Shown: piece by piece, positions 1 to 64,000 of the stretch
Layout: each line of letters begins with the position of its first letter
Numbering within the stretch: the stretch's first letter is position 1
NCBI GenBank assembly: GCA_023269085.1
Contig: JAHFML010000001.1
Coordinates: 108,578 to 172,577 of the forward strand
Source of the DNA: a bacterium
GTDB taxonomy: Bacteria; Patescibacteriota; Minisyncoccia; Phycocordibacterales; Phycocordibacteraceae
DNA length: 64,000 bases
Direction of reading: 5' to 3'
Notes under the pieces: generated by a model
What the model was told of the DNA's origin: nothing
Database searches by the model: none
The model's input: only the letters and a program-made list of their open reading frames with translations
Program-made: the position numbers and the translations under genes

Positions 1-409
1 ACGAGCCATTATCGATCGTTGCGAGCGAGTTATAGTTTGTTGCCGTAGAGCTAGTACAGCCACGGACGACCGTTGGCGAATATATGCACGAGCCATCGTC
101 GATGGTCGCAAGAGGATTGTAGTTCGTCGCGGCCGAGTCCATGCATCCGACGATCGGCAGGACCACGACTGGCGAAATGACGACGGGCGTGACAATAACT
201 ATCGGCGCTGGTGCGGCAATGGGGACAACTGGCGCTATCGCCACCGGTGCCGGTGCCGGCACTGAGCAACAGGGCGGTGCGATAATATCCGCATGAGCGG
301 AGCGTGGCACGCCGAGACCAATCAGAAAGATACTAGAAGCGACTACGCCAAAAAGACCGATAGCAATCGGTTTCGTATGAGTATGTATATAGGTAATGAT
401 GTTGTTCAT
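1..409 (-). CDS. 5' part of a secreted repeat protein; the gene runs off the window start. Signal peptide, Pro/Ala/Val-rich linker, then Cys-bracketed repeats of the form GC-x3-ATNYN-x-LATID(D/N)GSC
   Basis: Manual minus-strand translation from the ATG at 407-409 gives MNNIITYIHTHTKPIAIGLFGVVASSIFLIGLGVPRSAHA, then PAPAPVAIAPVVPIAAPAP and GCMDSAATNYNPLATIDDGSC. No stop before the window edge, so it is missing from the ORF track. Confidence 0.45.
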   Translation of the reverse strand, partial: MNNIITYIHTHTKPIAIGLFGVVASSIFLIGLGVPRSAHADIIAPPCCSVPAPAPVAIAPVVPIAAPAPIVIVTPVVISPVVVLPIVGCMDSAATNYNPLATIDDGSCIYSPTVVRGCTSSTATNYNSLATIDNGS

Positions 410-454
410 TTTGGTACGAAGGGAGGTGGCCGAAATTCGACCACGCTCCAAAAA

Positions 455-1357
455 TCAATTTCCGGGGAGTTGGTAACTCCCTTTTTGTGTCGTCCCCCAC
501 ATGGGCCATGTTGCTGGCACATGGTGAACCGACTTCCCCTGCCAATCTTCCGGCGTAACCACATCGGCGTCAGACTCGGCGCCATCGCGTTCGTCGCAAA
601 GCGCGACATAGTTCGCTTTGACTTCCACTGGGAAGCGGAGCGACTGGTTCGCATACTTCGCGATGTACTTGCCGGTGTGGAGCGGTTCGTATCCGGCCGG
701 AATGACCGACTTCGGACCGACCCAATTGCAAGTATCGCAAGGCGACGGAAGCGCGGTACAGACATCGCCATCGCAGAGTTGCCAACAGGCCGAAGCCGGA
801 AGGAGTTTCTGCGTAAGAACGGCAAAGCGTACCGGATCGCCTGGTTTGACGGTAGACTTCACCGTCGCACAAGCGAATTCCTCGACCTTCCAGCTCCAGT
901 TGAAGCACACAAGTGGGAGATAGAGCACATAGGTTTTACCCTCGTACTCATACTTCCACGAGAGAGTCCTTACCGTCTCGGCGACCGAACCCTTGCGGTA
1001 TGGGCGACCGCTCGGCGACTCGGCGACCGGCAATTCGGCGACCGTCACATCGTTCATGACTTTCGCTTTTTTGCCACCCGACCACATCTGATTGAGATGG
1101 GCATTGGGCGGGAGCCACGCAAGAGTACCACCATTGCAGGTGTCGCCGACCACCTGCTTGAAGTGTTTGCGCACCTCAGACGGCAGAGCGAATGCATTGA
1201 TGGCGCCGAAAGCTTTTTTACAAGCCTCGGCTTGATTTGTCGCGAAAGGGGCGGCTCCCCAATTCTTCCAGACCTCGTCGGCATACGTTTTTTTGACCCA
1301 TGCCATCGCCACAAGGGCGACAATCATAGCGACCAAAAAATACCGGATGAGACGCAT
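455..1357 (-). CDS. hypothetical membrane-anchored or secreted Cys-rich protein
   Basis: Internal start MRLIRYFLVAMIVALVAMAW is a TM or signal anchor, followed by a varied, Cys-containing sequence. The overlapping plus-strand ORF 293..1480 is Arg-rich and looks spurious. Confidence 0.5.
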   Translation of the reverse strand: MRLIRYFLVAMIVALVAMAWVKKTYADEVWKNWGAAPFATNQAEACKKAFGAINAFALPSEVRKHFKQVVGDTCNGGTLAWLPPNAHLNQMWSGGKKAKVMNDVTVAELPVAESPSGRPYRKGSVAETVRTLSWKYEYEGKTYVLYLPLVCFNWSWKVEEFACATVKSTVKPGDPVRFAVLTQKLLPASACWQLCDGDVCTALPSPCDTCNWVGPKSVIPAGYEPLHTGKYIAKYANQSLRFPVEVKANYVALCDERDGAESDADVVTPEDWQGKSVHHVPATWPMWGTTQKGSYQLPGN

Positions 1358-1469
1358 TCCCTTGTCCTGACGCGGGATGAACATTGTCAACCTCCTTCTT
1401 GGTTGCGCCGCTGTTGCGGCAGGAATTCCTACAAAGAACACTCTCCCCTTGCGGAGATTCATCCTATCT

Positions 1470-2186
1470 CTAGCGCGTAGAGACGGGATGACTCTCAACA
1501 AAGTCTGCGGTCACGACGAAGCGGTCGCTCTTCGCCCCGAAGGAGTTGCAGGTCGCGAGCGTGAGCACGCGACCCGCGGCCTCGAGCGAGATGCCGTCGC
1601 CGTTCGCCGCATTCTTCTTCACGACGCTCTTCACACGATAGGTGTACACCGCATCAACCGCAGAGACATCTATCATATCGCCAACCGCGAGTTTCTGAAT
1701 ACCGTCGAAGGTCTTATACGCCTGATTCCCGACGATAGGCAGATAGCTCGAGTGGCCGAAGAGCACGACATTGCCCGCCTCGCCGAGCCGCGCCGAGGTC
1801 GGGTAACGCACTGCGCCCTTGAGCAAGTAGCCGTCGAGTGCTTCGATGTTCGTCGTCGTCGGGTTCGCAATAGCCGCCGCGAGATTGATCGCCGATATCT
1901 CTATCTGCACCGGCTCCTCGACGCGAGCGGCGGGCGTGCTCGTCGCTACAGCGAGATTCGCATTCGCTACGAGTGAGACGCTTGGCGCGTTCACCGGCAC
2001 CTCGGGCAAGAGCCCGAGCGTGTTGAGCGCGAATATGCTCCCGCCAAAGACGCACGCGAAAACACCAGAGAAGCGCCACTTCTCCTCCCGTATGCGCCGA
2101 CTCGCCTCGACAAGTCGCGCTACTGCTGGTACAAACCAATCCATATCGTCTTGTTCATAAATACACCATTGCAGGGCGGCTGTCAA
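1470..2186 (-). CDS. sortase family transpeptidase
   Basis: N-terminal TM segment (FSGVFACVFGGSIFAL). Conserved sortase His (VLFGHSSY) and the TLxTC catalytic Cys motif (VLTLATCNSFG). Confidence 0.7.
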   Translation of the reverse strand: MTAALQWCIYEQDDMDWFVPAVARLVEASRRIREEKWRFSGVFACVFGGSIFALNTLGLLPEVPVNAPSVSLVANANLAVATSTPAARVEEPVQIEISAINLAAAIANPTTTNIEALDGYLLKGAVRYPTSARLGEAGNVVLFGHSSYLPIVGNQAYKTFDGIQKLAVGDMIDVSAVDAVYTYRVKSVVKKNAANGDGISLEAAGRVLTLATCNSFGAKSDRFVVTADFVESHPVSTR

Positions 2187-2243
2187 GTGTCTCGGCTTCC
2201 CGATGCTTGACAGCGAAATAACGCTATGTTATATATAGCTCAT

Positions 2244-2972
2244 ATGGACAGTTTCAAAAATCAATTTGAAAGCAGACAGCCCGCGCTTGCCGGCCTGGCG
2301 ATTGCCGGGTTTATCGCGCTGGTCGCGTTCGGGATATGGCTCGCGGTCTACTCGACGCGCTTCGTCCCACCGATCGTGAGCCGCGTCAGCTCGGCCGCCG
2401 TCTATCTCGGCCAAGTCTTCACGCCTCACCGCGCCTCCCTCTCGGTCGTCCCGACCGCGACCTCGACCGTCATCTACTTCGGCGACGCGACGAGCTCTGC
2501 GACAACGACGACGCCACTAATAAAACCCGCACCGAAACCTGCCGCGACTATCGGTACCGAAGTAACTTCGAAGTATCCCGTAACGCCGACCGGCCTCCCT
2601 GACTTGCTCGTCACGATCAAGCGTATCGGCTACCTCGCGACCAGCTCGGCGAGCTCCTTCGTCGCGAGTTCAACCGTGCCTGCCGGCTACCGTCCTGCGG
2701 TCAAATTCTCGATTGAGAATATCGGCGGATCCGAGACGGGCGCATGGCGCTTCAACGCGTCGATCCCCACTGCGACCGCATTCATCTACAAGTCAGAGCC
2801 TCAGCAATCGCTTGCCTCGGGTGATAGCATCGACTACACACTCGGCTTCGATCAGGCGCTTCGGGGTGCCGGTAAGGCTGTCACTATCATCGCGAACTTC
2901 GATCACGCCTTCGCCGAGTCAACCCTTTCGAATAACACGGCGACCGCGACGGTCACCATACTCGGAAATTAA
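2244..2972 (+). CDS. membrane-anchored surface protein with a CARDB-like C-terminal domain
   Basis: N-terminal TM helix (LAGLAIAGFIALVAFGIWLAVY) and a Thr/Ser/Pro-rich linker. C-terminal VKFSIENIGGSETGAWRFNASIP resembles CARDB-type adhesion domains. Confidence 0.45.
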   Translation: MDSFKNQFESRQPALAGLAIAGFIALVAFGIWLAVYSTRFVPPIVSRVSSAAVYLGQVFTPHRASLSVVPTATSTVIYFGDATSSATTTTPLIKPAPKPAATIGTEVTSKYPVTPTGLPDLLVTIKRIGYLATSSASSFVASSTVPAGYRPAVKFSIENIGGSETGAWRFNASIPTATAFIYKSEPQQSLASGDSIDYTLGFDQALRGAGKAVTIIANFDHAFAESTLSNNTATATVTILGN

Positions 2973-5044
2973 ACGTCGAGATTCGCGAGCTTCGCGTTGC
3001 TCTGGATGAATGACTTGCGCGCGGCAACGTCGGTGCCCATGAGGATATCGAAGATGCGGTCGGCCGCCTCGGCGTCCTCGACATTGACGCGCTTCAAGAC
3101 GCGGCGCGCCGGGTCCATCGTCGTCTCCCAGAGCTCGCTCGGGTTCATCTCGCCCAAGCCCTTGTAGCGCTGGATGTTCACCTTGGTCGCCTTCTTCGCC
3201 ACAACGACCTCCTCTCCCTCGCCCGGCTCAAGACCTTCGGCTTCTCCTTCGGCCTCCATTGGATTCTCGATAATATCAGCAGGCGATGCACCGAGCTCCT
3301 TCAACACCTCCTCTTTTTCCTTGTCAGAATACGCATACGCGACCGACTTCCCTTTTGAAATCTTATACAACGGCGGCTGAGCGATATAGACGAAGCCGCC
3401 GTCGATAATCGGCTTGAAATGGCGGTAGAGAAGCGTGAGGAGGAGCGTGCGAATGTGCGCGCCGTCGACATCGGCATCGGTCGCGATAATTATCTTATGA
3501 TAGCGGAGTTTGCTCAAATCGAAGACATCGCCGATAGCCGTGCCCATAGCGACCACGAGCGCACGGATCTCGACCGAGGCGAGCATGCGGTCGATGCGTG
3601 CGCGTTCGACGTTCAATATTTTGCCGCGAAGCGGGAGGATAGCTTGCGTGCGACGATCGCGCCCCTGCTTGCTTGAGCCGCCGGCCGAATCGCCCTCGAC
3701 GATGAAGATCTCGCTCTCCTCGGCGCTCTTGGTCTGGCAGTCGGCGAGCTTGCCCGGGAGCGTCATGCCCTCGAGTGCGCCTTTGCGCAAGACAGAATCC
3801 TTCGCGGCCTTCGCGGCCTTGCGCGCCTTGAGGGCAATGAGCACCTTGTTCACAATAGCGCGCGCATCATCGGGGTTTTCTTCGAGAAAGGCGCCAAAGG
3901 CTTCGTTGAAGACGGTCGAAGTCGCCCCCTGCGCCTCCATGCTCCCGAGCTTCGCCTTGGTCTGGCCCTCGAATTGGATCTCGGGGAGCTTCACCGAGAC
4001 GACCGCGGTGATGCCTTCGAGCACGTCGTCGCCCGTGAAGTTCTCGTCCTTCTCTTTCAAAATATTCGCGGCACGGCCATAGGCGTTCAGCGAACGCGTG
4101 AGCGCCGTCTTAAAGCCAGTGATGTGCGTGCCGCCCTCGCTGTTGTAGGTGTTGTTGGCAAAGGCGGTCAAGCGCGGGGTGATGTCGTCGACATATTGGA
4201 GCGCGATCTCGACGATGACATTGTCCTGCTCCTTCTCGACATAAAAAATGTTTTTGTGCACCGGCTCTTGGTGCCGATTATAAAAAGCGACGAGCGACTT
4301 CAACCCGCCTTCGAAGTAGAAGGTCATCGAGGGACAATCCAATTTCTGTTCACGCAAGAAAATAGTATCTGTCTCAAAGGCCTTCGGCTCTTCGCGTGCG
4401 TCGACGACCGACACGCGCACATCTTTTATCAAATACGCCTGCTGGCGAAGGCGCGTCTCTATTTTTTCAATATCATAGGCGATTCCTTCTTTGAAAATGG
4501 TGATGTCCGGCTTGAAGATAACAATAGTGCCGTGCTCCTTTGAAGCGCCGATCTTCTTCACCTTCGCGAGCGGGATGCCAATCTTATACTCCTGCAGGTG
4601 CATGCCGCCGTCCTGATGCACGACGACCTTGGTGTGCTCTGAGAGCGCGTTCACGACCGACGCGCCGACGCCGTGCAGGCCGCCCGAGACCTTGTAGGCC
4701 TCGTTGTCGAACTTGCCGCCCGCGTGGAGCGTCGTCATGATAGTCTCGAGCGCCGAGACTTTTGTCTTCGGGTGGATGCCCACCGGGATGCCGTTGCCGT
4801 TGTCGGCGACGCGCACATAGCCGTCGGGCAAGAGCGCGACTTCGATATCGTCACAGCGATTGGCCATCGCCTCGTCGCGCGCATTGTCGAAGATCTCCCA
4901 GACGAGATGATGGAGGCCGTCGGGACCGGTCGTCCCGATGTACATGCCCGGGCGCTTGCGCACCGGCTCGAGCCCCTCGAGCACGGTAATAGACGAAGCG
5001 TCGTACGCCTTCGTTTTAGCCTCTTTCCCCGTGCTTTTTACCAT
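2969..5044 (-). CDS. gyrB: DNA gyrase subunit B
   Basis: 691 aa with a GHKL ATPase N-terminus (GLHHLVWEIFDNARDEA) and a TOPRIM region (EGDSAGGS). The C-terminus is full length. Confidence 0.95.
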   Translation of the reverse strand: MVKSTGKEAKTKAYDASSITVLEGLEPVRKRPGMYIGTTGPDGLHHLVWEIFDNARDEAMANRCDDIEVALLPDGYVRVADNGNGIPVGIHPKTKVSALETIMTTLHAGGKFDNEAYKVSGGLHGVGASVVNALSEHTKVVVHQDGGMHLQEYKIGIPLAKVKKIGASKEHGTIVIFKPDITIFKEGIAYDIEKIETRLRQQAYLIKDVRVSVVDAREEPKAFETDTIFLREQKLDCPSMTFYFEGGLKSLVAFYNRHQEPVHKNIFYVEKEQDNVIVEIALQYVDDITPRLTAFANNTYNSEGGTHITGFKTALTRSLNAYGRAANILKEKDENFTGDDVLEGITAVVSVKLPEIQFEGQTKAKLGSMEAQGATSTVFNEAFGAFLEENPDDARAIVNKVLIALKARKAAKAAKDSVLRKGALEGMTLPGKLADCQTKSAEESEIFIVEGDSAGGSSKQGRDRRTQAILPLRGKILNVERARIDRMLASVEIRALVVAMGTAIGDVFDLSKLRYHKIIIATDADVDGAHIRTLLLTLLYRHFKPIIDGGFVYIAQPPLYKISKGKSVAYAYSDKEKEEVLKELGASPADIIENPMEAEGEAEGLEPGEGEEVVVAKKATKVNIQRYKGLGEMNPSELWETTMDPARRVLKRVNVEDAEAADRIFDILMGTDVAARKSFIQSNAKLANLDV

Positions 5045-5092
5045 AAAAAATAGCCGATCTATCGGTAGGTCTAGTATAGCATAAACCGCCCG

Positions 5093-5160
5093 TTAAAGCT
5101 TGAGAAAATCCTCGACCGAGAGGCCAGCTTGTTTGAGTATTTTAGTGAGGATGCTCATGC
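5093..5160 (-). pseudogene. HicA toxin C-terminal remnant; a 21-codon ORF MSILTKILKQAGLSVEDFLKL coupled to the hicB stop
   Basis: Matches only the C-terminal tail typical of HicA (…ILKQAGL…EEF…L). The N-terminal RNA-binding and catalytic part is absent. Its ATG overlaps the upstream TGA (ATGA). Confidence 0.3.
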
Positions 5161-5418
5161 GAAGACGAGTGGCCGAGACTTCCGCACGACCACTTGTCCC
5201 GCGCTTTCTGCCGCGAGAATAACATCTCCTTCGATAGCGCATTCGATCGACTCGACGATCATGCGCCTTGCTTCTGCAAGATTCTTTCCCCATGAGACGG
5301 CACCCGAGACAGCGGGCGCTTCGACAACATAGCCACCCATGTCGGGCTCCGGCTCAAAGACCGCTTTGAACGAGCCGTATCTCGTGACTACCATCTCCGT
5401 CTTTTTGAGATCCTTCAT
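5155..5418 (-). CDS. HicB-like (UPF0150) antitoxin family protein
   Basis: MKDLKKTEMVVTRYGSFKAVFEPEPDMGGYVVEAPAVSGAVSWGKNLAEARRMIVESIECAI matches the HicB N-terminal RNase-H-like fold signature (GGYVVEFP…G.T.EEA). Confidence 0.55.
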   Translation of the reverse strand: MKDLKKTEMVVTRYGSFKAVFEPEPDMGGYVVEAPAVSGAVSWGKNLAEARRMIVESIECAIEGDVILAAESAGQVVVRKSRPLVFA

Positions 5419-5492
5419 AGCGATAACGATAACACGAAAACGAATCGGCCGCCTGTTTAAGGGCGGCCGTGATTGAAGATCGGAGGGACGAA

Positions 5493-5933
5493 TTATCCCC
5501 ACAAATCGTGCGCATCATAACCCTTGTTGCGCAGGGCGATGTAAATCGGCAGAAGAAACGTGTTGAGCAAGCGACTCAGTCGTTGGTACGTCTCAGTATC
5601 TGCACCACTGCGATCATGAAGATACGTATTGATAACTCGCCCAACCTCTTCAACCGTTAGGCCGGATTCGGCAATTGCGCAGTCCACATCATCGATAAAC
5701 CCCAGACCAGTCTGGCTTGAGAGTTTGCCGCCATAAATCGCTGATCTGACATTACTGCCGAACGTTCGATCGCCAAGCCGACGCGCGTACTGACGAAAGT
5801 TTCCTTCATGTATCTCAGGATCGCGCGGGTACGGTTTATCTCCTATCAAGAAACGCAGAAAGAAATTGTTCAGGAATCCGCCAGGAATTTCCGACGGATC
5901 GTACGGTACATATTGGCCCATGATGGCCTCCAT
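5493..5933 (-). CDS. hypothetical protein
   Basis: 146-aa ORF in the right orientation with varied composition. No motif recognised. Confidence 0.35.
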   Translation of the reverse strand: MEAIMGQYVPYDPSEIPGGFLNNFFLRFLIGDKPYPRDPEIHEGNFRQYARRLGDRTFGSNVRSAIYGGKLSSQTGLGFIDDVDCAIAESGLTVEEVGRVINTYLHDRSGADTETYQRLSRLLNTFLLPIYIALRNKGYDAHDLWG

Positions 5934-6040
5934 AAGGGTTGTTTATCCAAGCAGACTATACTGCACGAAAATATATTTGTCTACTTTCCGTTTACTCTTT
6001 CCCGCTTGCCACACCAACCTTATTCTCCCCCTCCCTTTCC

Positions 6041-6074
6041 GTACCATTTTGCTCCTATAGGTTAGAATTGGTAC
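6041..6074. promoter_or_regulatory. 34-bp inverted-repeat element GTACCAttttGCTCCTATAGGttagaaTTGGTAC, ending directly at the ATG of the PaaX-like gene
   Basis: Seen in sequence. It shares the GCTCCTATAGG core and GTACCA/TGGTAC ends with the palindrome at 6684-6721. Confidence 0.5.
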
Positions 6075-6659
6075 ATGAATGCAAAGATACCCGTCCAAGA
6101 TCGGAGGAAGATTGTTCTCCAGGCAAATATCTTGCGATTCCTCTATGTGGGCGGCGTCCTCACTACGGCGCTCGTTGCACCGAAATTTTTGCGTCTCATC
6201 GGTCCCTTTGATCGCAGTCAGCCGCGACGGAAGGAGCTCTATGCCCGTCTAGATCTCGCGCGTCGACGATTGAAGCAACGCGGCCTCGTGCGGGAAGAGA
6301 AAAAAGCGAATGGCACATTTCTGCGCCTGACGCCCGAGGGAGAGAAAAGCATCGAGAAGATACTCATGCGCGAATATCGCATCCCCGAGCAGGTACGGTG
6401 GGACGGCAAGTGGCGCATGCTCATTTTCGATATTCGAGAAAAACGCCGTGGCACCCGCGCGACTCTTCGCAAACTTCTCTCGGGAGCAGGATTCGTTCGC
6501 TTGCAAGACAGTGTGTGGATCCACCCCTATCCCTGTGACGAATTCGTCGCGCTAGTGCGCGCGCATCTCTCGAGTGGCATCGGGGAACTACGGTCTTGCG
6601 TCGTTGAAGCACTTGAATCTGACAAGTCGCTTCGGGAATATTTCCGTCTCGCTATATAA
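6075..6659 (+). CDS. PaaX-family-like transcriptional regulator
   Basis: WDGKWRMLIFDIREKRRGTRATLRKLLSGAGFVRLQDSVWIHPYP matches the PaaX C-terminal-domain signature (W.G.W..v.fdipe…r..l.g.G..lq.svwv.p). Confidence 0.55.
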   Translation: MNAKIPVQDRRKIVLQANILRFLYVGGVLTTALVAPKFLRLIGPFDRSQPRRKELYARLDLARRRLKQRGLVREEKKANGTFLRLTPEGEKSIEKILMREYRIPEQVRWDGKWRMLIFDIREKRRGTRATLRKLLSGAGFVRLQDSVWIHPYPCDEFVALVRAHLSSGIGELRSCVVEALESDKSLREYFRLAI

Positions 6660-6683
6660 ATATTCTTAACTACCGAAAGTACT

Positions 6684-6721
6684 ACGTACCAAATCGCTCC
6701 TATAGGAGCGATTTGGTACGT
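6684..6721. terminator. perfect 36-38-bp palindrome aCGTACCAAATCGCTCCTA|TAGGAGCGATTTGGTACGt, between convergent genes
   Basis: 18-bp arms with no loop mismatch. It sits 25 bp after the PaaX-like stop and about 37 bp after the pheT stop. It may act as a bidirectional terminator and/or an operator. Confidence 0.5.
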
Positions 6722-6757
6722 GGCAACAAGACACTTCCTATATTTCTTATACTTCTC

Positions 6758-7936
6758 TTACCGTACTTCAAAGCCAGTGGCGGCGAGTGCCAGGGAGATT
6801 TTTTCCATAATCGCATTCACCTCGTCGTCGGTGAGGGTGCGCTCGGGCGACTCGAAGACGAGGCGGTAAGCATACGAAACCTTCCCTTCTTTCTCAAAGC
6901 GGTCGAACTGGTCGAGCTTCACGAGCAACGCTCCTGCTTGTTCCCAAATGTGGGACATCGTAAGTCCTACATCGGTGTCGGCTATCTTGGGAATCCAAAA
7001 AGCGATGTCGCGTGTGATGAAGGGATAGATTGAGAAGGGCTGGTACGCGCCGAGCTCATAACGCTTCGGCGTGTAGTCTTTGCCATAGTCTTCGAGTTTC
7101 GCTACCGAGAGATTGTCATGCGCGGGTACGCCCCACTCAACAACCGGCTCGGTCATGCGAAGCTCGACGAATTCTCCCGACTGCGGGAAGACCGTGCCGA
7201 CTTCAAAGAGCTTCGGCTTCTGCCCCGGTGCGAGCACGCGCGGCGCATTCAACTTCGCGCGCGCGAGCGCGTCAGCGAGATTCTCTTCGAGACTCGTGCG
7301 GAGCGCAGGCTTCGTCTTGTCGAGCGGGTTCGCGAGCAGAATATCACCCTTCGGGGCGAATGACTGCGTCGAGACTTCGGCGAATCCCTGTTCGACGAGC
7401 TGATCCTTCATCCGCTCGATGCCACGATAGCGATTCTGATCGACTTCACTCGCCGCAGGCGCGAGTTCTCTACCGATGATGCGTTCATACCCCAAGATCT
7501 GCCCGACCTCCTCGGCCACATCTTCAGGCACGACAATGTCGGTGCGCGGCAGAGGCGCGGTCACTCGCATCGTCTCGCCCTCTTCTGCAACCTTGAACTG
7601 CAATCGTCTGAACACATCGAGTATCTCTTCGCGCGAGAAGTCAGCGCCAAGGATAGCGTTCAGCCCTGCGACCGTCACCGCTACGGGTGATTGATTCGTA
7701 TACTCCGGTGCTTCTCCGCCTTTCATCGGCATGTCGAGAATAGCGGCGAGCTCGCGCGCGACCCCTTCTGCCGTCGCACAATCAGCCGCACGATTCGGCA
7801 AAACTTTGATATCGAGCAGATCGCCTTCGATGCTCTCTATCTCGAACGCGTGGAAGGTGAAGGCGTCAGCGAGCGCCGCGACCGGAGGGAGCGGCGCAGT
7901 GAAATATTCTTGCAGTTGTGTGCGCGTTATTTTCAT
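6758..7936 (-). CDS. pheT: phenylalanine--tRNA ligase beta subunit, minimal form
   Basis: N-terminal LDIKVLPNRAADC…GVAREL (TPNRADC motif), a B5-like segment (ILGADFSREEILDVFRRLQF…RTDIVVPEDVAEEVGQILGYERI) and a catalytic-like core. Only 392 aa. Confidence 0.8.
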   Translation of the reverse strand: MKITRTQLQEYFTAPLPPVAALADAFTFHAFEIESIEGDLLDIKVLPNRAADCATAEGVARELAAILDMPMKGGEAPEYTNQSPVAVTVAGLNAILGADFSREEILDVFRRLQFKVAEEGETMRVTAPLPRTDIVVPEDVAEEVGQILGYERIIGRELAPAASEVDQNRYRGIERMKDQLVEQGFAEVSTQSFAPKGDILLANPLDKTKPALRTSLEENLADALARAKLNAPRVLAPGQKPKLFEVGTVFPQSGEFVELRMTEPVVEWGVPAHDNLSVAKLEDYGKDYTPKRYELGAYQPFSIYPFITRDIAFWIPKIADTDVGLTMSHIWEQAGALLVKLDQFDRFEKEGKVSYAYRLVFESPERTLTDDEVNAIMEKISLALAATGFEVR

Positions 7937-8673
7937 ACTTCTTTTTCGTCAAAGCCGTATACAAAACGTATATCGCCCGAATGAATGAGCCGCACATCAG
8001 GAATGCCATATTTGACCATGAGCAGGCGCTCGAGCCCGCCGCCAAAGGCAAAGCCCGCAATCTTCTCCGAGTCGAGTCCGGCATTCTGTATCACGTTTGG
8101 GTGGAACATGCCGGCACCGGCTACTTCAAGCCACTTCCCCTCCTTACCCGGTGCTTCAAACCACACATCCACCTCGACCGAGGGCTCCGTGAAGCCGAAG
8201 AAGCTGGGGCGGAATCGCACCTTTGCGTCGGGCCCGAGATACTCGCGATAAAAACGTTCGAGCGTCCCCTTCAAGTGCGCGAGCGTCACGGTGCCCTTCG
8301 GCCCGACGGCAAATCCGTCGATCTGATAGAACTGCGCCTCGTGCGTCGCATCGGTCGCTTCATTACGGAAAACTTTGCCCGGCATAACGCAACGCAACTC
8401 GCTCCCGCCCTCTTTTGCCAGTCTCTCAAGTTCGCGAAGCGACACGGAGGTTGCGTGCGTCCGAAGAAGCCGGTCTGGCATATCCTTGGCCCAGAACGTG
8501 TCCTGCATACTGCGCGCAGGATGATTCGGCGGGATGTTGAGACCCGTGAAGACATGCCACTCATCCTCGAGCTCGGGGCCATAGGCAACGCCGAAGCCCA
8601 TGCGGCCGAATATATCCACGATCTCGCGGGTTGCGATCGTGATAGGGTGCAAGCGACCATGTTGACTCGTCAT
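7933..8673 (-). CDS. pheS: phenylalanine--tRNA ligase alpha subunit (short, lacks the N-terminal helical arm)
   Basis: Class II aaRS motifs (FRNEATDATHEAQFYQIDG; GFAFGGGLERL). Overlaps pheT by 4 nt. Confidence 0.9.
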   Translation of the reverse strand: MTSQHGRLHPITIATREIVDIFGRMGFGVAYGPELEDEWHVFTGLNIPPNHPARSMQDTFWAKDMPDRLLRTHATSVSLRELERLAKEGGSELRCVMPGKVFRNEATDATHEAQFYQIDGFAVGPKGTVTLAHLKGTLERFYREYLGPDAKVRFRPSFFGFTEPSVEVDVWFEAPGKEGKWLEVAGAGMFHPNVIQNAGLDSEKIAGFAFGGGLERLLMVKYGIPDVRLIHSGDIRFVYGFDEKEV

Positions 8674-8711
8674 GATGAAAATATACCAGATTATGGTACA
8701 GTGACGCTACT

Positions 8712-9959
8712 ATGGGGTCTGATGCACTCACCTATCCGTTCATCTTTATCGCACTCTACTTCGAGTCGTTCATGCTCGTAACCTTCCTCTCTTCTCCTGC
8801 CCGCGCGCGCCGTGAGTGCGGGGCAACTGTCGTGCCCCTCGAATCGACTCCGCAGGTCGCCGTTATCGTCCCTTGCTGGAACGAAGAAGCGACCGTCGCT
8901 GGCACTGTCGAGTCCCTGCTTGCGCTCGACTATCCCGTCGACCGGCTCTCCCTCATCCTTATCAACGACGGTTCGACGGACGGCACTGGCGCCGTTATCG
9001 ACCGCTTCGCCCTTCACCCGCAGATCACCGCGCTCCACAAAGAGAACGGCGGCAAGTACACCGCGATGAATATCGGCGTTGACTACGCCAAGGACGCCGA
9101 GTTTATCGGCTTCCTCGACGCCGATTCCTTCGTTGCACCGGACTCGCTCCGCGAGATCGTCGCGAGTTTCGCCGAGCCGGGACTCTCGGCGGTCACGGCC
9201 TCGATGTCCATTCACGAGCCGCAGACGATCCTCCAGCGCATGCAATATGCCGAATACTCTCTTGCTATCACACTCCGCCACGTCTTCGCTTCGATCAACG
9301 GACTCTATGTCACACCCGGACCATTCTCCTTCTATCGCCGCTCGGTGCTGAGAGAGCTCGGCCCATTCAAGCACGCCCACCTCGCTGAGGATATGGAGAT
9401 GGCGATGCGCCTCCAACGCGCGGGCCACTCGATCGGCAACGCACTCCGCGCACGCGTCTACACCAAGGGCCCGACAACGCTCCCCAAGCTCGTCAAGCAG
9501 CGCACCCGCTGGACGACCGGTTTCTTGCGTAATGTCCTCTTCGACTATCGCGACTTGCTCTGGTCCAGGCAAAATCCCGTGCTCGGCTTCCTCATCCTGC
9601 CGCTCGGCCTCGTCGCGATAGTGGGCGGCATCCTTATCTTTTTCATCGCACTCACCGAGTTCGCACAGCGACTCCTCCACATGCTCTCGCTCGCTGGCGT
9701 CGCCCCGCTCTCCTACGCCTTCACCCTGCACCCCTTCAGCTGGTTCTATCTTCCCATTACGACCGTCGTCCTTATCGGCTTCGTGCTTACCTTGAGCACT
9801 TTTATCTGGATGTCGCTCGGCAAGAACCTCTCGAAGACACCTGGCCGGCTCCTGCCGAATCTGCTCGTCTATATTATGCTCTACGGCATCGTCGCGCCCG
9901 TGTGGCTTATCAATTCGATTTCGCACGTCGCGCGTGGCACCCGTACCGCGTGGCGCTGA
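8712..9959 (+). CDS. family 2 glycosyltransferase (membrane-integrated, processive-type)
   Basis: VAVIVPCWNEE…LILINDGSTDGT, a DAD motif, the QRTRWTTG (QxxRW) motif and multiple C-terminal TM helices. Confidence 0.8.
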   Translation: MGSDALTYPFIFIALYFESFMLVTFLSSPARARRECGATVVPLESTPQVAVIVPCWNEEATVAGTVESLLALDYPVDRLSLILINDGSTDGTGAVIDRFALHPQITALHKENGGKYTAMNIGVDYAKDAEFIGFLDADSFVAPDSLREIVASFAEPGLSAVTASMSIHEPQTILQRMQYAEYSLAITLRHVFASINGLYVTPGPFSFYRRSVLRELGPFKHAHLAEDMEMAMRLQRAGHSIGNALRARVYTKGPTTLPKLVKQRTRWTTGFLRNVLFDYRDLLWSRQNPVLGFLILPLGLVAIVGGILIFFIALTEFAQRLLHMLSLAGVAPLSYAFTLHPFSWFYLPITTVVLIGFVLTLSTFIWMSLGKNLSKTPGRLLPNLLVYIMLYGIVAPVWLINSISHVARGTRTAWR

Positions 9960-9979
9960 TTATTTCCTAAATCACTATC

Positions 9980-10654
9980 ATGTCGCTCTTCACTCGAAAT
10001 GCTATCATCGCTCTCGTCATCGCTCTCGGCATTACCGGCACGATTATCTATGCGGTTAGTTATTTGAATCGTGCGCGCATCGCCGAGCTCTCGACCATCG
10101 AGGACCAGCTCTCTATCGACACACTCTCCCTCGACACACAGTTCTCTCTGCTCGAAGCCGCGCCCTGCGAGAGCTCGGCGACATCGACCACGCTCACGAG
10201 TGAGCTCTCTGATCTCGGCAACCGCCTCTCCTATGCCGAGGACCAACTCGGAAGCGACAATCAACAAGTCATTCGGCTCAAGGAGCAATATTCTCTGCTT
10301 GAGATCCGCGACTACCTTATCAACAAACAACTTGCCGCCGCCTGCGGGACGAAGCCCGTCACCGTCCTCTACTTCTACAGCAATAAAAAAGGAACGTGTG
10401 CTGATTGCGACAAAGCCGGCTACGCACTCTCCTATCTACACACCACTTATCCCGCGCTCCGCGTCTACTCCTTCGACTATAATCTCGACCTCGGTGCCCT
10501 AAAGACGCTCATTGCACTTCTCAAGATCGACAACGACCTGCCCGCCTTCGTAATTAACGGTAAACATTCTTCTGGCTTCACCTCCCTCGCCGATCTCGAG
10601 AAGCAATTCCCCAAGGGCGCCCTCGCGACGACTACTACTCCTACTAAGAAGTAA
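9980..10654 (+). CDS. hypothetical membrane-anchored protein
   Basis: N-terminal TM (AIIALVIALGITGTIIYAV), a coiled-coil-like middle and a CADCDK Cys pair. Confidence 0.4.
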   Translation: MSLFTRNAIIALVIALGITGTIIYAVSYLNRARIAELSTIEDQLSIDTLSLDTQFSLLEAAPCESSATSTTLTSELSDLGNRLSYAEDQLGSDNQQVIRLKEQYSLLEIRDYLINKQLAAACGTKPVTVLYFYSNKKGTCADCDKAGYALSYLHTTYPALRVYSFDYNLDLGALKTLIALLKIDNDLPAFVINGKHSSGFTSLADLEKQFPKGALATTTTPTKK

Positions 10655-10680
10655 CGAAGTCTGACTTCGTTACTTCACTT

Positions 10681-10756
10681 TGGAGCCGGAGGTCGGGCTC
10701 GAACCGACGACCTGCTCATTACAAGTGAGCTGCTCTACCATCTGAGCTACTCCGGC
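10681..10756 (-). tRNA. tRNA-Thr (anticodon UGU), CCA encoded
   Basis: The minus-strand read GCCGGAGTAGCTCAGATGGTAGAGCAGCTCACTTGTAATGAGCAGGTCGTCGGTTCGAGCCCGACCTCCGGCTCCA folds as a cloverleaf with anticodon loop CTTGTAA. Confidence 0.9.
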
Positions 10757-10770
10757 TTTTTCTCCCGCTA

Positions 10771-11178
10771 TTATTCTACATCAGAAATCTCGGGATGCGT
10801 CGCACTAAGCGTCTCTTTGAAATCTGACAAGGTCTTCACAAACTCGCGCGCATTCTCGCGCGGCGCGGCGTTCTCGGCGCCCTTCACTCTGAAGTGCCGC
10901 ACCGCGCGCGTGAGCAGACGCTCGGCGGCGCGGACGGTCTGGAGCGAGAGATTCGCAACTGCGTGACCGATGCGAGTGAACGCGAGATTGACCTCCTCCT
11001 TGGCAAAGGCGGCAAGGTCGACATGCGCGATGATGAAGGCGGCGCGATCCGCCTGAGTATCGAGCCACGCGCGCGTCGCGGCGCAGACGCGCGAGCCGCG
11101 TCGCCTTTCATAGCGCGTAAGAACGACAAAGCCGATGATGACCGCGAGCGAGAGACCGAAAGCGATCAGATGCCCCAT
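10771..11178 (-). CDS. hypothetical small membrane protein
   Basis: N-terminal TM (LIAFGLSLAVIIGFVVL). It lies immediately downstream of tsf on the same strand. Confidence 0.35.
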   Translation of the reverse strand: MGHLIAFGLSLAVIIGFVVLTRYERRRGSRVCAATRAWLDTQADRAAFIIAHVDLAAFAKEEVNLAFTRIGHAVANLSLQTVRAAERLLTRAVRHFRVKGAENAAPRENAREFVKTLSDFKETLSATHPEISDVE

Positions 11179-11182
11179 GACT

Positions 11183-11764
11183 CTAGCGCGTCGAGAGCCG
11201 CGCGAAGCCGCCGATGATGACGCGCTCTCCGAACTTCTGCGTCGCTTCGTTCAAAAGATCACGGATAGTCTTGGTCTCATCCTTGATGAAGGTCTGCTCG
11301 GTGAGCACCTGATCGCGGAAGTAGCTCGCAAGCTTCCCCTCGAGAATCTTGGCCTGCATGTCCGCGGGCTTGTCGGCGACCTCCTTCTCGAATACGGCAG
11401 TCGCGGTGTCACGCGCCTCCTGTGGGATGTCTTCGATCGTCGCATAGGCTGGCTCCGTCGCGGCGACCTGCATCGCGACCTCGCGCGCGAGCGCTACGAA
11501 CTCGGGGTTCTTGGCGACGAAGTCCGTCTCGCAAGAGAGGATGACCATCGCGCCGACCGCACCCTCGTGCACATAGCTCCCGATAGCGCCCGCACCGAGC
11601 GTGCGATCAGACTTCTTGTCGGCACTCGCGGCAGAGTGCTTCTTCAAGATGACCTCTGCTTGAGCGACATCGCCCTGAGCCTCTTCGAGCGCCTTCTTGC
11701 ACTGCATGATAGAGACGCCGGTCTTGTCGCGCAATTCTTTTATGATGTTGGTCGTGATTTCCAT
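11183..11764 (-). CDS. tsf: elongation factor Ts (short form)
   Basis: The N-terminal UBA-like motif (ITTNIIKELRDKTGVSIMQCKKALEEAQGDVAQAEVILKK) and the dimerisation core both match EF-Ts. Confidence 0.9.
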   Translation of the reverse strand: MEITTNIIKELRDKTGVSIMQCKKALEEAQGDVAQAEVILKKHSAASADKKSDRTLGAGAIGSYVHEGAVGAMVILSCETDFVAKNPEFVALAREVAMQVAATEPAYATIEDIPQEARDTATAVFEKEVADKPADMQAKILEGKLASYFRDQVLTEQTFIKDETKTIRDLLNEATQKFGERVIIGGFARLSTR

Positions 11765-11847
11765 GAAAATATTCAGGTTCTAGGCTTTAGGCACTAGGAA
11801 TTAGGAATAATAAAAAGTATAGCATTTCTTCTGCTAGCGCCTCGTGC

Positions 11848-12546
11848 TTAGGCGACCTGCCCAGCCTTGAAGGCGGCGATCAGATCCGCAAGCAAGACCT
11901 TTACCGTCTCGCGCGATGCGTCGTTGGCGACAACCGGATAGGTCGCGTCCTTCACATTGCAATCAGAGCTCATAATGGCGATAATCGGGATGCCGGCCTC
12001 GCGCGCCTCCTTGACCGCATACTTCTCGTGCTTGGTGTCGACGACGAGGAGCGCGTCGGGGCGCTTAGTGAGCGTGATGACGCCATCGAGGCGCGTCTCG
12101 AGCTTCGTCTTCTCGCGGTCCATCATGACGAGCTCGAGCTTGGTGTGACTCTTCGCGTGCGCGCTCATCGCGGTCGGGTCAGAGAGCTCGGCGAGCCTAT
12201 CCACGCGCTTCTTAATCTCAACCCAATTAGAAATAGTGCCGCCGAGCCAGCGCGTCGCGACATAGGGCGCCGCGATCTCGAGCGCAGCTTTCTTCACGAG
12301 GGCGGCCGTCTCGACCTTCCCGCCAACGAAGAGGATCGTCTTGCCCTCCTTCGCGAGCGTCGTCATCACCGCCTTTGCCGCGTCGAGCTGTTCGGTCGTC
12401 TTCACGAGGTCGAAAATCTCCTGGCGGCCCTTGGTCCCCACGAGATAGGGCTTCATCGAGGGGTGGCGACGCGCCTTCACCTGCGCGAAATGCGCCCCCG
12501 TATCGAAGAGGCGCTTCACTCCTGCCGTATCACTTCCTGTCGTCAT
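11848..12546 (-). CDS. rpsB: 30S ribosomal protein S2
   Basis: 232 aa with the S2 signature region (…KPYLVGTKGRQEIFDLVKT…). Sits immediately upstream of tsf, the conserved rpsB-tsf order. Confidence 0.95.
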   Translation of the reverse strand: MTTGSDTAGVKRLFDTGAHFAQVKARRHPSMKPYLVGTKGRQEIFDLVKTTEQLDAAKAVMTTLAKEGKTILFVGGKVETAALVKKAALEIAAPYVATRWLGGTISNWVEIKKRVDRLAELSDPTAMSAHAKSHTKLELVMMDREKTKLETRLDGVITLTKRPDALLVVDTKHEKYAVKEAREAGIPIIAIMSSDCNVKDATYPVVANDASRETVKVLLADLIAAFKAGQVA

Positions 12547-12683
12547 TATGTGGCTACTCTACCCGATTCCCTCTCATAACGCAAGCAAACCTGTACAAAA
12601 GAGAGACCTTGTGGCATCCTTACGCTGGATGTACGAATCCCTCATACCGAGGGTCTTGAAATCGTCATGTTAGGAGAAAAACC

Positions 12684-13397
12684 ATGACAAATTCGTTAGT
12701 TTGGAAGAAGCGGGCAATCACACCGAAGATGCTCCACTGGACACTACTGATCTCGGCCTATCTCGGCGCCTTCATGCTCAACATGTGGATTGGTGTCGCT
12801 GAACTTAACGACATGGCAACTTTGGGTCTATTTTTGGTGGTTGCCCCACCGTGCCTCGTCTTCTTCGGCTTCGGCGGCGACAAGTTCAAGAAACCCTTGG
12901 CGTTGACTTTACTTGCGGCATTTCTGGCACCGTTCGTTCATGTCGCCGACTATGAACATCACGAGACGGTATGGATTGTCGGCGACAAAACGACCTTGTC
13001 GAACAGCGTGCTTATGCGCTCGCCGTTCGCGCCGTTCGCAAGGAGCGTCACGCTCGACAAGACGACCAGCATCGACGCCGTGGCCACTACCCGTGACAGC
13101 AAACGGGTCGTCGGCACGGTGCAGATGACCATGCGCATGACAACTGACGAGCGCGAGCTCATCAACGCCACACAAGGACTGGCAGATCCTGATAAAGACA
13201 TCAGCGGTGCACTCAAGAAGATTCTTGCCGAGTCTTTCGCTAATGCCGTTCGAGGCCGCTCGCTCGTTGAGCTTCAATCTGGGAATCTACAAGTCGAGTT
13301 TGACACCGGCAATGCGCTCAAGCTCCAGCATCTCGGCGTATTGCGTAACGGCGCCGTTGTCGTGTCAGACCTGCATGCGTTCTTTCGCGACAGGTAG
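12684..13397 (+). CDS. hypothetical membrane protein
   Basis: Two predicted TM helices, then a varied soluble domain. Followed by a clear intrinsic terminator. Confidence 0.4.
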   Translation: MTNSLVWKKRAITPKMLHWTLLISAYLGAFMLNMWIGVAELNDMATLGLFLVVAPPCLVFFGFGGDKFKKPLALTLLAAFLAPFVHVADYEHHETVWIVGDKTTLSNSVLMRSPFAPFARSVTLDKTTSIDAVATTRDSKRVVGTVQMTMRMTTDERELINATQGLADPDKDISGALKKILAESFANAVRGRSLVELQSGNLQVEFDTGNALKLQHLGVLRNGAVVVSDLHAFFRDR

Positions 13398-13412
13398 TAC
13401 CGTCGCTTGCAA

Positions 13413-13445
13413 CGGGCCGCCCTCAGTGGCGGCCCGTTTTATTTT
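13413..13445 (+). terminator. rho-independent terminator: CGGGCCGCC-ctcagt-GGCGGCCCG then TTTTATTTT
   Basis: A 9-bp GC stem with a 6-nt loop and a T-tract, directly after the 12684..13397 CDS. It abuts the prfA stop on the other strand. Confidence 0.6.
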
Positions 13446-14379
13446 ATTGCTGTTGCTGTGCCGCCGAGCCGAGCGCGGCGACGATTGCGTCGAGGTCGCC
13501 CGCCATAATTTTGGGCAAGTTGTGCCACGACTCTTTGAGCCGGTGGTCGGTGATGCGATCTTGGAGGAAATTGTAGGTGCGGATCTTCTCTGAGCGGTCG
13601 GCGGTGCCTATCTGCTCCTTGCGTTCGGCCGCATGCTTCCGCGCTTGTTCCTCTTCGTGCAATTGTTCGAGCTTCGCAGTGAGGATCTGCAAGGCCTTCT
13701 CGCGGTTCGCGAGCTGGCTCCGCTCGCTCGAGCTCCGCACGTCGATGCCAGTCGGGCGATGGATGAGCCGTACCGCCGTCTCGACCTTGTTCACGTTCTG
13801 CCCGCCTGCGCCGCCCGAGCGCGAGAACTCCATATCGAGATCGCTCGGGTTGATGACCATCTTCGACTTCGCGCGGATAGGCAGGACGGCGACCGACGCG
13901 GTCGAGGTGTGGATTCTTCCTGATTTTTCGGTCAAGGGCACTCGCTGGACGCGATGCACGCCGGTCTCATAGCGAAGCGCATCATACGCGCCGTCGCCCG
14001 CGACCTCGAGCGTGAGGTCGTCGATGACGCGCGTCTTCCAGCCCTTCCCCTCCGCATACTTCTGATACATTTCCTTCAACTCATGCGCGAAGATGGACGC
14101 TTCGTCGCCACCCGCGCCCGCGCGCAGCTCCATCACGACCGAGATCGGCGCGGCTGTTTCTTCTTGATCATTCTCTTTTGCCATGATCTGCGCTATCTCG
14201 GCAAGAATCGCGGCTTGACGCTCTTTGAGACGCACTTCATCATCAGCGGCCATCGCCGCAAGCTCGTCGTCGCTCCCTGCCACCGTGCGCGCTTCGCCCA
14301 TCTCGGTATCGAGACGCTCATATTCCTCCGCGAGATACGCGGTCGCAAAGTTCTTCTTGAATTCAGGCGAGTAGTCCAC
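13444..14379 (-). CDS. prfA: peptide chain release factor 1 (N-terminally shortened)
   Basis: GGQ motif ([18 protein letters not shown]), RF1-type tripeptide region ([15 protein letters not shown]-x-T) and [11 protein letters not shown]. Confidence 0.85.
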
Positions 14380-14631
14380 CTACTTCTTCGCCGAGGCGCG
14401 CTGCTTGAACTTCTCGACGCGGCCGGCCTTGTCGAGCGTGCGCTCTTCGCCCGTGTAAAAGGGATGCGACTGCGAGCTGATCTCGACCGTCAGCTTCGCA
14501 TACTCCTTACCGTCATCCCACTTTGCGGTCTCGCTCGTGCGGACCGTCGAGCCAATCAGGAAGCGTGCGCCCGAGGCGATATCTTCGAAAATAACCTGCT
14601 TATAACTCTCTGGGTGAATGCCTTGTTTCAT
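14380..14631 (-). CDS. rpmE: 50S ribosomal protein L31 (type B, no Zn-binding Cys)
   Basis: MKQGIHPESYKQVIFED…HPFYTG matches L31. No CxxC motifs. Confidence 0.9.
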   Translation of the reverse strand: MKQGIHPESYKQVIFEDIASGARFLIGSTVRTSETAKWDDGKEYAKLTVEISSQSHPFYTGEERTLDKAGRVEKFKQRASAKK

Positions 14632-14652
14632 TCCGTCTATCCTAGCACACCC

Positions 14653-16035
14653 TTATCCGCCATTCAACTGATTGATATTCATTTGGAACCGCGCCGCGAA
14701 TTCCATCACCCCATCGCCATAGAAGGTATAGGCCTTTTTCGACGCACCTCCCCACCCGGCGAAGTAGCGAAGTGCCGCGAGACGCTCGGCAGAGGGCGTC
14801 CGCGCATCGGCGCCATTGTCGGCCATGAGCATCGCGGTCGCCATGATAGCATCGCGAGCGCTCCAGGGGTTGCTCGGCGACGACCCGCCGACAAGCTTCC
14901 GCACGCGATCCTTGCTCGCGACATACTGCCACGGTCCAGCCCAGAAGGCGTTCGCATTCCCTGAGGGCGAGCAGGTGTTCGTGTTGACATTCAAAAAACC
15001 GCCGAAACAAACCCACGTCGAGGGGATGAATTGCCCCGGCCCCATTGCGCCGCCCCAGCCGTACCACGGCTTCTTCGAGACCGGCATCTTGTTGGGGTCG
15101 AAGCCGAGCGCGCCGGTGATATAAACGAAGACGGGTTGATCGCGTGCGGGCGACATATCGACCTTCCATGAGCCGGTACCGAGATTCTCGCCAAGATTCG
15201 TCTCCTGCTTCAAGACACCAAGAATAACCGCGGCACGCACGCCCGTCGCCTTCTCGGCAGACTGTGCATATGCGAGCGCGGTACCGAAGGGGATTGCTGC
15301 GGAGTCGCGCAGAGTGAAGAGTTCGGAGCGGATCTGCGCGGCGGTCTTCTGATTGCTCGCGATGAGCTTCTGAAAGTTCGCTTCGAGACCCTTCGTTTGT
15401 GCCAGGAACTTCTGCTTATCCCTCTCTTGCGCCCGCACCTGCTGTTCGGCGAGCTTGGCTACCGTACGAAGCTGTTCTTGTTCAGAGAGCCGCGCCTGGA
15501 GCGCCTCCTTCTCGCTCTCGGTCGACGAGCTCGTCTTCTGAATCTGATTGAAAGAATTTTGGAGCGAGCTCTTAATCGACGTGAATGCGTCGAGATCCCT
15601 GAAGAATGCCGAGACGCCCTGCGAGCCGAGCGCCACATTCACGACCGAATAATCGTCGAGGGTCTGGGTCTGACGCATGATCTGCGAGAGCGACTCCTTC
15701 TCGGCGGAGAGCTGACTCGCGAGACTCTCAAGCGTCCGATCATGTACACCAATATCGCCATTCAACTGCGTAATAGTGAGATTGATCGCTTGTATCTGAA
15801 GCTGAGTCTTCTTGATTTCTGCATTGAAAGCGTTGATCTGCGTCTGGAGCGTCTGATGCTGGCTCTGTGCCGTGTCGAGAAGCTGTTGCTGACTCGCGAT
15901 TTGGCTCTCGAGCGAGTCAAGCTGACTCTGGAGCTGCTGCTGACGACTCGCGACTGCTCCGGTCGCATCTTGTGCAAACGTACTCGCGGGAGCGAGTAGA
16001 AAAGCACCGATTACAAAAAATAAAAACCGACTCAT
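14653..16035 (-). CDS. secreted coiled-coil protein with a C-terminal lytic transglycosylase (SLT/MltB-like) domain
   Basis: Signal peptide MSRFLFFVIGAFLLAPASTFA, a Gln-rich coiled coil of about 200 aa, then AVILGVLKQETNLG…GAMGPGQFIPSTW, a lytic transglycosylase family 3 signature. Confidence 0.7.
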   Translation of the reverse strand: MSRFLFFVIGAFLLAPASTFAQDATGAVASRQQQLQSQLDSLESQIASQQQLLDTAQSQHQTLQTQINAFNAEIKKTQLQIQAINLTITQLNGDIGVHDRTLESLASQLSAEKESLSQIMRQTQTLDDYSVVNVALGSQGVSAFFRDLDAFTSIKSSLQNSFNQIQKTSSSTESEKEALQARLSEQEQLRTVAKLAEQQVRAQERDKQKFLAQTKGLEANFQKLIASNQKTAAQIRSELFTLRDSAAIPFGTALAYAQSAEKATGVRAAVILGVLKQETNLGENLGTGSWKVDMSPARDQPVFVYITGALGFDPNKMPVSKKPWYGWGGAMGPGQFIPSTWVCFGGFLNVNTNTCSPSGNANAFWAGPWQYVASKDRVRKLVGGSSPSNPWSARDAIMATAMLMADNGADARTPSAERLAALRYFAGWGGASKKAYTFYGDGVMEFAARFQMNINQLNGG

Positions 16036-16065
16036 CGTTCGGTCATTTTAGCACGCCCTTTTTGG

Positions 16066-16692
16066 TTAGGCTTCTGGTGCTGCCTCCTCTTTACCCTTCT
16101 TCTCGACTTGCACCGACGAGATGTCCGCCGGTGCCGCTTCTTCTTTCTCCTCGACGACCTCCTGCGCGAGCGCGATGACCTCCTCGGGCTCGCCCGCGAG
16201 CACGACGCCGGCCGGGAGCTTGAGCGCACCGGCATGGATCTGATCGCCGATTACTGCAAGACTCGTGAGATCAACCTCGATCGCGTGCGGGAGACTCATC
16301 GGGTCGGCCTCGACTTCGATCTCGTGAAGAACTTTGACGAGATTCGCGCCGTTCTCGACCGCGAGCGACTCGCCAACGAACTCGAGCGGGATAGCGACCT
16401 TCACCTTCTCGCCCTTGGTCACCGCGTAGAAGTCGATATGGCGCGGGCGGCTCATGATAGGGTCGAAGTCGACCTCGTGGATCAAGGTCGGGAGTGCGGC
16501 GCCAAGGCCGGTGAGCGAGACGATGGTCGCCTCGCCGGCATCCTTCAAGACCTTCTCGAAGGCGCGACTGTCGACCGTAATCGAGGTCGCCTCATGCTTG
16601 CCACCATAGACCACCGCCGGCAGAGCGCCGGTGCGGCGAATATTCGCCGGTGTTACCGCGAGATCGCGCTTCTCTGCCGCAAGAGTCAACAT
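16066..16692 (-). CDS. rplY: 50S ribosomal protein L25/general stress protein Ctc
   Basis: LTLAAEKRDLAVTPANIRRTGALPAVVYGGKHE matches the L25 N-terminal domain. The acidic, Glu/Ala-rich C-terminal tail is typical of Ctc-form L25. Confidence 0.85.
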   Translation of the reverse strand: MLTLAAEKRDLAVTPANIRRTGALPAVVYGGKHEATSITVDSRAFEKVLKDAGEATIVSLTGLGAALPTLIHEVDFDPIMSRPRHIDFYAVTKGEKVKVAIPLEFVGESLAVENGANLVKVLHEIEVEADPMSLPHAIEVDLTSLAVIGDQIHAGALKLPAGVVLAGEPEEVIALAQEVVEEKEEAAPADISSVQVEKKGKEEAAPEA

Positions 16693-16730
16693 ATATCGGA
16701 GTATGCCCTACTCTCCCTTTTTCTGCAACT

Positions 16731-17723
16731 TCACCGGACCGCCGCTGAAGCGGCGGAGAGACGGGAGAGGAAGGCCGCACGGGCGGCGGGGACATTCTCA
16801 GCCTTGCCCTGCCAAGCGGCGAGAGCGTCCTCTTGGAGCGCGCGGGCATAGGAGAAAGTGAGCGGCCACGGCGCGCCCGTCGCATGAGCCTCTTTCGTTA
16901 TGGCGGCGAGATTGTCAGCCGCTTGATCAGGCGTCTGCCCGCCGGAGAGGAAGACGATACCGGCGATCTGCGACGGTACGCTCTCACGCAATGCGGCGAC
17001 GGTGTTAGCGGCAACCTCTTCGGGTGTGTCCCGCTTCCCGCTCTCCTTCCCCGAGAGAACCATCGAGGTCTTGAGGATGAGACTCGCGCGATCGACTGCG
17101 TGCTCGTCGAGTATCGCGAAGAGGACGCTGAGCGTCTCGGTCAAGACAGCGCGCGACTTCTGGCGGCTATGCTTCCCCTCGTAGAGCACCTCTGGCTCGA
17201 GTATCGGCACAAGACCGGCGCTCTGCACCGCCTTCGCATAGTTCGCGAGGCGCTTTGCGTTCTCGTGGAGTGCGATACTGCTTGGCAATTGATCGCCGTC
17301 GATACGGACAACCGCGCGCCACTTGGTGAACGTGGCTCCTTGCGCTTTGTAGGCAACGAGTCGCTCGGGCAAATCAAGGAGGCCTTGCGTCAGGAGCTCG
17401 TCAGGGCTCTGGGGGAAAGGCTCAGTACCGAGGTCGACCTTGATCCCGGGCGCGATGCCGCGCGAAGCAAGCGACGCGGGGAAGAGCTCCTCGTCGTCAC
17501 CCTTCTCGCCGAGCGAATCTGAAAAGAGGATGACGCCCGAGAGATATTGTTCAATGCCCTCGGCGCCAAAGAAGAGATCGCGATACTGCCGCCGCATCTC
17601 AGCACTCGTCGCGATGCCACAGGCCGCGAGCCGCGCGGTCGCCGTGTGCACGCTCTCATCTGCGGCGAGGATACCCTTGCCGGGCGCGAAGAGCGAGCGA
17701 GCCTGCGTAACAAGATCAATCAT
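16731..17723 (-). CDS. fructose-bisphosphate aldolase, class I
   Basis: GKGILAADES… is the class I FBA Schiff-base-type motif. Start placed at MIDLVTQ. Confidence 0.85.
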   Translation of the reverse strand: MIDLVTQARSLFAPGKGILAADESVHTATARLAACGIATSAEMRRQYRDLFFGAEGIEQYLSGVILFSDSLGEKGDDEELFPASLASRGIAPGIKVDLGTEPFPQSPDELLTQGLLDLPERLVAYKAQGATFTKWRAVVRIDGDQLPSSIALHENAKRLANYAKAVQSAGLVPILEPEVLYEGKHSRQKSRAVLTETLSVLFAILDEHAVDRASLILKTSMVLSGKESGKRDTPEEVAANTVAALRESVPSQIAGIVFLSGGQTPDQAADNLAAITKEAHATGAPWPLTFSYARALQEDALAAWQGKAENVPAARAAFLSRLSAASAAVR

Positions 17724-17770
17724 CTTCTTATAGTAGCACGCACAGGGGCGCATGTTACACTAGCCGGTAT

Positions 17771-18760
17771 ATGAACCTAGACTTCATCGCTATCGGCGAC
17801 ACGACCGTCGACGAATTTATCAAGTTGCACGAAGCGCACGTCAACTGCTCGCTCAATCACGAGGAGTGCACTATCTCGATGAAGTGGGGCGACAAGATCC
17901 CCTACGAGTTCTCGGTGCTTGTGCCCGCGGTCGGCAACGCGGCGAACGCGGCCGTCGCGGCCGCGCGGCTCGGGCTCTCTTCGGGCTTTATCTCAAATGT
18001 CGGCAATGACGCGTATGGCGATAAGGTGCTCGAGACGCTCGCGCAAGAGCACGTCGACACGACCCACATCGCCGTGAACGCGGGCGTCCCGACCAACCAT
18101 CATTATGTCTTATGGTACGAATCCGAACGCACCATTCTCATTCGTCACGAGGCGTACCCCTATATTGTGCCGATTGGATTTGAAGCGCCGAAGTGGATCT
18201 ATCTCTCTTCGATCGGCGATCATTCTGAAGCCTTTCATGATGCACTCGTCGCGTGGCTCGTCGAGCACCCCGAGACGAAACTCGCCTTCCAGCCCGGGAC
18301 CTTCCAGATGTCCATGGGCAAAACCGCGCTCGCAGAGATGTACCGTCACACCGAGCTTGTCGCGTGTAATAAAGAAGAAGCCGAGCGCATTCTCGAGCTC
18401 GGCGAGACACCGATTGCTGAGCTTCTCACGGGTATGAAAGATCTTGGGCCGAAGCTTGTGCTCATCACCGATGGGCCGAGTGGCGCCTACTCCTATGACG
18501 GCACTACGATGTTGAAGGTGCCGATGTACCCTGACCCGCGCGACCCCTTCGAGCGGACCGGAGCCGGCGACGCCATGACCTCAACGGTCGTCGCGGCGCT
18601 CGCGCTCGGCCTCCCGCTTTACGAAGCACTGCTCTGGGGCCCTATCAATGCGATGGCGGTCGTGCAGGAGATTGGCGCACAGAAAGGCCTCCTCTCGCGC
18701 GACGCACTCAAGAAGTATCTCGATGAGGCGCCTGCTGAATACCGCGTTACTCCTCTCTAG
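17771..18760 (+). CDS. PfkB-family carbohydrate kinase
   Basis: Ribokinase-fold N-terminal Gly motif (IGDTTVD) and C-terminal TGAGDAMTS (GAGD anion-hole motif). Confidence 0.8.
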   Translation: MNLDFIAIGDTTVDEFIKLHEAHVNCSLNHEECTISMKWGDKIPYEFSVLVPAVGNAANAAVAAARLGLSSGFISNVGNDAYGDKVLETLAQEHVDTTHIAVNAGVPTNHHYVLWYESERTILIRHEAYPYIVPIGFEAPKWIYLSSIGDHSEAFHDALVAWLVEHPETKLAFQPGTFQMSMGKTALAEMYRHTELVACNKEEAERILELGETPIAELLTGMKDLGPKLVLITDGPSGAYSYDGTTMLKVPMYPDPRDPFERTGAGDAMTSTVVAALALGLPLYEALLWGPINAMAVVQEIGAQKGLLSRDALKKYLDEAPAEYRVTPL

Positions 18761-19745
18761 AGAGCACACCACGCACCGCCGCGACAACCGCCACCGCATC
18801 GAGCCCGTAGTGCGCGAGCAATTCTTCGGGCGTGCCTGATTGGCCGAACTGATTGCGCACGCCGACGAGACGCATCGGGACCGGACATTCTTCGACGAGC
18901 ACTTCAGCCACGGCGCTCCCGAAGCCGCCCGCGGCCTGATGTTCTTCGAGCGTCACCACCCGACCAGCCCGCTTCGCTACGGCGATGACCGCTTCTCGAT
19001 CAAGCGGCTTTATCGTCGGGCAATGGAGCACGAGTGTTCTCACACCCTCGTCAGAAAGCTGCTTAGCGGCGACCAGTGCGGTGTAGCCGAGCGCGCCCGT
19101 CGAGAGAATCGCGACCTGCGGCTCGCCGTCTCGTGGCTCAAAGAGCGTGAGCGCCTTCCCTATTTCAAACGGCGTCTCGGGTGTGGTGAAGACGGGTGTC
19201 GCCGAACGACCGAAGCGAATATAAACCGGCCCATCAATCGAAGCCGCGGCCACGACTGCCTTCCGCGCTTCTTCGGCGTCGCCGGGCGCGATGACCGTCA
19301 TGTTGGGCAACATGCGCATAAGACCGATGTCTTCGAGCATCTGATGCGTCGCGCCGTCGGGCCCGACTGAGACGCCCGCGTGCATGCCGCAGACTTTCAC
19401 ATTCATCTCGGCAAGCGCGATCGTCGTGCGGATCTGCTCATAGTTGCGCCCCGGGTTGAAGGCCGCATAACTCGCGATGAAGGGCACCTTGCCCACGAGC
19501 GCCATGCCCGCGGCGAGTGCTGCCATGTTTTGCTCGGCGATACCCACCTCAATAAAGCGATCGGGGAATTCTTTTTGGAACCAGTCGGCGCGCGTGCTCT
19601 CGGCGAGGTCAGCGCAGAGGACGACGACTTGCGCATCCGCGCGCCCTGCCTCGACCGTGCCCACGCCGAAGCCGTCGCGCGTCGGCGCCTGCGTGATGTC
19701 GCTTGCAAAGAGATTCTCGACCAGATGTGCAGATTCGTTAGGCAT
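18747..19745 (-). CDS. transketolase, C-terminal (pyrimidine-binding/C-domain) subunit
   Basis: …RDGFGVGTVEAGRADAQVVVLCADLAESTR…EVGIAEQNMAALAAGMA matches the transketolase Pyr and C domains. Confidence 0.9.
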   Translation of the reverse strand: MPNESAHLVENLFASDITQAPTRDGFGVGTVEAGRADAQVVVLCADLAESTRADWFQKEFPDRFIEVGIAEQNMAALAAGMALVGKVPFIASYAAFNPGRNYEQIRTTIALAEMNVKVCGMHAGVSVGPDGATHQMLEDIGLMRMLPNMTVIAPGDAEEARKAVVAAASIDGPVYIRFGRSATPVFTTPETPFEIGKALTLFEPRDGEPQVAILSTGALGYTALVAAKQLSDEGVRTLVLHCPTIKPLDREAVIAVAKRAGRVVTLEEHQAAGGFGSAVAEVLVEECPVPMRLVGVRNQFGQSGTPEELLAHYGLDAVAVVAAVRGVLSREE

Positions 19746-20589
19746 ATTCGTGCGGGACTTTACCGCCCATCGTGCGGATCTCTGATAAAAATCGCTTCGC
19801 CTCTTCGGCGGTCGGCGGCTTGCCGTGCCAGTGATAATCGAATTCTATTTCGGGCACGCCTTTGCCGGGAATAGTGTGGGCGATGATGACGACCGGCTTC
19901 TCATAAATCGCTTTTGCTTCATCGACGGCAGTGATGAAAGCGCGGATGTCGTTGCCGTTCACCTCGAGCACGTGCCAGTTGAAGGCTTCATACTTCGCGC
20001 GGAGCGACTCGAGCGGCATAATGTCTTCGGTCATGCCGTCGATCTGGATATTGTTGCGGTCGATAACGGCGGTGAGATTGCTGAACTTCTGCTTCCCCGC
20101 CCACAAGACCGCCTCCCAGACGATACCCTCGTCCTGCTCACCGTCGCCCATGAGGCAATAGATGCGATTCTTCTTACCGTCCATACGCAGGGCATACGCC
20201 ATGCCTGCCGCCTGCGGGAGCCCCTCGCCGAGCGGCCCCGAGGTCGTCTCGAGACCGGGCAAGCGCTCTCGCTCGGGGTGGCCTTGCAAGCGGCTCCCGA
20301 ATTTGCGGAGCGTCAGACACTCGGAGATCGGGAAGTAGCCCGCATGCGCCATCGCCGCGTAGCGCACAGGCACGATGTGGCCATTGGAGAGAATGAGCCG
20401 ATCGCGCTCCTCCCATTCTGGATTCTGCGGGTCATGTCGGAGGATATGAAAATAGAATGCCGTGAAGATGTCCGCCATGCCAAGCGGCCCGGCGGTGTGT
20501 CCGCTCCCCGCGGCGACGAGCATCTCGATGATCGTCTCGCGGACTTTCTCAGCTATCTCTTCGAGACGCGTAAGGTCGGTGTCATTCAT
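19738..20589 (-). CDS. transketolase, N-terminal (TPP-binding) subunit
   Basis: AGSGHTAGPLGMADIFTAFYF…, a GDG…E TPP-binding motif and CLMGDGEQDEG. Overlaps the C-subunit gene by 8 nt. Confidence 0.9.
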   Translation of the reverse strand: MNDTDLTRLEEIAEKVRETIIEMLVAAGSGHTAGPLGMADIFTAFYFHILRHDPQNPEWEERDRLILSNGHIVPVRYAAMAHAGYFPISECLTLRKFGSRLQGHPERERLPGLETTSGPLGEGLPQAAGMAYALRMDGKKNRIYCLMGDGEQDEGIVWEAVLWAGKQKFSNLTAVIDRNNIQIDGMTEDIMPLESLRAKYEAFNWHVLEVNGNDIRAFITAVDEAKAIYEKPVVIIAHTIPGKGVPEIEFDYHWHGKPPTAEEAKRFLSEIRTMGGKVPHEYA

Positions 20590-20598
20590 ACAGAGAGC

Positions 20599-21096
20599 TT
20601 ACCACCCCGATGCTCCGGGCGTATACACCGACCATTCGATATTTGTTCCGTTGGCAACACCCGAGCGTTGCGGATCAATAAGTGAAGAAACGCTATTTGA
20701 ATTCCCCACGCAGTTGTGAAAGAGAAGCTTGTAGTTCGTGCTGTCAGAAGTGTATATATAGCAACAGAAATTATTGGCGTCATCTTCTTTAGAATCTATC
20801 GGCATCGTGCCGAGATAGGTCGGCACCAAACCAGGAATGGTAGGACTAGGCCATCCCGGACAATGGCTCTGCCAACTATTCGAGCCGCCCGTCGATGGAT
20901 ACGCACCATTATTGCTCGACGCATACAAATCGAGAGCTTGTTGAATACTCCGCAGGTTTGAGGCGCGCTGGACGTCGAGAGATTTCCCTCGTGCCACATT
21001 GAGTGAAGCGAGTACGACCGACGAGAGCAAGCCGATGATGGCGATAACAACAAGAAGCTCGACGAGGGTGAAGCCAGAGTGGGGACGCAAGCGCAT
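20599..21096 (-). CDS. type IV pilin/pseudopilin (prepilin-type N-terminal cleavage/methylation domain)
   Basis: Leader MRLRPHSG|FTLVELLVVIAIIGLLSSVVL is the class III signal. The C-terminal region is Cys-containing. Local GC is visibly lower than the flanks. Confidence 0.75.
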   Translation of the reverse strand: MRLRPHSGFTLVELLVVIAIIGLLSSVVLASLNVARGKSLDVQRASNLRSIQQALDLYASSNNGAYPSTGGSNSWQSHCPGWPSPTIPGLVPTYLGTMPIDSKEDDANNFCCYIYTSDSTNYKLLFHNCVGNSNSVSSLIDPQRSGVANGTNIEWSVYTPGASGW

Positions 21097-21115
21097 ACGG
21101 AAAATATACCACGCG

Positions 21116-21283
21116 CTACTTACGCGCGGGCGGATTAGCATTGATAAACGCCCTCTGTTCCTGTGTGAGATGTGAAGATGGCGTAATGAGCACTGGGATG
21201 ACGAATGCGAGTACTACGGCAACTGCCGCGATACCGACAAGTACGATATTCACTCCCCGTTCGGTCGATGCGGCACCCGTCAT
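21116..21283 (-). CDS. hypothetical small membrane protein
   Basis: A single TM segment (IVLVGIAAVAVVLAFVIPVLI) downstream of the pilin. The short ORF has weak support. Confidence 0.25.
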   Translation of the reverse strand: MTGAASTERGVNIVLVGIAAVAVVLAFVIPVLITPSSHLTQEQRAFINANPPARK

Positions 21284-21392
21284 GAATACGATCCTGGTAA
21301 GGAGCGACTGCCGGGCTTCGCGCGGTCTGCGGACATACTCCGGTTCTTCAGAAAAAGAAATCTGCACCATATTTACTATTTAGTATACCCGA

Positions 21393-22130
21393 TCATTCGG
21401 CAATGCTTATGAAGCTGTCCTGCACATCTTCAAACTTCCTGAACTCCGCGCTCGGGTTCGCGGCGCCGGTTATCCTCGAGCCGACTATGAGATCGGAGAC
21501 TCCTGCCGAGAGGAGTTCCTTGGCCGTCTCTTGCGATACGCCACCATCGACCTGGATCGGGAGATGCGGATGTTTCGAATGGAATGCCTTAATCTTGTTC
21601 AACACGCGCGGATCGAAGGGCTGGCCTTGACGCCCGATGCGCGTGATGCCCATGAACTGGATATATGCTACGTCGTCTGCCAGAGATTCGACGAATGCGA
21701 GATCGGTTTCGATATTGAGCGCGAGACCGATCGTTATCAGATCGGACGCTATCCCAGCACTTCCGAAGTGAGCGTGCGCCCCCGCGAGAAGTCGTACCGG
21801 ATCGGCGGCGCTCTCGATATGGAAGGTGAGGCGCGATGCACCGAGCGCGACCCACGCCTCGGCCGCGCGCTCGGGGTTCAGGCACATGAGATCAATCTCG
21901 TACGCGACCTGATCGAGTGCAGGCAACAAGTCACCGCGCGCAATCCTGATCGCGAGCTCGTGTGGTGCGGTAAATGGCCACGAGGCTGGACTCGCGAAGT
22001 GGCCATCGACAACATCGATCTGTATGCGTCGCACGAGCGGCACGTGGGTGAGCACAGCAATCTCGCGTTCGAACTCCTCCCGCGACGCGGGCAGAATTGC
22101 AGGAACGATGAAATGTCTCATGTTGATCAA
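21393..22130 (-). CDS. rpe: ribulose-phosphate 3-epimerase
   Basis: IVPAILPA…IQIDVVDGHF…, a TIM-barrel pattern with C-terminal VDGGV…GSRI. Confidence 0.8.
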   Translation of the reverse strand: MINMRHFIVPAILPASREEFEREIAVLTHVPLVRRIQIDVVDGHFASPASWPFTAPHELAIRIARGDLLPALDQVAYEIDLMCLNPERAAEAWVALGASRLTFHIESAADPVRLLAGAHAHFGSAGIASDLITIGLALNIETDLAFVESLADDVAYIQFMGITRIGRQGQPFDPRVLNKIKAFHSKHPHLPIQVDGGVSQETAKELLSAGVSDLIVGSRITGAANPSAEFRKFEDVQDSFISIAE

Positions 22131-22625
22131 CTAGAACTTCCCGAGCCGTCGCACATGCCGCTCGGCGCGCGAGAACGGCGTATCGATGAACTTCTGGAGC
22201 GCCACGCGCGCCGTGTCGAGAGAGACGAAGCGCGCGCCGAGCGCGAGAACGTTTGCGTCATTGTGCTCACGCACCGAGGCTATCATGGTGAGTGATTCAC
22301 CCGACGCGTCGGTCTGCTCGTGTGCCGGCTCGCCATAGAAGACGGCTGCGCGGACGCCCAGTACCCGATTAGCGCACATCGCTTCGCCTTGGCCGGAGGC
22401 GCCGATGATAATACCGAAGGCATGCGCGGCGGCAGAGCCGCCGCGGGCATTCTCTTCAGCAACCCTCTTCGCGCACGGCGTCACGAAGTCCGGATAATCA
22501 TCATCCTGGTCGAGCCCTTGCGCGCCACTATCCTCGACCTCATAGCCGCGATGCCGCGCATAGTCGACGAGCGCTTCTTTGAGTTCGAAACCAGCGTGAT
22601 CAGAAGCGAAGTAGAGCTTCGGCAT
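22131..22625 (-). CDS. rpiB: ribose-5-phosphate isomerase B
   Basis: MPKLYFASDHAGFELKEAL… and GIIIGASGQGEAMCANR (RpiB/LacAB active-site region). Confidence 0.85.
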   Translation of the reverse strand: MPKLYFASDHAGFELKEALVDYARHRGYEVEDSGAQGLDQDDDYPDFVTPCAKRVAEENARGGSAAAHAFGIIIGASGQGEAMCANRVLGVRAAVFYGEPAHEQTDASGESLTMIASVREHNDANVLALGARFVSLDTARVALQKFIDTPFSRAERHVRRLGKF

Positions 22626-22628
22626 ATC

Positions 22629-23636
22629 CTATACTGCCGCGGCGGCGATCACATGACGCACGAGCGCCTCGGTGTACCCCATCTCGTTGTCATACCACGC
22701 GAGCACCTTCACGAGGGTGCCATCGACGACACGCGTCATGCCGAGGTCAGCGATTGAGGCGAAGGGTTGCCCGACGATGTCGCTGCTAACGAGCTCGTCG
22801 TCGGTCGCCGAGAAGATACCCGCCCAACGCGGTGCCGCGGCGGCGCCGCGCAGTATTTCATTTACCTCCTCTGCTGTCGTCGGCCGCTTCGCGATGAAGG
22901 TGATGTCGGCGATCGATCCGGCCGGCACCGGCACGCGCAGGCTGATGCCGTCGAACTTGCCCGCGAGCGCCGGGTACGCCTGCGTCACCGCGATAGCCGC
23001 ACCGGTGCTGGTCGGCACGATGTTCTGCGCGGCCGCCCTGCCCTCCTTCATGTCCTTCTTCGCCGGCCCATCGACCAGTGATTGGCTCGCGGTGTAGGCG
23101 TGCGTGGTCGAGAGGACCGCTTTTTCGATACCAATGGCTTCATCGAGGATAGCGATAACGGGCGACGCCGAGTTGGTCGTGCAGGAGGCGTTGCTCGTCA
23201 CTGCGTGCCCAGCGAGCCGTTCGTCGTTCAGCCCCATGAGCACCGTCGCGCCGATTGACTCATCGCCCTTCGCCGGTGCGCTTATCACGACCCTTCGAGC
23301 GCCCGCGGTGATATGCGCACCTGCCTTCTCATAGTCGGTGAAGAAGCCGGTCGACTCGACGACGACATCGACCTCGAGCTCCTTCCAGGGCAAGTTCGCC
23401 GGATCCTTCTCTGAAACGAAACGTGCCTCCTTCCCGTCGATGATCAAGTTCCCGTCTCTCGTCTCGACCGAGAAGGGCGCACGACCGTAGACCGTGTCAT
23501 ATTTGAGCAAGTACGCGAGATTCTCGAGCGAGCCCAAGTCATTCACCGCGACAATATCAATATCTCTCCCATAGGAGCGGCGCACGAAGGCGCGCCCGAT
23601 GCGCCCGAACCCATTAATAGCAACGCGGATGGCCAT
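22629..23636 (-). CDS. gap: glyceraldehyde-3-phosphate dehydrogenase, type I
   Basis: INGFGRIGR Rossmann motif and the ASCTTN catalytic Cys motif. Confidence 0.95.
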   Translation of the reverse strand: MAIRVAINGFGRIGRAFVRRSYGRDIDIVAVNDLGSLENLAYLLKYDTVYGRAPFSVETRDGNLIIDGKEARFVSEKDPANLPWKELEVDVVVESTGFFTDYEKAGAHITAGARRVVISAPAKGDESIGATVLMGLNDERLAGHAVTSNASCTTNSASPVIAILDEAIGIEKAVLSTTHAYTASQSLVDGPAKKDMKEGRAAAQNIVPTSTGAAIAVTQAYPALAGKFDGISLRVPVPAGSIADITFIAKRPTTAEEVNEILRGAAAAPRWAGIFSATDDELVSSDIVGQPFASIADLGMTRVVDGTLVKVLAWYDNEMGYTEALVRHVIAAAAV

Positions 23637-23652
23637 GTTTTATATATTAATT

Positions 23653-23898
23653 CTAATTTGATAAGACTGCCACGGAACGGTACAAGTCAAGCTGGCCTTT
23701 TTCAAGATGAAGAAGGCGGTCGTTCACCTCTATAAGATCGCCGTCTATATCGCTCAGTCTCGCGTGCACCTTCTTAAATTCCGCATGCACCTCACCGAAC
23801 TGTTCCTGCATATCCTGTCGCATCTCTCCGAACCCTTCTGCCATCAGGCGTGCGAGCATCTCGGTGTCAGTCTCTTTTTTAGCAGAAGCTTCTTTCAT
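23653..23898 (-). CDS. hypothetical small coiled-coil protein
   Basis: Short acidic/helical ORF directly downstream of the giant gene on the same strand. Confidence 0.3.
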   Translation of the reverse strand: MKEASAKKETDTEMLARLMAEGFGEMRQDMQEQFGEVHAEFKKVHARLSDIDGDLIEVNDRLLHLEKGQLDLYRSVAVLSN

Positions 23899-23966
23899 AC
23901 GGATATCATACTGCCCTCGCGGTCGGTGGGCAATCTTCTGGGCGTTCACAACGCACCCTCATAGCG

Positions 23967-26900
23967 TTATGTCGCCGGCGTGGCCGTCGCATCGACGGGA
24001 GTTGGCGCTACGGGAGAGGACGGCGGCGCGATGACCGTCACTACGCGCGATGCCGAGCCGACATTCCCCGCCGCGTCCGTCGCCGAGTAGGTCAGCGTGG
24101 TGAGGCCGATGGCCGCGGTATCGACCGCGCCAGTCTCGACGATCTTCGCGGTGAGATTGCCGTCAACATTATCGAGCGCCGTCGCGCCAGGGTCGGTGAA
24201 GGTATCACCTTGCGTCAGCTGTATCGCCGCCGCGCCGTTCAAGATGACGACCGGCGATGTCGTGTCGCCCTGCGGTGAGCCGGTCGAACCCGTCGAGGCC
24301 GGCGTCGATGATGCGGTGCCACTCGTCGCTGATACGCCGCTCGCTCCGCTCGCGGCGCCCCCTTGCGGCGTGCTCGACGCGACTGGCGCTATAACCACGG
24401 GCGCGGGCGCGCTCGCCGAGGTGCCGAGCGTGTTCGGCGTCGAGGTCGCCAATTGCCCCTCTGTCTGCACCAAGAAGTAATCGAAGGAGACATCAATCGT
24501 CTGCGGTGCCGAGAGCACGACGCGGAAGGATCCTGCCGTCTTATCAGCGACCCACCAGCTCCCGCTAATTTGTGAATTGAAGGTGACGAAGACTTTGGTC
24601 GACGGGAGAACGAGCGAGTTCTGCACCTGAGCGACGGTGTTGCCGGTGATGATGCTCACGCTCCCGGCGCTACTCGTACCGTCGGCGTCCTTCGAGGCGA
24701 CGATCTGACGGAAGACGAGCGTGTTGAACTGCGCGATGCCCTTCTCTATCAAGACGCCGAAGCCCTGCAAAGCACTCGCGAGCGAGGTCGTCCCGAGGGC
24801 GAGCGGCGACGCGCTCGCGACACTGACCGCTCCGCTCTCGAGCTTCGCGACGCGCGCCTCAAGCGAGGTGAGTCGCGTCCCTTGGGCATCAATTTTCCCT
24901 GCGAGCAACGAGACATTCGCCACCGCATAGGTCGCGAGCTTGTAGAGATCAACTTGCCGACCGTCGGCGGTCAAGACGGCGAGCGGTGTCGAGGTCGCGC
25001 CAGCAGGCACGTCGAGCTTCGCGTCGAGCTGTTGGATAGCCTTGGTCAACACCGACGTGAAGTTCGCATAGACGAAGCCGTTCGGATTCCCCTGCTCATC
25101 GCGCGTCACGAGCCTTGAATCCACGAGCGCCGCCTGCTCGGCGATGAAGCCAAGCTGAGTCGTCGCGCCATTGTCGCCATAGCCCTTGATGAAGGTGAAG
25201 GAGACCGGCTTCAAGGCGAGCACCTCATCGAGACCAGAGACCGAGGAGAGCGGCACGATGTTGGTCTTGAACTTCTCCGACGAGAGCGTACAGGTCGTCC
25301 CCGCCTCAATCTCATGCGTCACCGTGTTCCAGCAGAGGTAGTCGCCGGTGGTCGAGACCGTCGGCGAATCGATCGCCATGCTCCCTGCGACCGAGAGCTT
25401 ACGCCACGGGCTGGTGGTGCCGATGCCGATATTCCCCGTACTCACCGTCGCACCTGTCCCGCTCAACCCTGTCCCATATATCATGTTCCCGATATTGAGT
25501 TGGTTGCTTGCGGTCGCGCTCGGCACAGCGACGTCATTGCCGATGCTGATGTTGTTCGAGCCGGTCGTTACCTGATTCTGCGAGGCGGCGATAACGCTGT
25601 TGCCGAGGAAGGTGTTGCGGGCACCTGAGGTGATGCTGTAGCCCGATAGGTAGCCAACAAGGGTGTTGTAGTTGGAGTTGGTCTGGGCGGAGTAGCCCGC
25701 TTGGTAGCCGAGGTAGGTGCCGCCTTGGTTGGAGTAGGCGGCGGTGCCGCCGCCGGCGTTATAACCGACAGCGACCGAGGAGGAGGCGGAAGTATTGTAG
25801 CGAAGAGCAAATGAGCCGACAGCCGTGTTGAATGAGCCGGTGATGTTGGTGTTGAGCACCGAACGGCCGAGAGCTGTGTTGGAGTTGCCTGTTGTCAACA
25901 CCGGCAAAGTGAAAGCACCAAGTACTGTGTTGCTGTTGCCGGTTCTGTTAACATTCAAAGCATTCACGCCAACCGCTGTGTTTGTTGATGCTGTTCCGTT
26001 CGTCGGTGTCGTACCGAGCGCCCCCTGCCCGATTGCAATGTCGTAGAAGAGCGTCGAGGTTGCGCGCATCCAACCGGCGGCGCCGGTAGTGCCGAGGGCG
26101 AGTGAGAAGTTCGTCGTCGAAGCGTAGAGGACAGTATTCCCTGCTTGTTTGAAGCCTGAGTATTGGTCGGTGTTCACATAGCCGGCGACGTCGAGCTTGT
26201 AGGCAGGGGCGGTGAGGCCGATGCCGATATTCCCCGTACTCACCGTCGCACCTGTCCCGCTCAACCCTGTCCCATATATCATGTTCCCGATATTGAGTTG
26301 GTTGCTTGCGGTCGCGCTCGGAACAGCGACGTCATTGCCGATGCTGATGTTGTTCGAGCCGGTCGTTACCTGATTCTGCGAGGCGGCGATAGTGCTGTTG
26401 CCGAGGAAGGTGTTGCGGGCACCTGAGGTGATGCTAAAGCCCGATTGGTAGCCAACAAGGGTGTTGTAGTTGCTGCCGGTGGCAAGAACATAGCCGGATT
26501 GGAAGCCGACATAGGTGCCGCCCGTGTTGGAGTAGGCGGCGGTGCCTTGACCTGCCTGATGACCGATGGCGACTGAGGAGGTGGCGGAAGTATTGTAGCG
26601 AAGAGCAAAGTAACCGAATGCGGAGTTGTTGTTGCCAGTAATGTTCGAGTAGAGAGCGTTGTTACCATACGCAGAGTTACTGTTCCCTGTCGTGTTAAAG
26701 CGGAGTGTGTTGAATCCAAAAGCGCTATTCGTATTTCCAGTCGTATTGAGTGCGAGTGCTCCATATCCGAAAGCGTTATTTATCTTCCCGCTCGTGTTTG
26801 CACCCAAAGCACTGAACCCCACAGCGACATTGAACTGAGAGAGACCATTCGTCGGCACTGTCTGCAAAGCCCCCTGTCCAATCGCCACGTCGTAGAAGAG

Positions 26901-29900
26901 GGTTGAGGTCGCCCGCATCCAGTTAGCGGCAGAGGAGGCGCCAATGGCAAGAGATGAGTTCGTCGTCGATGCATACAAGACCGTGTTGCCTGCTTGCTTG
27001 AAGCCACTGTATTGGTCGGTGTTCACGTAGCCCGCGACGTCGAGCTTCTGGGTTGGCGAAGTTCCCACTCCCACATTCCCATTCGCCAAGATGTTGAGTG
27101 ACCCGATGGTGGAGGAAGCAGAGGCGATGATGCCGTTGGTGAAGCCGATGGTAGTGGAGGTGGAGACGCCCCACGCAGTCGGAGTGAAGGGCCAGGCGAA
27201 GGAGTCTTTGGTATTGAACGTATTCCAGTCCGTACTCGAGAGCCAGCCGTTCGTGCTGGTGTTCGCTTGGGTCATGGCGACGGTGTTGGCAGAGATGGTG
27301 AGCGGGAGGGTGGCAGAGACGATACGCGAGGTGTAGGCGGTGTTGAAGTGCGACCAATCTGCTTGGGCGAGGTAGCCGTCGGTGGTGCCGTTTGATTGGG
27401 CGATGGTGAGCGGTGAGCCGCTAGTGCCGTTGCCGGTCAAGGGTGCGGAGACGGCGACCGCAGTGAGAGCATTGGCGGCGACGCAGACACCGTTGATCGC
27501 ATAGCAACCCTTCTTCAAGTTGATGCCGTAGCCGAAGGTGGAAGTGGCGACATTTGAGATGTTGATGGTGTTAGCACCCGTGTTGCCGAGGGAGAGGAGT
27601 GAGCCCGGGGTGGTGGTGCCGATGCCGAGAAGACCAGTTGAAACGAGCGACATAAGTTCTGAATATCCGCCAGCGTTATAGTCATACCCCCAGAGCATTC
27701 TGGCGGTACCAGGGTTCCCTGATACCGGGAGCACTTCATTCTTGAAGTTTACCGTGCGCGAGGCCGCCGCGCCGGTATCCCACACCGTGCCGCTCAGGCG
27801 GAGACGAGGCGACATTTGTACCGTAGCTCCGGCTGTTGCCGCGGTGGTATTCGTCAGGATGATTCCATCTGTCGAGACTGCCGCAAGTGCTGTCCGTGTA
27901 TTGGTAAGTGTATTAGTCATCGCAAGACTAGAAATACTAGAAAGTGCCCCTCCGGATGTCAAAGTGAAGCGAGTAGTATATGCACCCCCGTTCACTCCAG
28001 AAGCAAAAATGAGATTGGATGTTGGATTTGCAGATCCTTGTACCGGAAGTGCATACATCTGCCAGTCGGTCCTTTGGCTCGCAACTGGGGTTGTCGCCCA
28101 TCCTTGTCCAGTGAATCGAAGAGAAGGGCTTATCTGTTGCGCTCCTGCTGAAGCCGCCGTCATGTTTTCAATAGCAAGACCAGAAGAGTTCGTTTGTATA
28201 ACTCCTAGAGCATTGGCGGCGACGGTAAGAAGCGAAGATGGCATCGGCGTTCCAACACCGACATAGCCATTCTTGTCGACCACAAAGCTCGTCTTGGTCG
28301 AAGAGCCGATGGCGAAAGAAAGCCGGCCGGCGGGTGCGTTCACCGAGAGCGTCGCCCAGGGGGTGGTGGTGCCGATGCCAAGGCGATCGTCTGCGGTCAA
28401 GACTGAGGAGAGCGCGCCTGAGGTGTTGTAGATGTCGATGATATGCGCCGTCTGGCTCGCCGAAGGGACGAGCGCGAGCGTCGTGGTCGCGACCGAGCCC
28501 GAGATCACCGCGAACTTCGCATAGAGCGTCGAGGTCGCGCCGACCGCGACGAGATAGGTCGAGGTAGCGAGCGAGACAGTGTGCTTGGTCGCATCGCTTG
28601 CCCAGCCACCGCCGACCGATGCGCCCGAGGTGTTGATCAGGCCGCAGGAGACATTCCCCGAGCCGTCGGTCTGGAGCGCCTGCGTGCCGGTACAAGAGGT
28701 GATGCTAGAGAGCGCGAGCGAGTTGGTGAATCGCGCCGTGCCTGCGACGTCGAGCTTATAGGCTGGCGCGGCCGTGCCGATACCGACATTGCCGGCGATA
28801 TACGAGATGTCCGCGCCTGAGGTCGCCCACGGCGATGAGACTTTGCTGTTGAAGATATTCCAATCGGTCGATGAGAGATATCCGTTCGCCGTGCTCGAGG
28901 CCTGCGCGAGCGAGAGCACATTGCCGGCGAAGGAGAGCGGGGCCGTCGCTAAGGTGATGCGTGAGGCATAGGCGGTGTCCCAGTTCGCACTATTGGCGTT
29001 CCAACCGGCGTAAGCAGAATTCCAATTGGTAGAATTGGCGGCGACGGTATCGTAGGAGCCATTCCAGTTCGTCGTTGAGGCGATGAGCGGAATTATGTAG
29101 CCGCTCGCGATCGAGAAGGCGCCCGTGCCTGAGTTGTAGGAGAGCGGGCCAGAGGTAGAGAGCGCCGCGCGCGCACGAGCGTCGGTGTAGTAGAGGTTCG
29201 CGCCTTCCGCGAGATTGGTCGTCGACTTGTTCGTGAGCCAATAATTGGTCGAGGTTGTCGAGAAGAAGAAGTCCTTGTTGAAGAGGCCGAGTGTAGTCGT
29301 CGAGAGGCGACTATTAAAATCGTTCCAATCGATACTGGAGAGGAAGCCGTTCGACGAGTTCCCTGCCTGCGCGATCGAGAAGGCGCCCGCGCCTGAGTTG
29401 TAGGCGAGCGGGCCAGAGGTAGAGAGCGCCGCGCGCGCACGAGCGTCGGTGTAGTAGAGGTTCGTGTTCCCCTCCTTAAGCCCATCGGTCGTCGTGGCAT
29501 ACCAATTCGCGAGAGAGAGCTTCGCGTTGAGCGCACTCTGGAGATCGGTCTGATTCGCGAGGACCCCGGTGATGTTCCCCCAGACGGCGCTCGTGATGCC
29601 GAGCGACGAGGTGGCGACCGCAACGAGTTTGCCGTTCGCGTTCGTGCCGAGAAGCGGCGCATTCGCGAGGCCAGAAAGCCACGTCGACCCCGAGACGGTG
29701 AGCGCCGTTGTTGATGCATAGGGGAAGACAGAAGCGAGCGACGAAGTGGCAACGAAGTGTCCGGAGGTTATCTGGCCGGCATTGCTAAATGAAGAGAGAT
29801 AGCTGGCGATGTCGGTCGAGCCGATGAAGAGATTGTCGAACTTGCCGGTTGTCGCCGAGACGAGACCGCCGCCGGTGAGGCTCCCCCCGCGGAAGTCGCC

Positions 29901-31637
29901 GTTCCGCACGATGAGATTTGAGAGGTCTTGAATCATGTTGACCTGCTGTATCGTCGTCATATTGGTCACCGTCTGCGCCGCGACTGGCTGCATCATGCCC
30001 GCAACCGTCGCGAGCACGTCGGTGCGGAGCGAGGCGAGCGACTGCGTCAAGAGATCCGGCGACACGCCCTTTACGATCGTCGTGTAGGTCGGATACGAAT
30101 TGACTACTCGCGCTGATACCGGCGCAGGTGCTAGAGCGAGAATAGTTGGCCGTGGGGTTATGATCGGCGCCGCGGTTTTCGATGTTGTCGTCGCAGAATA
30201 TATCGGGCGATCCGGCGCTATGACCAAGACCGTCGGTGAATGCACAAAAAACGTTGCAAGTGCTCCGCGTGTCGAATCAAAGAAATCGCGAATCGTCGTA
30301 TAGGTGCCGAGTGCGGCGCGCTCGCCAAGCGTGAGCGCCGGCACTGAGGTAATTACCGCCGCAAGACGCGATGCCGAGGGGAACGATTCGAGAACAAGCG
30401 CGGTCTTGCCGAGCAGGCCGAGAGCGGCGTCCTGCACGACAGAGGGGGAACGCGCTATGAGCACCGGTACCGCAACAGCCGCGCGACCGACTGCCGCAGA
30501 AGTCGCGTATGCCGCTCTGCCCGTTTGATCGACCGACGCGAGATACCCCCGCGTTATGGCATCGGTCGCTCTGACGAAATGCATCGCGCCAGAATATTCA
30601 ACATCGAAAACCGCCTCCGCGAGAGAGGGGGCTCCCCTGACGCCGCTCGACACCGTATCCGCGAGAGCATACATGACGCGGACATCGGTTCGTATCGCAG
30701 ATTGAGAAAGCGCGGCGATTGCGCGCGCGACGCCACGACCAGACGCAAATGCGAGATGCGGTACCTGCGCGAGCGCGTCTCGCGTGTCTGCGCCGATTGC
30801 GAGCGCCGTGCCGCCCATAGCATCAATCACCGATTGCCGCGTCGGCAGTGAGCTCGTCATTGCAGCGGCGATCTCTGACGGCGTGGTGACAAACGCGATT
30901 GTGCGAATGAGGCTCGCTCGTATTGCCGCAAACGAGATCGTCGATCGTGCCACAGGCGTCGCCGCGAATGTCTTATGGACCTCTGGTGACTCGGCGCTAT
31001 ATTCTCGAACGAGCGAGGTCTGCATCGACGCGAGCACATTTCCTGCCGAGAGCGCTCGGTACGCCGATGCCTCCGGAGAGGCTGCCATGACGCGAGACGA
31101 GATCTCGCGCATCGCACCGCGTGACGTATCGACGCGCGTCGCGATGCGCGAAGGCACGTCGCCGAAGGTCTCGGTGAAGCCGAGTGCTGTCTCTTGCGCC
31201 AGCGCCGCAACTTGATTGGTAAAACTGGACAACGCCTCTGCGCGCGCGCCGAGAGCGCCCAACGCGACGACGAGCAGAGCTGTGACAAGAGAGACCGTGC
31301 GCGTACCACGCACCGGCGTCCCGATGGCCAAGCGATATGGCGACACCACCATCTGCATCGTCAAGATTGACTCATCGCGCGGCTCTGTATTCTTCTGCAG
31401 CTTACGATATTCATTCGCACGAACATCAGCGAGCTCGCGTGCACGAAGAACCTTCCGATTTTTTTGTTTTTGTAAAAAGGATTCGAGCGCTACCCGATCT
31501 ACCATCCACTGATGCCCGATCTTTTTCCCTTCTATCTCTCCTGCTCGCACGAGTCGCGCGAGATAGTCTTGTGTGTATCCCGACAGCTCTCCAGCCTCTT
31601 TCGTTGTTATGAATTTTTCGTTAGGTGAGGAGTGCAT
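23967..31637 (-). CDS. giant (2,556-aa) membrane-anchored surface protein. N-terminal excisionase-type HTH, single TM, tandem repeats, tail-fibre-like Gly/Asn β-helix repeats, peptidase-S74-like intramolecular chaperone motif, C-terminal Ig-like domain
   Basis: One uninterrupted 7.7-kb ORF. N-term ITTKEAGELSGYTQDYLARLVRAGEIEGKKIGHQWMVDRVALESFL (HTH_17-like) and TM TVSLVTALLVVALGALGA. Repeats of NAFGYGALALNTTGNTNSAFG type. SSEKFKTNIVPLSS…LKPVSFTF (S74-like). C-terminal ~90 aa Ig-like (VVILNGAAAIQLTQGDTFTDPGATALD). Confidence 0.85.
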   Translation of the reverse strand: MHSSPNEKFITTKEAGELSGYTQDYLARLVRAGEIEGKKIGHQWMVDRVALESFLQKQKNRKVLRARELADVRANEYRKLQKNTEPRDESILTMQMVVSPYRLAIGTPVRGTRTVSLVTALLVVALGALGARAEALSSFTNQVAALAQETALGFTETFGDVPSRIATRVDTSRGAMREISSRVMAASPEASAYRALSAGNVLASMQTSLVREYSAESPEVHKTFAATPVARSTISFAAIRASLIRTIAFVTTPSEIAAAMTSSLPTRQSVIDAMGGTALAIGADTRDALAQVPHLAFASGRGVARAIAALSQSAIRTDVRVMYALADTVSSGVRGAPSLAEAVFDVEYSGAMHFVRATDAITRGYLASVDQTGRAAYATSAAVGRAAVAVPVLIARSPSVVQDAALGLLGKTALVLESFPSASRLAAVITSVPALTLGERAALGTYTTIRDFFDSTRGALATFFVHSPTVLVIAPDRPIYSATTTSKTAAPIITPRPTILALAPAPVSARVVNSYPTYTTIVKGVSPDLLTQSLASLRTDVLATVAGMMQPVAAQTVTNMTTIQQVNMIQDLSNLIVRNGDFRGGSLTGGGLVSATTGKFDNLFIGSTDIASYLSSFSNAGQITSGHFVATSSLASVFPYASTTALTVSGSTWLSGLANAPLLGTNANGKLVAVATSSLGITSAVWGNITGVLANQTDLQSALNAKLSLANWYATTTDGLKEGNTNLYYTDARARAALSTSGPLAYNSGAGAFSIAQAGNSSNGFLSSIDWNDFNSRLSTTTLGLFNKDFFFSTTSTNYWLTNKSTTNLAEGANLYYTDARARAALSTSGPLSYNSGTGAFSIASGYIIPLIASTTNWNGSYDTVAANSTNWNSAYAGWNANSANWDTAYASRITLATAPLSFAGNVLSLAQASSTANGYLSSTDWNIFNSKVSSPWATSGADISYIAGNVGIGTAAPAYKLDVAGTARFTNSLALSSITSCTGTQALQTDGSGNVSCGLINTSGASVGGGWASDATKHTVSLATSTYLVAVGATSTLYAKFAVISGSVATTTLALVPSASQTAHIIDIYNTSGALSSVLTADDRLGIGTTTPWATLSVNAPAGRLSFAIGSSTKTSFVVDKNGYVGVGTPMPSSLLTVAANALGVIQTNSSGLAIENMTAASAGAQQISPSLRFTGQGWATTPVASQRTDWQMYALPVQGSANPTSNLIFASGVNGGAYTTRFTLTSGGALSSISSLAMTNTLTNTRTALAAVSTDGIILTNTTAATAGATVQMSPRLRLSGTVWDTGAAASRTVNFKNEVLPVSGNPGTARMLWGYDYNAGGYSELMSLVSTGLLGIGTTTPGSLLSLGNTGANTINISNVATSTFGYGINLKKGCYAINGVCVAANALTAVAVSAPLTGNGTSGSPLTIAQSNGTTDGYLAQADWSHFNTAYTSRIVSATLPLTISANTVAMTQANTSTNGWLSSTDWNTFNTKDSFAWPFTPTAWGVSTSTTIGFTNGIIASASSTIGSLNILANGNVGVGTSPTQKLDVAGYVNTDQYSGFKQAGNTVLYASTTNSSLAIGASSAANWMRATSTLFYDVAIGQGALQTVPTNGLSQFNVAVGFSALGANTSGKINNAFGYGALALNTTGNTNSAFGFNTLRFNTTGNSNSAYGNNALYSNITGNNNSAFGYFALRYNTSATSSVAIGHQAGQGTAAYSNTGGTYVGFQSGYVLATGSNYNTLVGYQSGFSITSGARNTFLGNSTIAASQNQVTTGSNNISIGNDVAVPSATASNQLNIGNMIYGTGLSGTGATVSTGNIGIGLTAPAYKLDVAGYVNTDQYSGFKQAGNTVLYASTTNFSLALGTTGAAGWMRATSTLFYDIAIGQGALGTTPTNGTASTNTAVGVNALNVNRTGNSNTVLGAFTLPVLTTGNSNTALGRSVLNTNITGSFNTAVGSFALRYNTSASSSVAVGYNAGGGTAAYSNQGGTYLGYQAGYSAQTNSNYNTLVGYLSGYSITSGARNTFLGNSVIAASQNQVTTGSNNISIGNDVAVPSATASNQLNIGNMIYGTGLSGTGATVSTGNIGIGTTSPWRKLSVAGSMAIDSPTVSTTGDYLCWNTVTHEIEAGTTCTLSSEKFKTNIVPLSSVSGLDEVLALKPVSFTFIKGYGDNGATTQLGFIAEQAALVDSRLVTRDEQGNPNGFVYANFTSVLTKAIQQLDAKLDVPAGATSTPLAVLTADGRQVDLYKLATYAVANVSLLAGKIDAQGTRLTSLEARVAKLESGAVSVASASPLALGTTSLASALQGFGVLIEKGIAQFNTLVFRQIVASKDADGTSSAGSVSIITGNTVAQVQNSLVLPSTKVFVTFNSQISGSWWVADKTAGSFRVVLSAPQTIDVSFDYFLVQTEGQLATSTPNTLGTSASAPAPVVIAPVASSTPQGGAASGASGVSATSGTASSTPASTGSTGSPQGDTTSPVVILNGAAAIQLTQGDTFTDPGATALDNVDGNLTAKIVETGAVDTAAIGLTTLTYSATDAAGNVGSASRVVTVIAPPSSPVAPTPVDATATPAT
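25420..25672. repeat. intragenic tandem repeat copy A (~255 bp, near-identical to 26218-26470)
   Basis: Direct inspection: strings such as ctcaccgtcgcacctgtcccgctcaaccctgtcccatatatcatgttcccgatattgagttggttgcttgcggtcgcgctcgg occur in both copies. Period is about 798 bp (266 aa). Confidence 0.8.
26218..26470. repeat. intragenic tandem repeat copy B
   Basis: See copy A. Confidence 0.8.
29107..29470. repeat. two tandem ~264-bp (88-aa) repeats within the giant gene (NLYYTDARARAALSTSGPL[AS]YNSG[AT]GAFSIA)
   Basis: gcgatcgagaaggcgcccg…gagcgggccagaggtagagagcgccgcgcgcgcacgagcgtcggtgtagtagaggttcg occurs at about 29107 and about 29371. Confidence 0.7.
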
Positions 31638-32178
31638 GCGGATATCCGAATTAACTAAATGATATCTGATTATTCCGGCATCACCTAGCGCGAAGATGTG
31701 GATAATTCTTGAATAAAAAAGTATCCGCTTGAAGCCGGTAGTATGGCTGCTGTTTTTATAAAAAATTTCTTGAGATTTTCTTTATGGAGACTTGTCCTCA
31801 CGCATCCAACCTCTGCAATCTCGGCATATTCAGCTCATTATGTGTTCGTGACACACGAATATTCTCAAACATCAGTGCGTCTCGACGCAAAATCCCAGCA
31901 ATGTTGACCAACAAAATATCAGAAATGTTTTACTCGCTCAACTCTTTCTTGTTATCAGGAATAAACATATCTTATATGGTCATTCCTGCATGTTCTTGAA
32001 CTGATTTTCATTTACATACATTTATATATGCGTATCTGGCTTGCTACGCGATGCGTTGCCCGATATTTTTTACAGGTTATGACACCTGCTAACTCTCTTT
32101 ATTACAGGCTCTGCAACTGTATAGTCGAGTCAGAGTGGCTCATCTCGCGTATCCGAGACGAGATACATAGAAAATACG

Positions 32179-32976
32179 CTACTTATTGTAGATTGTGATT
32201 CCAAAAAAGTTGCTTACTCGACTGCTCGAGAACAAGTAGTTGTCCATATAGCCGCTGTTAGCAACCGCCAAAACTACAGAGACCATCGCCAGTAGTACGA
32301 AAAGTGTCTTGGTGGCGAGCATGATATGCGTTTGATATGGGCGCTCGTACTGCGGCATCGGCAAATCGGCCTTCTCTTGCTGCGGCAAGCGAGGCGCTGT
32401 TGGTACCGGATCCGCTGAAGGCAAGATCGCCGCGGCGCGCACGGGATTTAGAATGTGGATTGGTATGCTCACCAAAGCACCGGTTTCTGGTTCTGGTTCA
32501 GCAACCGTGTCTGCCGGTGTTGCGGCCTGACTGAACAGATTTTCCCACGAGTCTTGCAGACCGTTGCTCGGCTTCTCTGATACCTGTGGTGTCTTCGCCG
32601 TTTCCTTTATAGGCTCTGTTTCTTTTGTGGTCGTGACTGGTTCTGCAACCGACAGACTGGGCGTTCGCAGGCGATTAAGCGGTGGTAGCGCACTCACCTC
32701 GTCTTCTTCTACCGCTTCATATCGCGGAGCTGATTCATACGCGGCATTTTGAGTGTCCTGCTTAAAACCAATGTTCTCTGTACTGTTATTGACCTCCTCT
32801 CCGAACCTATGATCCTGAATAGCCGACTCGAGAACATACCACGCCCGACCAACGAGTCGTGCCGGGACCCTACCTTCGCGACAAAGCTGCCCTATATAAT
32901 CCTTCGCGTAGCCGGTAATCTTTGCGGCTTGTTTCGACGATATATATTTTTTTTCTTCTATGAGAATCTCATCCAT
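32179..32976 (-). CDS. membrane-anchored protein with an N-terminal excisionase-type HTH (paralogous N-terminus to the giant protein)
   Basis: ISSKQAAKITGYAKDYIGQLCREGRVPARLVGRAWYVLESAI (HTH), an acidic/Pro-rich linker and a C-proximal TM TLFVLLAMVSVVLAVA. Confidence 0.6.
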   Translation of the reverse strand: MDEILIEEKKYISSKQAAKITGYAKDYIGQLCREGRVPARLVGRAWYVLESAIQDHRFGEEVNNSTENIGFKQDTQNAAYESAPRYEAVEEDEVSALPPLNRLRTPSLSVAEPVTTTKETEPIKETAKTPQVSEKPSNGLQDSWENLFSQAATPADTVAEPEPETGALVSIPIHILNPVRAAAILPSADPVPTAPRLPQQEKADLPMPQYERPYQTHIMLATKTLFVLLAMVSVVLAVANSGYMDNYLFSSSRVSNFFGITIYNK

Positions 32977-33035
32977 TGCTGTCAGTATAAGGGTATCTCG
33001 GCTCGGTGAAAAGGGTTGTGCACAGAGCCTGTATT

Positions 33036-34451
33036 TTAGCCAAGAGTAGCGATGATGAGTTCGCGGAGTAGGGTCGGATTGCCGGCACCTCGCGTAGCTT
33101 GCATGCTCTTGCCGACGAGGTATTGCAAAGCCGCGTCCTTCCCCGATCGGTACTCGATAACCGCCTTGACCTCTTCTTTAAGCACGCTCTCGACCGCAGT
33201 GCGCAAGAGCGTCGCGTCATGCACCTGGATCAACCCGTGCTCCGTGGCGATATTCTCGGGATCTCCCCCCTTCTCGACGAGCAGAGCGAGCGTGTCCTTA
33301 GCCCCGCGCGATGAGAGTTCGCCTGTGTCAATGAGCTTGATGAGCTTCGCAAAAGCCTTCGGGTCAAGAGCCGCATATTCTTCGCACCCCTGTTTGGCAT
33401 ATATACCTGCAAGATCCGATACGATATAGTTCACGGCGATTGAGACAAGACGGCGATCCATACCAAGTTCTTCCGTAAGAGCATCAAAGAATGTCGCGCG
33501 CTCGAGCGTGTCCACTACATAGGCGATATCACTCTCTTTCAAAGCAAAAGCTTCTGTGTACCGCGTTCGACGCTCCCAGGGGAGCTCGGGAAGTGATGCG
33601 CGTATCACCGCATCACTGAAATCAGCAATCTCCGACCGATACATCTTCGGGAGATCTGGTTCAGGGAAGTAGCGATAGTCGGCGCTCCCCTCCTTAAAGC
33701 GTTGGTGAAAGGTTATCTGCTTCGATTCATCCCATCCGCGCGTCTCCTGCACGACCGCCCCGCCGCTCTCAATAAGCGCTGACTGCCTTTCGATCTCGTG
33801 TGCGATAGCGCGCTCGACCGAACGAAACGAGTTCAGGTTTTTGACTTCGACTTTCGTGCCGAGCTTCCCTTCTTCCTTCGAAACCGAGATGTTCGCTTCG
33901 ATGCGCATTTCTCCCTTCTCGAGATTTGCTTCTCCTGCACGAAGGGTACGGAGAAGGAGCTGCAATTCTCGTGCGAATCTCCCTGCCGTCGCCGCATCGT
34001 GAATCACGGGTTCAGTGACCAGCTCCATGAGCGGCACGCCGGAACGATTGAAGTCGACACAACTCCCTTCTTTCGCGTGTGTCGAGCGCGCCGTGTCTTC
34101 TTCGAGATGCACGCGGGTGACCGCAACACCCGCGAGCTCTCCACCCTCTACGAAGGGATGTTCGTATTGACTGATCTGATACCCTTTAGGGATATCAGGA
34201 TAGAAATAGCTCTTGCGATCGAATTCACTGAAATCCGCGAGCTCCCCGCCGAGGGCCGTACCAACCCGCAGGATATGCCGCACTGCTTCTCGATTGATCA
34301 CAGGCAATGTCCCCGGGTGTGCGAGACATACGGGGCAGACATGCGTATTCGGTTTTACTTCGTCAGCGTCATTCGCACAGCGACAGAACATCTTAGTCGC
34401 TGTTTTGAGCTCGGCGTGTATCTCAAGTCCTATGGTCGGGCGGTACTCCAT
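33036..34451 (-). CDS. gatB: Asp-tRNA(Asn)/Glu-tRNA(Gln) amidotransferase subunit B
   Basis: MEYRPTIGLEIHAEL…CRCAND…CPVCL (GatB N-terminal Zn motif) and the C-terminal YqeY-like tail. Confidence 0.9.
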   Translation of the reverse strand: MEYRPTIGLEIHAELKTATKMFCRCANDADEVKPNTHVCPVCLAHPGTLPVINREAVRHILRVGTALGGELADFSEFDRKSYFYPDIPKGYQISQYEHPFVEGGELAGVAVTRVHLEEDTARSTHAKEGSCVDFNRSGVPLMELVTEPVIHDAATAGRFARELQLLLRTLRAGEANLEKGEMRIEANISVSKEEGKLGTKVEVKNLNSFRSVERAIAHEIERQSALIESGGAVVQETRGWDESKQITFHQRFKEGSADYRYFPEPDLPKMYRSEIADFSDAVIRASLPELPWERRTRYTEAFALKESDIAYVVDTLERATFFDALTEELGMDRRLVSIAVNYIVSDLAGIYAKQGCEEYAALDPKAFAKLIKLIDTGELSSRGAKDTLALLVEKGGDPENIATEHGLIQVHDATLLRTAVESVLKEEVKAVIEYRSGKDAALQYLVGKSMQATRGAGNPTLLRELIIATLG

Positions 34452-34507
34452 ATCTGATATACCCTAGCTTATAGCAAACGAGGCGACCTGAATAGCCCCT
34501 CCCTTGT

Positions 34508-35476
34508 TCAGGCAAGCAATGTTGCAAGCCTATCTGAGAATTGTTTGAGTGATAAATCGTCGATTATAGAGACTGCAAGCACTTCCCCACCCGTCTCCTT
34601 CTTCAAGCTATCAATCGCTTCTTGTACCTCTGCAGGAGAGAGAAGATCGGTCTTTGAGAGTACAATTATTTCCTTTTTATCTATAAGCGCCTGTCCAAAC
34701 GACTCTATTTCTTTACGAACTTCTCTGTAGGCACTAATCTTGTCTTCTTGGCTAGCCGAGACGAGATGTAGCAGGATTCCTGTCCTTTCTACGTGCTTTA
34801 GGAACTTTATGCCGAGACCTCGCCCTTCCGAGGCGCCTTCAATAAGCCCCGGGATATCAGCAATAATGCGACCATAGAAGTCCCCGAGGTTCGGCTCGAG
34901 CGTGGTGAATGGATAGTCACCGACCTTTGACTTTGCTCGGGTCAACGCATTGAGGAGCGACGACTTGCCGGCGTTCGGAAGGCCGATAAGCCCAGCATCG
35001 GCGATGATTTTCAGACGGAACTCGATATCCCCACCCTTCCCCGGTTTACCGTTCGTCTGCTCAAACGGATTCTGATTCGTCGAACTCTTGAAGTGCGCAT
35101 TCCCGAACCCGCCGAAGCCTCCCCTGAAAAGTACGAGCTGCTCATCCTCGTGGGTTATTTCGAACTCGTCACCATCATCGCCAACACGAGCGACCGTACC
35201 AACAGGAACCTTGAGAAAGACATCCGCCCCGTTTGCGCCGTTCTTGTATTCGCCTTGTCCTGCCACGCCATTCTCGGCATGAAATTTCTTCTCATATCGA
35301 AACTGCGCGAGCGCTGAGAGATCGCGCACGCCGATCAAGATAACGTCGCCGCCGCGTCCGCCATCGCCGCCCGATGGGCCGCCGCGCGCCTTCTCCTTCG
35401 TATGCGCCCAACGAATGACGCCGTTACCGCCACCACCTGCCGTTGCCTGTATTCGTACTTCATCAATAAATGCCAT
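34508..35476 (-). CDS. obg: GTPase Obg
   Basis: Gly-rich Obg fold (GGGGNGVIRWAHTKEKARGGPSGGDGGRGGDVIL) plus G1-G4 motifs (GLPNAGKSS, DIPGLIEGA, SKTD). Confidence 0.9.
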   Translation of the reverse strand: MAFIDEVRIQATAGGGGNGVIRWAHTKEKARGGPSGGDGGRGGDVILIGVRDLSALAQFRYEKKFHAENGVAGQGEYKNGANGADVFLKVPVGTVARVGDDGDEFEITHEDEQLVLFRGGFGGFGNAHFKSSTNQNPFEQTNGKPGKGGDIEFRLKIIADAGLIGLPNAGKSSLLNALTRAKSKVGDYPFTTLEPNLGDFYGRIIADIPGLIEGASEGRGLGIKFLKHVERTGILLHLVSASQEDKISAYREVRKEIESFGQALIDKKEIIVLSKTDLLSPAEVQEAIDSLKKETGGEVLAVSIIDDLSLKQFSDRLATLLA

Positions 35477-35485
35477 GGCAGAATA

Positions 35486-38017
35486 TTATGCGCGCCCAAT
35501 AATGCGCCACCCCTCACGAAGGAGCGGCTCGGCCTTCTTAAACTTAAGCGTCTTTGTCTCATCGCCTTGTGCGATATGCACCATCTCATTACGACCATAC
35601 TCAGCCGACCTGACGATAGGCGCCCCGCTCTGATCCTCTTTCCCAGCTGTCTCGAATAGGGCGCGCGTCTTCTCCTCCTCTTTGGTCGTTTGCTCTGATA
35701 CGGGCATGCCGGGTGTTGCCTGCAAGCGCGGCAACGCTTCGACAAGCGTCGCGACGATACTTGCTTCGAGCGCGCGGAATCGCGCGAGCCCCTCGCGTCG
35801 ATATTCGATAAGCGGATCGCGCTGGCCATAAGCGCGGAGCGACACGCTCCGGCGCAGATAGTCCATCGTCTCGAGGTGCTCGAGCCAGAACATATCGATG
35901 ACCTGCAACAGCAGATGCCGGAGGAGCGGGACGAACGCCGCGCCCGATTCGACCTTCTTCTCTTCAAGCGAAGAGAGTGCCTGATCGTTGTCTGAAAGAA
36001 GCGTTTGCACTATCTCTTCAACCCCTCTGTCGCTCCCGAGGAGCGCGGCCCTGCGGCGCGCGTAGATAGCGAGACGCTGGGTATTCATCACGTCGTCATA
36101 GGCGAGCACCTGCTTGCGTGCGTCGAAGTTGAAGCCTTCTATTCTCCCCTGTGCGGTCTCGAGCGAACGCGTAATCAGGGCGCTCTCGATCGGCTCGTCC
36201 TCGGGGATACCGAAGCGGCCCATGACATTCTTGAGCGTCTCTGCGGCAAAGACGCGCATGAGCTTGTCCTCAAGCGACACATAGAATCGCGTCTCGCCCG
36301 GGTCGCCCTGGCGCCCTGAACGTCCGCGGAGCTGATTATCAATGCGGCGCGCATCATGCCGCTCGGTCCCGATGACCGCGAGCCCGCCCGCGGCGATGAC
36401 CGCGGCACGTTCTTCGGCAGAAGCGTGCACACCGCCGAGCTTGATATCGACGCCGCGGCCGGCGAGATTCGTCGCGACCGTGACGCGCCCTGAGGCACCG
36501 GCACCGGCTATGATCTCCCCTTCACGCTCGTGATTCTTCGCATTCAAGAGCTCGTGCGGCACGCCCGCCTCGGTAAGGTAGCGGCTCACGATCTCATTGT
36601 CCTCGATCGAGACCGTGCCGATGAGGACCGGCTGACCCTTCGCTTGATGCGCCTGCACCGCGCGTGCGACGGCACGATATTTCCCTGTCGCTGTCTGGAA
36701 GATGAGATCGTCATAATCCTTCCGCGCAATTGTATTATTAGTCGGGATCACCACGACCTCGAGCTCGTACACGGTATAGAATTCTTCTTCTGATGAGAGC
36801 GCGGTACCGGTCATGCCGGCAAGGCGCGGGTACATGCGAAAAAGATTTTGGAAGGTGACGGTCGCATAGGTGCGCGTCTCCTCTCTGACCATCACGCCTT
36901 CCTTCGCTTCGATTGCTTGATGCAACCCCTCAGACCAACGGCGACCTGGCTGTAGACGACCGGTAAACTCATCAACAATGAGAATCTCGCCGTCACGAAT
37001 GATGTATTCTTTGTCGACATGGAAGAGTGCTTGCGCGCGCACCGCGGTCTCAAGATGGTACGCATACTTCATGCCACCCTCGGCATAGAGGTTGTCGAGA
37101 CCGAGCGCTACCTCGGCCTTGCGGATACCCTCTTCGGTAAGCTGAATCGCTTTTTGTTTTTCATCAATCGTATAATCAGCGCCCTCTTGGAGCGAACGGG
37201 CGAGCGCAGCGAATCGCTGATAGAGATCCTGCGAATCGCCCGCCGGCCCCGAGATGATGAGCGGCGTGCGCGCTTCGTCGATCAAGATCGAGTCGACCTC
37301 ATCGATAATCGCATAATACGGCTCGCGCTCTACGATCTGTCCGGGCGCATAGGCGGTGTTGTCGCGGAGATAATCGAAGCCGAGCTCGTTGTTGGTCACG
37401 TAGGTGACATCCGCGGCATACGCTTCGTGCTTCGTCACCGGCCGCAAATAATCATAGAAAACTTTGAAGGATCCTTCGACATCACGCACGGCATCTTCGG
37501 CAGACTCGACATGCGACGCGTCATAGCGATACGCACCCGCGCTCGTCACTACGCCGACCGTGAGACCGAGGAAGTCGTACACCTGCCCCATCCACGCGCC
37601 ATCGCGCCGCGCGAGATAGTCGTTCACCGTCACGACATGCACGCCCTTGCCGGCGAGCGCATGGAAGGTTGCGGGGAGCGTCGCGACCAACGTCTTGCCC
37701 TCGCCCGTACGCATCTCGGCGATCTTGCTATCGAGCAAGGCATAGCCACCCAAGAGCTGCACATCGAAGTGCGGTTGGCGCAGGGTGCGCCGCGCCGCCT
37801 CGCGCACGAGGGCAAAGACCGTTGCCGCATCATCTCGACTCGTCTCCCCTGCCGACACGGCCCGCGCTCGCACGAGCGCAAGCTCCTCGCGCAAAGCGGC
37901 ATCTCCGAGAGCGGCATACGCTTCCGTCCGCGCGTTCGTCGTCGCGACAAAGGGCGCCGCAGCCTTCAAGAAGGCCGAGGATTGATTCTTCGAGAATAAT
38001 CCGGAGAGATTGAACAT
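35486..38017 (-). CDS. secA: preprotein translocase subunit SecA
   Basis: 843 aa; DEAD-like motor (MRTGEGKTLVATLP, DEVDSILIDEARTPLIIS) and the C-terminal region. Confidence 0.95.
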   Translation of the reverse strand: MFNLSGLFSKNQSSAFLKAAAPFVATTNARTEAYAALGDAALREELALVRARAVSAGETSRDDAATVFALVREAARRTLRQPHFDVQLLGGYALLDSKIAEMRTGEGKTLVATLPATFHALAGKGVHVVTVNDYLARRDGAWMGQVYDFLGLTVGVVTSAGAYRYDASHVESAEDAVRDVEGSFKVFYDYLRPVTKHEAYAADVTYVTNNELGFDYLRDNTAYAPGQIVEREPYYAIIDEVDSILIDEARTPLIISGPAGDSQDLYQRFAALARSLQEGADYTIDEKQKAIQLTEEGIRKAEVALGLDNLYAEGGMKYAYHLETAVRAQALFHVDKEYIIRDGEILIVDEFTGRLQPGRRWSEGLHQAIEAKEGVMVREETRTYATVTFQNLFRMYPRLAGMTGTALSSEEEFYTVYELEVVVIPTNNTIARKDYDDLIFQTATGKYRAVARAVQAHQAKGQPVLIGTVSIEDNEIVSRYLTEAGVPHELLNAKNHEREGEIIAGAGASGRVTVATNLAGRGVDIKLGGVHASAEERAAVIAAGGLAVIGTERHDARRIDNQLRGRSGRQGDPGETRFYVSLEDKLMRVFAAETLKNVMGRFGIPEDEPIESALITRSLETAQGRIEGFNFDARKQVLAYDDVMNTQRLAIYARRRAALLGSDRGVEEIVQTLLSDNDQALSSLEEKKVESGAAFVPLLRHLLLQVIDMFWLEHLETMDYLRRSVSLRAYGQRDPLIEYRREGLARFRALEASIVATLVEALPRLQATPGMPVSEQTTKEEEKTRALFETAGKEDQSGAPIVRSAEYGRNEMVHIAQGDETKTLKFKKAEPLLREGWRIIGRA

Positions 38018-38100
38018 GAAGCCTCACTATAGCATAGAGTCGCTCTTTGGTCTAAAAAGAAAAATCCCGCACATTCATGCGGGATCTCTCTGTCTGCAAA

Positions 38101-38205
38101 ACTATGCGCGCTTCTTAGCGGCGGTGCGCTTCTTAGCAGCCTTCTTGACTGCCTTCTTCGCGACCTTCTTGACGGTCTTCTTCACTGCTCGTTTCTTTGT
38201 TGCCA
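38101..38205 (-). CDS. unannotated 34-aa lysine-rich basic peptide (MATKKRAVKKTVKKVAKKAVKKAAKKRTAAKKRA)
   Basis: Manual translation; ATG at 38203-38205 (minus), TAG at 38101-38103. AKK/VKK periodicity resembles histone H1/Hc1-like tails. Below the ORF-track size cutoff. Confidence 0.4.
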
Positions 38206-38299
38206 TGGTGGTTGTGAATTAGAAATGATTACTGATAGGTCGACCCGTCTGCGCGTAAATAGTTTTATGCACAAACGTTCCTACACAACATTATCGCGC

Positions 38300-38390
38300 G
38301 TAAAAAATATTTGTGTGCACGAAAAAATATTTTGTGTGGATAACTCACGCGAAAATATTTTTATAAAAAATATTTTCGCGTGAGTTATTT
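38300..38390. promoter_or_regulatory. AT-rich region with two direct AAAAAATATTT(T)GTGTG repeats and a 22-bp-arm inverted repeat (38340-38361 / 38367-38388) around AAAATATTTT
   Basis: Seen in sequence: ataactcacgcgaaaatatttt-tataa-aaaatattttcgcgtgagttat. Position suits a terminator for the 38555..40726 gene and/or an operator for the small basic ORF and secA. Confidence 0.5.
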
Positions 38391-38554
38391 TCATTCGACC
38401 TCACCAAGGTATTCGACTTCGCGTTCAAGAGAGACGCCAAAAATATTTTCCACCGCCATCTGCATGTCGCGCGCGAGACGCGCGATGTCGCTCGCGTGCG
38501 CGCCGCCGATGTCAAACGTCGTGAGTGGCGCGAGCGGGACGTTCTCTCTGAGAA

Positions 38555-40726
38555 TCATTTCACCTTCCCTTGTATCTGCGCGATCGCGGCCGCACCGGCA
38601 CTCGCCGCGTCAGGGAACTTCGCAACCGCGATATGAATCGTCGTAATCGCACCGGCTGAGTCACCCGCAGCATACTGCGCCGCTGCGAGCCCGAACCACA
38701 TTTGCGCGGTCGCACCCTCCGCATGAGCGCGCATATTCCAGATAGCGACAAGACGCGACCATGCCTTCGCATGGTAATAGGCTGACGCGAGCACATCGCT
38801 GTCGACGGTCGTCGTACCATAGGCGCGTTGCAGGATTATATCCGCGCCGGAGAGATCGCCCACACCGATGTCACCCGCCGCGGCATAGGTCGCGAGATCC
38901 CTGAACTTTGGTGCGAGCGCGTATGCCGAGGCGAAGTCGGCTTGCGCCGCTTTGAAGTCACCCTGCCCCCATTCGATACCTCCTGCCTCGATGAAGATGA
39001 CCTCCTTCTGGGGCGAGAGTTTCTGAGCCGTCTTCACCTCTTTAAGCGCGCTCGCACTGTCACCTATCGCGCGATAGGCATACGAGAGCTCGAGATACTC
39101 GCGAGCATCAGAGGGATATGCCGCAACCTGCTTCTGCATCTCGCCAACGGCGAGTGCGGTCGCCTGCCCCTTCTCGATATCCGTCGCATCCTTACTCTGT
39201 GCGACCGACGCGGCGAAGCTGACGATCTGTTCGCGGACTTCCTGCACCGCGAACGCTGGGTGGTCGGCAAGATCTTTGAAGACCGCGAGATTCCCCGAGA
39301 CGCCCGCGGCCGCGGGCGTAAGTGCGGTAATCAATTTCGTCGCAACCTCCATACCGGGTACGTTGACCGTCCAGACGAGCGCGAGGGCGACCACGGCCGC
39401 TATCGGGAGTGCATACGTTATCGCATCTTCGGCGCCGATGACCGGTCGCTCTTCGCACCGCACTATCGGCCGTGCGACCTGCGAATCGATGAGTGCGAGT
39501 ATCGCGAAGAAATAGATATAAGAATAGATATTATCGAAGACGAAGAGATTGTGCACCGCATAGCCGACGAGCGCTGCGGTGAGCGCGATGCGCTCTGGGC
39601 GCGAGAGCTCTGAGCTCCGCCACAAGAGCGTGATAGCCGAGACAAAGAGCCCGATATAGAGCAGGAACGCCGGTACGCCTCCTGCGGTCATCCAATCCAT
39701 GAACGCGTTATGCGCGCGATCGAACCACTGCTCTTGCTGGTATAGCGATGGCTCATAATAGGTATTGAAGACATAATTGAACCCTTCTTGCCCCCAGCCG
39801 ACGATCGGGCGCTCCGCGACACCCTCAAGCGCCATGTGCCAGATAGTGAAGCGCGTTGAGCCGTCGGCGAGCGAGATCGACGCGACCCGCTGTAAGACAT
39901 GATTCTGCTGCACGAATGCCGATGAGCGGATAAGGAGGAACCCGCCGACGATAACCACGAGGCCGACCATCGCGAACATCGCATACTGGCGAACCTTCTT
40001 CCCGGCGGTAAGCGCCGTGAGCACCGCGGCGACGCCGAGACCGAGCACGAGACCGATGATCGTACCGCGCGTCTCGGTGAAGAAGATGAGCATACCCTCA
40101 AGCGTCGCAAGCGCGATGAGCGACCACGTGAGCCACGCGCGCCGCTCGGTGAGCGCGAGCCAGAGCGCGATGAACATGCTGAAGAGAAAATAGATCGCGA
40201 GATACGCCGAGTTGCCCAAGGTCGCGTCGATGCGCGTCGAGCCCTGATGGATAGCGAGCGCCCCGCCGAGCTGGAGAAGCGCGTAGCCCGCCACGACGAG
40301 CGAGACCGCGAGCGAGGTGAGAAACCACGCGCGCCACTTCTTCTCGACGCGCAAGACCGCGCCGGAGGCGACGAAGAAGCCGAGCAGGTGGACGAGCAGG
40401 ACCCAGCCCTCCATGCGTTCGAAGTTGCTCCAGAAGGCCTTGGCGACATTCACGGCGAAGAGATCGGCGATGAACATCCACGCAACGAACGCGACGACCA
40501 TGATGCCGATCCACGACACGCGCGGCCGATACTCCTTATCGAGGAGTGCAAGCACCCCCCACGCGCACACCGCTATCTCGACCAGGATCCTGAAGAAGAA
40601 CGCCTTGCCGGTGATAAAAGGGAAGAAATATGTGTCGGCCACGAGAAGCGGCGTGAGCGGAATGAGAAAGAGCGCCCCGAGCGCCACCCACCGCGCCACC
40701 TGTCGTGCTGTTTGATTGTTTTGCAT
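38555..40726 (-). CDS. O-antigen ligase (Wzy_C) family polytopic membrane protein with a C-terminal TPR-like domain
   Basis: More than 10 TM helices, then a soluble region of about 250 aa (AYRAIGDSASALKEVKTAQKL… TPR-like). The Wzy_C-type loop …FTETRGTIIGLVLG… is present. Confidence 0.7.
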   Translation of the reverse strand: MQNNQTARQVARWVALGALFLIPLTPLLVADTYFFPFITGKAFFFRILVEIAVCAWGVLALLDKEYRPRVSWIGIMVVAFVAWMFIADLFAVNVAKAFWSNFERMEGWVLLVHLLGFFVASGAVLRVEKKWRAWFLTSLAVSLVVAGYALLQLGGALAIHQGSTRIDATLGNSAYLAIYFLFSMFIALWLALTERRAWLTWSLIALATLEGMLIFFTETRGTIIGLVLGLGVAAVLTALTAGKKVRQYAMFAMVGLVVIVGGFLLIRSSAFVQQNHVLQRVASISLADGSTRFTIWHMALEGVAERPIVGWGQEGFNYVFNTYYEPSLYQQEQWFDRAHNAFMDWMTAGGVPAFLLYIGLFVSAITLLWRSSELSRPERIALTAALVGYAVHNLFVFDNIYSYIYFFAILALIDSQVARPIVRCEERPVIGAEDAITYALPIAAVVALALVWTVNVPGMEVATKLITALTPAAAGVSGNLAVFKDLADHPAFAVQEVREQIVSFAASVAQSKDATDIEKGQATALAVGEMQKQVAAYPSDAREYLELSYAYRAIGDSASALKEVKTAQKLSPQKEVIFIEAGGIEWGQGDFKAAQADFASAYALAPKFRDLATYAAAGDIGVGDLSGADIILQRAYGTTTVDSDVLASAYYHAKAWSRLVAIWNMRAHAEGATAQMWFGLAAAQYAAGDSAGAITTIHIAVAKFPDAASAGAAAIAQIQGKVK

Positions 40727-40769
40727 AGTACCGGAAACTATACCATAACGTAGTGTAGTATTACCCCAT

Positions 40770-42050
40770 ATGCCGACCCTACGGAACCGTCTCTACCACC
40801 TTCTCCGCGCGAGCGAGAAATACACCAAAACCGACATGGTGTATCTCGCCAAGGGCGGGTTCTGGATGAATCTCAACTATGTCGTAGTCAACACCATGGC
40901 TTTTGTTCTCTCTATCGCCTTTGCACATCTCCTATCAAAAGACGCCTACGGCATATATCAGTTTATTCTCGCTGTAGGAGCAATATTGAGCTCCTTGACT
41001 CTGACGGGGATGAACAGCGCCGTTATGCGAGCCGTGGCGCGAGGCAAAGAAGGCCCCCTGCAAGCATCGATTCCGATTCAGTTACGCTACAACAGCGGCG
41101 TCCTTGCCGTTGCGCTCGGCATTGCCATATATTACTGGTTCCATCAAAATGCGACGCTCGCCCTCGGCGTGTTGATCTTTGGTGCACTGATGCCTCTCTA
41201 TGCCACATTCAATACCTACACGGCGCTCATCGGAGGCAGAAAGGATTACTTCGGTGGGTTCATCTTCGGAACGATATTGAGCTTTGTTTATAGCGCTTGC
41301 ATGCTTGCCTCTCTTTTCTTCATACACAATCCTGCTCTCCTTATCTTTGTAAACATCGGCACCAACGCGCTCGTCACGGGCATTCTTTATCGAGTCGCTC
41401 TTGCGCACTACAAACCGAATGATGAGCAGGACCCTGACACCATCTCATACGGCAAACATCTCAGTTTCGCAAATATCATAACCTCTATCGCGAACAACGT
41501 AGACTCCATTCTCGTTTTTCACTTCATGGGCCCGTCGCTTCTCGCTCTGTACACATTCGCCGGTGCCATACCTGAACGCATGAACGGTATTTTGAAAAGC
41601 ATTCCGGTGCTTGCTTTTCCAAAATTGTCCACCAAACCTGTTGCTGAACTCCGCGGCGCGTTGGTGCGGAAATCATTGCAGTTCGCAGGCATCACTCTGC
41701 TTGTCACGATCATTTATACGGCCTGCACGGCTCCCCTATTCAGACTCTTGTTTCCGCAGTATCAAGATGCCGTTCTCTATTCGCAGGGCTACGCACTCGC
41801 TCTTGTCTTCGCATCGCTATTAAAGCTTCCGCTACAAGCTCTGACGGTAGCGCGGGCGCAAAAAGAGATTTACCTTTATAATCTCACCAGCGCTACAGTC
41901 TCTATAGTCCTGATGAGCGCGATGCTTATAGCATACGGAATCTGGGGGCTGATAGCGTCGCGAGCATTGAGTGGTATCGTCAATTATCTGCTTATTTTGT
42001 TCTTGTTCCCTTCAGGTGAAGCTAGCTCTGCTGCCGTGCTGTATGAATGA
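40770..42050 (+). CDS. Wzx-like oligosaccharide flippase (MOP superfamily polysaccharide biosynthesis protein)
   Basis: 426 aa with about 12 predicted TM helices and typical Wzx length and hydropathy. Confidence 0.7.
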   Translation: MPTLRNRLYHLLRASEKYTKTDMVYLAKGGFWMNLNYVVVNTMAFVLSIAFAHLLSKDAYGIYQFILAVGAILSSLTLTGMNSAVMRAVARGKEGPLQASIPIQLRYNSGVLAVALGIAIYYWFHQNATLALGVLIFGALMPLYATFNTYTALIGGRKDYFGGFIFGTILSFVYSACMLASLFFIHNPALLIFVNIGTNALVTGILYRVALAHYKPNDEQDPDTISYGKHLSFANIITSIANNVDSILVFHFMGPSLLALYTFAGAIPERMNGILKSIPVLAFPKLSTKPVAELRGALVRKSLQFAGITLLVTIIYTACTAPLFRLLFPQYQDAVLYSQGYALALVFASLLKLPLQALTVARAQKEIYLYNLTSATVSIVLMSAMLIAYGIWGLIASRALSGIVNYLLILFLFPSGEASSAAVLYE

Positions 42051-42876
42051 GATACCCCGAAGATTGAAGCAGTCTACATGGTGGCCAACCATCTTGAGAA
42101 TTCGGTCATTTCACTCTGACAAAAAACGCCGCGCGGCATACTTCGCGAATCTGGATACTGCGATACGACGCAAAAAAATCGTCGTGCATCTTCCCTATGG
42201 AGGTCTCGGCGATGTGCTGATATATTCGTCTCTGCCGCGACTACTCAAAGAACAGCTCAATGTCGACTTCTATCTCTCCGAAAGTTCTACAAAGGTCGTT
42301 CGCCACCCCGATATAATGAAATTGTGCTTCGAGATGAATCCGTTCTTCAAGGGGTTTGCGCCTGACAGCGAGGGTATCACGCTCGCCGGTTGGGATCGTC
42401 ACCGCTTCTTCTTTGTGCCAGAAAGAAATAGAATAGCGACTTACGAGCACCAATTCGGTCTGCGTGGTAATGGATTGCCAGAAATATTCTATACGCCCAA
42501 AAGCATTCCCTCCTTCGCGAATACTCTCCTTATAGACAAGAATATGATCGCCGGCAAAGCGCTCGGCTGGAAAGTATCTGAAGAATTCTTTTCTCACTTG
42601 ATCGAACAGGCAAAAAAACAAAGAAAGGCTGTCACGTATGTCGATCCAACGGGTCAGGATTTATTCACCTACGCCGATATGCTACATTCTTCTTGGCGAT
42701 TCGTGTGCCTATATTCTGGAAGCCACGCGCTCGCCGTAGCTCTGCATAAACCTGCGTATGTCGTCGTGCCTGAAAACTTCGACGGTGGCGGCATCGCAAA
42801 ATTCATCTATCCGCAATCTTCAGTAACCTATTTGAGAAAACGCAATATGAAAAGATATTTGTACCCGTATGAATGA
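42043..42876 (+). CDS. glycosyltransferase family 9-like (heptosyltransferase fold)
   Basis: KKIVVHLPYGGLGDVLIYSSLPRLLKEQ resembles the GT9 N-terminal motif (…GGLGD.l…P…lk…P). Start placed at MNEIPRRL. Confidence 0.55.
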   Translation: MNEIPRRLKQSTWWPTILRIRSFHSDKKRRAAYFANLDTAIRRKKIVVHLPYGGLGDVLIYSSLPRLLKEQLNVDFYLSESSTKVVRHPDIMKLCFEMNPFFKGFAPDSEGITLAGWDRHRFFFVPERNRIATYEHQFGLRGNGLPEIFYTPKSIPSFANTLLIDKNMIAGKALGWKVSEEFFSHLIEQAKKQRKAVTYVDPTGQDLFTYADMLHSSWRFVCLYSGSHALAVALHKPAYVVVPENFDGGGIAKFIYPQSSVTYLRKRNMKRYLYPYE

Positions 42877-43543
42877 GACTTCGAAATCGAAAAAGATATG
42901 GCGTGAGTCGGTAGAGCATTCGGTGCTGAAAGGGAAAGGCATCGACATCGGCGCTGGCAATGATCCGGTCGTACCGGATGTGAAGATATTTGATACGCTT
43001 GATGGCGACGCGAACGACATAACGAATTATGTGCACGAGCAGTTCGATTTCGTCTATGCATCTCATTGCCTCGAACACATGCATAATCCGGGGGAAACGC
43101 TCATCGACTGGTGGGCGCTCGTCAAGAAAGGCGGGCACCTGTTTTTTATCGTTCCTGATGAAGATCTGTACGAGCAAGGCGTCTTTCCGAGCAGGTTCAA
43201 TCCGGATCATAAGGCAACCTTCACTCTGTCGAAGACAAAGAGCTGGTCGCCTCGCTCCTTCAATGTCCTTGATCTCGCTCTATCGCTCCCTTCAGGAGAG
43301 ATCGTCAGTCTGGCGCTTCAAGACTATGCCTACGACCGATCACTTATGACCTTCGGGCCGCGGCGCGCACAAAATGTGTTCCTGCGATTCTTGATACGAG
43401 CATACGCCAAGATAATAAAACTGACTGGACGCGGGGGGATTTCTTTCATTGACGCTCATATTAGAAACTACGCGGCGATAGATCAAACAAGAAACAAGGA
43501 CACGCTCGCGCAAATACAATGCATTGTGCGAAAGACGGCATGA
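42869..43543 (+). CDS. class I SAM-dependent methyltransferase
   Basis: GIDIGAGND (motif I) and the FDFVYASHCLEHM pattern. Confidence 0.7.
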   Translation: MNETSKSKKIWRESVEHSVLKGKGIDIGAGNDPVVPDVKIFDTLDGDANDITNYVHEQFDFVYASHCLEHMHNPGETLIDWWALVKKGGHLFFIVPDEDLYEQGVFPSRFNPDHKATFTLSKTKSWSPRSFNVLDLALSLPSGEIVSLALQDYAYDRSLMTFGPRRAQNVFLRFLIRAYAKIIKLTGRGGISFIDAHIRNYAAIDQTRNKDTLAQIQCIVRKTA

Positions 43544-44529
43544 AAAAAGAAATTATCATCCTTACTCACAACGGCGGCGATATCGCGAACCAGCTTTGGA
43601 ACCATATCAGCATCGCCGCATACGCTCGCGAGCGCGGCTACGCGTGCGAAAATCACTCGTTCTTTGAGCATGCTGATGAATTCCCTCTCCTATATCCGAA
43701 CGACCGATTGGTGCGATTGGTATTCTTCCGCACGTTCTCCTTGATGCGCCGCTTATCGCTCGGACCGATAACCCAGCACCGCATACTCGTGCGCGTATGG
43801 CGCAGGGCATATGCTCTCTATGCGTTGTACATGAAAGGTCGTTTCTCAATTCTCGATGCTGGCAACGATTTCAATGCGCGCGGCGTATATCTCTTGCCGC
43901 CATCCGCTCCAGCAACCAGAGCGCTCGTTAGATTTGAAAGAGATTCGACGACGACGCTCCTATGCACCGGCTGGCTCTTCCGCAATCCAGAGGGGATCAG
44001 GCGCCACCACACATTTCTTATTGAGCTTCTCAAGCCACAAGAGGACACCTCCCTACGAGTCGCCTCTCGGCTCCAGCCGCTTCGAGCGCGATTCTCTCAT
44101 CTTGTCGGCGTTCATATACGCCAAGCCGACTATACCTATTTCAAAAACGGACGGTTCTACTTGTCGCCTGAACGTATGCGCACTATTATGGGAGAATATC
44201 TCTCCCGACAAAAGCGCGCGTCGGAAGACACTTGCTTCATCCTGTGCTCTGACGGTCCTTTGTCCGAAGATGATTTTACCGGTCTGCATACCGTTTTGTC
44301 GCTCGGCGACGCGGTTGGAGATTTATATGTGCTCGCTGGTTGCGATGTAATCATAGGATCGGACAGCACCTTCGGCGATCTTGCCGCGTATCTTGGTGAC
44401 ATTCCCCACATCATTGCAAAAAACTGCGCCATGGATTGGGCGTATTACGCCGATGTACACGCATGGTTCCCTAATCGCTACAGCTATGCGACGAGTCTCA
44501 ATGCCGATCGCGAGAACATTATTTCCTGA
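43540..44529 (+). CDS. glycosyltransferase family 11-like (alpha-1,2-fucosyltransferase fold)
   Basis: Resembles the GT11 N-terminal GGLGNQ(L/M)FQYA motif (here LTHNGGDIANQLWNHISIAAYA). The C-terminal half is conserved. Confidence 0.55.
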   Translation: MKKEIIILTHNGGDIANQLWNHISIAAYARERGYACENHSFFEHADEFPLLYPNDRLVRLVFFRTFSLMRRLSLGPITQHRILVRVWRRAYALYALYMKGRFSILDAGNDFNARGVYLLPPSAPATRALVRFERDSTTTLLCTGWLFRNPEGIRRHHTFLIELLKPQEDTSLRVASRLQPLRARFSHLVGVHIRQADYTYFKNGRFYLSPERMRTIMGEYLSRQKRASEDTCFILCSDGPLSEDDFTGLHTVLSLGDAVGDLYVLAGCDVIIGSDSTFGDLAAYLGDIPHIIAKNCAMDWAYYADVHAWFPNRYSYATSLNADRENIIS

Positions 44530-44544
44530 AAAAGCGAATTCCCG

Positions 44545-45231
44545 TTACGGTTTCGTCAGCAAAAGATGGAACGAGTCAAAAACTACTGCGCGCAGGCACC
44601 GATACACCAAACGCACGGCGAGACGAAACGCGACGGGCGTCATTTCATTGACGCGTTGCATGCGAATATCGATCACTTCAAAGCCGGCGGCTCGCGACAG
44701 AGCGCCGATGCTCTCGTAGGTATAATAATGCATATCTGCCAATCGCTGCCGCCCCGCATTCGCGTCTGTATAGTCTTTGTGTTTGCCAAAAATTCTGATA
44801 AAAGTATCCGCCATGCGCCGCGGTAACCAATTGACGCCATATAAATGAAAATGTTGGTCTTTCATGCCGTATCGGTTTGGCGCGCTGATATAGGCGCATC
44901 CTTCGCAAGACAAAATTCGAGACATCTCTCTGAGGACTTGTTCCGGGTCTTGCACATGCTCAATAACTTCCGACATATTCACAAAACTGAACGCGCCATC
45001 TGCAAAAGGGAGATGTTCGGCAACGCCGCGTCGTATGTCTATGGAAATACCGGCTTCACACGCGCGCTTCTGCGCCAGCTCGATGTATGCCTGGTTTATC
45101 TCTACGCCGATTGCCCTCGCTCCTTGTGCGGCGGCTTCAACCAAAAAACTTCCTTGTCCACAACCAAGGTCAAGTATCACCCTGCTTCGTAGGTCCGGGA
45201 CTTGCGCTACTAATCGTTCAAAATGTGACAC
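44545..45231 (-). CDS. class I SAM-dependent methyltransferase
   Basis: VILDLGCGQGSF (motif I), FSFVNMSEVIEHVQDP (Methyltransf_11-like). Confidence 0.75.
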   Translation of the reverse strand: MSHFERLVAQVPDLRSRVILDLGCGQGSFLVEAAAQGARAIGVEINQAYIELAQKRACEAGISIDIRRGVAEHLPFADGAFSFVNMSEVIEHVQDPEQVLREMSRILSCEGCAYISAPNRYGMKDQHFHLYGVNWLPRRMADTFIRIFGKHKDYTDANAGRQRLADMHYYTYESIGALSRAAGFEVIDIRMQRVNEMTPVAFRLAVRLVYRCLRAVVFDSFHLLLTKP

Positions 45232-45238
45232 GGTAAGG

Positions 45239-46327
45239 TTATTGTAAAATCTTGAGCGCGCGCGCTTCCCAAGTATACTTCTCGACTAGTGCGCGCGCGC
45301 GCCGCGCTTTTTCTTGAGCTCCTTCGGCATCATGAACGACCGTGCTGATGCGATGTGCGAGCGCTTGCGGATTATCAGGCGGAACAAAGTAGCAGGCGTC
45401 TTCACCGATGACTTCGCGGATACTCGGGAGATCGGCAGCGACAATTGGTTTCTCCGCCGCCATGTAGGTAAAAAGCTTCAGAGGTGATGTACTGGCGACA
45501 GAGATATCGTCTTTTCCGGTGTTCGGCAATACTAAAACATCTGCGGCCTGCTGATAACAGCCTATATCCCGATAAGGAACGAAGCCAACAAATATGACAG
45601 TCGGATACTGTTTCCGCAATATTTCCACTTGTCTCGGTTCTCCTCCGACAATAACAACCTTCATCGTGGGTGGCAGAAACGCCGCGGCATCAAGCAGCGT
45701 CTGTACACCCTTCCACCCATCGAGCCTCCCCAGATACATTACAACCAGCTCCCCCGCTCGTGCGAAAGATGCGCTCAACGCTTGAGCCTCTTTGACGTCA
45801 CATTGCAACTTCTTGATATCTACGCCATTACGCGCAAGCAAAAGATGACTTCCTGTCACAGACGCCGCGTACTTATGCAACGCACTCTCTGTCGTCACAA
45901 CAACGCGCCATGCCGCACGGAGCAATCTTCGTATAACGAAATTGATGCGGCCATCGTGCGATTCCCAAATAATATTCCGCTTGAAAAAGCTGATGGGATA
46001 CAACACGAACTCGTCGCGTGAAAATATACTGTCCGCATCATGAGAAAGCGCATATGCCAACGCAGAGAACGCGAATACCGCGGTCGCAAGAAGAAATCCT
46101 CTACGGCCGAATCTAACCGTGTCGATATTTGGCAGGCGGGTAATCGTAAAAATGCGCTCGACGTCATAATACGCAAACGAATCGTCCCTGATCGGTGTTG
46201 CCCGATTCGGCACGACGAGCTCGACCGTGTGCCCCGCCCGAGCAAACGCCTCGCAGGTCTTCATGATCTGGAGCCCGTGCGCCTTCTCGGTCGGCAAGCG
46301 GATATTCGCGAAGTAGAGGATAATCAT
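45239..46327 (-). CDS. glycosyltransferase family 4
   Basis: GT-B fold; the N-terminal EKAHGLQ and the C-terminal E-x7-E region are typical of GT4. Confidence 0.85.
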   Translation of the reverse strand: MIILYFANIRLPTEKAHGLQIMKTCEAFARAGHTVELVVPNRATPIRDDSFAYYDVERIFTITRLPNIDTVRFGRRGFLLATAVFAFSALAYALSHDADSIFSRDEFVLYPISFFKRNIIWESHDGRINFVIRRLLRAAWRVVVTTESALHKYAASVTGSHLLLARNGVDIKKLQCDVKEAQALSASFARAGELVVMYLGRLDGWKGVQTLLDAAAFLPPTMKVVIVGGEPRQVEILRKQYPTVIFVGFVPYRDIGCYQQAADVLVLPNTGKDDISVASTSPLKLFTYMAAEKPIVAADLPSIREVIGEDACYFVPPDNPQALAHRISTVVHDAEGAQEKARRARALVEKYTWEARALKILQ

Positions 46328-47001
46328 GCTGATTCAATACCCTTGGACGCGACAAAGAGATAGCCGAGCGGGTTGCGCGCCGCGCTTTGCGGACGCAAGA
46401 AGACGAACAACGCGTCGAAGATCCCACATGGCAGATACGCCATCGGCCGCATCCAACGCGGCAGGGAAAGCACGATGGTGTTGAAATTTGCGAGAATCGG
46501 CCCGCCACCGAGCGGAACGATGCGATGTTGGATAAAGCCGGTTTCCATAAAGAGCCGCGCGAGCGCCTCTCCAGTATAGCGGAAATAATCGTGCGGGTCA
46601 GGGTGGTAGCCGACCCAGAACGGTACGAAACCGATGAGCCGACCCGTGTTTGGCTTCGCTATTCGCGCCATTTCGCCGAGCAGGAATCGATAGTTATAGA
46701 TATGTTCGAGCACATTGCAGGCGATAATCGTATCGATGATACCGTCGGCGTAGGGCAATGCCTCATTCTCAAAATCGATACCTGAGAGGGAGCCGTCGAG
46801 CGCCTCGATACTCACTGTTGCGTCTTTCTTGAAGAAGTTGAAATAGTCCGGATGCCGTCCGCCGCCGACATCGACCACCCTGCCGTGCAGAGTCTCCTCG
46901 GCGAGCGCAGAATTCATATAGATGCGCGCGACGCTTTGACCGGCGAATAACTGCTTTGCGACAAAAAACGGGTTCGGTACCGGAGGTGTCACTATTGTCA
47001 T
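46324..47001 (-). CDS. SAM-dependent methyltransferase domain protein
   Basis: VVDVGGGRHPDYF and ACNVLEHIYN. The internal start MTIVTPP overlaps the upstream gene stop (ATGA). Confidence 0.65.
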   Translation of the reverse strand: MTIVTPPVPNPFFVAKQLFAGQSVARIYMNSALAEETLHGRVVDVGGGRHPDYFNFFKKDATVSIEALDGSLSGIDFENEALPYADGIIDTIIACNVLEHIYNYRFLLGEMARIAKPNTGRLIGFVPFWVGYHPDPHDYFRYTGEALARLFMETGFIQHRIVPLGGGPILANFNTIVLSLPRWMRPMAYLPCGIFDALFVFLRPQSAARNPLGYLFVASKGIESA

Positions 47002-47630
47002 GATATTTTCTTCGTGAGCGCGAAAAAGTGGTGATACTGATTCTCGAACGGCACGAACTCTTTTTCTATGATGAAATGCTTCTCGAGCGCGCGACGCACG
47101 CGACTCTGTGAGAAGCCGCGCTTCCCTATCTCCCAATAATGCTGGCCATTGAATACATGTTTGCGCGGCCACGGCATCTTAATTGCCAAGCGGATGCGCG
47201 ACACGAGCGGCACCTTGATCTCGATGCGGACCGACGGACCGAAGTGCGGCAGACTGATAAGCGCCGTTTTTTTTGAGATGCGCGCGAGCTCGCCGAGTGC
47301 CGTGTCAAATGCCTCAAAGGGCAGATGCTCGAGTACCTCAAACGCACAGACGACATCTTGCGAAGCATCCGGCACGGGGATCTCCGTTATCGGCGCGACG
47401 ATGTCTGGATGCACGTCAGCGGCAAAATCGACGCTCGTATAGGCAATACCAGCGTGGCGTAGCTGGTCGCCCACGATACCGTCGCCGATACCGACTTCGA
47501 GCACCGAACACGGCGCCTGCGCGAAGATTAGAGCGAGCTGATGATGGTAGCTCGCCCATCGGTCGATGGACACATACCGATCGAACGCGTACTCCCCGGC
47601 ATCAACTTGTTTCTGCATAGTGGCAAGCAT
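46998..47630 (-). CDS. SAM-dependent methyltransferase
   Basis: VLEVGIGDGIVG and CAFEVLEHLPFE. Confidence 0.7.
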   Translation of the reverse strand: MLATMQKQVDAGEYAFDRYVSIDRWASYHHQLALIFAQAPCSVLEVGIGDGIVGDQLRHAGIAYTSVDFAADVHPDIVAPITEIPVPDASQDVVCAFEVLEHLPFEAFDTALGELARISKKTALISLPHFGPSVRIEIKVPLVSRIRLAIKMPWPRKHVFNGQHYWEIGKRGFSQSRVRRALEKHFIIEKEFVPFENQYHHFFALTKKIS

Positions 47631-47636
47631 AGCAGA

Positions 47637-48704
47637 CTATTCGCCCATGAGCAGCTGGCATATCGTCGCTATCGTATGCGGCAAAGCAAACTGTGCTCGT
47701 ATGCGCCCGGTAATCGGCGTGATGTCTGCGTGTGCGGCGAACACGAGCGCGTCGGCTATCGTTTCTGGCGAATCTGTTTCTATGAAAAGTCCTGGCACGT
47801 TTGCGAGGAGATCGCGGAAGGCGACATTAGTGGTGACGGCCGGCAGACCAGCGGCAAGCGCTTCGAGCACCGCCTTGTCGAGACTGCCAGTTAGGCTCAA
47901 ATTGAGAAATACGTCATGCCTCTCAAGGAGTGCCGGTATGTCGGTGTGCGACACCGCCCCGAGGAACTGCACATGGCTCGCGGTCGGTTTGGCAAAGATC
48001 ATCGCGTGCACTTGTCGTTCGTATGCCGCATCAGCAACAGTCGCCGGAACACCCGCGATCGTGAATGCTACGCTGACGCCGCGAGCGACGAGCACGTCGA
48101 TTGCCGCAAGCATCTCCAGAATACGCTTCGTCGATGAGAGGCGGCCGATGGTGAGTACGTGAAGCGTCGTGCCGGTCTGCTTCTTCGGGAGTGGTACGAA
48201 TTGTGTCATGTCGATGCCGTGCCCGACCACCCGCATCTTCGTGCTCGGTAAGCGGAAACTCTCTGCCGACGCAGTCACGATGACATTCGTCAGGATTGCC
48301 GCTATGCGGAGCTTCAGATCAACGCTTCGGTGCGTGTACCAGAGTGCAACGCGTTTCCCGAGTGCCCGCCACAGTATCCCCGCGAGCACGATATACTCCG
48401 GGTTCATGTGCACGAAAACTGCGTCGTACTCTCTTCGCAATTGCCATGCGAGGCGCAAGAAACGGAAGGCGTAGACAACGCGCCGTGCGAAGCGCGGCGG
48501 ATCTTCTTTCCCGAGCGAATGCACCCGTACATTTTTGGGAAGGTCGGACCTTCCCAACTTGAGGCAGATGACTTCGACCTGTTCAACATTCTGCGCGAAT
48601 TCTTCGATCCACCGCACGAAGAACCCGAGCACCGGATCGCCCTCATCGACGGTCTGCGTGACTATCAACAGTCTGCTTGACTTATTTTTTGAATCGAGTA
48701 TCAT
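47637..48704 (-). CDS. glycosyltransferase family 4
   Basis: GT-B; …IGRLSSTKR…, an EX7E-like region. Confidence 0.8.
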   Translation of the reverse strand: MILDSKNKSSRLLIVTQTVDEGDPVLGFFVRWIEEFAQNVEQVEVICLKLGRSDLPKNVRVHSLGKEDPPRFARRVVYAFRFLRLAWQLRREYDAVFVHMNPEYIVLAGILWRALGKRVALWYTHRSVDLKLRIAAILTNVIVTASAESFRLPSTKMRVVGHGIDMTQFVPLPKKQTGTTLHVLTIGRLSSTKRILEMLAAIDVLVARGVSVAFTIAGVPATVADAAYERQVHAMIFAKPTASHVQFLGAVSHTDIPALLERHDVFLNLSLTGSLDKAVLEALAAGLPAVTTNVAFRDLLANVPGLFIETDSPETIADALVFAAHADITPITGRIRAQFALPHTIATICQLLMGE

Positions 48705-48739
48705 AGTATCACACGACGAAAGGGGATCCGAACGGCTTA

Positions 48740-49264
48740 CTACCTAAGGGTCCCTTTTCTTATTTTCTTCCGCACATCCTTTTGCGATAAGTTAGCGCAA
48801 AAATTCGTTTGGACATATTGCTTATACAATGAGGATGCATACTCATTGGGGAACAATACTTTTTCTAACCGCTTCTCATCGAGAAGGAATTTGACCATAC
48901 GATAGTAGTCGCCATCGCCCGATACGAGCACGACTTTCTCAAAGTCATCCTGTTTATACAAACGATACATGCCTTCAAAAATGATTTCGGTATCTACGTT
49001 CCCTTTCTTAAGACTCTTCATGGCTGGGACATGCTTGCGGAAGCGCACGACAAATCCTGCTTCTTGCACTTCATCATAGACATCCCTGTGTTCATCGGAC
49101 ATATACCCAAAATAGTAATACGCCTTGGTTACGCCATATTTCTTCTCAAGATATACGCGGAACCGTGCTAAATCGACCTGCCACGGTTCGTCAGGGTGCT
49201 TGGTAGTTCCTAAATAGAGATTTTGCCCATCAACGAACGCAATATTGCGTTCTGTTTTATTCAT
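48740..49264 (-). CDS. NYN-domain (LabA/PIN-like) protein
   Basis: IAFVDGQNLY…VVLVSGDGDY are NYN signature Asp clusters. Visibly lower GC, with an AT-rich 5' flank. Confidence 0.65.
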   Translation of the reverse strand: MNKTERNIAFVDGQNLYLGTTKHPDEPWQVDLARFRVYLEKKYGVTKAYYYFGYMSDEHRDVYDEVQEAGFVVRFRKHVPAMKSLKKGNVDTEIIFEGMYRLYKQDDFEKVVLVSGDGDYYRMVKFLLDEKRLEKVLFPNEYASSLYKQYVQTNFCANLSQKDVRKKIRKGTLR

Positions 49265-50217
49265 ATCGCTATTATAGCACTTGTCACAACCTCGAGTGAT
49301 TCGCGCCAGCGCTTTGCCCACGATTCGGCATCGAGAATGGGCATCTTCAACTCGCCGCGCATGCCTGTCTGTAAAACATGCGCTGTCGCGGCGGTGAGCT
49401 CCGTGCGCGACGCGATGACCGCGCCCGCCTCGCGGGCGATGCCGTAGTCGGGCGAGACGACCGGCACGCCTGCGGCGAGCGCTTCGACGATGCTCGCGCC
49501 ATAACTCTCATGCCTTGAAGTGCTCACGACAACATCCGCCTGCGCGAGGTAGGGCGCGGGAGCCTGCCAGCCGGGGAACTCGACAAAAGGCGCGAGCTGC
49601 TTCGCTCGTTCGCGCAGTTTCCCCTCGAGACTCCCCGCGCCGAGCATGATGAGCCCGGCATCGATACCTCGCGCGCGCACCTGCACGAGCACCTCAAGCG
49701 CCATGAGTGGATCCTTCTCCTCTTCAAAACGGCCGATCCAAAGGATAGTTTTTGTAAAGCGCGAATGCGGCGTGTGCGACATATTCGCACATGGCGCAAG
49801 ATCGACAAAGATAGGCAAGACGACAATCGGTGCACGAAGACGCCATGAGACGAGCGTGTCCCGCAACTTTTCAGAAACGACTCGTATCGAATCGGCGCGG
49901 GCGAGGAGAAAACGCGCGAGCACGCGGCGCGTGAACGGCTGTGCCGTGAGGTCGGTATGCACTTGCAGATTCAGTCGCGCGCCGCAGCGGCGCGCGATAA
50001 CCCACGCGGCGAGCCCGCGCCAGAAGGGGTCTTGTGCGGTCACGACATCCGGCTGTGTCACACGCGTCGCTCGCACAATTTCGCGAAAAGAGTGTCTCTG
50101 CGGCCATACGAACACATCGAGCCGATCGACCTGTGATCGTTGAAAGAGCAATCGCGCATGCGCGGCGCTTCCTTCTTCGAGAATCGACGGGTCGCCGCTC
50201 AGCATCAGCACCTTCAT
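49261..50217 (-). CDS. glycosyltransferase family 4
   Basis: GT-B C-terminal domain (…GWQAPAPYLAQADVVVSTSRHESYGASIVEALAAGVPVVS…). Confidence 0.8.
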   Translation of the reverse strand: MKVLMLSGDPSILEEGSAAHARLLFQRSQVDRLDVFVWPQRHSFREIVRATRVTQPDVVTAQDPFWRGLAAWVIARRCGARLNLQVHTDLTAQPFTRRVLARFLLARADSIRVVSEKLRDTLVSWRLRAPIVVLPIFVDLAPCANMSHTPHSRFTKTILWIGRFEEEKDPLMALEVLVQVRARGIDAGLIMLGAGSLEGKLRERAKQLAPFVEFPGWQAPAPYLAQADVVVSTSRHESYGASIVEALAAGVPVVSPDYGIAREAGAVIASRTELTAATAHVLQTGMRGELKMPILDAESWAKRWRESLEVVTSAIIAI

Positions 50218-51317
50218 ACATGCGCGTGCACGATCTCGACCGTCCGCGCGAGCATCGCGTCGATCGAGAAGTGCGACGAAGATTCGACCGCGCGGAGCAC
50301 CAGCCGCGCGCGCAGAGCCTCATCGCTGAATATGCGCGTCAATGCGGCCGCGAGCGCCGAGGTGTCGCCGACCGGCACCAAGAGACCGTTATCGTCGTTG
50401 GTAATGACCTTGAGATTACCGCCCGCGCGCGTCGTGATGATCGGCACGCCGAGCGAGAGCGCCTCAATAAGCAGATGCGAGAGCCCTTCATACGAGGAAT
50501 TGAGAACGAAGACATCCGCCATTTGTATCGTCGCGAGGGTGTCCGCGTGCGAGAGAAGCCCGGTGAAGACCGTTCGTCCCGGCAACTGCTCTGCCGCATG
50601 TCGCTCCAGCACTTCACGATCGGGTCCTTCTCCCACCACCGCGAGAGACGTCTTCTTCCCCGCCATGAGCGCTATAGCGTCGATAACGCCCTCGATATGC
50701 TTCCACGGCACGAGCCGGCCAGCGGTCACGACGAGCGGCCGCGGCAATTTCTCTACGGCCGCAGGGACAGCACCCACCGCCTCAATAACGACCGCATTAT
50801 GGACCACCTCGATTTTCTCTTCCCCAATGCCCCACGTCGCAACAATCGTCTTCAGATACTCGCTCGGCACGATGATGATCTGTGCATGGCGCGCGACGCG
50901 CGACTGCACGCTCTGCAAGAATCGCACTCGCATCGGTACCTGTTTCATCGTGACGAATTCATCGAGCGACGCCGTCACGCCGAAGCGTTGGCGCCCTTGC
51001 TCCCAGGCATAATCGCCGACGATCTTCACGATGAGCGGCTTGTCGAGACTCCACGCCGCGAGACACGCCGGCAGACCCGTCGAGACCGGATCGAGCGTGA
51101 GCACCGCATCGGCCTTCTTGAGTGCACGGCGCACGCGGAAGAAGTACGCGAGATGCCGCACGAGCTTCGGCAAGTGCCGCACGTCATCGAACTTCACGAG
51201 GTTCACCGCGACCCCCTTCGCAGGGAGCCCTTCCATAAGCAGCTTGGCGTAGGTCGCCGGCCCCCCGATCTCGGGCGGATACAGTGGCGTCGCGATGACG
51301 AGCTTCATACTCTCCAT
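50214..51317 (-). CDS. glycosyltransferase family 4
   Basis: MKLVIATPLYPPEIGGPATYAK… plus EGLSHLLIEALSLGVPIITT. Start chosen at MESMK. Confidence 0.8.
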   Translation of the reverse strand: MESMKLVIATPLYPPEIGGPATYAKLLMEGLPAKGVAVNLVKFDDVRHLPKLVRHLAYFFRVRRALKKADAVLTLDPVSTGLPACLAAWSLDKPLIVKIVGDYAWEQGRQRFGVTASLDEFVTMKQVPMRVRFLQSVQSRVARHAQIIIVPSEYLKTIVATWGIGEEKIEVVHNAVVIEAVGAVPAAVEKLPRPLVVTAGRLVPWKHIEGVIDAIALMAGKKTSLAVVGEGPDREVLERHAAEQLPGRTVFTGLLSHADTLATIQMADVFVLNSSYEGLSHLLIEALSLGVPIITTRAGGNLKVITNDDNGLLVPVGDTSALAAALTRIFSDEALRARLVLRAVESSSHFSIDAMLARTVEIVHAHV

Positions 51318-51380
51318 GGTATCTTTTCTGCAACCTTTCCGCCACCGGTCGAGTTGCATTAGGTATGCTAAACTGCCCCT

Positions 51381-51923
51381 ATGCGCATCGTGCTCGCTAC
51401 GCCCTTCTACCCTCCTGACACTGAAGACCCCGCGCCCTATGTCAAAGAGCTCGCGCAACGTCTCTCGTCGCTCCACACGATCACGGTAGTGACCTATGGC
51501 TCTTTGCCGGAAAAGATAAGCGGCGTGACTATTCTCGCCGTCGACAAGCGTCAACCCATTTTCTTCAGATTATTCTCCTATGCACTCACCTTGTGGCGCG
51601 TGGCGCGCACAGCTGATGTCGTGTATGCCGAGAATGGCCCTTCGGTCGAAATGCCGGTGGGCATTGCCGCGAGAGTGACCCGCACACCATTCATGGTGCA
51701 TATCGGTGATGCTTCGGCTCATAGCCGCGCGACAAAAGAAATTATCCCTCGTCTTCTCGAGCGATTCGCGACGAGCGCCGCTTGCGCCGTTATTTCTGAT
51801 ATGCCACTTCCGAAGCCTGAAGTCCTACCGTTTTCGCCCGAGCCGCGAGCCGCGCAGGAGGCGCACCGCGCGTCGTGGGAAGAACATCTTCGTCTGCTCA
51901 ACGCTACTTTTGCTCATGCCTAA
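51381..51923 (+). CDS. stand-alone GT4 N-terminal-half-like protein (paralog of the N-terminus of the 50214..51317 GT4), divergently transcribed
   Basis: MRIVLATPFYPPDTEDPAPYVKELAQRL versus MKLVIATPLYPPEIGGPATYAKLLMEGL. Only about 180 aa, so no C-terminal GT-B domain. Confidence 0.45.
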   Translation: MRIVLATPFYPPDTEDPAPYVKELAQRLSSLHTITVVTYGSLPEKISGVTILAVDKRQPIFFRLFSYALTLWRVARTADVVYAENGPSVEMPVGIAARVTRTPFMVHIGDASAHSRATKEIIPRLLERFATSAACAVISDMPLPKPEVLPFSPEPRAAQEAHRASWEEHLRLLNATFAHA

Positions 51924-53019
51924 CGATGCCTACGCACTATGGGAAGAGTATAAAAAACGCGAGCTCGCGAAGCTGGCTCCCCTGCTCGCCGAGCTCGGCT
52001 ATACGCTCGACGCCGATCAGCCGCACGTGAGCGGTGAGCGCTATCTGATGCAGGCAGTGACGACGATGAGCGGCCGCAAGCTCATTCTCCTCGGCCGTCG
52101 TACCCGCGACAACACGCGAGTCGTGATAAAAGCTACGCGCGCTGCGAACGGCGCGCGCGAGCTCACCCATGAGCGGGCGTGTCGCGAAGTCTTGCATCGC
52201 ATCGACTTCGCGCATGGCGTCTTCTTCTCACCGCAAGAGATTCTCTTTACCCAACGAAGCGGCTACACGATTTCGATACAGGCATTCATCGAGCAGGAGA
52301 AGCCGTTCCTCGTACGAACCACCGAAGAGCAGTTCGCGTTCGCGCTCAAAGCGTTCAAGGCGCAAGAGAGCGCCCGTGCGACCACCTCTGGCCACGAACG
52401 CCTCGTCGAGAAGACCTTCGGTATCATGCGCGCGAACGATTATCTACGAGCGTTTGCCCAGTTTGTCGAGAACATATCCCGCGAAGCGCCGAGCCTCGTG
52501 CCCCGGACCCTGCTCGATGAGGCGAACACGCTACTGGTCAAACAACAAGAAACCATCGAGCAATACTGCGGCTTCCTCACGCACACCGACTTCGTCCCGC
52601 ACAACTTCCGCATCGTCGATGGCAACATCTATCTGCTCGATAACTCCTCGCTTCGCTTCGGTAATAAATATGAAGGGTGGGCGCGCTTCTTAAACTTCAT
52701 GACGCTCTACAACCCCGAGCTCGAACGCGCGCTTGTCGAATATGTGCGCGTCAATCGTACGAGGGAAGAATCGCTTGCGCTCAAGCTCATGCGCGTCTAT
52801 CGCCTCGGCGAGATCATCTGGTATTACGTAGGCACGCTCTCAAGCTGTTCGGGCGACCTCCGTCTTTTGAACGAAGAACGCGTGCGCCTGTGGACGCGTG
52901 TGCTCGAAGCGCAACTGCACGACTCGCTCTTGCCGGCTTCATTCTTGGACGACTACCGCGCGAAGCGCGACACGCTTCGGAGCGACGAAGAGAAGCGTCG
53001 GCAACAGGGGCTGCACTAA
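51916..53019 (+). CDS. phosphotransferase (APH/choline-kinase-like protein kinase fold) family protein
   Basis: HTDFVPHNFRIVDGNIYLLDNS is the catalytic loop plus DxD/N-type motif of the APH family. Start at MPNDAYAL. Confidence 0.6.
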   Translation: MPNDAYALWEEYKKRELAKLAPLLAELGYTLDADQPHVSGERYLMQAVTTMSGRKLILLGRRTRDNTRVVIKATRAANGARELTHERACREVLHRIDFAHGVFFSPQEILFTQRSGYTISIQAFIEQEKPFLVRTTEEQFAFALKAFKAQESARATTSGHERLVEKTFGIMRANDYLRAFAQFVENISREAPSLVPRTLLDEANTLLVKQQETIEQYCGFLTHTDFVPHNFRIVDGNIYLLDNSSLRFGNKYEGWARFLNFMTLYNPELERALVEYVRVNRTREESLALKLMRVYRLGEIIWYYVGTLSSCSGDLRLLNEERVRLWTRVLEAQLHDSLLPASFLDDYRAKRDTLRSDEEKRRQQGLH

Positions 53020-53561
53020 TCGAGCGCCTCTACCTGCGCCACCATCTGGGCATACGCGTCAACGATCGGGTGTTGCCACGACTCGTGTAGCATCGCGAGC
53101 ATCGACTCTTCAAACCATACTTTCTTCTCGCGGCCCGCGTTGAAATAGTTCCAGACGGCATTTCCCTCGCGCGCATGCGCCGCGATGAGACTCTCGGCAT
53201 TCGCTATTTTGTCGGCCGTCGCTATCGCCTTCGCGTCTTCGGGCGCGACACGCACCGCTTCGATATAGGCCCGTTTCTTCTCCTCCCACGGGAGGGTGTC
53301 GTCGTGTGTCACGGGCGCGACGAGATCGGCAACCGCGTCGCCAAGCTCTCGCCGGACATCGTCGAGCGAAACAGGTGTATCTTCCACGACATCATGCACG
53401 AGCCCCGCCGCAATGACCTCGTCTGAGAACCCATACCGTGCGAGCAAGAGAGCGACGCGGACAGGATGGACAATATAGGGCGTCGGCGCCTCCTTGCGCA
53501 TCTGCCCCTCGTGCGCGCGAAGCGCGAGTGCGATTGCCTTTTCGACAAGCGGTCCGTTCAT
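53016..53561 (-). CDS. HD-domain hydrolase, RelA/SpoT-type (small alarmone hydrolase-like)
   Basis: AHEGQMRKEAPTPYIVHPVRVALLL…VHDVVEDT matches the SpoT hydrolase HD signature. Confidence 0.65.
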   Translation of the reverse strand: MNGPLVEKAIALALRAHEGQMRKEAPTPYIVHPVRVALLLARYGFSDEVIAAGLVHDVVEDTPVSLDDVRRELGDAVADLVAPVTHDDTLPWEEKKRAYIEAVRVAPEDAKAIATADKIANAESLIAAHAREGNAVWNYFNAGREKKVWFEESMLAMLHESWQHPIVDAYAQMVAQVEALD

Positions 53562-55717
53562 ACGCAGACTTTATCAAACACCTTCTTCTGCATCTGCACG
53601 GCGATCTTGTCCCAGTCGTAGTCGCGTTCGACCATCGCGCGGGCGCGCTCTGATATTTCGTGCGCCTTCTCGGGGTTCGCAATGACTTCTTGTATCTTCT
53701 CGGCGAGCGCCTTCGGATCATCTGGCGACACGAGCCACGCGGTCTCACCGTTTACCGCGTAGTCGGCGATGCCGCCCACGCCCGAGGTGACAAGCGGGAG
53801 CCTCGAAGCGAGTGCCGAGATGAAAGCGTTCCCGAGCCCTTCAGAGCGAGACGGCGCGACGAAGATATCACTCGCCTTCCGGTAGAGCGTGACCACCGAG
53901 CGATCGACGCGGCCGGTGAAGATGACCCGATCTCGCACGCCGAGCTTCTTTGCCAGATCTTTCAATTTCGCTTCATCTTCGCCATCGCCGACCGCAACGA
54001 ATTTTATAGTGTCGGGCAGATGCGTGAGCGCTTCGATAACGGTATCAAACCCTTTCTGATGCACGAGCCGCGAGGTGTTCACGAGATATATCTCACTCTC
54101 CTTTTTCCCGAGCTCTTTCTTCATCTCATCAATCTCGACTTGCGAGAATGCTTGCTTCAAGTCGTTCGGGTTCGCACCATTCTTGACGAGGACGATCTCG
54201 CCCGCGTAGCCCATCTCGTGTGCCCACTGGCTCAAATAATTCGAGATGCTCTGCACCATCGTCGCGCTCGTGAACGCTCGCTTGAAGAGCGGCCAGACTG
54301 GGCGCATCACCTTCTCGACATGCTCTTTGGGGTCTCCCTCTTGGAGCGTGAGCACATATGGCGTCCTTGGCGAGAAGATCTTGAAGAGGGCCGCGGGGAT
54401 GCCGGCCGAATGCGCCATCATCGCCCAGATACCGTCATAGTGATACCGCGCATTGAGCGAGAGACCCTTCAAGGCACCGAAGATTTGGAAGAGATACTTA
54501 TTCGATTTCAAAATAAACTTCTTGCCGTAGTCCTCAAAGCGCGGGTCGGGGAGCCCGAAGCCGATGCGATGCACGAGGATGTTCCCATAGCGCTCGGTGC
54601 GCGGGAGATTCGAATTCCAGAGACAGGTGACCATGTGGAACTCGATATCCTCGGGCGCGATGCGGTCCGTAATCTCTTTGATCGCCGGCTCGGCACCGCC
54701 GTGGAAGTTGGGATAGTAGACGAGCGAGAAGATAAGGACGCGCTTCTTCGGCCGAAGGGTCGCGAAATCGGTAGCATTGGTCTTCATAGGCGTTTCGTTA
54801 TGTTTAATATCCGCGACATACTCGGGAAGCGTGTGCTTCTGCTCCCAGCCAAGCGCTCTTATCTTAGTGCTGTCAACTGCTTCGACCGAGCGGGTCGACT
54901 TCGTCGGTGACGAATACTCGAGATGACCGCCGAACATCCGCGCAACATCAAGAAGGCTGTATGCCTCAGCGGCACAAATGCCATACTCGTCCCCTTCTCC
55001 TCTTTCTCCTGCAAGCACGATGCCATCTACGGTATCCATGACATGTGTGAACGGCCGCTTCTGATTCCCAGCCCCCGCGAGACGATGCGGCAATCCGTGA
55101 AGCCAGTTCTGGTGGAGAATTTCTATAACCGTTCCATATTGATCACCGCGCTCGCGCGGGCCATACACATTATAGAAATAAGTAATGGCGTAGGGCAATT
55201 CGAACCATCGCGCATACTGCACAACCAGATCGCTCATCGACGATTTCGCCCAAGTGTAGGGCGCGAGATCCTTCCCTGCAACACCGTCTTCGATACGATA
55301 GGCAAACTTCGTCGACGAACCGGCATAGATGAGCTTGCATCGTTTCTCTCGCCAATATTCTAAAACTCCCAAGGTGCCGTCTATATTCAAATCGAATGTT
55401 ACCGCTGGCTCTGCAAGCGAGTGCCGAACCCGCGAATATTCGCCCAAGTGATAAATGAGGTCGGGGGTCTCGGGGATGTGGCGCTCAATATCTTTGGTGT
55501 GGCCTTCGCGGTAGTCGACATCCCTATGCGTCTTACAGACGCCGGGCGAGCATTCTGCTGTGCAGAATGCTCTAGCCGGGACATGATTCTCGCGACTACC
55601 GGTGAAGTAGTTGTCGAGCGAGATGACGCGGTGACCGTCCTTGACCAGCCGCTCGCAGAGATGCCCTCCGATGAAGCCGGCGCCACCGGTCACGAGAATG
55701 AGTTTTGAATCAGCCAT
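53558..55717 (-). CDS. fusion protein: NAD-dependent sugar-nucleotide epimerase/dehydratase (SDR) N-domain plus GT4 glycosyltransferase C-domain
   Basis: LVTGGAGFIGGHLCERL (Rossmann), YxxxK-type region, then KRVLIFSLVYYPNFHGGAEPAIKE…SRSEGLGNAFISALASRLPLVTS (GT4). Confidence 0.8.
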   Translation of the reverse strand: MADSKLILVTGGAGFIGGHLCERLVKDGHRVISLDNYFTGSRENHVPARAFCTAECSPGVCKTHRDVDYREGHTKDIERHIPETPDLIYHLGEYSRVRHSLAEPAVTFDLNIDGTLGVLEYWREKRCKLIYAGSSTKFAYRIEDGVAGKDLAPYTWAKSSMSDLVVQYARWFELPYAITYFYNVYGPRERGDQYGTVIEILHQNWLHGLPHRLAGAGNQKRPFTHVMDTVDGIVLAGERGEGDEYGICAAEAYSLLDVARMFGGHLEYSSPTKSTRSVEAVDSTKIRALGWEQKHTLPEYVADIKHNETPMKTNATDFATLRPKKRVLIFSLVYYPNFHGGAEPAIKEITDRIAPEDIEFHMVTCLWNSNLPRTERYGNILVHRIGFGLPDPRFEDYGKKFILKSNKYLFQIFGALKGLSLNARYHYDGIWAMMAHSAGIPAALFKIFSPRTPYVLTLQEGDPKEHVEKVMRPVWPLFKRAFTSATMVQSISNYLSQWAHEMGYAGEIVLVKNGANPNDLKQAFSQVEIDEMKKELGKKESEIYLVNTSRLVHQKGFDTVIEALTHLPDTIKFVAVGDGEDEAKLKDLAKKLGVRDRVIFTGRVDRSVVTLYRKASDIFVAPSRSEGLGNAFISALASRLPLVTSGVGGIADYAVNGETAWLVSPDDPKALAEKIQEVIANPEKAHEISERARAMVERDYDWDKIAVQMQKKVFDKVCV

Positions 55718-55732
55718 GTAGGAGAAGCATAC

Positions 55733-56854
55733 CTAAAGCAATATGAATGCGCCACCCGCGAGCGCGATGATGCCGAAGAGGCTGTAGGTCCACGGCGAAT
55801 GCAAGAGGCCGGCGGAAGGCTTCGCGGGCGTATAGGCGGGCGAAGAAGAGGCCGATGCCGCCCCCGCGGCGGCGAGGGTACTCGCCGCCGCGGGGGCGTT
55901 TACTGCTTCATCATGTGCTTGAGCGGGTACTGAAATGTTGATAAGCGGGTCGACCTCCTGCACTTGAAGAGAACTCGGTGCGACGGCCGAAGGTTGCACG
56001 TTCGGCATATAGCGCGCCGCCACGACGCCGTCCGGGTAGGCAAGGCTCGCGTCAAACGCAATCGGCAGATTGCTAATCGTGAACGGGAAGAGGACGCTCG
56101 CGTGCGGCAAGAGGCTCATGCCGAGCGGGATACTGAAGATGCCGGTGCCCGACATGAGGCGCCAGCCAGAGAGATCGAGCCGCTCGTCAGAATCGTTCGC
56201 GAGCGTGATGCCCTCGGTCGAGATGCTTGCAATGCGTACGACAGCCGGCTCCACCGTCACAGTCATCTCGCCACGCGCCGTCGTCGGGCCGTCGGTCGCT
56301 GTCGCGATGACGAGATAGGCGCCAGCATAGCGATACGTCTTCTGCGCGCGCGTTCCCTCCCCTGCCGAGCCGTCGCCGAAGCTCCATACGATGCGTGCCG
56401 CCAGATCGGACGCTCCACTCCGTGCCTTCACACTTGCCGTGAAAGTAAATGGCACGTCGATGAATGCCGTCCTACTCGCACCAAGATCAACAGTGAGGAC
56501 GGGCGGCGGCGGGACATACGAGGGTGATCCGCCTGAGGATGTTGAAGTTGCTTCGACTATTGTTGTTGTCACGATCTGGTTCGAATCACTCACTGTGATG
56601 TAGGGTGCGATTTTTGCATAAGTAACTGGCCCGATACCACTCACGTTTTGAATATCAGAAATCTTTGCGAAGGGACCGTGTTGCGTACGGTACGCAACGA
56701 TGTTCCCTGCATACGTCGGACCAATGTTGGGAAGTGTATCGAGAAGAGTCGCGTCAGCCGTATTAATATTCACGAGCGCCGCGTGCGCGAGAACAGGGAT
56801 GATGAAAATGAGAACGGCGAGGATTATGCCGCTCTGCTTCATAAAATAGTTCAT
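55733..56854 (-). CDS. ComEA-like helix-hairpin-helix DNA-binding protein with PKD and lamin-tail (LTD) domains and a C-terminal TM anchor
   Basis: VNINTADATLLDTLPNIGPTYAGNIVAYRTQHGPFAKISDIQNVSGIGPVTYAKI (ComEA HhH), WSFGDGSAGEG…TYRYAGAYLVIATATD (PKD), LSGWRL (LTD), C-terminal LFGIIALAGGAFILL. Confidence 0.7.
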   Translation of the reverse strand: MNYFMKQSGIILAVLIFIIPVLAHAALVNINTADATLLDTLPNIGPTYAGNIVAYRTQHGPFAKISDIQNVSGIGPVTYAKIAPYITVSDSNQIVTTTIVEATSTSSGGSPSYVPPPPVLTVDLGASRTAFIDVPFTFTASVKARSGASDLAARIVWSFGDGSAGEGTRAQKTYRYAGAYLVIATATDGPTTARGEMTVTVEPAVVRIASISTEGITLANDSDERLDLSGWRLMSGTGIFSIPLGMSLLPHASVLFPFTISNLPIAFDASLAYPDGVVAARYMPNVQPSAVAPSSLQVQEVDPLINISVPAQAHDEAVNAPAAASTLAAAGAASASSSPAYTPAKPSAGLLHSPWTYSLFGIIALAGGAFILL

Positions 56855-56861
56855 GGAGAAA

Positions 56862-58637
56862 TTATGCGTCCCCGCGCAGGACCTTGCGCAGATCGGCTTC
56901 GGGTATCTCAAAAGGTTTCTTCTCGACGGGCGGGGAGCTCTCCCGCGGCGGCAGAGCCGCCGCGGGCTTTAGTTCTCGCGATGGTTCGTTCTTCTCGAGC
57001 ACGCTCGCGAGCGCACCTTTGAGCGACTGCTGATTCTTCGTCTTCGTCTCTTCGCGCTCGACACTCGTCTTCGCTACCATCGTGCGCAAGACTGACTTTA
57101 GATCGTCCGGGCTCTTGGTGGGCGGTGTTGGCTGCACGGGCATGCGTACTGGTTCTGGTGGTCTACTCATCGGTGCTATCGGCGTGCGCACCGGCTCGCG
57201 AGCAGGCTCCGGGCGCGGCCGCGGCGGCCGCGCCTCGCGCACCGGCGCGGTCGGCGCGGGCGTCCCCCCTCGCGCCTCGCGTGCCTCCTTCGCATACTGC
57301 GCGCCGGTCTTCTTCATCCGCGCATCAGCAGGCGCGGGCGCCACGGCACTCGCCATGAGCTCGTCGGTGATAGCCTTCTCGACACCGGCGCGCGGCACCG
57401 CGAAGGTCGCACGCGACAGCTCGATAACATCCGCGCGATGCGACACGGGCGGCCGCTCGATGGGCGGTATCGTCACCGCCGAGAAGGGCGCGCTCCCGAC
57501 GCTGTCGATCATGAGCGTGAGATAGATCTGCGCGAAGCCGAGCGAGACGATATCCTCCTTCACAAACTTCGGCATGAAGATAGGCTCGAGCACCTCCGCG
57601 TCGAAAGGGCCAACCCGGAAGGTTACGGTCGTGCCGACGTTCCCGAAGACCGCGTCGCGCACCTCCTCCTCCATCTGCTCGATGTACTGGTGCGTGATGA
57701 CGAGATTCAATTTATACTTGCGCGACTCCGAGAGTATCTCGGCGAAGGTCTCGTTCGCGAAGTTCTGGAATTCGTCGACATAGAAATAGAAGTGCGGAAG
57801 CTTCGCCAGCTCAGCATGCGAGCGGTCGGCGCGGCTCATCGCCGCGAGGAAGATGCGCGTCGTGAGCATCGAGCCGATGAGCCGCATGTTCGTCTCACCG
57901 ACGAGCCCCTTCGAGAGATTGATGAGGAGGATCTTCTGGCCGTCCATCATCTCGCGAATATCAAACGACGACTTCGGTTGCCCGATGATATTGCGGATAA
58001 GCGGGTTGCCGGTAAATTGGCCGATCTTATTCTGAATAGCCGGTGTCGCCTCTTGCGTATACCGATCGCCGTAGTTAGCAAACTCTTTGAGCCAGAAATC
58101 TTTGACCACCGGATCCTTCACATTGTCGACGACCTTGGTTCGATACTCCTTGTCGGTATACATGCGGTTGACCCCCAGCAGAGTCGCGTCCGGATATTCG
58201 AGCAAGGCGAGGAGCGTATTGGTGAGGATATACTCCATACGCGCGCTCCACGCGTCCTGCCAGATCTTCTTGAAGGTCGCCATGAGGCCGCTGACGACGA
58301 GATGTCGCTTGTCGTAACCGACATCCTCCATCACATTGAAGGCGATCGGGTGCTCCATGTCGAAGGGCGCGAAGTAGACGACATCCTTCATCCGCTCCTC
58401 GGGGATGAAGTCGAGAAGCTTCTCGATAGTGCCGCCGTGCGGGTCGAGGAAGGCGAGCCCCTCGCCATTCCGTATGTCCTGAATAGCCATGTTCTCGAGC
58501 AGGGTCGATTTGCCCATACCGGTCTTGCCGATGACATACATGTGGCGATCGCGATCCTTCGATTTGATGCCGAAGGGGACATTCTTCCCTCGGGCATCAG
58601 TCGCGGCGAAGTAGGTAACGCGCTCGGGGTTCTCCAT
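56862..58637 (-). CDS. soluble DUF87/HerA-VirD4-like P-loop ATPase with a Pro-rich C-terminal tail
   Basis: HMYVIGKTGMGKSTLLENM (Walker A), …FLDPHGG…, YFYVDEFQNFA (Walker B). No TM helices. C-terminal ~180 aa is Pro/Arg/Glu-rich low complexity. Confidence 0.6.
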   Translation of the reverse strand: MENPERVTYFAATDARGKNVPFGIKSKDRDRHMYVIGKTGMGKSTLLENMAIQDIRNGEGLAFLDPHGGTIEKLLDFIPEERMKDVVYFAPFDMEHPIAFNVMEDVGYDKRHLVVSGLMATFKKIWQDAWSARMEYILTNTLLALLEYPDATLLGVNRMYTDKEYRTKVVDNVKDPVVKDFWLKEFANYGDRYTQEATPAIQNKIGQFTGNPLIRNIIGQPKSSFDIREMMDGQKILLINLSKGLVGETNMRLIGSMLTTRIFLAAMSRADRSHAELAKLPHFYFYVDEFQNFANETFAEILSESRKYKLNLVITHQYIEQMEEEVRDAVFGNVGTTVTFRVGPFDAEVLEPIFMPKFVKEDIVSLGFAQIYLTLMIDSVGSAPFSAVTIPPIERPPVSHRADVIELSRATFAVPRAGVEKAITDELMASAVAPAPADARMKKTGAQYAKEAREARGGTPAPTAPVREARPPRPRPEPAREPVRTPIAPMSRPPEPVRMPVQPTPPTKSPDDLKSVLRTMVAKTSVEREETKTKNQQSLKGALASVLEKNEPSRELKPAAALPPRESSPPVEKKPFEIPEADLRKVLRGDA

Positions 58638-58698
58638 GATGCCACTAGTATAGCAAATTCCCGCGGCGCTTCGCGCCGCGGGATTGCATTACTCCCCG

Positions 58699-58920
58699 CT
58701 ATCCTATCGCCTGATGCGGCTCCTCGCTCAACACTGCGCTCGGCGCCTCCTTCGTCGCATCTGCGACTTTTACTTCGCGCGCGCGGAGTGAGACCCCGAC
58801 ACTAACGACGATCGCGCCGAAGACGACTGCGAGCAGTGAGCGCATCGCGACCGGCAAGCCCGAATAGGGCGTGATGATAGTGAGGATTCCGACGAGGATA
58901 AGTATGCCAGTGCGGGACAT
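58699..58920 (-). CDS. hypothetical small membrane protein
   Basis: Two hydrophobic helices (ILILVGILTIITPY; LLAVVFGAIVVSVGV). Confidence 0.3.
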   Translation of the reverse strand: MSRTGILILVGILTIITPYSGLPVAMRSLLAVVFGAIVVSVGVSLRAREVKVADATKEAPSAVLSEEPHQAIG

Positions 58921-58932
58921 GCGACTAGTATA

Positions 58933-59616
58933 TCAGGGCGCGACGATGACGACAAACTCACCGCGGATGGCGTCGGGGTGGGCGATGAAATGCGCTTGGA
59001 CCTCGGCGACCGTACCGCGGACGAGCTCTTCGTGCACCTTGGTGAGCTCACGGGCAATCGCGATACGCCGCGAGGGCGCGAGCACTTCGGCAAGCGAAGC
59101 AAGCGCCTTTTCGATCCGGTGCGGAGATTCATAGAAGACGACCGTGCGTGTCTCGGCGGCAATTTCTTTGAAGAGCGTCTGGCGACCCTTCTTGTTCGGC
59201 AAAAAGCCGAGGTAGACGAAGGAGGCAATCGGCAGGCCCGCGATCGAGAGCGCCGCGACGAAGGCCGCGGGGCCGGGGATAGCTTCGACCACGACCTCCG
59301 GCAGAGTGTCGCGCACGAGCGCGACGAGCTCGGCGCCCGGGTCGCTTATGCCCGGCGTGCCGGCGTCGGTCACGAGCGCGACCCGCTTCCCTTCAGTGAG
59401 GAGCGCGAGCACGCGCGAGCCCCCTTGCCGTGCGTCTTCGGGGTTATAGATAACGAGCGGTTTTGAGATCTCATAGCGCGCGAGGAGCCGGCTGGTCACC
59501 CGCGTGTCCTCGCAGGCGATAGCGTCGGCGGCTTTCAGCGTCTCGAGGGCGCGCAAGGTAATATCGCCCAGATTGCCTATCGGCGTCGCGACGAGGGAGA
59601 GGGTTCCGTGAGTCAT
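58933..59616 (-). CDS. rsmI: 16S rRNA (cytidine1402-2'-O)-methyltransferase
   Basis: GTLSLVATPIGNLGDITLRALETLKAADAIACEDTR is the tetrapyrrole-methylase-fold RsmI signature. Confidence 0.9.
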   Translation of the reverse strand: MTHGTLSLVATPIGNLGDITLRALETLKAADAIACEDTRVTSRLLARYEISKPLVIYNPEDARQGGSRVLALLTEGKRVALVTDAGTPGISDPGAELVALVRDTLPEVVVEAIPGPAAFVAALSIAGLPIASFVYLGFLPNKKGRQTLFKEIAAETRTVVFYESPHRIEKALASLAEVLAPSRRIAIARELTKVHEELVRGTVAEVQAHFIAHPDAIRGEFVVIVAP

Positions 59617-60104
59617 ATATCAAATTCCGGATGCCAATAATACGCCTGTATGTCACGCCGCACCTCCCCGTTTGGGAAGATGCCGTACGTCGGATGATGT
59701 CGCGCCGGTACGCGCTCGCTTGAGCTGTTACTGATAGCCGTCTCTTGGTCGATATAGAAGCCGACATGCCGATGCTTCCCTTGCGTGCCGTCGTCTTTCT
59801 TCTTAAACCCCCAGAGAATGATTGCTCCTTCGCGGGGCTCGGAGATCTCGTGCCATCCTGATGCTCCAAGATCGTCAATCGTCGCATTCACCGTCGTGTG
59901 AATTTCATGTATCAAACCGAAAGGATGCAGAACATTCGTCACGAACATCGCACACGAGAGATCGCCGTCATCGAGCACGTCGATGACTTCGTCATTGATA
60001 TGGAAAAATAAATTGCGAAAGAGATTCGTACCGACACTGTTCTCGATCATCGCTCGATATGATCGGAAGAGGGCGAGTTCTGGTTTTATTGTGTTGGTGT
60101 CCAT
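59613..60104 (-). CDS. hypothetical protein (possible permuted papain-like hydrolase)
   Basis: Start at MDTNTIKPE. The upstream part of the long ORF is out-of-frame overlap with murC. C/H-containing motifs are present, with no firm family call. Confidence 0.35.
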   Translation of the reverse strand: MDTNTIKPELALFRSYRAMIENSVGTNLFRNLFFHINDEVIDVLDDGDLSCAMFVTNVLHPFGLIHEIHTTVNATIDDLGASGWHEISEPREGAIILWGFKKKDDGTQGKHRHVGFYIDQETAISNSSSERVPARHHPTYGIFPNGEVRRDIQAYYWHPEFDI

Positions 60105-60111
60105 ACGTTGA

Positions 60112-61380
60112 TTATGCCACCAGCGCATCGGCGACCTTGTAGATGTCGCCCGCGCCCATGGTGATGATAGTGTCGCCCGTGGTGGCCGTGGCGAGCGCAG
60201 CCTCGATAGCAGTGAATGAAGGGAGCGCCGTCGCATCGACGCCCTGTGCGCGGATGCGCTCAGCGAGGATCTCGCTTGAGACGGTGCCGTCGTCCGTCTC
60301 GCGTGCGGCATAGATGGGAGCGATAAAAACTTTGTCGGCGTCGCCAAAGGCCGTCGCGAAGCCGTCAAGCAGGTCGCGCGTGCGCGAGTAGAGATGCGGA
60401 TGAAAAGCAACAAACAGTGTACCCTCGGTCATCGCGCGTGCCGCGTGGAGCGTCTCACGCACCGCGGTCGGGTGATGCGCATAGTCGTCATAGACTTCGG
60501 CGCCACCCTTCGACTTTCCCTTGTGGTCGAAGCGGCGCCACGTGCCTTCGAAGGTCGCGAGCGACGCGGCAATTGTTTCGTCGGTAATAGTCGGGAGGAC
60601 GACGCGCGCGGCCGCAGCGGCCGCGCGCGCATTCTCTTCGTTGAAGGCTCCCGGCAGGCGGAGCTCGTAGCGCGGCTCAAGTTTATAATCAACGACTCTC
60701 GCCTGTGCGCCCTCAAGCAGTGGCGCGATGTTCGGGTTGTGGGTGTCCGTGACGATGACTCCGGTTGCGGGCACCTTCTCAATCGCCTTCTTAAACGTCG
60801 CCTGCACCGCCGCGAGCGAGGCGAACCAATCAGTATGATCCCATTCGAGATTGTTGATGACAAGAATCTCGGGCGAGAGCTCGAGCAGATGGTCGCGATA
60901 TTCGCATGCCTCGACAACGAGAATGTTCGACCTACCCGCCACATAATTGCTCCCAAAGTCTTTGACGATGCTCCCGATAATAGCGGTCGGCTCGGCACCC
61001 GCATCTTGTAAAATCTTCGCGAGCATGCCGGTCGTCGTTGTTTTGCCGTGCGTCCCTGCCACCGCAACCGTCTTCTTTCCTCTTGAGACTTCGCCGAGCA
61101 TCTCAAAATATGACTGCTCTCTGATGCCGAGCTCGCGAGCTCGCGCGCGCTCTGTGTTCCCCTCTGGCACCGCGTCGCTGTGCACGACCACATCAGCGTC
61201 CACGGGTACGTTCTCTGCGGCATGCCCGATGACGACCTCGATTCCTTTCTTTTTCAAAAGCTCAACGACCGGCCCGCCGTCTCGGTCCGACCCCGTCACA
61301 GTGACGCCATCATGCGCCATCATCTGCGCCAAAGCGCTCATCCCAATCCCCCCGATGCCGATGAAATGTATTTTTCTCAT
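60112..61380 (-). CDS. murC: UDP-N-acetylmuramate--L-alanine ligase
   Basis: IHFIGIGGIGMSALA…, GTHGKTTTT. Confidence 0.9.
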   Translation of the reverse strand: MRKIHFIGIGGIGMSALAQMMAHDGVTVTGSDRDGGPVVELLKKKGIEVVIGHAAENVPVDADVVVHSDAVPEGNTERARARELGIREQSYFEMLGEVSRGKKTVAVAGTHGKTTTTGMLAKILQDAGAEPTAIIGSIVKDFGSNYVAGRSNILVVEACEYRDHLLELSPEILVINNLEWDHTDWFASLAAVQATFKKAIEKVPATGVIVTDTHNPNIAPLLEGAQARVVDYKLEPRYELRLPGAFNEENARAAAAAARVVLPTITDETIAASLATFEGTWRRFDHKGKSKGGAEVYDDYAHHPTAVRETLHAARAMTEGTLFVAFHPHLYSRTRDLLDGFATAFGDADKVFIAPIYAARETDDGTVSSEILAERIRAQGVDATALPSFTAIEAALATATTGDTIITMGAGDIYKVADALVA

Positions 61381-62726
61381 ACCACCGTGACAATCTTGTT
61401 AAACTGCTCGCCCCGATCATACTCATTTTTGAACATGCCGAAGGAGGCGAAGGCGGGCGAGAGCAAAATGATGTCGCCCTCTTCGGCGTGCGCAAAGGCG
61501 TCGGCGACGGCAGCTGCAAGCGTGTCGAATATCTCGTTAGTATCGAAGTCTGACTTCGATACTAACTGATCGGTGCCCGTACCGGCGAGGAGGATGACAC
61601 GCTTCGTCTCGGGCAAGCGCGCGATGAGCGCGCTCATGTCGAGACCCTTATCGGCCCCACCCAAAATCAAAATCAGATTGTAGGACTTACGATGTCCTAC
61701 ATTCCCGAGAGCGGAAAGCGCAGCGAGCGTTGCCTCGGGCGTTGTCGAGGTCGTGTCGTTGTAGACTTTCACCCCATTTACCTCGCGCACGAGCTCGAGC
61801 CGCCCCGGCACACCCCTGAACGATTCGATTGCCGCGCGGCTCACGCTGTCGGCAATACCGAGGGCGCGCGCGGCCGCGAGCGCAAGGGCGGCATTGTAGC
61901 GATTGTGCAAGCCCGGCATCTGTAACGTCCAGGTGTCGGGAAGCTTCAATTCGTCAGCGACAATAGTATTCGCTTCTATTCGCTCGCTGTATTTCTCTAT
62001 TATCGTCGGCGCGCACTGCTTCCCAAGCACGAGCGTGTCGCTCTTTGTTTGATTCAAAAAGATATTCGCTTTGTCGGCCAAATATGCGCCCATGTCATTT
62101 TTATAATAATTCATATGATCGGCGTAGAAGGTCGTGAAAACTGCAATGTGCGGGGAAAGTCTTGCTTCGCCGAAGCCTTGAAGCTTCCACGAGTCGAGCT
62201 CGAGCACGACAATAGTCTCGCTCGTGACGCTTGCGAGATGCGAGAGAAGCGAGGTGCCCTGCACATTGCCACCCTCGATGACATCCTTACTCGCCGCACG
62301 CAAGATCGCCACGAGCATCTCAGTCACGGTCGTCTTGCCGCGCGTGCCGGTCACGCCGACAATGGTCGCGCCCACTTCGCGCGCGAAGCCAGCGAAAAGC
62401 GCCGCCCACATCGTTATGGGCGTGCCTTCTTTTCGTGCTTCGAGTATGAACGGTGAATCAATCGGCGACCCCGGCGCCTTGATTATCAAATCGCGCCCGC
62501 GGAAGTCCGCGAGCTCGTGCCGCCCGAGCATGAAGCGCACATTCGAGAACTTTTGCAATATCTCAACCGACGCTTTCGCATCCTCTTCACTCTTCAGATC
62601 TGTTGCGATAATATCAGCGCCACTCTCTGCGAGAAATTTGATATCTCCGACACCCCCCAAGAGCCCAAGCCCCATGACGGTTATCTTCTTCCCTTTGAAT
62701 TCGGCGCCTACATCCATGCTTCGCAT
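61377..62726 (-). CDS. murD: UDP-N-acetylmuramoylalanine--D-glutamate ligase
   Basis: KKITVMGLGLLGG…, GTRGKTTVT. Confidence 0.9.
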   Translation of the reverse strand: MRSMDVGAEFKGKKITVMGLGLLGGVGDIKFLAESGADIIATDLKSEEDAKASVEILQKFSNVRFMLGRHELADFRGRDLIIKAPGSPIDSPFILEARKEGTPITMWAALFAGFAREVGATIVGVTGTRGKTTVTEMLVAILRAASKDVIEGGNVQGTSLLSHLASVTSETIVVLELDSWKLQGFGEARLSPHIAVFTTFYADHMNYYKNDMGAYLADKANIFLNQTKSDTLVLGKQCAPTIIEKYSERIEANTIVADELKLPDTWTLQMPGLHNRYNAALALAAARALGIADSVSRAAIESFRGVPGRLELVREVNGVKVYNDTTSTTPEATLAALSALGNVGHRKSYNLILILGGADKGLDMSALIARLPETKRVILLAGTGTDQLVSKSDFDTNEIFDTLAAAVADAFAHAEEGDIILLSPAFASFGMFKNEYDRGEQFNKIVTVV

Positions 62727-62750
62727 GGTAGCGCATCTATGGGCGCGAGG

Positions 62751-63257
62751 CTAATTCGCGCAGCTGACTGCCGCCACCTTGTCTTCGTGCGTGAGCGGGA
62801 GCGTAGTGGTCGGCACGACGACAATCTCATAGGGAGAGATAATTGCCTTTTTTGCACACGACGTATCTGGCTCTGCGACTGCGACTGCGACTGTGCGCGT
62901 ATCCGCATCGGTAATGTGGACGACCGCAATACGCGCGCTCGGACCCTTCCCAGCGAAGACCGCGAGCACGGTCTTATTGGAGAAATCGATAACAGGCGGT
63001 GTGCCCGTCGCATCAACCATCGTCCAGAGTTTCGTCAATTCATCGGGCGAGGTGATGACATAATTAACCCTATCTGCGACTTTCGACTTTTCCCCTTGTG
63101 CGAGCGTCTCGAAGGGTACCGCTACCGCGGCGAGCTGGCTAGTCGTTGGAGCTTGTGCGCCAGGCGTCTGATTCTGACTTTGACCGAGCATGACGATCAC
63201 GCCGATAGCAATCGCGATTAAGATGACACCTAAAATAATCAATATATCTCGTTTCAT
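62751..63257 (-). CDS. hypothetical membrane-anchored protein (PrcB C-terminal-like?)
   Basis: N-terminal TM ILIILGVILIAIAIGVIVML. The C-terminal β-rich region has two Cys. Confidence 0.35.
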   Translation of the reverse strand: MKRDILIILGVILIAIAIGVIVMLGQSQNQTPGAQAPTTSQLAAVAVPFETLAQGEKSKVADRVNYVITSPDELTKLWTMVDATGTPPVIDFSNKTVLAVFAGKGPSARIAVVHITDADTRTVAVAVAEPDTSCAKKAIISPYEIVVVPTTTLPLTHEDKVAAVSCAN

Positions 63258-63322
63258 ATAGACAGTATACTCCCGTTCACTATACCGCTTCGCGCAAGGT
63301 GGGTATAACTAAAGACTTTCTG

Positions 63323-63395
63323 TGCACGCTCTAGGAGTCGAACCTAGGACCGCTCGAGTATCAGTCGAGTGCTCTACCAACTGAGCTAAGCGTGC
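63323..63395 (-). tRNA. tRNA-Ile (anticodon GAU), CCA not encoded
   Basis: Minus-strand read GCACGCTTAGCTCAGTTGGTAGAGCACTCGACTGATACTCGAGCGGTCCTAGGTTCGACTCCTAGAGCGTGCA, with anticodon loop CTGATAC. Confidence 0.9.
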
Positions 63396-63617
63396 AAGCG
63401 AACTCTCGCAGTGTAGCAAATTTTGTGAAAAAGAAAAAGATGTCGTGTGCGCTCTTTTGTTCCGCCTATTCTGTACCGGTCGAGAGCTCATATGTGGCTC
63501 TCGACCACCATCGGGTTACGTTATCCGACTTCCGAGTGCTGTTTAGAGACAAGCACCATCTCTCCATTTTCCGAAGAAAATGATCGACATGATTTTCCTT
63601 TCGAGAAAATCGGTTCC

Positions 63618-64000
63618 AATTGGATATGTTCCACGAGCAGCTTCCGCTACCCGTGCCTTGTTACGACTTAGTCCTTGTCACTGAATTTACCGTAGTCCTG
63701 CGCAAGGCAGACCTTCGGGTACCCCCAGCTCCCTTGACTTGACGGGCGGTGAGTACAAGACTCGAGAACGTATTCACCCCAGTTTGGCTGACCTGGGATT
63801 ACTAGCGATTCCGGCTTCATGAGGTCGATTGCAGACCTCAATCCGTACTGGGGGTGGTTTTGAGGGATTGGCTCCACCTTACGGTATTGCAACCCGTTGT
63901 ACCACCCATTGTATTATGTGTGCAGCCCAAGGTATCAAGGGACATGCTGATCTGGCGTCATCCTCACCTTCCTCTCCCGTGAGGGAGCAGTCTCGCCTGG
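63618..64000 (-). rRNA. 16S rRNA, 3' portion (about 380 nt); the gene continues beyond the window end
   Basis: The reverse complement contains universal 16S blocks: …TTGTACTCACCGCCCGTCA… (1390s region) and AAGTCGTAACAAGG, then an h45-like hairpin CACGGGUAGC-GGAA-GCUGCUCGUG. The 3' boundary is approximate. Confidence 0.9.

What the first reader, a model, noticed from the sequence alone, without database searches (positions are those of the whole stretch)
6758..8673. Minimal Phe-tRNA synthetase: 392-aa PheT without OB-fold, B3/B4 editing or anticodon-binding domains, plus a 246-aa PheS
Bacterial PheT is about 790 aa. Here the N-terminal helical segment and the TPNRADC element (LDIKVLPNRAADC) are followed almost directly by a B5-like block and the class-II-like core, and the protein ends there. 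The tRNA-binding OB domain, the B3/B4 editing domain and the C-terminal anticodon-binding domain are all missing.

PheS lacks its N-terminal coiled-coil arm. Loss of the B3/B4 editing site implies no hydrolysis of Tyr-tRNAPhe. That is a notable fidelity trade-off, comparable to mitochondrial PheRS.
Basis: partly seen in the sequence, partly recalled or inferred. Interest (0 to 1): 0.55.

Follow-up and report, generated by a model that had tools for sequence, protein, structure and literature searches.

The report
Editing-free minimal Phe-tRNA synthetase in CPR bacterium

Summary
The two genes are real. pheS (7933-8673, 246 aa) and pheT (6758-7936, 392 aa) lie on the minus strand and overlap by ATGA.

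Domain and structure searches confirm that PheT has no OB-fold (B2) and no B3/B4 editing domain, and that PheS has no N-terminal coiled coil. The C-terminal anticodon-binding domain (B8, FDX-ACB, E=2e-17) is present, and its G34-recognition residues are invariant. It is the class-II-like core that is half-truncated.

The window comes from a Kaiserbacteria-like Parcubacterium. Close relatives (60-69% identity, same rpsB-tsf-pheS-pheT-gyrB locus) have a 604-aa PheT that differs by one clean ~213-residue block, a B3/B4 domain with every editing residue intact.

The short form is under purifying selection (dN/dS 0.06-0.2). It occurs in about 100 sequence clusters and arose at least twice independently.

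No B3/B4 is encoded elsewhere in the 64 kb. Residues conserved only when B3/B4 is present have decayed in every short lineage: beta W7, H56, R57, F129, and the alpha Asp after HPAR.

Best reading: this is the cell's only PheRS and it has no cis post-transfer editing. That makes it a new structural variant of the known trend of editing loss in reduced genomes. A trans-editing factor elsewhere in the genome cannot be excluded.

The parts
7933..8673 (-). pheS: 246-aa PheRS alpha subunit, consisting of the class II catalytic core only with no N-terminal coiled coil
   Evidence: Pfam tRNA-synt_2d E=1.4e-80. TIGR00468 pheS scores 249.6 bits against a cutoff of 237.45. It aligns to E. coli PheS 102-326. 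The ORF cannot be extended upstream.
6758..7936 (-). pheT: 392-aa PheRS beta subunit with architecture B1 - B5 - partial CLM - B8, lacking B2 and B3/B4
   Evidence: The AlphaFold2 model has pLDDT 85.9. All of the top Foldseek PDB hits are bacterial PheRS beta chains, E down to 1.8e-21.
7933..7936 (-). ATGA overlap between the pheS stop codon and the pheT start codon (translational coupling)
   Evidence: Sequence read.
7727..7936 (-). B1 domain (PheT residues 1-70), including the PNRAADC element. The B2 OB-fold that is normally inserted after about residue 38 is absent.
   Evidence: Residues 39-66 align to T. thermophilus beta 154-180. N48, R49 and D52 are invariant.
7685..7726 (-). Variable linker (residues 71-84) at the site where B3/B4 was excised. 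The deletion point lies between codons 80 and 81 (bases 7697/7696).
   Evidence: Alignment A1 of 391-aa and 604-aa forms shows a gap of about 213 residues exactly here. The linker sequences vary among short forms.
7487..7684 (-). B5 domain (residues 85-150)
   Evidence: Pfam B5 at residues 86-150, E=7.6e-16.
7049..7486 (-). Remnant of the catalytic-like module B6/B7 (residues 151-296). The second half is reduced to about 42 residues.
   Evidence: Pfam tRNA_synthFbeta at residues 165-253 matches profile positions 14-109 of 214. The region aligns to T. thermophilus 411-581 and then skips 582-682. Residues 191-212 are conserved but have low pLDDT in the monomer model.
6761..7048 (-). B8 ferredoxin-fold anticodon-binding domain (residues 297-392)
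   Evidence: Pfam FDX-ACB E=2e-17. It aligns to T. thermophilus 683-780. D345, S354 and R392 are invariant and F347 is F or Y in 83 sequences.
8509..8511 (-). PheS codon 55 (Ser), the residue after the HPAR motif, equivalent to E. coli alpha A153. It is Asp whenever B3/B4 is present and never Asp when it is absent.
   Evidence: Asp in 38 of 39 long-form genomes and in 0 of 23 short-form genomes across four lineages. It is the only such column among 246.
6684..6721 (.). Perfect 17-bp inverted repeat with a 4-nt loop between convergent pheT and the PaaX-like ORF (6075-6659). It looks like a terminator, so nothing is encoded in frame after pheT.
   Evidence: Sequence read. ORF list. Pfam PaaX_M hit for 6075-6659.

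Best explanation
These two genes encode the organism's only phenylalanyl-tRNA synthetase, a minimal two-subunit bacterial-type enzyme.

- The alpha subunit (246 aa) is the bare class II catalytic core.
- The beta subunit (392 aa) keeps B1, B5, about half of the catalytic-like module that pairs with alpha, and the B8 domain that reads the GAA anticodon.
- An ancestor in the Parcubacteria/Paceibacteria had already lost the alpha coiled coil, the B2 OB-fold and part of B7.
- In the window's lineage the whole B3/B4 editing domain was then removed by one clean in-frame deletion.

The enzyme therefore still charges tRNAPhe but cannot hydrolyse Tyr-tRNAPhe or meta-Tyr-tRNAPhe in cis. Accuracy then rests on the synthetic site, and possibly on kinetic discrimination, together with tolerance of some Phe-to-Tyr mistranslation.

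Shown here: the architecture, orthology, selection, recurrence of the loss, and decay of residues that are conserved only alongside B3/B4.

Inferred: catalytic activity, loss of editing activity, and the effect on fidelity.
For: Architecture:
- Pfam, NCBIfam and PDB alignments, a confident AlphaFold2 model and fold matches to PheRS beta chains only.

Orthology rather than paralogy:
- pheS and pheT are adjacent in 62 of 64 related loci.
- The same rpsB-tsf-...-pheS-pheT-gyrB synteny holds for the window, for the long-form locus L066 and for divergent short forms.
- All 64 related loci come from different assemblies, so no genome carried both a short and a long form.

Clean excision:
- The 391-aa and 604-aa forms are collinear and about 63% identical on both sides of a gap of about 213 residues.

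The deletion removed a working module:
- All 18 sister long forms keep T249, N250, H261, G315, E334, T354 and A356 in T. thermophilus numbering. PMC3275996 names most of these as the editing site.

The gene is functional:
- dN/dS is 0.06-0.2.
- The B8 residues aligned to T. thermophilus D729, Y731, S742 and R780 are invariant.
- PheS passes the pheS equivalog cutoff.

Recurrence:
- At least two independent losses on the locus tree.
- Nine further divergent short representatives at 35-42% identity, placed at 8 separate positions on an indicative tree.

No relocated domain:
- Two B3/B4 HMMs and a 604-aa query find nothing else in six frames of the window.
- The stand-alone-looking B3_4 hits that were checked are in-situ fragments of ordinary pheT genes.

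Decay of contact-like residues in all four short lineages:
- Beta W7, L54, H56, R57, D74 and F129 and the alpha Asp after HPAR.
- This argues that no B3/B4 module docks back in trans.
Against: - Only 64 kb of a genome that is probably under 1 Mb was available. A distant free-standing deacylase (CtdA-like B3/B4, or an unrelated fold) elsewhere in the genome cannot be excluded.
- No biochemical data exist for this enzyme.
- In T. thermophilus the alpha coiled coil is involved in tRNA binding (PMC3275996). An enzyme lacking the coiled coil, B2 and half of the CLM must bind tRNA differently, and this was not modelled.
- The synthetic-site pocket residues (T162, A209, F159, F161) are unchanged relative to editing-proficient relatives. 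No obvious compensating gain in specificity is visible.
- PheT fails the pheT_bact equivalog cutoff (170 against 402.65 bits), as a domain-deleted protein would be expected to.
Confidence: 0.8

Rival explanations
1. Editing is retained but outsourced. A free-standing trans-editing protein encoded elsewhere in the genome (a B3/B4 or CtdA-like protein, or another deacylase fold) clears Tyr-tRNAPhe, so fidelity is not reduced.
For: - Trans-editing factors are common for other synthetases, for example YbaK for ProRS (abstract of PMC3973320).
- A stand-alone B3/B4-fold deacylase, CtdA, exists (PMC12268091).
- Only 64 kb of the genome could be inspected.
Against: - No B3/B4 was found in any frame of the window.
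- The best 120 B3/B4 homologues of the sister domain were PheT fragments. The two long-contig cases that were inspected were in-situ split pheT genes.
- Residues conserved only together with B3/B4 have decayed in all four short lineages. This argues against a B3/B4 module re-docking on the same surface. It does not exclude a factor acting on free Tyr-tRNAPhe.
Confidence: 0.13
2. The 392-aa protein is a PheT-related paralogue with another role, as the NCBI name 'beta-related protein' implies, and a canonical pheT lies elsewhere in the genome.
For: - It fails the pheT_bact equivalog cutoff.
- NCBI annotates its relatives as 'subunit beta-related protein' or 'hypothetical protein'.
Against: - It is translationally coupled to the only pheS in the window.
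- It sits at the same syntenic position as the long pheT of relatives.
- It nests inside the long-form clade.
- No assembly among the 64 loci yielded both forms.
- Its anticodon-recognition residues are invariant.
Confidence: 0.04
3. The short gene is a pseudogene, or an assembly or binning artefact of a normal pheT.
For: Fragmented pheT genes do occur in some assemblies (L065 and L066).
Against: - An identical protein was recovered from NCBI, ENA and Logan assemblies.
- Ninety-seven of the 120 best clusters share the same boundaries.
- dN/dS is 0.06-0.2.
- The reading frame is uninterrupted and a terminator-like hairpin follows it.
Confidence: 0.01

Closest known systems
Canonical bacterial (alpha-beta)2 PheRS (T. 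thermophilus 1PYS/2IY5; E. coli 3PCO)
   Same: - Two subunits encoded by a pheS-pheT operon.
- A class II core in the alpha subunit.
- B1, B5, the catalytic-like module and the B8 anticodon-binding domain in the beta subunit, with the G34-recognition residues conserved.
   Different: - Lacks the alpha coiled coil (about 100 aa).
- Lacks beta B2 (about 115 aa), B3/B4 (about 210 aa) and about 60 aa of B7.
- Totals 638 aa per alpha-beta pair, against about 1,120-1,135 aa.
- Has no cis editing site.
604-aa PheT of sister Kaiserbacteria/Paceibacteria (for example P0017, L030, L066)
   Same: - 60-69% identical and collinear.
- Same locus.
- Same coiled-coil-less PheS.
- Same absence of B2 and same truncated CLM.
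   Different: The sisters retain a B3/B4 domain with all editing residues invariant, the alpha Asp after HPAR, and beta W7, H56, R57 and F129.
Mitochondrial monomeric PheRS (human 3CMQ/3TUP; TIGR00469)
   Same: - No editing domain, no coiled coil and no B2.
- Keeps the catalytic core plus a B8-type anticodon-binding domain (PMC3275996).
- The window's B8 domain matches it at E~7e-7.
   Different: - The mitochondrial enzyme is a single chain that fuses the core and B8, and it works as a monomer.
- Here the core and B8 are on separate subunits, and B1, B5 and half of the CLM persist. A heteromeric enzyme is therefore expected.
- The pheS_mito scores are far below the cutoff.
Mycoplasma mobile PheRS and other editing-degenerate synthetases of reduced genomes
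   Same: A bacterial PheRS without canonical post-transfer editing in a small-genome organism. The Mycoplasma enzyme relies on kinetic proofreading and tolerates mistranslation (PMC3553970). The general trend is noted in PMC7373986.
   Different: - Mycoplasma keeps a defunct B3/B4 domain that a few point changes can reactivate. Here the entire domain is excised.
- This genome is GC-rich (about 57%), so AT bias cannot be the driver.
- Sister lineages keep an intact editing site.

Membership tests
Bacterial PheRS beta subunit (PheT; TIGR00472 pheT_bact) | Whole-protein score above the equivalog cutoff | tested here: not met
   170.2 bits against a cutoff of 402.65. This is the expected result of losing about 400 residues.
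Bacterial PheRS beta subunit (PheT; TIGR00472 pheT_bact) | B2 OB-fold tRNA_bind domain (PF01588) | tested here: not met
   No hit at E<=1. Residues 38/39 join T. thermophilus 38 directly to about 154. The domain is also absent from all related long forms that were tested.
Bacterial PheRS beta subunit (PheT; TIGR00472 pheT_bact) | B3/B4 editing domain (PF03483) | tested here: not met
   No hit at E<=1. A clean gap of about 213 residues relative to the 604-aa sisters. None elsewhere in the window.
Bacterial PheRS beta subunit (PheT; TIGR00472 pheT_bact) | B5 domain (PF03484) | tested here: met
   E=7.6e-16, 58.5 bits against a cutoff of 28.6.
Bacterial PheRS beta subunit (PheT; TIGR00472 pheT_bact) | Complete catalytic-like module B6/B7 (PF17759) | tested here: inconclusive
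   25.0 bits against a cutoff of 22.4, but only profile positions 14-109 of 214 are covered. T. thermophilus 582-682 is replaced by about 42 residues.
Bacterial PheRS beta subunit (PheT; TIGR00472 pheT_bact) | C-terminal B8 ferredoxin-fold anticodon-binding domain (PF03147) with G34-recognition residues | tested here: met
   E=2e-17. D345, F347, S354 and R392 align to T. thermophilus D729, Y731, S742 and R780 and are invariant or nearly so. The role of those T. thermophilus residues is from my own recollection of the 1997 tRNA-complex structure.
Bacterial PheRS beta subunit (PheT; TIGR00472 pheT_bact) | Encoded immediately downstream of pheS at the conserved locus | tested here: met
   ATGA overlap. 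Adjacency in 62 of 64 loci. Shared synteny.
Bacterial PheRS beta subunit (PheT; TIGR00472 pheT_bact) | Supports tRNAPhe aminoacylation together with PheS | not testable with these tools
   Inferred from purifying selection and from its being the only pheT homologue seen.
PheRS alpha subunit (PheS; TIGR00468) | Class II core (PF01409) and equivalog score above the cutoff | tested here: met
   PF01409 E=1.4e-80. TIGR00468 scores 249.6 against 237.45.
PheRS alpha subunit (PheS; TIGR00468) | N-terminal coiled-coil tRNA-binding arm | tested here: not met
   The alignment starts at E. coli residue 102. The ORF cannot be extended. The arm is also absent from all 62 related PheS sequences.
Mitochondrial-type monomeric PheRS (TIGR00469 pheS_mito) | Catalytic core and B8 fused in a single chain, with a score above the cutoff | tested here: not met
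   The two parts are on separate genes. Scores are 109.7 (PheS) and 47.9 (PheT) against a cutoff of 258.35.
Archaeal/eukaryotic PheRS beta (TIGR00471 pheT_arch) | Equivalog score above the cutoff, and no B8 domain | tested here: not met
   48 bits against a cutoff of 282.65. B8 is present.

The most novel reading that the evidence does not exclude
Whole-domain excision of the PheRS editing module has happened repeatedly in Parcubacteria, while sister lineages keep a fully intact editing site. Each loss is accompanied by the same change in the other subunit: the Asp following the HPAR motif at the rim of the synthetic site becomes Ser, Gly or Ala (Glu in one lineage).

If that alpha residue belongs to the pathway that hands the aminoacylated 3' end from the synthetic site to the editing site, or forms an alpha-to-B3/B4 contact, these lineages would be a natural experiment. 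They would map the coupling between synthesis and editing, and they would define the smallest working two-subunit PheRS (638 aa per alpha-beta pair).
Probability: 0.35. Interest if true: 0.65.

Novelty: new variant of a known kind. Interest (0 to 1): 0.5.

Why it matters
PheRS is the largest and most elaborate class II synthetase, and its B3/B4 editing domain is regarded as a standard part of every two-subunit PheRS. These lineages show that a free-standing bacterial lineage, not only organelles, can delete the domain outright.

The deletion comes on top of earlier loss of the alpha coiled coil, B2 and half of the catalytic-like module. What remains defines a natural minimal core: alpha core plus B1, B5, half of the CLM and B8.

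The closest relatives keep an intact editing site. The short and long pairs therefore form a ready-made comparison for three questions:
- how much proofreading matters in organisms with tiny proteomes and host-dependent lifestyles;
- which residues couple the synthetic and editing sites;
- how such an enzyme binds tRNA without its usual arms.

There is also an annotation problem. These genes are currently named 'beta-related protein' or 'hypothetical protein', which could make genomes look as if they lack pheT.

Tried and rejected
1. Missing domains encoded nearby or out of frame. HMMs of the sister B3/B4 block and of 116 diverse B3/B4 segments, and the full 604-aa protein, were run against all six frames of the 64 kb. 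The best E-value was 3.6, so nothing was found.

2. Free-standing B3/B4 genes. The search with the sister B3/B4 block returned mostly fragments. The two long-contig cases inspected (P0155, P0127) are split or frameshifted pheT genes at the normal locus.

3. A compensating change in the Phe pocket of PheS. The equivalents of E. coli T251 and A294 and the two pocket Phe residues are unchanged. V/L to F at PheS position 190 is specific to the window's clade and does not recur in other short lineages, so it was treated as a lineage marker.

4. tRNAPhe identity elements. No tRNA-Phe gene lies in the window.

5. Counting the losses precisely. The tree of 50%-identity representatives is star-like. 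Its count of 8 changes is only indicative, and only the count of at least 2 from the locus tree is relied on.

6. Prior literature.
   - No paper describing a B3/B4-less bacterial PheT or CPR synthetase editing loss was found in six searches.
   - Melnikov et al. 2018 (PNAS), the paper most likely to overlap, is not held. It is known here only through reviews.

7. A regulatory leader upstream of pheS. Only about 38 nt separate pheS from a divergent glycosyltransferase gene, and there is no Rfam hit.
Full report
**What is in the sequence.** A 246-aa ORF lies at 7933-8673 and a 392-aa ORF at 6758-7936. The stop codon of the first overlaps the start codon of the second in the sequence ATGA. Downstream of the second ORF there is a perfect 17-bp inverted repeat (6684-6721), followed by a convergent PaaX-like gene. 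Upstream of the first ORF, about 38 nt separate it from a divergent glycosyltransferase gene. There is therefore no room for extra exons or out-of-frame fragments next to the pair.

**Domain content.**
- The 246-aa protein is a PheS catalytic core. Pfam tRNA-synt_2d gives E=1.4e-80, and TIGR00468 scores 249.6 bits against a cutoff of 237.45.
- It aligns to E. coli PheS residues 102-326 only, so it has no N-terminal coiled coil.
- The 392-aa protein has B5 at residues 86-150 (E=7.6e-16).
- It has a partial catalytic-like module at residues 165-253, matching profile positions 14-109 of 214.
- There is no tRNA_bind hit and no B3_4 hit, even at E<=1.

**Mapping onto T. thermophilus PheT (785 aa)**:

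| Window PheT residues | T. thermophilus beta residues | Note |
|---|---|---|
| 39-66 | 154-180 | B1, weak alignment |
| 92-254 | 411-581 | B5 and first half of CLM |
| 297-392 | 683-780 | B8 |

- The missing parts are about 39-153 (B2), about 190-400 (B3/B4) and most of 582-682 (B7).
- An AlphaFold2 model built from 83 sequences is confident (mean pLDDT 85.9).
- The exception is a conserved loop at residues 191-212, which probably becomes ordered against the alpha subunit.
- Its structural neighbours are bacterial PheRS beta chains (E down to 1.8e-21), followed by mitochondrial PheRS through B8.
It is wrong about the anticodon-binding domain.

**Where it comes from and how common it is.**
- The identical protein is present in NCBI, ENA and Logan assemblies.
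- The named relatives are Kaiserbacteria, Parcubacteria, Paceibacterota or Minisyncoccota metagenome-assembled genomes.
- Of the 120 best homologue clusters, 97 are 360-419 aa and 23 are about 600 aa. The 600-aa proteins carry PF03483.
- Aligning the two forms shows a single clean gap of about 213 residues between query residues 80 and 81. The flanks are collinear, with 63% mean column identity.
- Both forms lack B2 and share the truncated CLM.
- Their PheS partners are about 240-250 aa whichever PheT form is present, and pheS-pheT adjacency holds in 62 of 64 loci.
- The coiled-coil, B2 and B7 reductions are therefore older features of this clade. The B3/B4 deletion is the recent, lineage-specific step.

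**Orthologue, not paralogue or artefact.**
- The window's gene order places pheT (6758-7936), pheS (7933-8673) and a glycosyltransferase (8712-9959) between gyrB (2969-5044) and tsf (11183-11764).
- This matches L066, a relative whose pheT has B3/B4. It also matches two divergent short-form loci with the order rpsB-tsf-x-pheS-pheT-gyrB.
- All 64 genome loci come from different assemblies, so none yielded both a short and a long gene.
- dN/dS against relatives is 0.06-0.2.
- The B8 residues that align to T. thermophilus D729, Y731, S742 and R780 are D, F, S and R. Three are invariant and the fourth is F or Y in 83 sequences. These are the G34-binding residues as I recall them from the tRNA-complex structure.

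**The deletion removed a working module, and it happened more than once.**
- All 18 sister long forms keep T249, N250, H261, F263, G315, E334, T354 and A356 in T. thermophilus numbering.
- PMC3275996 names Glu-beta334, Gly-beta315, His-beta261, Asn-beta250 and Thr-beta249 as the editing site.
- On a tree built from shared columns, the window's clade of 18 short sequences nests inside the 604-aa forms.
- A second short clade (L045, L047, L053; 435-454 aa; 38-39% identity) nests among forms of about 640-670 aa.
- An exhaustive search of 50%-identity representatives adds nine more full-length short proteins at 35-42% identity, all with B5, CLM and FDX-ACB and without B3_4.
- On a star-like NJ tree these fall in 8 separate places. 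I rely only on 'at least two, probably several' losses.

**Is editing supplied some other way?**
- Nothing resembling B3/B4 is encoded in any frame of the 64 kb.
- A search with the sister B3/B4 block returned PheT fragments. The two long-contig candidates inspected were split pheT genes at the normal locus.
- Residues that are conserved only when B3/B4 is present have decayed in all four short lineages examined.
- In PheT, six of 148 conserved columns behave this way. W7 and H56 are 40 of 40 in long forms, and L54, R57, D74 and F129 are nearly so. All six are replaced by assorted residues in every short lineage.
- In PheS, exactly one of 246 columns behaves this way, the residue after HPAR. 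It is Asp in 38 of 39 long-form genomes and never Asp in 23 of 23 short-form genomes (S/G; G/A; G; E).
- The Asp before HPAR (position 50) behaves similarly in most short forms.
- This pattern is what one expects if B3/B4 is truly gone from the complex, rather than re-docking as a separate subunit.
- It does not exclude an unrelated deacylase acting on released Tyr-tRNAPhe.
- The pocket residues of the synthetic site are unchanged. No obvious gain in Phe/Tyr discrimination is visible.

**Mechanism proposed.**
- The alpha core activates Phe and transfers it to tRNAPhe.
- The beta subunit contributes the partner half of the dimer interface through the CLM remnant, and anticodon recognition through B8.
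- With B3/B4 absent there is no cis post-transfer editing.
- Fidelity then depends on the synthetic site and perhaps on kinetic discrimination, as shown for Mycoplasma mobile PheRS (PMC3553970), and on tolerance of some mistranslation.
- It is my inference, not a result, that an oxygen-poor, host-dependent lifestyle with a small proteome lowers the cost of Tyr or meta-Tyr misincorporation.

**Comparison with what is known.**
- Editing loss in reduced genomes is an established theme. Examples are Mollicutes PheRS, LeuRS and ThrRS (PMC4014445), small-genome bacteria in general (PMC7373986 citing Melnikov 2018) and mitochondrial PheRS (PMC3275996).
- What differs here is the form of the loss. A complete, clean domain excision has occurred in a two-subunit bacterial PheRS, in a GC-rich genome (about 57%). 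It is recurrent, and sister lineages still keep an intact editing site.
- I found no paper describing it, although the most relevant survey could not be read.
- Databases label these proteins 'beta-related protein' or 'hypothetical protein'.

**Verdict.** I rate it a new variant of a known kind and of moderate interest. The alpha/beta co-variation gives it a testable mechanistic angle.

Noticed in passing
window 8509-8511 (PheS codon 55) and 8524-8526 (codon 50); related loci L001-L069: The PheS residue after the HPAR motif is Asp in 38 of 39 genomes whose PheT has B3/B4. It is never Asp (S, G, A or E instead) in 23 of 23 genomes without B3/B4, across four lineages. It is the only such column among 246. 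The Asp before HPAR (position 50) behaves similarly but less strictly. The replacements are mostly small residues, which suggests a directional change rather than pure relaxation.
   Followed up: partly
window pheT codons 7, 54, 56, 57, 74, 129 (within 7550-7918): Six PheT positions in B1, the linker and B5 are near-invariant in 40 long forms (W, L, H, R, D, F). They are replaced by varied residues in every short lineage. They are probably former contacts with B3/B4.
   Followed up: partly
window 34067-34158 (-): ARAGORN calls a 92-nt tRNA-Arg(GCG) here. It lies inside the gatB ORF (33036-34451) and Rfam's tRNA model does not support it, so it is probably a false positive.
   Followed up: partly
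window 23967-31637 (-): A giant 2,556-aa ORF with an N-terminal HTH_17 hit, a Peptidase_S74 (endosialidase chaperone) domain and a C-terminal bacterial Ig-like surface domain. Most of its length has no Pfam match.
   Followed up: no
window 63323-64000 (-): The 3' end of a 16S rRNA gene (63619-64000, cut by the window edge) is followed by tRNA-Ile(GAT). This is the start of an rRNA operon and could be used to place the organism.
   Followed up: no
window 6684-6721: A perfect 17-bp inverted repeat with a TATA loop lies between convergent pheT and a 194-aa PaaX_M (Cas2-like) ORF at 6075-6659. It is probably a bidirectional terminator, though no long T run follows it.
   Followed up: no
window 53558-55717 (-) and 56862-58637 (-): A 719-aa fusion of an NAD-dependent epimerase/dehydratase with a GT4 glycosyltransferase lies next to a 591-aa TrwB/TraG-like type IV coupling protein homologue.
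   Followed up: no
L065:4423-7089 and L066:5001-6765: In two other assemblies an ordinary long pheT is called as two or more pieces at its normal locus (for example 375 aa plus 202 aa). These are likely frameshifts or assembly errors. Such fragments can pass for stand-alone B3/B4 proteins in database searches.
   Followed up: partly
L068:10091-11836 and L069:10677-12413: The ThrRS genes near the short pheT in two divergent lineages (581 and 578 aa) still hit tRNA_SAD, which is part of the ThrRS editing domain. Editing loss in these genomes is therefore not global.
   Followed up: no
window 8712-10756: Relative to the conserved rpsB-tsf-x-pheS-pheT-gyrB order seen in other lineages, the window has extra genes between tsf and pheS: a GT2 glycosyltransferase, a 224-aa membrane-anchored ORF and tRNA-Thr(TGT). 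It also has several small ORFs between pheT and gyrB.
   Followed up: no

What the first reader, a model, noticed from the sequence alone, without database searches (positions are those of the whole stretch)
23967..31637. Giant surface gene with a ToxR-like layout: cytoplasmic HTH, one TM helix, then a tail-fibre-like fibre with an S74-type autoproteolysis motif
The N-terminal 50 aa (ITTKEAGELSGYTQDYLARLVRAGEIEGKKIGHQWMVDRVALESFL) carry the RxxE…W…DLxxFL pattern of excisionase/HTH_17 DNA-binding domains. About 110 aa later comes a single TM helix (TVSLVTALLVVALGALGA). About 2,400 presumably extracellular residues follow.

The extracellular part has Ala/Ser/Thr-rich segments and tandem duplications. 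It has dozens of Gly/Asn-rich repeats (NAFGYGALALNTTGNTNSAFGFNTLRFNTTGNSNSAYG) of the kind seen in phage tail fibres and tailspikes.

The segment …TTCTLSSEKFKTNIVPLSSVSGLDEVLALKPVSFTF… (DNA ~25,000-25,290) matches the consensus S-[DE]-x-[RK]-x-K-x-N-I…L.P…F of the peptidase S74 intramolecular chaperone domain, which trimerises phage tail fibres and self-cleaves. The last ~90 aa are Ig-like (DUF5011-like).

A DNA-binding-type domain inside the cell, joined to a virus-like adhesive fibre outside, is not a described protein family. In a putative episymbiont this protein is the obvious candidate for host-cell attachment, and the HTH hints at signalling or nucleoid tethering.
Basis: partly seen in the sequence, partly recalled or inferred. 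Interest (0 to 1): 0.85.

Follow-up and report, generated by a model that had tools for sequence, protein, structure and literature searches.

The report
Membrane-anchored tail-fibre-like giant with cytoplasmic HTH
A 2,556-residue protein of an ultra-small (Patescibacteria/Kaiserbacteria-type) bacterium joins a DNA-binding-type domain inside the cell, through one membrane helix, to a long phage-tail-fibre-like filament outside; it belongs to a conserved but unstudied family and is a strong candidate for how these cells hold on to a host.

Summary
Window 23967-31637 (-) is one intact 2,556-aa ORF. Pfam matches above cutoff: HTH_17 (aa 10-58, marginal), Peptidase_S74 (aa 2119-2172, Ser2119/Lys2124 dyad kept) and a surface Ig-like domain (aa 2466-2535). 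There is a single TM helix (aa 113-131), with positive-inside bias.

AlphaFold gives a confident excisionase/MerR-type winged helix. Its nearest solved folds are DNA binders (TraN, Xis, RacA, BldC).

It is not an assembly artefact or a prophage gene. The order SecA-Obg-GatB-small HTH/TM gene-giant gene recurs in about 70 Paceibacteria/Kaiserbacteria species genomes. About 190 protein clusters (up to 7,214 aa; 1-3 tandem HTHs) share the N-terminal HTH/basic-helix/TM module.

Both ends are conserved and the shaft is hypervariable. A ~70-nt leader containing TTATCCACA is conserved upstream.

Best reading: a type-II-anchored, probably trimeric surface fibre folded by its S74 chaperone, with a DNA-binding-type cytoplasmic foot. 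Adhesion and DNA binding are inferred. ToxR and MYRF are layout analogies only.

Seven full-text searches found no description. I rate it a new variant of known kinds, of moderately high interest.

The parts
23967..31637 (-). Giant ORF, 2,556 aa (coordinates include the stop codon)
   Evidence: The identical protein P0001 is held by NCBI and ENA.
31464..31610 (-). HTH_17 / excisionase-type winged helix, aa 10-58 (strand, two helices, two-strand wing)
   Evidence: Pfam 27.9 bits against a cutoff of 27. PHROG excisionase families match. AlphaFold pLDDT >95. Foldseek matches TraN, Pukovnik Xis, RacA-DNA, BldC, Tn916 Xis and RdfS, with TM-score (target-normalised) 0.6-0.77 and rmsd 1.8-3.8 A. This region is 51-67% identical to the orthologues.
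31389..31463 (-). Conserved basic helix continuing from the HTH, aa 59-83 (QKNRKVLRARELADVRANEYRKLQK; 9 K/R against 3 D/E)
   Evidence: AlphaFold predicts one helix over aa 48-83. The family consensus is RK..RAR.LA..R..EYR. The charge count was read directly from the sequence.
31245..31301 (-). Single transmembrane helix, aa 113-131, ending in the conserved G127-xxx-A131-x-A133 motif
   Evidence: Hydropathy scan, positive-inside statistics and column frequencies across 69 family members.
29958..31244 (-). Extracellular juxtamembrane motif (A..TA.GF..TFGD.P..IA.R) followed by an Ala-rich, charged, predicted-helical stalk, aa 132-560
   Evidence: Alignments. AlphaFold helices at aa 134-158 and 161-186. 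Composition profile. This region is 31-42% identical to the orthologues.
25284..29957 (-). Low-charge Ser/Thr/Gly/Asn/Ala-rich fibre shaft, aa 561-2118. It contains the repeated motifs LYYTDARARAAL and NG.LSS.DWN.FN, two ~290-aa duplicated modules, and 17-residue Gly/Asn repeats.
   Evidence: PHROG tail spike and virion structural protein matches. Motif map and composition. Repeat HMM. Only 9-25% identical to the orthologues, with 14-35% gaps.
25408..27052 (-). Segmental tandem duplication inside the shaft (25408-26203 and 26206-27052; a 267-nt core at 96% identity, the rest at 77-78%)
   Evidence: Tandem Repeats Finder found no short-period array.
24828..25283 (-). Peptidase_S74 intramolecular chaperone domain with its helical extension, aa 2119-2270. 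Motif S2119-S-E-K-F-K2124-T-N-I.
   Evidence: Pfam 32.9 bits against a cutoff of 22. Ser and Lys are invariant in the family alignment. A profile matches 8jov tail fibre (3.9e-16), 6f45 S16 long tail fibre, 7dc3 MYRF and 3gud GA-1 neck appendage. Viral Foldseek hits to S74 / intramolecular-chaperone proteins.
24468..24674 (-). Conserved small beta-sandwich, aa 2322-2390 (tailspike / pyocin-fibre C-terminal or H-type-lectin-like)
   Evidence: AlphaFold pLDDT about 90. Weak Foldseek hits to 6cl6, 7eea, 4urr, 2ccv and 4q56, and to viral H-type lectin proteins. 71-79% identical to P0002 and P0003. The module occurs only in this family.
24276..24455 (-). Disordered Ala/Ser/Thr/Gly/Pro linker, aa 2395-2454
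   Evidence: pLDDT <40; sequence.
24033..24242 (-). Bacterial surface Ig-like domain (PF16403, formerly DUF5011), aa 2466-2535
   Evidence: Pfam 66.5 bits. PDB sequence match 2kpn. Foldseek matches 5fq3, 5fq7, 2kpn and 4hmc.
31638..31705 (-). Nucleotide-conserved leader directly upstream of the ATG: TTATCCACA (31697-31705), then ...CCGGAATAATCAGATATCATTTAGTTAATTCGGATATCCGC-ATG
   Evidence: Conserved in about 48 of 53 related genomes. TTATCCACA is about 30-fold enriched on the sense strand in the related loci. No RNA structure or covariation.
31638..32178 (.). Long AT-rich spacer between the small HTH gene and the giant gene (541 bp, GC 0.39)
   Evidence: Median 605 bp and GC 0.26-0.50 in 53 related genomes.
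32179..32976 (-). Upstream paralogue, 265 aa: HTH_17, a long disordered linker, a TM helix near the C-terminus and a short outside tail
   Evidence: Pfam 26.7 bits, just below the cutoff of 27. Sequence. phmmer match to the giant's HTH, 2e-08. Syntenic in about 70 genomes. The family has more than 1,000 database hits. Conserved C-terminal tail.
23653..23949 (-). Small charged, helical ORF (98 aa) immediately downstream. Its membership in the system is uncertain.
   Evidence: No Pfam or NCBIfam match. A 46%-identical ORF sits at the same position in L001.

Best explanation
The gene encodes a bitopic (N-in, C-out) membrane protein that builds a long, probably trimeric, phage-tail-fibre-like filament on the surface of a Paceibacteria/Kaiserbacteria-type cell.

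Shown here:
- The domain order is excisionase/MerR-type winged HTH, basic helix, one TM helix, Ala-rich helical stalk, roughly 1,500-aa low-charge beta-rich shaft, S74 intramolecular chaperone domain with its Ser/Lys dyad, coiled coil, small beta-sandwich, linker, Ig-like domain.
- It is a vertically inherited core gene at a fixed chromosomal position.
- The HTH/TM foot and the post-S74 C-terminal domains are conserved, while the shaft is hypervariable.

Inferred:
1. The TM acts as a signal-anchor. The chain is exported N-to-C through Sec. The S74 domain emerges last, trimerises without ATP, and zips up the fibre from its C-terminal end, as it does in endosialidase and tail fibres. It may then cut at Ser2119.
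2. The fibre mediates attachment to a host cell or surface glycan.
3. Three HTH-plus-basic-helix feet per fibre sit under the membrane and bind DNA. They either tether nucleoid DNA, or the gene's own conserved leader, to the fibre base, or act as a membrane-bound regulator.

I favour DNA binding over a pure protein-anchor role at roughly 2:1.
For: - Domains and residues.
- HTH fold: the nearest solved structures are all DNA-bound or DNA-binding excisionase/MerR-type proteins, including the chromosome anchor RacA and the tandem-domain dsDNA binder TraN.
- Family-invariant basic and aromatic positions lie in the recognition helix and wing: K13, Y21, D24, Y25, R28, R31, the G-K-[KR]-x-G-[HR]-x-W wing, and W44.
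- Among the top 155 module-bearing representatives, 45 carry 2-3 tandem HTH copies, which fits avidity for DNA.
- Topology: positive-inside bias across 68 members, and a net +6 N-terminal segment.
- Exterior: tail-spike PHROGs; S74 profile hits to solved tail fibres; 91 viral-structure matches, many of them S74, intramolecular-chaperone or tail-fibre proteins; surface Ig-like domain.
- Not mobile and not an artefact: housekeeping neighbours; the order SecA-Obg-GatB-small HTH-giant recurs in about 70 species genomes; 192 representatives match the whole N-terminal module at E<=1e-30.
- The same HTH/TM foot carries different exteriors in relatives (LVIVD repeats, EPTP, inteins), so it behaves as a generic anchor module.
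- Limnobacter proteins share the fibre and S74 domain but use a different N-terminus, so fibre and foot are separable modules.
Against: - There are no expression, proteomic, binding or imaging data.
- The HTH_17 score is marginal (27.9 against 27), and TIGR01764 is below its cutoff.
- The HTH core (aa 9-58) is net neutral: 7 K/R against 7 D/E, counted. The positive charge sits in the following helix.
- MerR-like folds can bind proteins. CbpM (3ucs) is among the fold hits.
- A conserved A131-x-A133 at the outer end of the TM could be a signal-peptidase site. Cleavage there would separate fibre from foot.
- The S74 motif departs from the consensus at +1 (Ser for Asp) and +3 (Lys for Arg).
- About 290 further residues follow the chaperone region (aa 2119-2270), unlike classical phage fibres.
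- The distal domains are conserved while the shaft varies. This is the opposite of the usual receptor-binding arms-race pattern, so the ligand may be generic, or the distal part may be only a folding and cap module.
- The trimer state was not modelled.
Confidence: 0.6

Rival explanations
1. Cleavable leader model. The HTH/TM segment is an unusually long, folded pro-region. Signal peptidase I cuts after the conserved A-x-A (about aa 133). The fibre is then released or held on the wall or S-layer by its conserved juxtamembrane segment. A roughly 130-aa HTH-TM stub remains and could be released further by intramembrane proteolysis, as with anti-sigma factors.
For: A131 is present in 58 of 69 family members, and residue 133 is A, S or T in 62 of 69, directly at the outer end of a 17-19-residue hydrophobic core. 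The upstream paralogue has the architecture such a stub would have: HTH, linker, TM, short tail.
Against: An n-region of 112 residues containing a folded domain is far outside canonical signal peptides (own knowledge). G127-xxx-A131 is equally well a helix-packing motif for a TM bundle. The paralogue itself has no A-x-A conservation. The extracellular juxtamembrane motif is conserved, as expected if the segment stays next to the membrane.
Confidence: 0.2
2. Protein-anchor model. The winged helix does not bind DNA. It docks the fibre base to a cytoplasmic protein such as a cytoskeletal, divisome or pilus component, as the HTH of RodZ binds MreB or MerR-like CbpM binds CbpA.
For: The HTH core is net neutral (counted). 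CbpM-CbpA (3ucs) is among the fold matches. The same foot is used for many different exteriors, as expected of a generic anchoring or sorting module.
Against: The best fold matches are DNA complexes (TraN, RacA, BldC, Xis). The recognition-helix and wing positions are the most conserved. The foot is followed by a +6 basic helix. Tandem HTH arrays are common.
Confidence: 0.2
3. Contact-sensing one-component regulator (true ToxR/CadC-type function). Mechanical or ligand engagement of the fibre changes the oligomeric state of the membrane-bound HTH. This switches transcription, possibly of its own gene, through the conserved leader (TTATCCACA ... TATCCGAC).
For: The layout fits. There is a strongly conserved ~70-nt leader and a long AT-rich spacer upstream of the gene. 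TTATCCACA marks exactly two transcription units in the 64-kb window, and the matching two positions recur across the related loci.
Against: Nothing links the HTH to that motif. TTATCCACA is the textbook DnaA box (own knowledge), so DnaA is an equally good candidate binder. The paralogue has almost no extracellular part to sense with. A 2,400-aa fibre is a costly sensor.
Confidence: 0.15
4. A phage or prophage tail-fibre gene, or a tailocin component, that merely lies in the chromosome.
For: PHROG tail-spike and virion-protein matches, the S74 domain, and many viral structural matches.
Against: No other phage genes flank it. The neighbours are GAPDH, RpiB, Rpe, GatB, Obg and SecA. The position is fixed in about 70 species. 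An N-terminal TM anchor is not a feature of virion fibres.
Confidence: 0.03
5. Assembly artefact or pseudogene: a collapsed or chimeric repeat that creates a false giant ORF.
For: Internal repeats of up to 267 nt at 96% identity. Many homologous genes sit at contig ends.
Against: The ORF is an uninterrupted 7.67 kb. The identical protein occurs on two contigs from NCBI and ENA. Orthologues of 2,379-2,732 aa are collinear from HTH to Ig-like domain.
Confidence: 0.02

Closest known systems
Phage tail fibres and tailspikes with a C-terminal intramolecular chaperone domain (endosialidase K1F, T5 L-shaped fibre pb1, GA-1 neck appendage gp12, S16 long tail fibre; Pfam PF13884)
   Same: The S74 domain has the Ser...Lys dyad and follows a long low-charge fibre. 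Profile matches to 8jov, 6f45, 3gud and 8hqz. Tail-spike PHROG matches in the shaft. A tailspike-like C-terminal beta-sandwich.
   Different: It is a cellular, chromosomally fixed gene with an N-terminal HTH and TM anchor instead of a virion-attachment domain. It must fold outside the cell. About 290 residues follow the chaperone region (beta-sandwich, linker, Ig-like). The +1 and +3 motif residues differ from the consensus.
Bacterial 'tail fiber domain-containing proteins' (for example the Limnobacter proteins P0008-P0021)
   Same: These are 2,200-2,700-aa cellular proteins that share the shaft and the S74 domain at 24-34% identity.
   Different: Their N-terminus is different and has no HTH. 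They lack the conserved post-S74 beta-sandwich and Ig module.
ToxR / TcpP / CadC membrane-bound one-component regulators
   Same: A bitopic protein with an N-terminal cytoplasmic winged-helix DNA-binding-type domain, one TM helix and a C-terminal extracytoplasmic part.
   Different: The HTH is excisionase/MerR-type, not OmpR/PhoB-type; there is no Trans_reg_C hit. The exterior is a 2,400-aa fibre rather than a small sensor domain. No regulatory target is known.
MYRF (myelin regulatory factor), a eukaryotic membrane-bound transcription factor with an S74/ICA domain
   Same: As far as I know (own knowledge), this is the only described protein type that combines a DNA-binding domain, a TM helix and an S74 domain. 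The S74 profile built here matches MYRF 7dc3 at 1.5e-09.
   Different: In MYRF the order is DBD-ICA-TM, and the ICA sits on the DBD side, so self-cleavage frees the transcription factor. Here the order is HTH-TM-fibre-S74, so cleavage would free the distal C-terminal piece, not the HTH. The DBD type also differs (Ndt80 against HTH_17).
RodZ (Xre-type HTH, TM, periplasmic domain) and RacA (MerR-like winged helix that anchors the chromosome to the pole)
   Same: RodZ has the same HTH-linker-TM-outside layout, with the HTH serving as a cytoplasmic dock. RacA has the same wHTH fold (5i44 is among the top fold hits) and uses it to tether DNA to a membrane site.
   Different: RodZ's HTH belongs to another class and binds MreB. 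RacA has no TM and reaches the membrane through DivIVA. Neither carries a surface fibre.
Trimeric surface fibres of other bacteria (YadA-type autotransporter adhesins)
   Same: Short Gly/Asn-rich repeats of the N-[ST]-A-x-G type, and a probable trimeric fibre used for adhesion.
   Different: No Hep_Hag or YadA-anchor Pfam match. Anchoring is by an N-terminal inner-membrane helix, not a C-terminal outer-membrane barrel.

Membership tests
HTH_17 / excisionase-type (MerR-like) winged helix, PF12728 | Score at or above the Pfam gathering threshold | tested here: met
   27.9 bits against a cutoff of 27, at aa 10-58. This is marginal. NCBIfam TIGR01764 'excise' scores 21.6, below its 28.8 cutoff.
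HTH_17 / excisionase-type (MerR-like) winged helix, PF12728 | Strand, helix, turn, helix, two-strand wing fold | tested here: met
   AlphaFold elements E9-11, H12-19, H23-32, E37-40, E43-47, with pLDDT >95. Foldseek matches Xis, BldC, TraN, RacA and RdfS with TM-score (target-normalised) 0.6-0.77.
HTH_17 / excisionase-type (MerR-like) winged helix, PF12728 | Binds DNA | not testable with these tools
   Indirect only: conserved recognition-helix and wing residues and the adjoining +6 basic helix.
Peptidase S74 / intramolecular chaperone auto-processing domain, PF13884 | Score at or above the Pfam gathering threshold | tested here: met
   32.9 bits against a cutoff of 22, at aa 2119-2172. A family profile matches solved S74 domains at 3.9e-16 to 3.9e-06.
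Peptidase S74 / intramolecular chaperone auto-processing domain, PF13884 | Catalytic Ser and Lys five residues apart (S-D-x-R-x-K) | tested here: met
   S2119 and K2124 are invariant in the alignment of 8 homologues and align to the SDERLK, SDRRIK and SDERHK motifs of 8jov, 6f45 and 3gud.
Peptidase S74 / intramolecular chaperone auto-processing domain, PF13884 | Consensus Asp at +1 and Arg at +3 | tested here: not met
   The window protein has S-S-E-K-F-K (Ser at +1, Lys at +3). Orthologue P0004 has S-L-G-A-L-K. As far as I know these are not the catalytic residues.
Peptidase S74 / intramolecular chaperone auto-processing domain, PF13884 | Trimerisation and self-cleavage at the Ser | not testable with these tools
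   Only a monomer model could be run. This needs AlphaFold-multimer or proteomics.
ToxR-like membrane-bound transcription regulators | N-in bitopic topology with a cytoplasmic DNA-binding-type domain | tested here: met
   One TM helix. Positive-inside bias in 68 members. No dedicated topology predictor was available.
ToxR-like membrane-bound transcription regulators | OmpR/PhoB-type winged helix (Trans_reg_C) | tested here: not met
   No such Pfam hit even at E<=1. The domain is HTH_17.
ToxR-like membrane-bound transcription regulators | Compact periplasmic sensor domain | tested here: not met
   The exterior is a 2,425-aa fibre with S74 and Ig-like domains.
MYRF-type self-cleaving membrane transcription factors | The S74/ICA domain lies between the DNA-binding domain and the TM, on the same side of the membrane | tested here: not met
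   The order here is HTH (aa 10-58), TM (aa 113-131), S74 (aa 2119-2172).
Bacterial surface Ig-like domain, PF16403 (formerly DUF5011) | Score at or above the Pfam gathering threshold, and an Ig-like fold | tested here: met
   66.5 bits against a cutoff of 27. pLDDT about 93, and Foldseek matches 5fq7 (TM-score 0.80, rmsd 1.3 A) and 2kpn.
Trimeric autotransporter adhesins (YadA family) | Hep_Hag / YadA head repeats and a C-terminal membrane-anchor barrel | tested here: not met
   No Pfam match. The C-terminus is an Ig-like domain.
Paceibacteria 'HTH / basic helix / TM' anchored surface-protein family (defined here) | N-terminal HTH at about aa 10-58, an RK..RAR.LA..R..EYR helix, a TM at about aa 100-135 with G...A.A, a juxtamembrane GF..TFGD.P..IA.R motif, and a position downstream of gatB and the small HTH/TM gene | tested here: met
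   All of these features are present in the window protein.

The most novel reading that the evidence does not exclude
The HTH / basic-helix / TM foot is a Patescibacteria-specific device that couples cell-surface fibres physically to DNA. In this reading, host contact at the fibre is relayed directly to the chromosome. One route is release of the HTH stub by signal-peptidase and intramembrane cleavage at the conserved A-x-A. The other is the nascent or mature foot binding the conserved leader of its own gene (TTATCCACA ... TATCCGAC-ATG). Such binding would keep this 7.7-kb gene, its mRNA and the translocon together at the membrane (cis 'transertion'). This would be a new signal-transduction or biogenesis principle in bacteria that have very few conventional regulators.
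Probability: 0.2. Interest if true: 0.85.

Novelty: new variant of a known kind. Interest (0 to 1): 0.62.

Why it matters
Patescibacteria (CPR) make up a large share of bacterial diversity and are thought to live attached to other cells. For the Paceibacteria/Kaiserbacteria branch no attachment structure is known, and there are almost no cultures.

This locus offers a concrete, conserved, syntenic candidate: a filament built from phage-fibre parts and rooted in the membrane by a DNA-binding-type domain. It comes with a paired small HTH/TM gene and a conserved leader motif.

The locus makes several questions directly testable:
- Does the foot bind DNA, and which DNA?
- Does the S74 domain fold and cut an exported fibre?
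- Is the fibre severed from its foot?

It also shows that the ATP-independent phage chaperone module has been recruited for extracellular assembly by a cell.

The fused 'cytoplasmic excisionase-type HTH plus extracellular fibre' architecture was not found in the literature searched. It recurs in about 190 protein clusters of up to 7,214 aa.

Tried and rejected
1. A single-sequence phmmer of the C-terminal 486 aa against PDB sequences found only the Ig-like domain. The S74 relatives appeared only with a family profile.
2. phmmer of aa 1-187 against the PDB gave only spurious helical matches. The fold search was needed.
3. NCBIfam has no curated family for the giant, for the small paralogue or for the 98-aa downstream ORF.
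4. An exact look-up of the window protein's encoding contig returned nothing, although the identical P0001 is in the protein collection. No source names are attached.
5. I tested the conserved leader as an RNA element and rejected it. The RNAalifold consensus is -0.8 kcal/mol with 3 pairs and no covariation, and there is no Rfam family in the window apart from rRNA and tRNA.
6. The leader and AT-rich spacer as oriC is unlikely. Cumulative GC skew keeps falling on both sides of the locus, and the positive skew at 24-30 kb coincides with the giant gene itself. I did not test this further.
7. The sigma-70 promoter and terminator scan gave nothing above shuffled expectation.
8. Tandem Repeats Finder found no short-period arrays, so the repeats are segmental duplications.
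9. Prophage origin is rejected on gene context.
10. Seven full-text literature searches found no description of this architecture, nor did one paper look-up. This is weak negative evidence, because subscription journals are not covered.
11. An A-x-A motif in the small paralogue is not conserved across its family.

Full report
**1. What is there**

Window 23967-31637 on the minus strand is a single ATG-initiated ORF of 2,556 codons.

Pfam gives three matches above the curated cutoffs:
- HTH_17, aa 10-58: 27.9 bits against 27, which is marginal.
- Peptidase_S74, aa 2119-2172: 32.9 bits against 22.
- Bact_surface_Ig-like, formerly DUF5011, aa 2466-2535: 66.5 bits against 27.

PHROGs adds excisionase families at the N-terminus. 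It also gives 'tail spike protein' and 'virion structural protein' matches at aa 1600-1784. NCBIfam has no curated family; there is only a sub-threshold excisionase domain match.

A hydropathy scan finds one convincing TM segment, aa 113-131. The one correction is that the 17-residue Gly/Asn repeats number about a dozen (7 clear, about 6 degenerate), not dozens.

**2. It is a real gene**

- The identical protein is on record from NCBI and ENA on a 307-kb contig.
- Internal repeats are segmental duplications: an ~800-850-bp unit with a 267-nt core at 96% identity, and a 95-nt pair at 98%. There is no short-period array.
- Orthologues of 2,379-2,732 aa are collinear from HTH to Ig-like domain and carry the same three Pfam domains.
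- The neighbours are housekeeping genes: Rpe, RpiB and GAPDH downstream; GatB, Obg and SecA upstream; GyrB, RF, L25, transketolase, aldolase and Mur ligases elsewhere. It is not a prophage.

**3. Family and distribution**

I aligned the N-terminal 170-190 residues of the relatives. The alignment shows a conserved module:
- the HTH;
- a basic helix (RK..RAR.LA..R..EYR);
- a variable linker;
- a TM helix ending in G...A.A;
- an extracellular juxtamembrane motif (A..TA.GF..TFGD.P..IA.R).

An exhaustive profile search of 1.84 billion representatives found 192 proteins at E<=1e-30 that match the whole module. Their lengths reach 7,214 aa. Of the 155 top representatives, 110 carry one HTH, 43 carry two and 2 carry three in tandem. 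In 144 of the 155 a TM follows within 300 residues.

A scan of one genome per species returned 75 loci, essentially all titled Paceibacteria, Kaiserbacteria, Parcubacteria or Patescibacteria. Some are labelled 'Saccharibacteria' in automated third-party assemblies. In these loci the HTH motif sits at about residue 20 and the TM at about residue 100-135. The ORF is usually over 1,000 aa, and many run off the locus beyond 3,400 aa. A few complete ones are short, at 398-891 aa.

tblastn of the window's neighbours shows the order SecA-Obg-GatB-small HTH gene-giant gene in about 70 of these genomes. SecA, Obg and GatB are 50-79% identical, mostly 60-78%. The small HTH protein is mostly 33-44% identical over its full length, and the giant's N-terminus 31-50%.

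Relatives carry other exteriors on the same foot, such as LVIVD repeats, EPTP and inteins. Limnobacter proteins share the fibre and S74 domain but not the foot. Foot and fibre are therefore separable modules.

**4. The cytoplasmic foot**

AlphaFold2 was run on aa 1-187 with 37 aligned sequences. It gives pLDDT >95 for aa 10-80, with a strand (9-11), helices (12-19 and 23-32), a two-strand wing (37-40 and 43-47) and one long helix (48-83). The linker is disordered, and the TM and two further helices follow.

The Foldseek hits in the PDB are led by:
- the dsDNA-binding T4SS protein TraN;
- Pukovnik Xis;
- the RacA-DNA complex;
- BldC-DNA complexes;
- Tn916 Xis;
- RdfS.

Target-normalised TM-scores are 0.6-0.77 and rmsd is 1.8-3.8 A over about 50 residues. 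E-values are weak because the domain is small.

The most conserved positions are K13, A15, G20, Y21, D24, Y25, R28, L29, R31, G33, G41 and W44. These lie in helix 1, the recognition helix and the wing.

The HTH core is net neutral and the following helix is +6 (counted). The whole N-terminal segment has 20 K/R against 14 D/E.

Topology: across 68 members there are twice as many K/R in the 15 residues before the TM as after it. The N-terminal segment averages a net +6.7, and there is no N-terminal hydrophobic signal. A 112-residue folded, charged N-tail is very unlikely to be translocated (own knowledge). N-in/C-out is therefore the supported topology, although no dedicated predictor was available.

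**5. The exterior**

- aa 132-560 is Ala-rich, charged and, where modelled, helical.
- aa 561-2118 is a low-charge Ser/Thr/Gly/Asn/Ala-rich region with repeated motifs and two ~290-aa duplicated modules.
- The S74 motif reads S2119-S-E-K-F-K2124-T-N-I.

In an alignment of eight homologues the Ser and the Lys five residues later are invariant. The +1 Asp and +3 Arg of the consensus are replaced here by Ser and Lys, and in P0004 by Leu and Ala.

A profile of this region matches solved S74 domains:
- 8jov tail fibre (3.9e-16);
- 6f45, the S16 long tail fibre (2e-10);
- 7dc3, MYRF (1.5e-09);
- 3gud, the GA-1 neck appendage chaperone (2.8e-06), whose chain begins at the conserved Ser;
- 8hqz, annotated 'L-shaped tail fiber assembly' (3.9e-06).

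AlphaFold2 of aa 2085-2556 (mean pLDDT 68) resolves several elements:
- the S74 core;
- a long helix (aa 2231-2267) and a second helix (aa 2283-2313);
- a beta-sandwich (aa 2322-2390, pLDDT about 90);
- a disordered linker (aa 2395-2454);
- the Ig-like domain (aa 2463-2536, pLDDT about 93).

Foldseek places the Ig-like domain with BT2262, Big_3 and chitinase Ig domains. It places the sandwich, weakly, with R2-pyocin fibre and tailspike C-terminal sandwiches and with H-type lectins. In the viral library 91 matches reach E<=1e-3, and many of them are S74, intramolecular-chaperone or tail-fibre proteins.

The post-S74 module occurs only in this family.

Identity to orthologues P0002 and P0003, by region:

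| Region | Identity |
|---|---|
| HTH | 65-67% |
| Shaft | 9-25%, with 21-35% gaps |
| S74 | 25-27% |
| Coiled coil | 64-67% |
| Beta-sandwich | 71-79% |
| Ig-like | 73-74% |

Both ends are conserved and the middle is hypervariable.

**6. Surroundings**

The gene directly upstream (32179-32976, 265 aa) is a paralogue. It has an HTH_17 (26.7 bits, just under the cutoff), an acidic/Pro-rich linker, and a TM at about aa 224. A ~29-residue outside tail is conserved across its family. The N-terminal-module profile A1, which includes this paralogue, returned over 1,300 hits at E<=1e-6. The best 120 are all paralogue-like proteins of 148-328 aa.

The spacer between the two genes is unusually long and AT-rich: 541 bp here, with a median of 605 bp and GC 0.26-0.50 in 53 genomes.

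The last ~70 nt before the ATG are conserved at nucleotide level in about 48 of 53 genomes: TTATCCACA-N~22-CCGAAATAGTAAGTTATTATTTAGTTAATTCGG.TATCCGAC-ATG. There is no RNA-structure signal.

TTATCCACA is the textbook DnaA-box nonamer (own knowledge). Its distribution is as follows:
- In 1.06 Mb of related loci it occurs 103 times on the sense strand and twice on the antisense strand. About 3.4 per strand are expected.
- It occurs upstream of the giant gene and, in a second conserved context, 125-130 nt upstream of a tiny Lys-rich ORF that precedes secA (window 38102-38206).
- The Lys-rich ORF is conserved in 43 of 47 loci.
- The window holds exactly these two copies.

What binds the motif is unknown.

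**7. Mechanism**

Shown: the architecture, the topology bias, the catalytic residues, the fixed chromosomal position and the conservation pattern.

Inferred from established knowledge of S74 chaperone domains: they nucleate trimerisation of fibres from the C-terminal end and then self-cleave. Three chains anchored by their TM helices would be exported N-to-C. The S74 domain emerges last, trimerises without ATP, and drives folding of the shaft back toward the membrane. Cleavage at Ser2119 would then release, or leave non-covalently bound, a 438-residue piece carrying the sandwich and Ig-like domains.

The product would be a filament, plausibly 100 nm or longer, rooted in the membrane. I take it to be an attachment organelle for a host cell or glycan.

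Each fibre would place three winged helices plus basic helices under the membrane. I favour DNA binding for these, either nucleoid or own-leader tethering or membrane-bound regulation. The reasons are the fold neighbours, the conserved recognition positions, the basic helix and the tandem arrays.

Open points:
- The conserved A131-x-A133 could be a signal-peptidase site that severs the fibre from the foot, or a packing motif.
- The conserved distal domains argue for a generic ligand or a folding and cap role.

**8. Comparison and verdict**

The protein works like a phage tail fibre grafted onto a ToxR- or RodZ-like membrane foot. It is a member of the HTH_17, S74 and PF16403 domain families. 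It is not a member of the ToxR family: the HTH class is wrong and there is no sensor domain. It is not MYRF-like either, because the S74 domain is on the other side of the membrane and distal to the TM.

No paper describing the architecture was found. Database records call these proteins 'hypothetical' or 'tail fiber domain-containing'.

I rate it a new variant of known kinds.

Noticed in passing
window 31638-31705 (-); related loci about 60-70 nt upstream of each giant gene: A ~70-nt leader is conserved at nucleotide level and starts with the perfect DnaA-box nonamer TTATCCACA. It ends in TTAATTCGG.TATCCGAC directly before the ATG. In the window this last part contains the palindrome CGGATATCCG. 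No RNA structure or covariation was found.
   Followed up: yes
window 38102-38206 (-) and 38335-38344 (-): A tiny Lys-rich ORF (MATKKRAVKKTVKKVAKKAVKKAAKKRTAAKKRA) lies upstream of secA. It sits 125-130 nt downstream of the second GTTATCCACA copy in the window. Both the ORF and the motif spacing are conserved in 43 of 47 related loci. It may be a histone-H1-like nucleoid protein that is co-regulated with the giant gene.
   Followed up: partly
window 32179-32976 (-): A small paralogue with an HTH_17, a long disordered linker, a TM near the C-terminus, and a conserved ~29-aa outside tail (GsGy.D.y...G...Y.[KR]). It is always between gatB and the giant gene. It belongs to a large Paceibacteria family with over 1,000 database hits and no known function.
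   Followed up: partly
window 31239-31259 (-), aa 127-133 of the giant: A G127-xxx-A131-x-A133 motif is conserved at the outer end of the TM helix: A131 in 58 of 69 family members, and A, S or T at 133 in 62 of 69. It could be a signal-peptidase A-x-A site or a GxxxA helix-packing motif.
   Followed up: partly
L002 16456-24199 (same contig as L051): One relative has a second giant gene (over 3,100 aa, with S74 and Ig-like domains and the same N-terminal module) directly downstream of the first. It has its own TTATCCACA at 16380.
   Followed up: no
homologues P0004 and P0010 (sequence): Some family members carry intein (Hint, PF14890) and NYN (PF01936) domains. In P0010 the intein-like CVTGDTRL segment lies just downstream of the S74 domain. 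P0004 and P0006 have a second, degenerate S74-like unit (STRAAKTDI) in tandem.
   Followed up: no
window 23653-23949 (-): A 98-aa charged, helical ORF lies immediately downstream of the giant gene and has no family match. A 46%-identical ORF occupies the same position in L001.
   Followed up: no
window 20599-21141 (-): A 180-aa protein carries a type IV pilin N-terminal methylation motif (PF07963). It lies about 3 kb downstream of the giant gene and is another candidate surface appendage.
   Followed up: no
window 56862-58637 (-): A 591-aa protein gives weak matches to type IV secretion coupling proteins (TrwB/VirD4, TraG-D_C). It sits in an otherwise housekeeping and glycosyltransferase region.
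   Followed up: no
window 34067-34158 (-): ARAGORN calls a 92-nt 'tRNA-Arg(gcg)' inside the gatB coding region (33036-34451). Rfam does not confirm it, so it is probably a false positive.
   Followed up: no
window 53558-55717 (-): A 719-aa fusion of an NAD-dependent epimerase/dehydratase with a GT4 glycosyltransferase. It lies within a cluster of glycosyltransferases, a Wzy-like O-antigen ligase/TPR protein (38555-40726) and a polysaccharide flippase-like gene (40770-42050), which points to surface-glycan synthesis.
   Followed up: no

What the first reader, a model, noticed from the sequence alone, without database searches (positions are those of the whole stretch)
32179..32976. A second HTH-plus-TM protein directly upstream suggests a family of membrane-tethered HTH proteins
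The 265-aa product begins ISSKQAAKITGYAKDYIGQLCREGRVPARLVGRAWYVLESAI. This is clearly homologous to the giant protein's N-terminus (same spacing of G-Y-x-x-D-Y, R-x-G and W-x-V-x-x-x-L-E-S). Like it, it has a linker then one TM helix near the C-terminus (TLFVLLAMVSVVLAVA), with only about 25 extracellular residues.

Two adjacent co-oriented genes therefore share an N-terminal DNA-binding-type module plus a membrane anchor, with very different ectodomains. That looks like a short regulatory partner and a long effector. It could instead be a duplication in which one copy acquired the fibre.
Basis: seen in the sequence. Interest (0 to 1): 0.7.

Follow-up and report, generated by a model that had tools for sequence, protein, structure and literature searches.

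The report
Membrane-tethered DNA-binding protein beside giant fibre
This gene encodes a small protein anchored in the cell membrane by its tail, with a very conserved DNA-binding head inside the cell; in a group of ultra-small uncultured bacteria it always sits just before a giant surface-fibre gene that usually starts with a related head and anchor, an undescribed pairing that may link the chromosome to the cell surface.

Summary
ORF 32179-32976(-) encodes a 265-aa protein with an N-terminal winged helix-turn-helix, an acidic disordered linker, one C-terminal TM helix and a 25-residue outside tail. Its HTH is homologous to the N-terminus of the downstream 2,556-aa protein (BLASTP E=2e-10; both match Pfam HTH_17).

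- **Family:** the short protein is a conserved, locally single-copy gene found in at least 222 Paceibacterota species genomes.
- **Synteny:** the order secA-obg-gatB-short-(AT-rich spacer)-giant is conserved. The short HTH is about 90% identical across species; the giant's is 58% and is lost in three lineages.
- **Wider family:** the giant-type HTH-TM N-terminus defines 622 or more protein clusters of 104-7,214 aa, many with tandem HTHs.

So a family of membrane-tethered HTH proteins is supported. The "regulatory partner plus effector" reading is plausible but unproven.

Conserved promoter blocks include a phased TTATCCACA, identical to a DnaA box, before every giant-type gene and before the secA operon. 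Whether the HTH or DnaA binds it cannot be decided in silico.

Best reading: a membrane-located DNA-binding regulator or tether for the fibre locus. It works like ToxR but is not a member of that family.

The parts
32179..32976 (-). Short HTH-TM gene, 265 aa plus stop codon
   Evidence: ORF listing. Full-length homologues of 223-293 aa at 36-56% identity.
32800..32976 (-). Residues 1-59: N-terminal beta-hairpin plus winged helix-turn-helix (a1 14-21, a2 25-34, wing 39-49, a3 50-58). Cytoplasmic.
32341..32799 (-). Residues 60-212: acidic, Pro-rich, disordered cytoplasmic linker. It carries conserved islands PRYE..LPxxNRL (84-103; nt 32668-32727), LQDSWxxWF amphipathic helix (140-148; nt 32533-32559) and VxIPIH (167-174; nt 32455-32478).
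   Evidence: Alignments A1 and A2. Segment identities are 0.52 and 0.59 for the first two islands, about 0.36 for the VPIH region, and 0.13-0.20 for the rest. Mean net charge is -15.6. AF2 pLDDT is low except for helix 140-152.
32257..32322 (-). Residues 219-240: single transmembrane helix
   Evidence: Kyte-Doolittle score 2.34. AF2 helix 213-240 with pLDDT above 90. Present in all 74 orthologues parsed.
32182..32256 (-). Residues 241-265: conserved extracytoplasmic tail, GSGY-D-Y--S...G---YNK
   Evidence: G242, D245 and G259 are invariant in 120 sequences; Y243, Y247, S250, Y263 and N264 are nearly invariant. Segment identity is 0.49.
32984..33024 (-). Conserved promoter-like block of the short gene: TGTGCACA (33017-33024), -35-like TTTTCA (33007-33012), spacer with GCCGAGATAC (32993-33002), -10 TATACT (32984-32989) ending 7 nt before the ATG. 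This implies a leaderless or near-leaderless mRNA.
   Evidence: Promoter scan hit. Conservation across 75 loci. Box statistics. Coordinates.
32143..32163 (-). Block A: conserved hairpin or palindrome TCTCGTCTCG-N-CGAGA about 15 nt after the short gene's stop codon. It has no U-tract.
   Evidence: Conserved in 42 of 58 spacers. Folds into a 9-bp stem. A similar element follows a giant gene's stop in L062.
31638..32178 (-). AT-rich spacer of 541 bp (39% GC) between the short and giant genes
   Evidence: 57 other loci have a spacer of 200-1000 bp, most of them 400-740 bp. Mean spacer GC is 0.37 against 0.54 for the loci. No Rfam match.
31697..31705 (-). TTATCCACA box, identical to the DnaA-box consensus. 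The box starts 68 nt before the giant gene's ATG.
   Evidence: One of only two perfect copies in the window. 58 loci have it within 100 nt upstream of a fibre-protein ATG (56 of them giant-type N-termini). The spacing is bimodal at 67-69 and 76-79 nt. It accompanies every giant-type paralogue.
31638..31690 (-). Block B: promoter-proximal conserved stretch (GCCGAAATA..AAGTTATTATTTAGTTAATTCGG-TATCCGAC) ending at the giant gene's ATG. No Shine-Dalgarno sequence is evident.
   Evidence: Many columns are over 90% invariant across 58 loci. It is unique in the window.
23967..31637 (-). Giant partner, 2,556 aa: HTH_17 (residues 7-59; nt 31461-31619), basic linker, TM (115-133; nt 31239-31295), fibre region, Peptidase_S74 (2119-2172), surface Ig-like domain (2466-2535).
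   Evidence: PHROG tail-spike and virion-protein hits. Orthologues range from 456 to over 3,179 aa.
38335..38343 (-). Second TTATCCACA box, at the head of the co-directional gene string: K-rich mini-ORF, secA, obg, gatB, short gene.
   Evidence: It lies in a conserved block of about 110 nt that contains CGCGATAAT (38290-38298).

Best explanation
The 265-aa product is a tail-anchored, single-pass membrane protein with its N-terminus in the cytoplasm.

**Shown.**
- The cytoplasmic head is a winged helix-turn-helix of the Xis/BldC/MerR (Pfam HTH_17) type. Every close structural relative of this fold binds double-stranded DNA.
- The head is joined to the C-terminal membrane helix by a disordered acidic linker of about 150 residues that carries short conserved motifs.
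- A 25-residue conserved tail lies outside the membrane.
- The gene is conserved in Kaiserbacteria-like Paceibacterota and appears once per locus examined. Its conserved downstream neighbour is a giant, highly variable surface-fibre protein that usually has a paralogous HTH-TM anchor.
- The gene has its own conserved promoter block.

**Inferred.**
- The protein binds chromosomal DNA while embedded in the membrane.
- It acts as a membrane-located regulator or tether of the fibre locus. This is the ToxR/CadC style of operation, built on a different DNA-binding fold.
- Its operators lie in the conserved promoter-proximal blocks of the short gene, the giant-type genes and the secA-operon promoter.
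- The conserved linker motifs and outside tail would take input from, or dock to, partner proteins such as the fibre's membrane-proximal region.
For: **Architecture and homology.**
- ORF, TM helix and topology.
- Homology between the two HTHs.
- HTH_17 profile matches.

**DNA-binding fold.**
- The domain model has pLDDT 93.2.
- Foldseek probabilities are 0.9-0.99 to Xis, TraN, RdfS and BldC, and 0.84 to RacA.
- A profile search of the PDB finds TraN/AM32 at E=1e-5.

**Selection.**
- The HTH is 90% identical across 75 species, against 44% for the whole protein. That equals the best-conserved 49-residue windows of SecA, GatB and Obg (0.89-0.96).

**Link to the fibre gene.**
- secA-obg-gatB is followed by the short gene in all 80 loci, and by the giant gene wherever the contig extends far enough.
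- The association persists in a distant lineage where the giant has no HTH.
- It also persists in three loci where the giant lost its HTH.

**Regulatory DNA.**
- The short gene has its own conserved promoter block.
- The giant gene has conserved blocks, including TTATCCACA phased at 68 or 78 nt from the ATG.
- The box accompanies every giant-type paralogue.
- 119 of 125 perfect boxes in 1.14 Mb lie at just two promoter positions.

**Binding mode.** Tandem HTH copies in 38 of 150 relatives suit binding to repeated DNA sites, as BldC and Xis do.
Against: - No DNA target has been demonstrated.
- The most conspicuous conserved site, TTATCCACA with the variant TTGTCCACA, is exactly the canonical DnaA box, so DnaA is the more parsimonious binder.
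- The distant L081 lineage has the HTH-TM protein but no such box.
- The outside tail is too short to be a sensor domain like those of ToxR or CadC.
- The mirror-tree test found no specific co-evolution between the short protein and the giant's N-terminal region. The partial r of 0.25 is no better than the Obg control at 0.38, and TM/tail against the giant's TM region gives 0.03.
- The clade is fairly tight (SecA 79% identity), so conserved gene order alone is weak evidence of functional coupling.
- The short protein scores 0.3 bit below the Pfam gathering threshold.
Confidence: 0.45

Rival explanations
1. Chromosome-to-membrane tether. The HTH binds DNA, but the job is architectural: holding the nucleoid, or this locus, at the membrane in a very small cell, as RacA anchors the B. 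subtilis chromosome. It would not be gene-specific regulation. The giant's HTH would likewise pin the base of the fibre to DNA.
For: - The gene behaves like a housekeeping gene: one copy per locus examined, fixed length, embedded among secA, obg and gatB.
- The neighbouring operon starts with a conserved lysine-rich, histone-H1-like mini-protein.
- Tandem HTHs in relatives would increase avidity for DNA.
Against: - No repeated genomic site comparable to RacA's ram sites was found in the 64-kb window. The conserved motifs are confined to promoters of this locus.
- The giant's HTH has been lost in three lineages without loss of the fibre gene.
Confidence: 0.2
2. Assembly or anchoring partner of the fibre. 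The short protein docks through its TM helix and conserved outside tail to the giant protein's membrane-proximal region. The two HTH domains serve mainly to pair the proteins in the cytoplasm, and DNA binding is secondary or lost.
For: - Adjacency to the fibre gene is strictly conserved.
- The 25-residue outside tail and the linker motifs are conserved, which implies protein partners.
- The giant and the 'third paralogues' share a conserved juxtamembrane segment.
Against: - There is no co-evolution signal between the short TM/tail and the giant's TM/juxtamembrane region (r=0.03).
- The near-invariant HTH retains the basic wing residues and the fold of DNA binders.
- The giant's HTH is dispensable in three loci and absent in L081, so HTH-HTH pairing cannot be the essential function.
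Confidence: 0.15
3. The conserved TTATCCACA sites are ordinary DnaA boxes. DnaA, not the HTH proteins, co-regulates the secA operon and the fibre genes with the replication cycle. The short protein's DNA target, if any, lies elsewhere. This is a rival for the cis-element part of the explanation only.
For: - The site matches the universal DnaA-box consensus at 9 of 9 positions.
- The observed variant TTGTCCACA is the DnaA box of high-GC Gram-positive bacteria. This comparison rests on established knowledge of DnaA boxes, not on a test here.
- The box is absent in the L081 lineage, which still has an HTH-TM protein.
- The box is retained upstream of fibre genes that have lost their own HTH.
Against: - The boxes occur singly, whereas DnaA generally prefers pairs or clusters of sites (abstract of PMC11317965, listed).
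- 119 of 125 perfect boxes in 1.14 Mb sit at promoters of this one locus.
- Every HTH-TM giant-type paralogue keeps one even where the rest of the upstream region has diverged.
Confidence: 0.5
4. Remnant of a mobile element: an excisionase-like gene and a phage tail-fibre gene from a degraded prophage.
For: - The HTH matches excisionase and terminase-small-subunit PHROGs weakly.
- The giant matches tail-spike PHROGs and carries Peptidase_S74.
Against: - Position between gatB and GAPDH is the same or similar in 80 species-level genomes.
- There is no integrase or other phage gene nearby.
- Both proteins are membrane-anchored.
- The HTH is under strong purifying selection.
Confidence: 0.02

Closest known systems
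ToxR / CadC / TcpP-type membrane-bound one-component transcription regulators
   Same: N-terminal cytoplasmic winged-helix DNA-binding domain, one TM helix, and DNA binding while membrane-embedded. They are often encoded next to their target or partner genes.
   Different: Their DNA-binding domain is the OmpR type (Trans_reg_C), not the Xis/MerR type. They have a folded periplasmic sensor domain, whereas the short protein has only 25 outside residues and a 150-residue acidic cytoplasmic linker. There was no Pfam match to Trans_reg_C.
BldC (Streptomyces) and Xis/RDF excisionases (Pfam HTH_17)
   Different: They are small soluble proteins with no linker, TM helix or membrane location. Excisionases act with an integrase, and none is present here.
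RacA (B. subtilis chromosome-anchoring protein)
   Same: A MerR-like winged HTH at the N-terminus that fastens DNA to the cell envelope. It is a structural neighbour.
   Different: RacA reaches the membrane indirectly, through a coiled coil and DivIVA. It has no TM helix and binds GC-rich palindromic ram sites.
TraN (AM32) of Enterococcus plasmid pIP501
   Same: The closest solved relative by sequence profile (E=1e-5). It is a tandem pair of HTH_17-like domains that binds dsDNA and belongs to a membrane-spanning machine, a type IV secretion system.
   Different: It is cytoplasmic with no TM helix, is plasmid-encoded, and has no fibre partner.
RodZ
   Same: A bitopic protein with a cytoplasmic N-terminal HTH, a linker and one TM helix. 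It is a conserved housekeeping gene.
   Different: Its HTH is of the Xre type and binds MreB rather than DNA. It has a sizeable periplasmic C-terminal domain. No Pfam match to RodZ-type domains was found here.

Membership tests
Pfam HTH_17 (PF12728; Xis/AlpA/MerR-like winged HTH) | Profile match at or above the gathering score of 27 bits | tested here: inconclusive
   The short protein scores 26.7 bits (E=6.9e-6), 0.3 bit below the cut-off. The giant scores 31.1 and 27.9 bits, both above it. About half of the short-family homologues carry a precomputed PF12728 hit.
Pfam HTH_17 (PF12728; Xis/AlpA/MerR-like winged HTH) | Fold: a1, turn, a2 recognition helix, beta-hairpin wing, a3 | tested here: met
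Pfam HTH_17 (PF12728; Xis/AlpA/MerR-like winged HTH) | Binds double-stranded DNA | not testable with these tools
   Inferred only from the fold neighbours, many of which were solved in complex with DNA.
MerR-family transcription regulators | Winged HTH followed by a long antiparallel coiled-coil dimerisation helix and an effector-binding C-terminal domain | tested here: not met
   After residue 59 the chain is disordered and acidic, with no long helix. There are no MerR or MerR_1 Pfam hits.
Excisionase / recombination directionality factor | Small stand-alone protein encoded with an integrase in a mobile element | tested here: not met
   The protein is 265 aa and membrane-anchored. Its neighbours are gatB, obg, secA and GAPDH, with no integrase, and the position is conserved in 80 genomes.
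ToxR/CadC-like membrane-bound regulators | Cytoplasmic N-terminal DNA-binding domain plus a single TM helix | tested here: met
   HTH at 1-59, TM at 219-240, and positive-inside bias.
ToxR/CadC-like membrane-bound regulators | OmpR-type winged helix (Trans_reg_C) and a folded periplasmic sensor domain | tested here: not met
   There is no Trans_reg_C hit, and only 25 residues lie outside the membrane.
RodZ | Xre-type HTH, TM helix and periplasmic RodZ C-terminal domain | tested here: not met
   The only Pfam hit is HTH_17, and there is no C-terminal domain.
Paceibacterota membrane-tethered HTH_17 family (defined here) | HTH_17-type domain or domains at the N-terminus, followed within about 250 residues by one TM helix | tested here: met
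   Both window proteins fit. So do 136 of the best 150 representatives (median HTH-to-TM distance about 48 residues), and 38 have tandem HTHs. The named members looked up and the titled genome records are Paceibacterota or Patescibacteria.

The most novel reading that the evidence does not exclude
The short protein and the giant fibre form a trans-envelope link between the cell surface and the chromosome. A surface fibre of up to several thousand residues ends, on the cytoplasmic side, in a DNA-binding domain. Contact with a host cell, or tension on the fibre, would be relayed to gene expression or nucleoid anchoring. The relay could work by changing DNA binding at the membrane or by proteolytic release of the HTH, and the invariant tail-anchored short protein would be the obligatory co-factor. 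That would make it a contact-sensing circuit of episymbiotic ultra-small bacteria with no described equivalent.
Probability: 0.15. Interest if true: 0.85.

Novelty: new variant of a known kind. Interest (0 to 1): 0.6.

Why it matters
Patescibacteria (CPR) are a large, mostly uncultured part of bacterial diversity. They have tiny genomes and very few recognisable regulators, and they live attached to host cells. How they sense and hold on to hosts is largely unknown.

This locus is conserved and present in hundreds of species. It couples a DNA-binding domain directly to the membrane and, in most members, to a giant, fast-evolving, tail-fibre-like surface protein.

If the HTH domains bind DNA as their fold predicts, this is a minimal signal path from surface to chromosome, or a physical nucleoid-envelope tether, in cells with almost no other regulatory machinery.

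The work also supplies concrete, testable cis-elements: phased DnaA-box-like sites, a leaderless-type promoter and a shared hairpin. In addition it defines a family of over 600 protein clusters that public records label only as 'hypothetical' or 'helix-turn-helix domain-containing'.

Tried and rejected
- **Word-indexed protein search with the giant's N-terminal 172 residues.** No hit reached E<=0.001 against 5.8 billion sequences. The exhaustive representative search was used instead and worked.
- **Full-length AlphaFold model of the short protein.** Mean pLDDT was 59 and only the TM helix was confident. The invariant HTH gives no covariation signal. This was solved by modelling the domain alone with a diverse alignment.
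- **Single-sequence PDB search.** Nothing meaningful.
- **Rfam scan of 31000-33500 at E<=1.** No RNA family matched.
- **oriC hypothesis for the AT-rich spacer.** Rejected. There is only one DnaA-like box within one mismatch, no GC-skew switch in the window, and genes are co-oriented on both sides.
- **Hidden coding sequence in Block B.** Rejected, because in-frame stop codons lie upstream of the giant's ATG (read from the sequence and the consensus).
- **Mirror-tree co-evolution test between short and giant proteins.** No signal above controls.
- **The 7-kb insertion between the two genes in L009-type loci.** It turned out to be an atp operon and is not informative.
- **Prophage origin.** Rejected on synteny.
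- **Literature searches.** Four searches found no prior description of this family.
- **Cannot be told apart in silico.** Block A as an RNA terminator hairpin or as a palindromic operator.
Full report
**1. The observation**

The ORF at 32179-32976 on the minus strand is real. It starts with ATG and encodes 265 aa, beginning MDEILIEEKKYISSKQAAKITGYAKDYIGQLCREGRVPARLVGRAWYVLESAIQDHRFG. Directly downstream on the same strand, after a 541-bp spacer, lies a 2,556-aa ORF at 23967-31637.

The two N-termini are homologous.
- BLASTP gives 34% identity and 64% positives over 53 residues, E=2e-10.
- Reciprocal phmmer searches against all 919 six-frame ORFs of the window pick out only these two (E=1.7e-7 and 2.1e-8). 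Everything else has E>=1.
- Both match Pfam HTH_17. The short protein scores 26.7 bits, 0.3 bit under the 27-bit gathering score. The giant scores 31.1 and 27.9 bits.

The membrane anchor is also confirmed.
- One strongly hydrophobic segment lies at residues 219-240 of the short protein (Kyte-Doolittle 2.34) and one at 115-133 of the giant.
- AlphaFold models residues 213-240 of the short protein as a single confident helix.
- 25 residues follow the helix.
- Across the family, 4.2 K/R precede the helix and 1.9 follow it. That places the HTH in the cytoplasm.

The 'W-x-V...L-E-S' match is not in register: BLAST needs a 4-residue gap, and a multiple alignment does not use that gap.

**2. The short protein is a conserved family**

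A search of 5.8 billion proteins returned 1,529 clusters at E<=0.001. The best 120 are all 223-293 aa and align over 99-100% of the query at 36-56% identity. Where named, they come from Patescibacteria, Paceibacterota or Kaiserbacteria, and they are annotated only as hypothetical or 'helix-turn-helix domain-containing'. A scan of one genome per GTDB species found relatives in 222 stretches, of which 80 loci were fetched.

Alignments of 28 and 120 members show a distinctive conservation profile.

| Segment | Residues | Mean pairwise identity |
|---|---|---|
| HTH | 9-57 | 0.90 |
| PRYE...LPxxNRL island | 84-103 | 0.52 |
| LQDSWxxWF island (amphipathic helix in the model) | 140-148 | 0.59 |
| VPIH..ELLP region | 167-184 | 0.36 |
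| Remaining linker | 60-212, outside the islands | 0.13-0.20 |
| TM helix | 213-240 | 0.26 |
| Outside tail (GSGY-D-Y--S...G---YNK) | 241-265 | 0.49 |

- Residues 1-59 are almost invariant.
- The linker as a whole is acidic, with mean net charge -15.6, and 9% proline.
- The TM helix varies in sequence but is always present.

Calibration matters here. The clade is fairly tight, with mean pairwise identity of 0.79 for SecA, 0.75 for Obg and 0.71 for GatB. Their best 49-residue windows reach 0.89-0.96. The HTH is therefore as constrained as the catalytic cores of housekeeping enzymes, not more so. The protein as a whole (0.44) evolves much faster than its neighbours.

**3. The fold**

The full-length model was poor outside the TM helix (mean pLDDT 59). 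Modelling residues 1-62 with a diverse alignment of short-type, giant-type and tandem HTHs gave pLDDT 93.2 and pTM 0.78. The order of elements is N-terminal beta-hairpin, a1 (14-21), a2 (25-34), beta-hairpin wing (39-49) and a3 (50-58).
- Foldseek's best PDB matches are mycobacteriophage Pukovnik Xis, TraN/AM32, RdfS, BldC and RacA. Probabilities are 0.84-0.99 and TM-scores 0.5-0.7.
- A sequence profile finds TraN/AM32 at E=1e-5.
- All of these are double-stranded-DNA-binding winged helices.

DNA binding by the domain is therefore a well-founded inference, but it is not shown.

**4. Context**

In all 80 loci the order is a Wzy_C/TPR membrane protein, secA, obg, gatB and then the short gene. 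Wherever the contig continues, a giant-type ORF follows.
- 67 loci have a giant-type HTH-TM ORF. Three more are cut by the contig end.
- The TM helix of the giant lies about 45-60 residues after its HTH.
- The giant's length ranges from 456 aa (L014) to over 3,179 aa (L078). The short protein stays at 226-282 aa.
- The giant's HTH is much less conserved, at 0.58.
- The window's giant carries Peptidase_S74 (the tail-fibre intramolecular chaperone) and a surface Ig-like domain, and it matches tail-spike PHROGs.
- Some loci add a third paralogue of about 230 aa with an HTH, a TM helix and a juxtamembrane segment.

Three loci (L039, L074, L076) have a fibre protein whose HTH is deleted. In L074 the N-tip MDPLLKEN runs straight into the TM helix.

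In a distant Paceibacterota lineage (L081) a tandem-HTH-TM protein sits by gatB. It lies upstream of a giant of over 3,300 aa that has only a signal anchor.

The short, membrane-tethered HTH protein is thus the constant element, and the HTH on the fibre is accessory. This argues against a recent local duplication. It favours a functional link between the tethered HTH protein and the fibre locus.

**5. The wider family**

An exhaustive HMMER search with the giant's first 172 residues found 2,716 representative clusters at E<=0.001, 622 at E<=1e-10 and 30 at E<=1e-30. Lengths run from 104 to 7,214 aa.
- All of the best 150 contain the HTH.
- 136 have a TM helix within 250 residues after it, at a median of about 48 residues. 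Most of the rest are fragments.
- 38 have two or three tandem HTH copies.
- The four of ten looked-up clusters that carry an organism name are all Candidatus Paceibacterota.
- Some members, such as P0251, repeat the short-protein plan with tandem HTHs: heads, a long linker, a C-terminal TM helix and a short tail.

**6. Cis-elements**

These lie outside the given coordinates but bear on function.

The spacer between the two genes is AT-rich: 39% GC here, and a mean of 37% against 54% for the loci. Across the other 57 loci with a spacer it is mostly 400-740 bp long. Only its ends are conserved.
- **Block A** (32143-32163) is a hairpin or palindrome, TCTCGTCTCG...CGAGA, just after the short gene's stop codon. 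It forms a 9-bp stem with no U-tract. A similar element follows a giant gene's stop in L062.
- **Block B** ends at the giant's ATG. It contains an invariant TTATCCACA (31697-31705) followed by a near-invariant stretch of about 45 nt with no Shine-Dalgarno sequence.

The TTATCCACA box is highly specific to this locus.
- It is the only perfect copy in the window apart from one at 38335-38343, upstream of secA.
- In 1.14 Mb of loci there are 125 perfect copies, against about 4 expected per strand. 119 lie on the gene strand at just two positions: within 100 nt of the giant's ATG, or 200-460 nt before secA.
- Box-to-ATG distances for the giant are bimodal at 67-69 and 76-79 nt. The difference is one helical turn.
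- The secA-proximal box is embedded in a conserved promoter-like block of about 110 nt. It precedes, by a fixed 133-141 nt, a conserved lysine-rich mini-ORF of 22-47 aa (MAKKRKAAKK...), found in 50 of 60 loci. In the window this ORF is at 38102-38206.
- The box, or the variant TTGTCCACA, also precedes every third paralogue, second giant and mini-giant examined.
- It persists upstream of fibre genes that lost their HTH.

The short gene has its own conserved block: TGTGCACA, a -35-like hexamer, a 17-nt spacer containing AGCCGAGATAYGG, and TATACT 6-7 nt before the ATG. This implies a leaderless-type transcript. A relaxed box, TT[AG]TNCACA, occurs there in 26 of 75 loci, against 0.013 expected.

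The box is identical to the canonical DnaA box, so DnaA is the parsimonious binder. The alternative is that the invariant HTH of the short protein recognises it, which would be autoregulation of a small locus-wide regulon. That alternative is attractive but untested. I put it at roughly 25%, against about 50% for DnaA.

**7. Mechanism**

I commit to the following.
- The short protein is a tail-anchored membrane protein that binds DNA at the inner face of the membrane through an Xis/BldC-type winged helix.
- It acts on the fibre locus as a membrane-located regulator or tether. It works like ToxR/CadC but is not a member of that family.
- Its linker motifs and outside tail mediate partner contacts.

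The shown steps are the architecture, topology bias, fold, family, synteny and conserved promoter blocks. The inferred steps are DNA binding, the target sites and the regulatory consequence. Confidence is 0.45.

The rivals are a general chromosome-membrane tether like RacA (0.2), a fibre docking or assembly partner (0.15) and a mobile-element remnant (0.02). A mirror-tree test did not support specific co-evolution with the giant.

**8. Novelty**

Four literature searches found no description of this family. Membrane-tethered DNA-binding proteins are known, for example ToxR, CadC and TcpP, and RodZ shares the bitopic HTH-TM layout. HTH_17 domains are common. What is new is the combination:
- an Xis/MerR-type domain that is tail-anchored;
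- conservation at housekeeping level across a CPR lineage;
- a paralogous copy forming the cytoplasmic end of a giant tail-fibre-like surface protein.

I rate it a new variant of a known kind, with interest 0.6.

Noticed in passing
window 31697-31705(-) and 38335-38343(-); loci L001-L080: A perfect DnaA-box 9-mer, TTATCCACA, occurs 125 times in 1.14 Mb of related loci, against about 4 expected per strand. 119 copies lie at two promoter positions: upstream of giant-type HTH-TM genes and upstream of the secA operon. The giant-gene sites are phased at 68 or 78 nt from the ATG, a difference of one helical turn.
   Followed up: yes
window 38102-38206(-): A tiny lysine-rich ORF, MATKKRAVKKTVKKVAKKAVKKAAKKRTAAKKRA (34 aa, histone-H1-like), lies between the secA-proximal box and secA. 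It is conserved in 50 of 60 loci, with its ATG a fixed 133-141 nt after the box. It is probably an unannotated nucleoid-associated mini-protein.
   Followed up: partly
window 31638-32178(-): The intergenic spacer is unusually long (541 bp) and AT-rich (39% GC) for a compact genome. A spacer, mostly 400-740 bp, recurs in 57 other loci. Only the two ends are conserved, plus a mid-spacer motif TCGCACAAT in 24 of 58 spacers. There is no Rfam match.
   Followed up: partly
window 32143-32163(-); also 34747-34766(-) inside obg; L062 19420: The conserved hairpin or palindrome TCTCGTCTCG-N-CGAGA follows the short gene's stop codon and, in L062, a giant gene's stop codon. A closely similar 20-mer lies inside the obg coding sequence in the window and in several loci. 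It may be a terminator without a U-tract or a palindromic operator; this is undecided.
   Followed up: partly
window 32984-33024(-): The short gene has its own conserved promoter-like block. Its -10 hexamer, TATACT, ends only 7 nt before the ATG (6-7 nt in other loci) and there is no Shine-Dalgarno sequence, which suggests a leaderless mRNA. The giant gene also lacks an obvious Shine-Dalgarno sequence.
   Followed up: partly
window 23967-31637(-): The giant protein combines a cytoplasmic HTH, one TM helix, tail-spike-like repeats, a Peptidase_S74 self-cleaving chaperone domain (residues 2119-2172) and a C-terminal surface Ig-like domain. Orthologues vary from 456 to over 3,179 aa, and relatives reach 7,214 aa. 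S74 cleavage would release the last 400 or so residues.
   Followed up: partly
L039 11102, L074 2628, L076 9287: In three related genomes the fibre protein has lost the HTH and linker, so the N-tip runs directly into the TM helix. The upstream box and the short gene are retained.
   Followed up: yes
L009 11002-11748, L013 6061-6777, L025 11018-11731, L026 11012-11761: A third paralogue of about 230 aa, with an HTH, a TM helix and a hydrophobic juxtamembrane segment like the giant's, lies between the short gene and the giant. In L009 an atp operon is inserted before the giant, and L025, L026 and L077 have a similar 7-kb gap there.
   Followed up: partly
L081 7366-17185: A distant Paceibacterota lineage has, next to gatB, an 87-aa soluble MerR/HTH_17 protein and a 394-aa tandem-HTH-TM protein whose C-terminal outside domain is also found in P0266. 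These are followed by two secreted proteins and a giant of over 3,300 aa without an HTH.
   Followed up: partly
window 23653-23949(-): A 98-aa ORF lies between the giant gene and GAPDH. It has no PHROG match, and no other library was tried.
   Followed up: no
window 20599-21141(-): A 180-aa ORF carries a type IV prepilin-like N-terminus (GFTLVELLVVIAIIGLL). This was seen only in the ORF listing.
   Followed up: no
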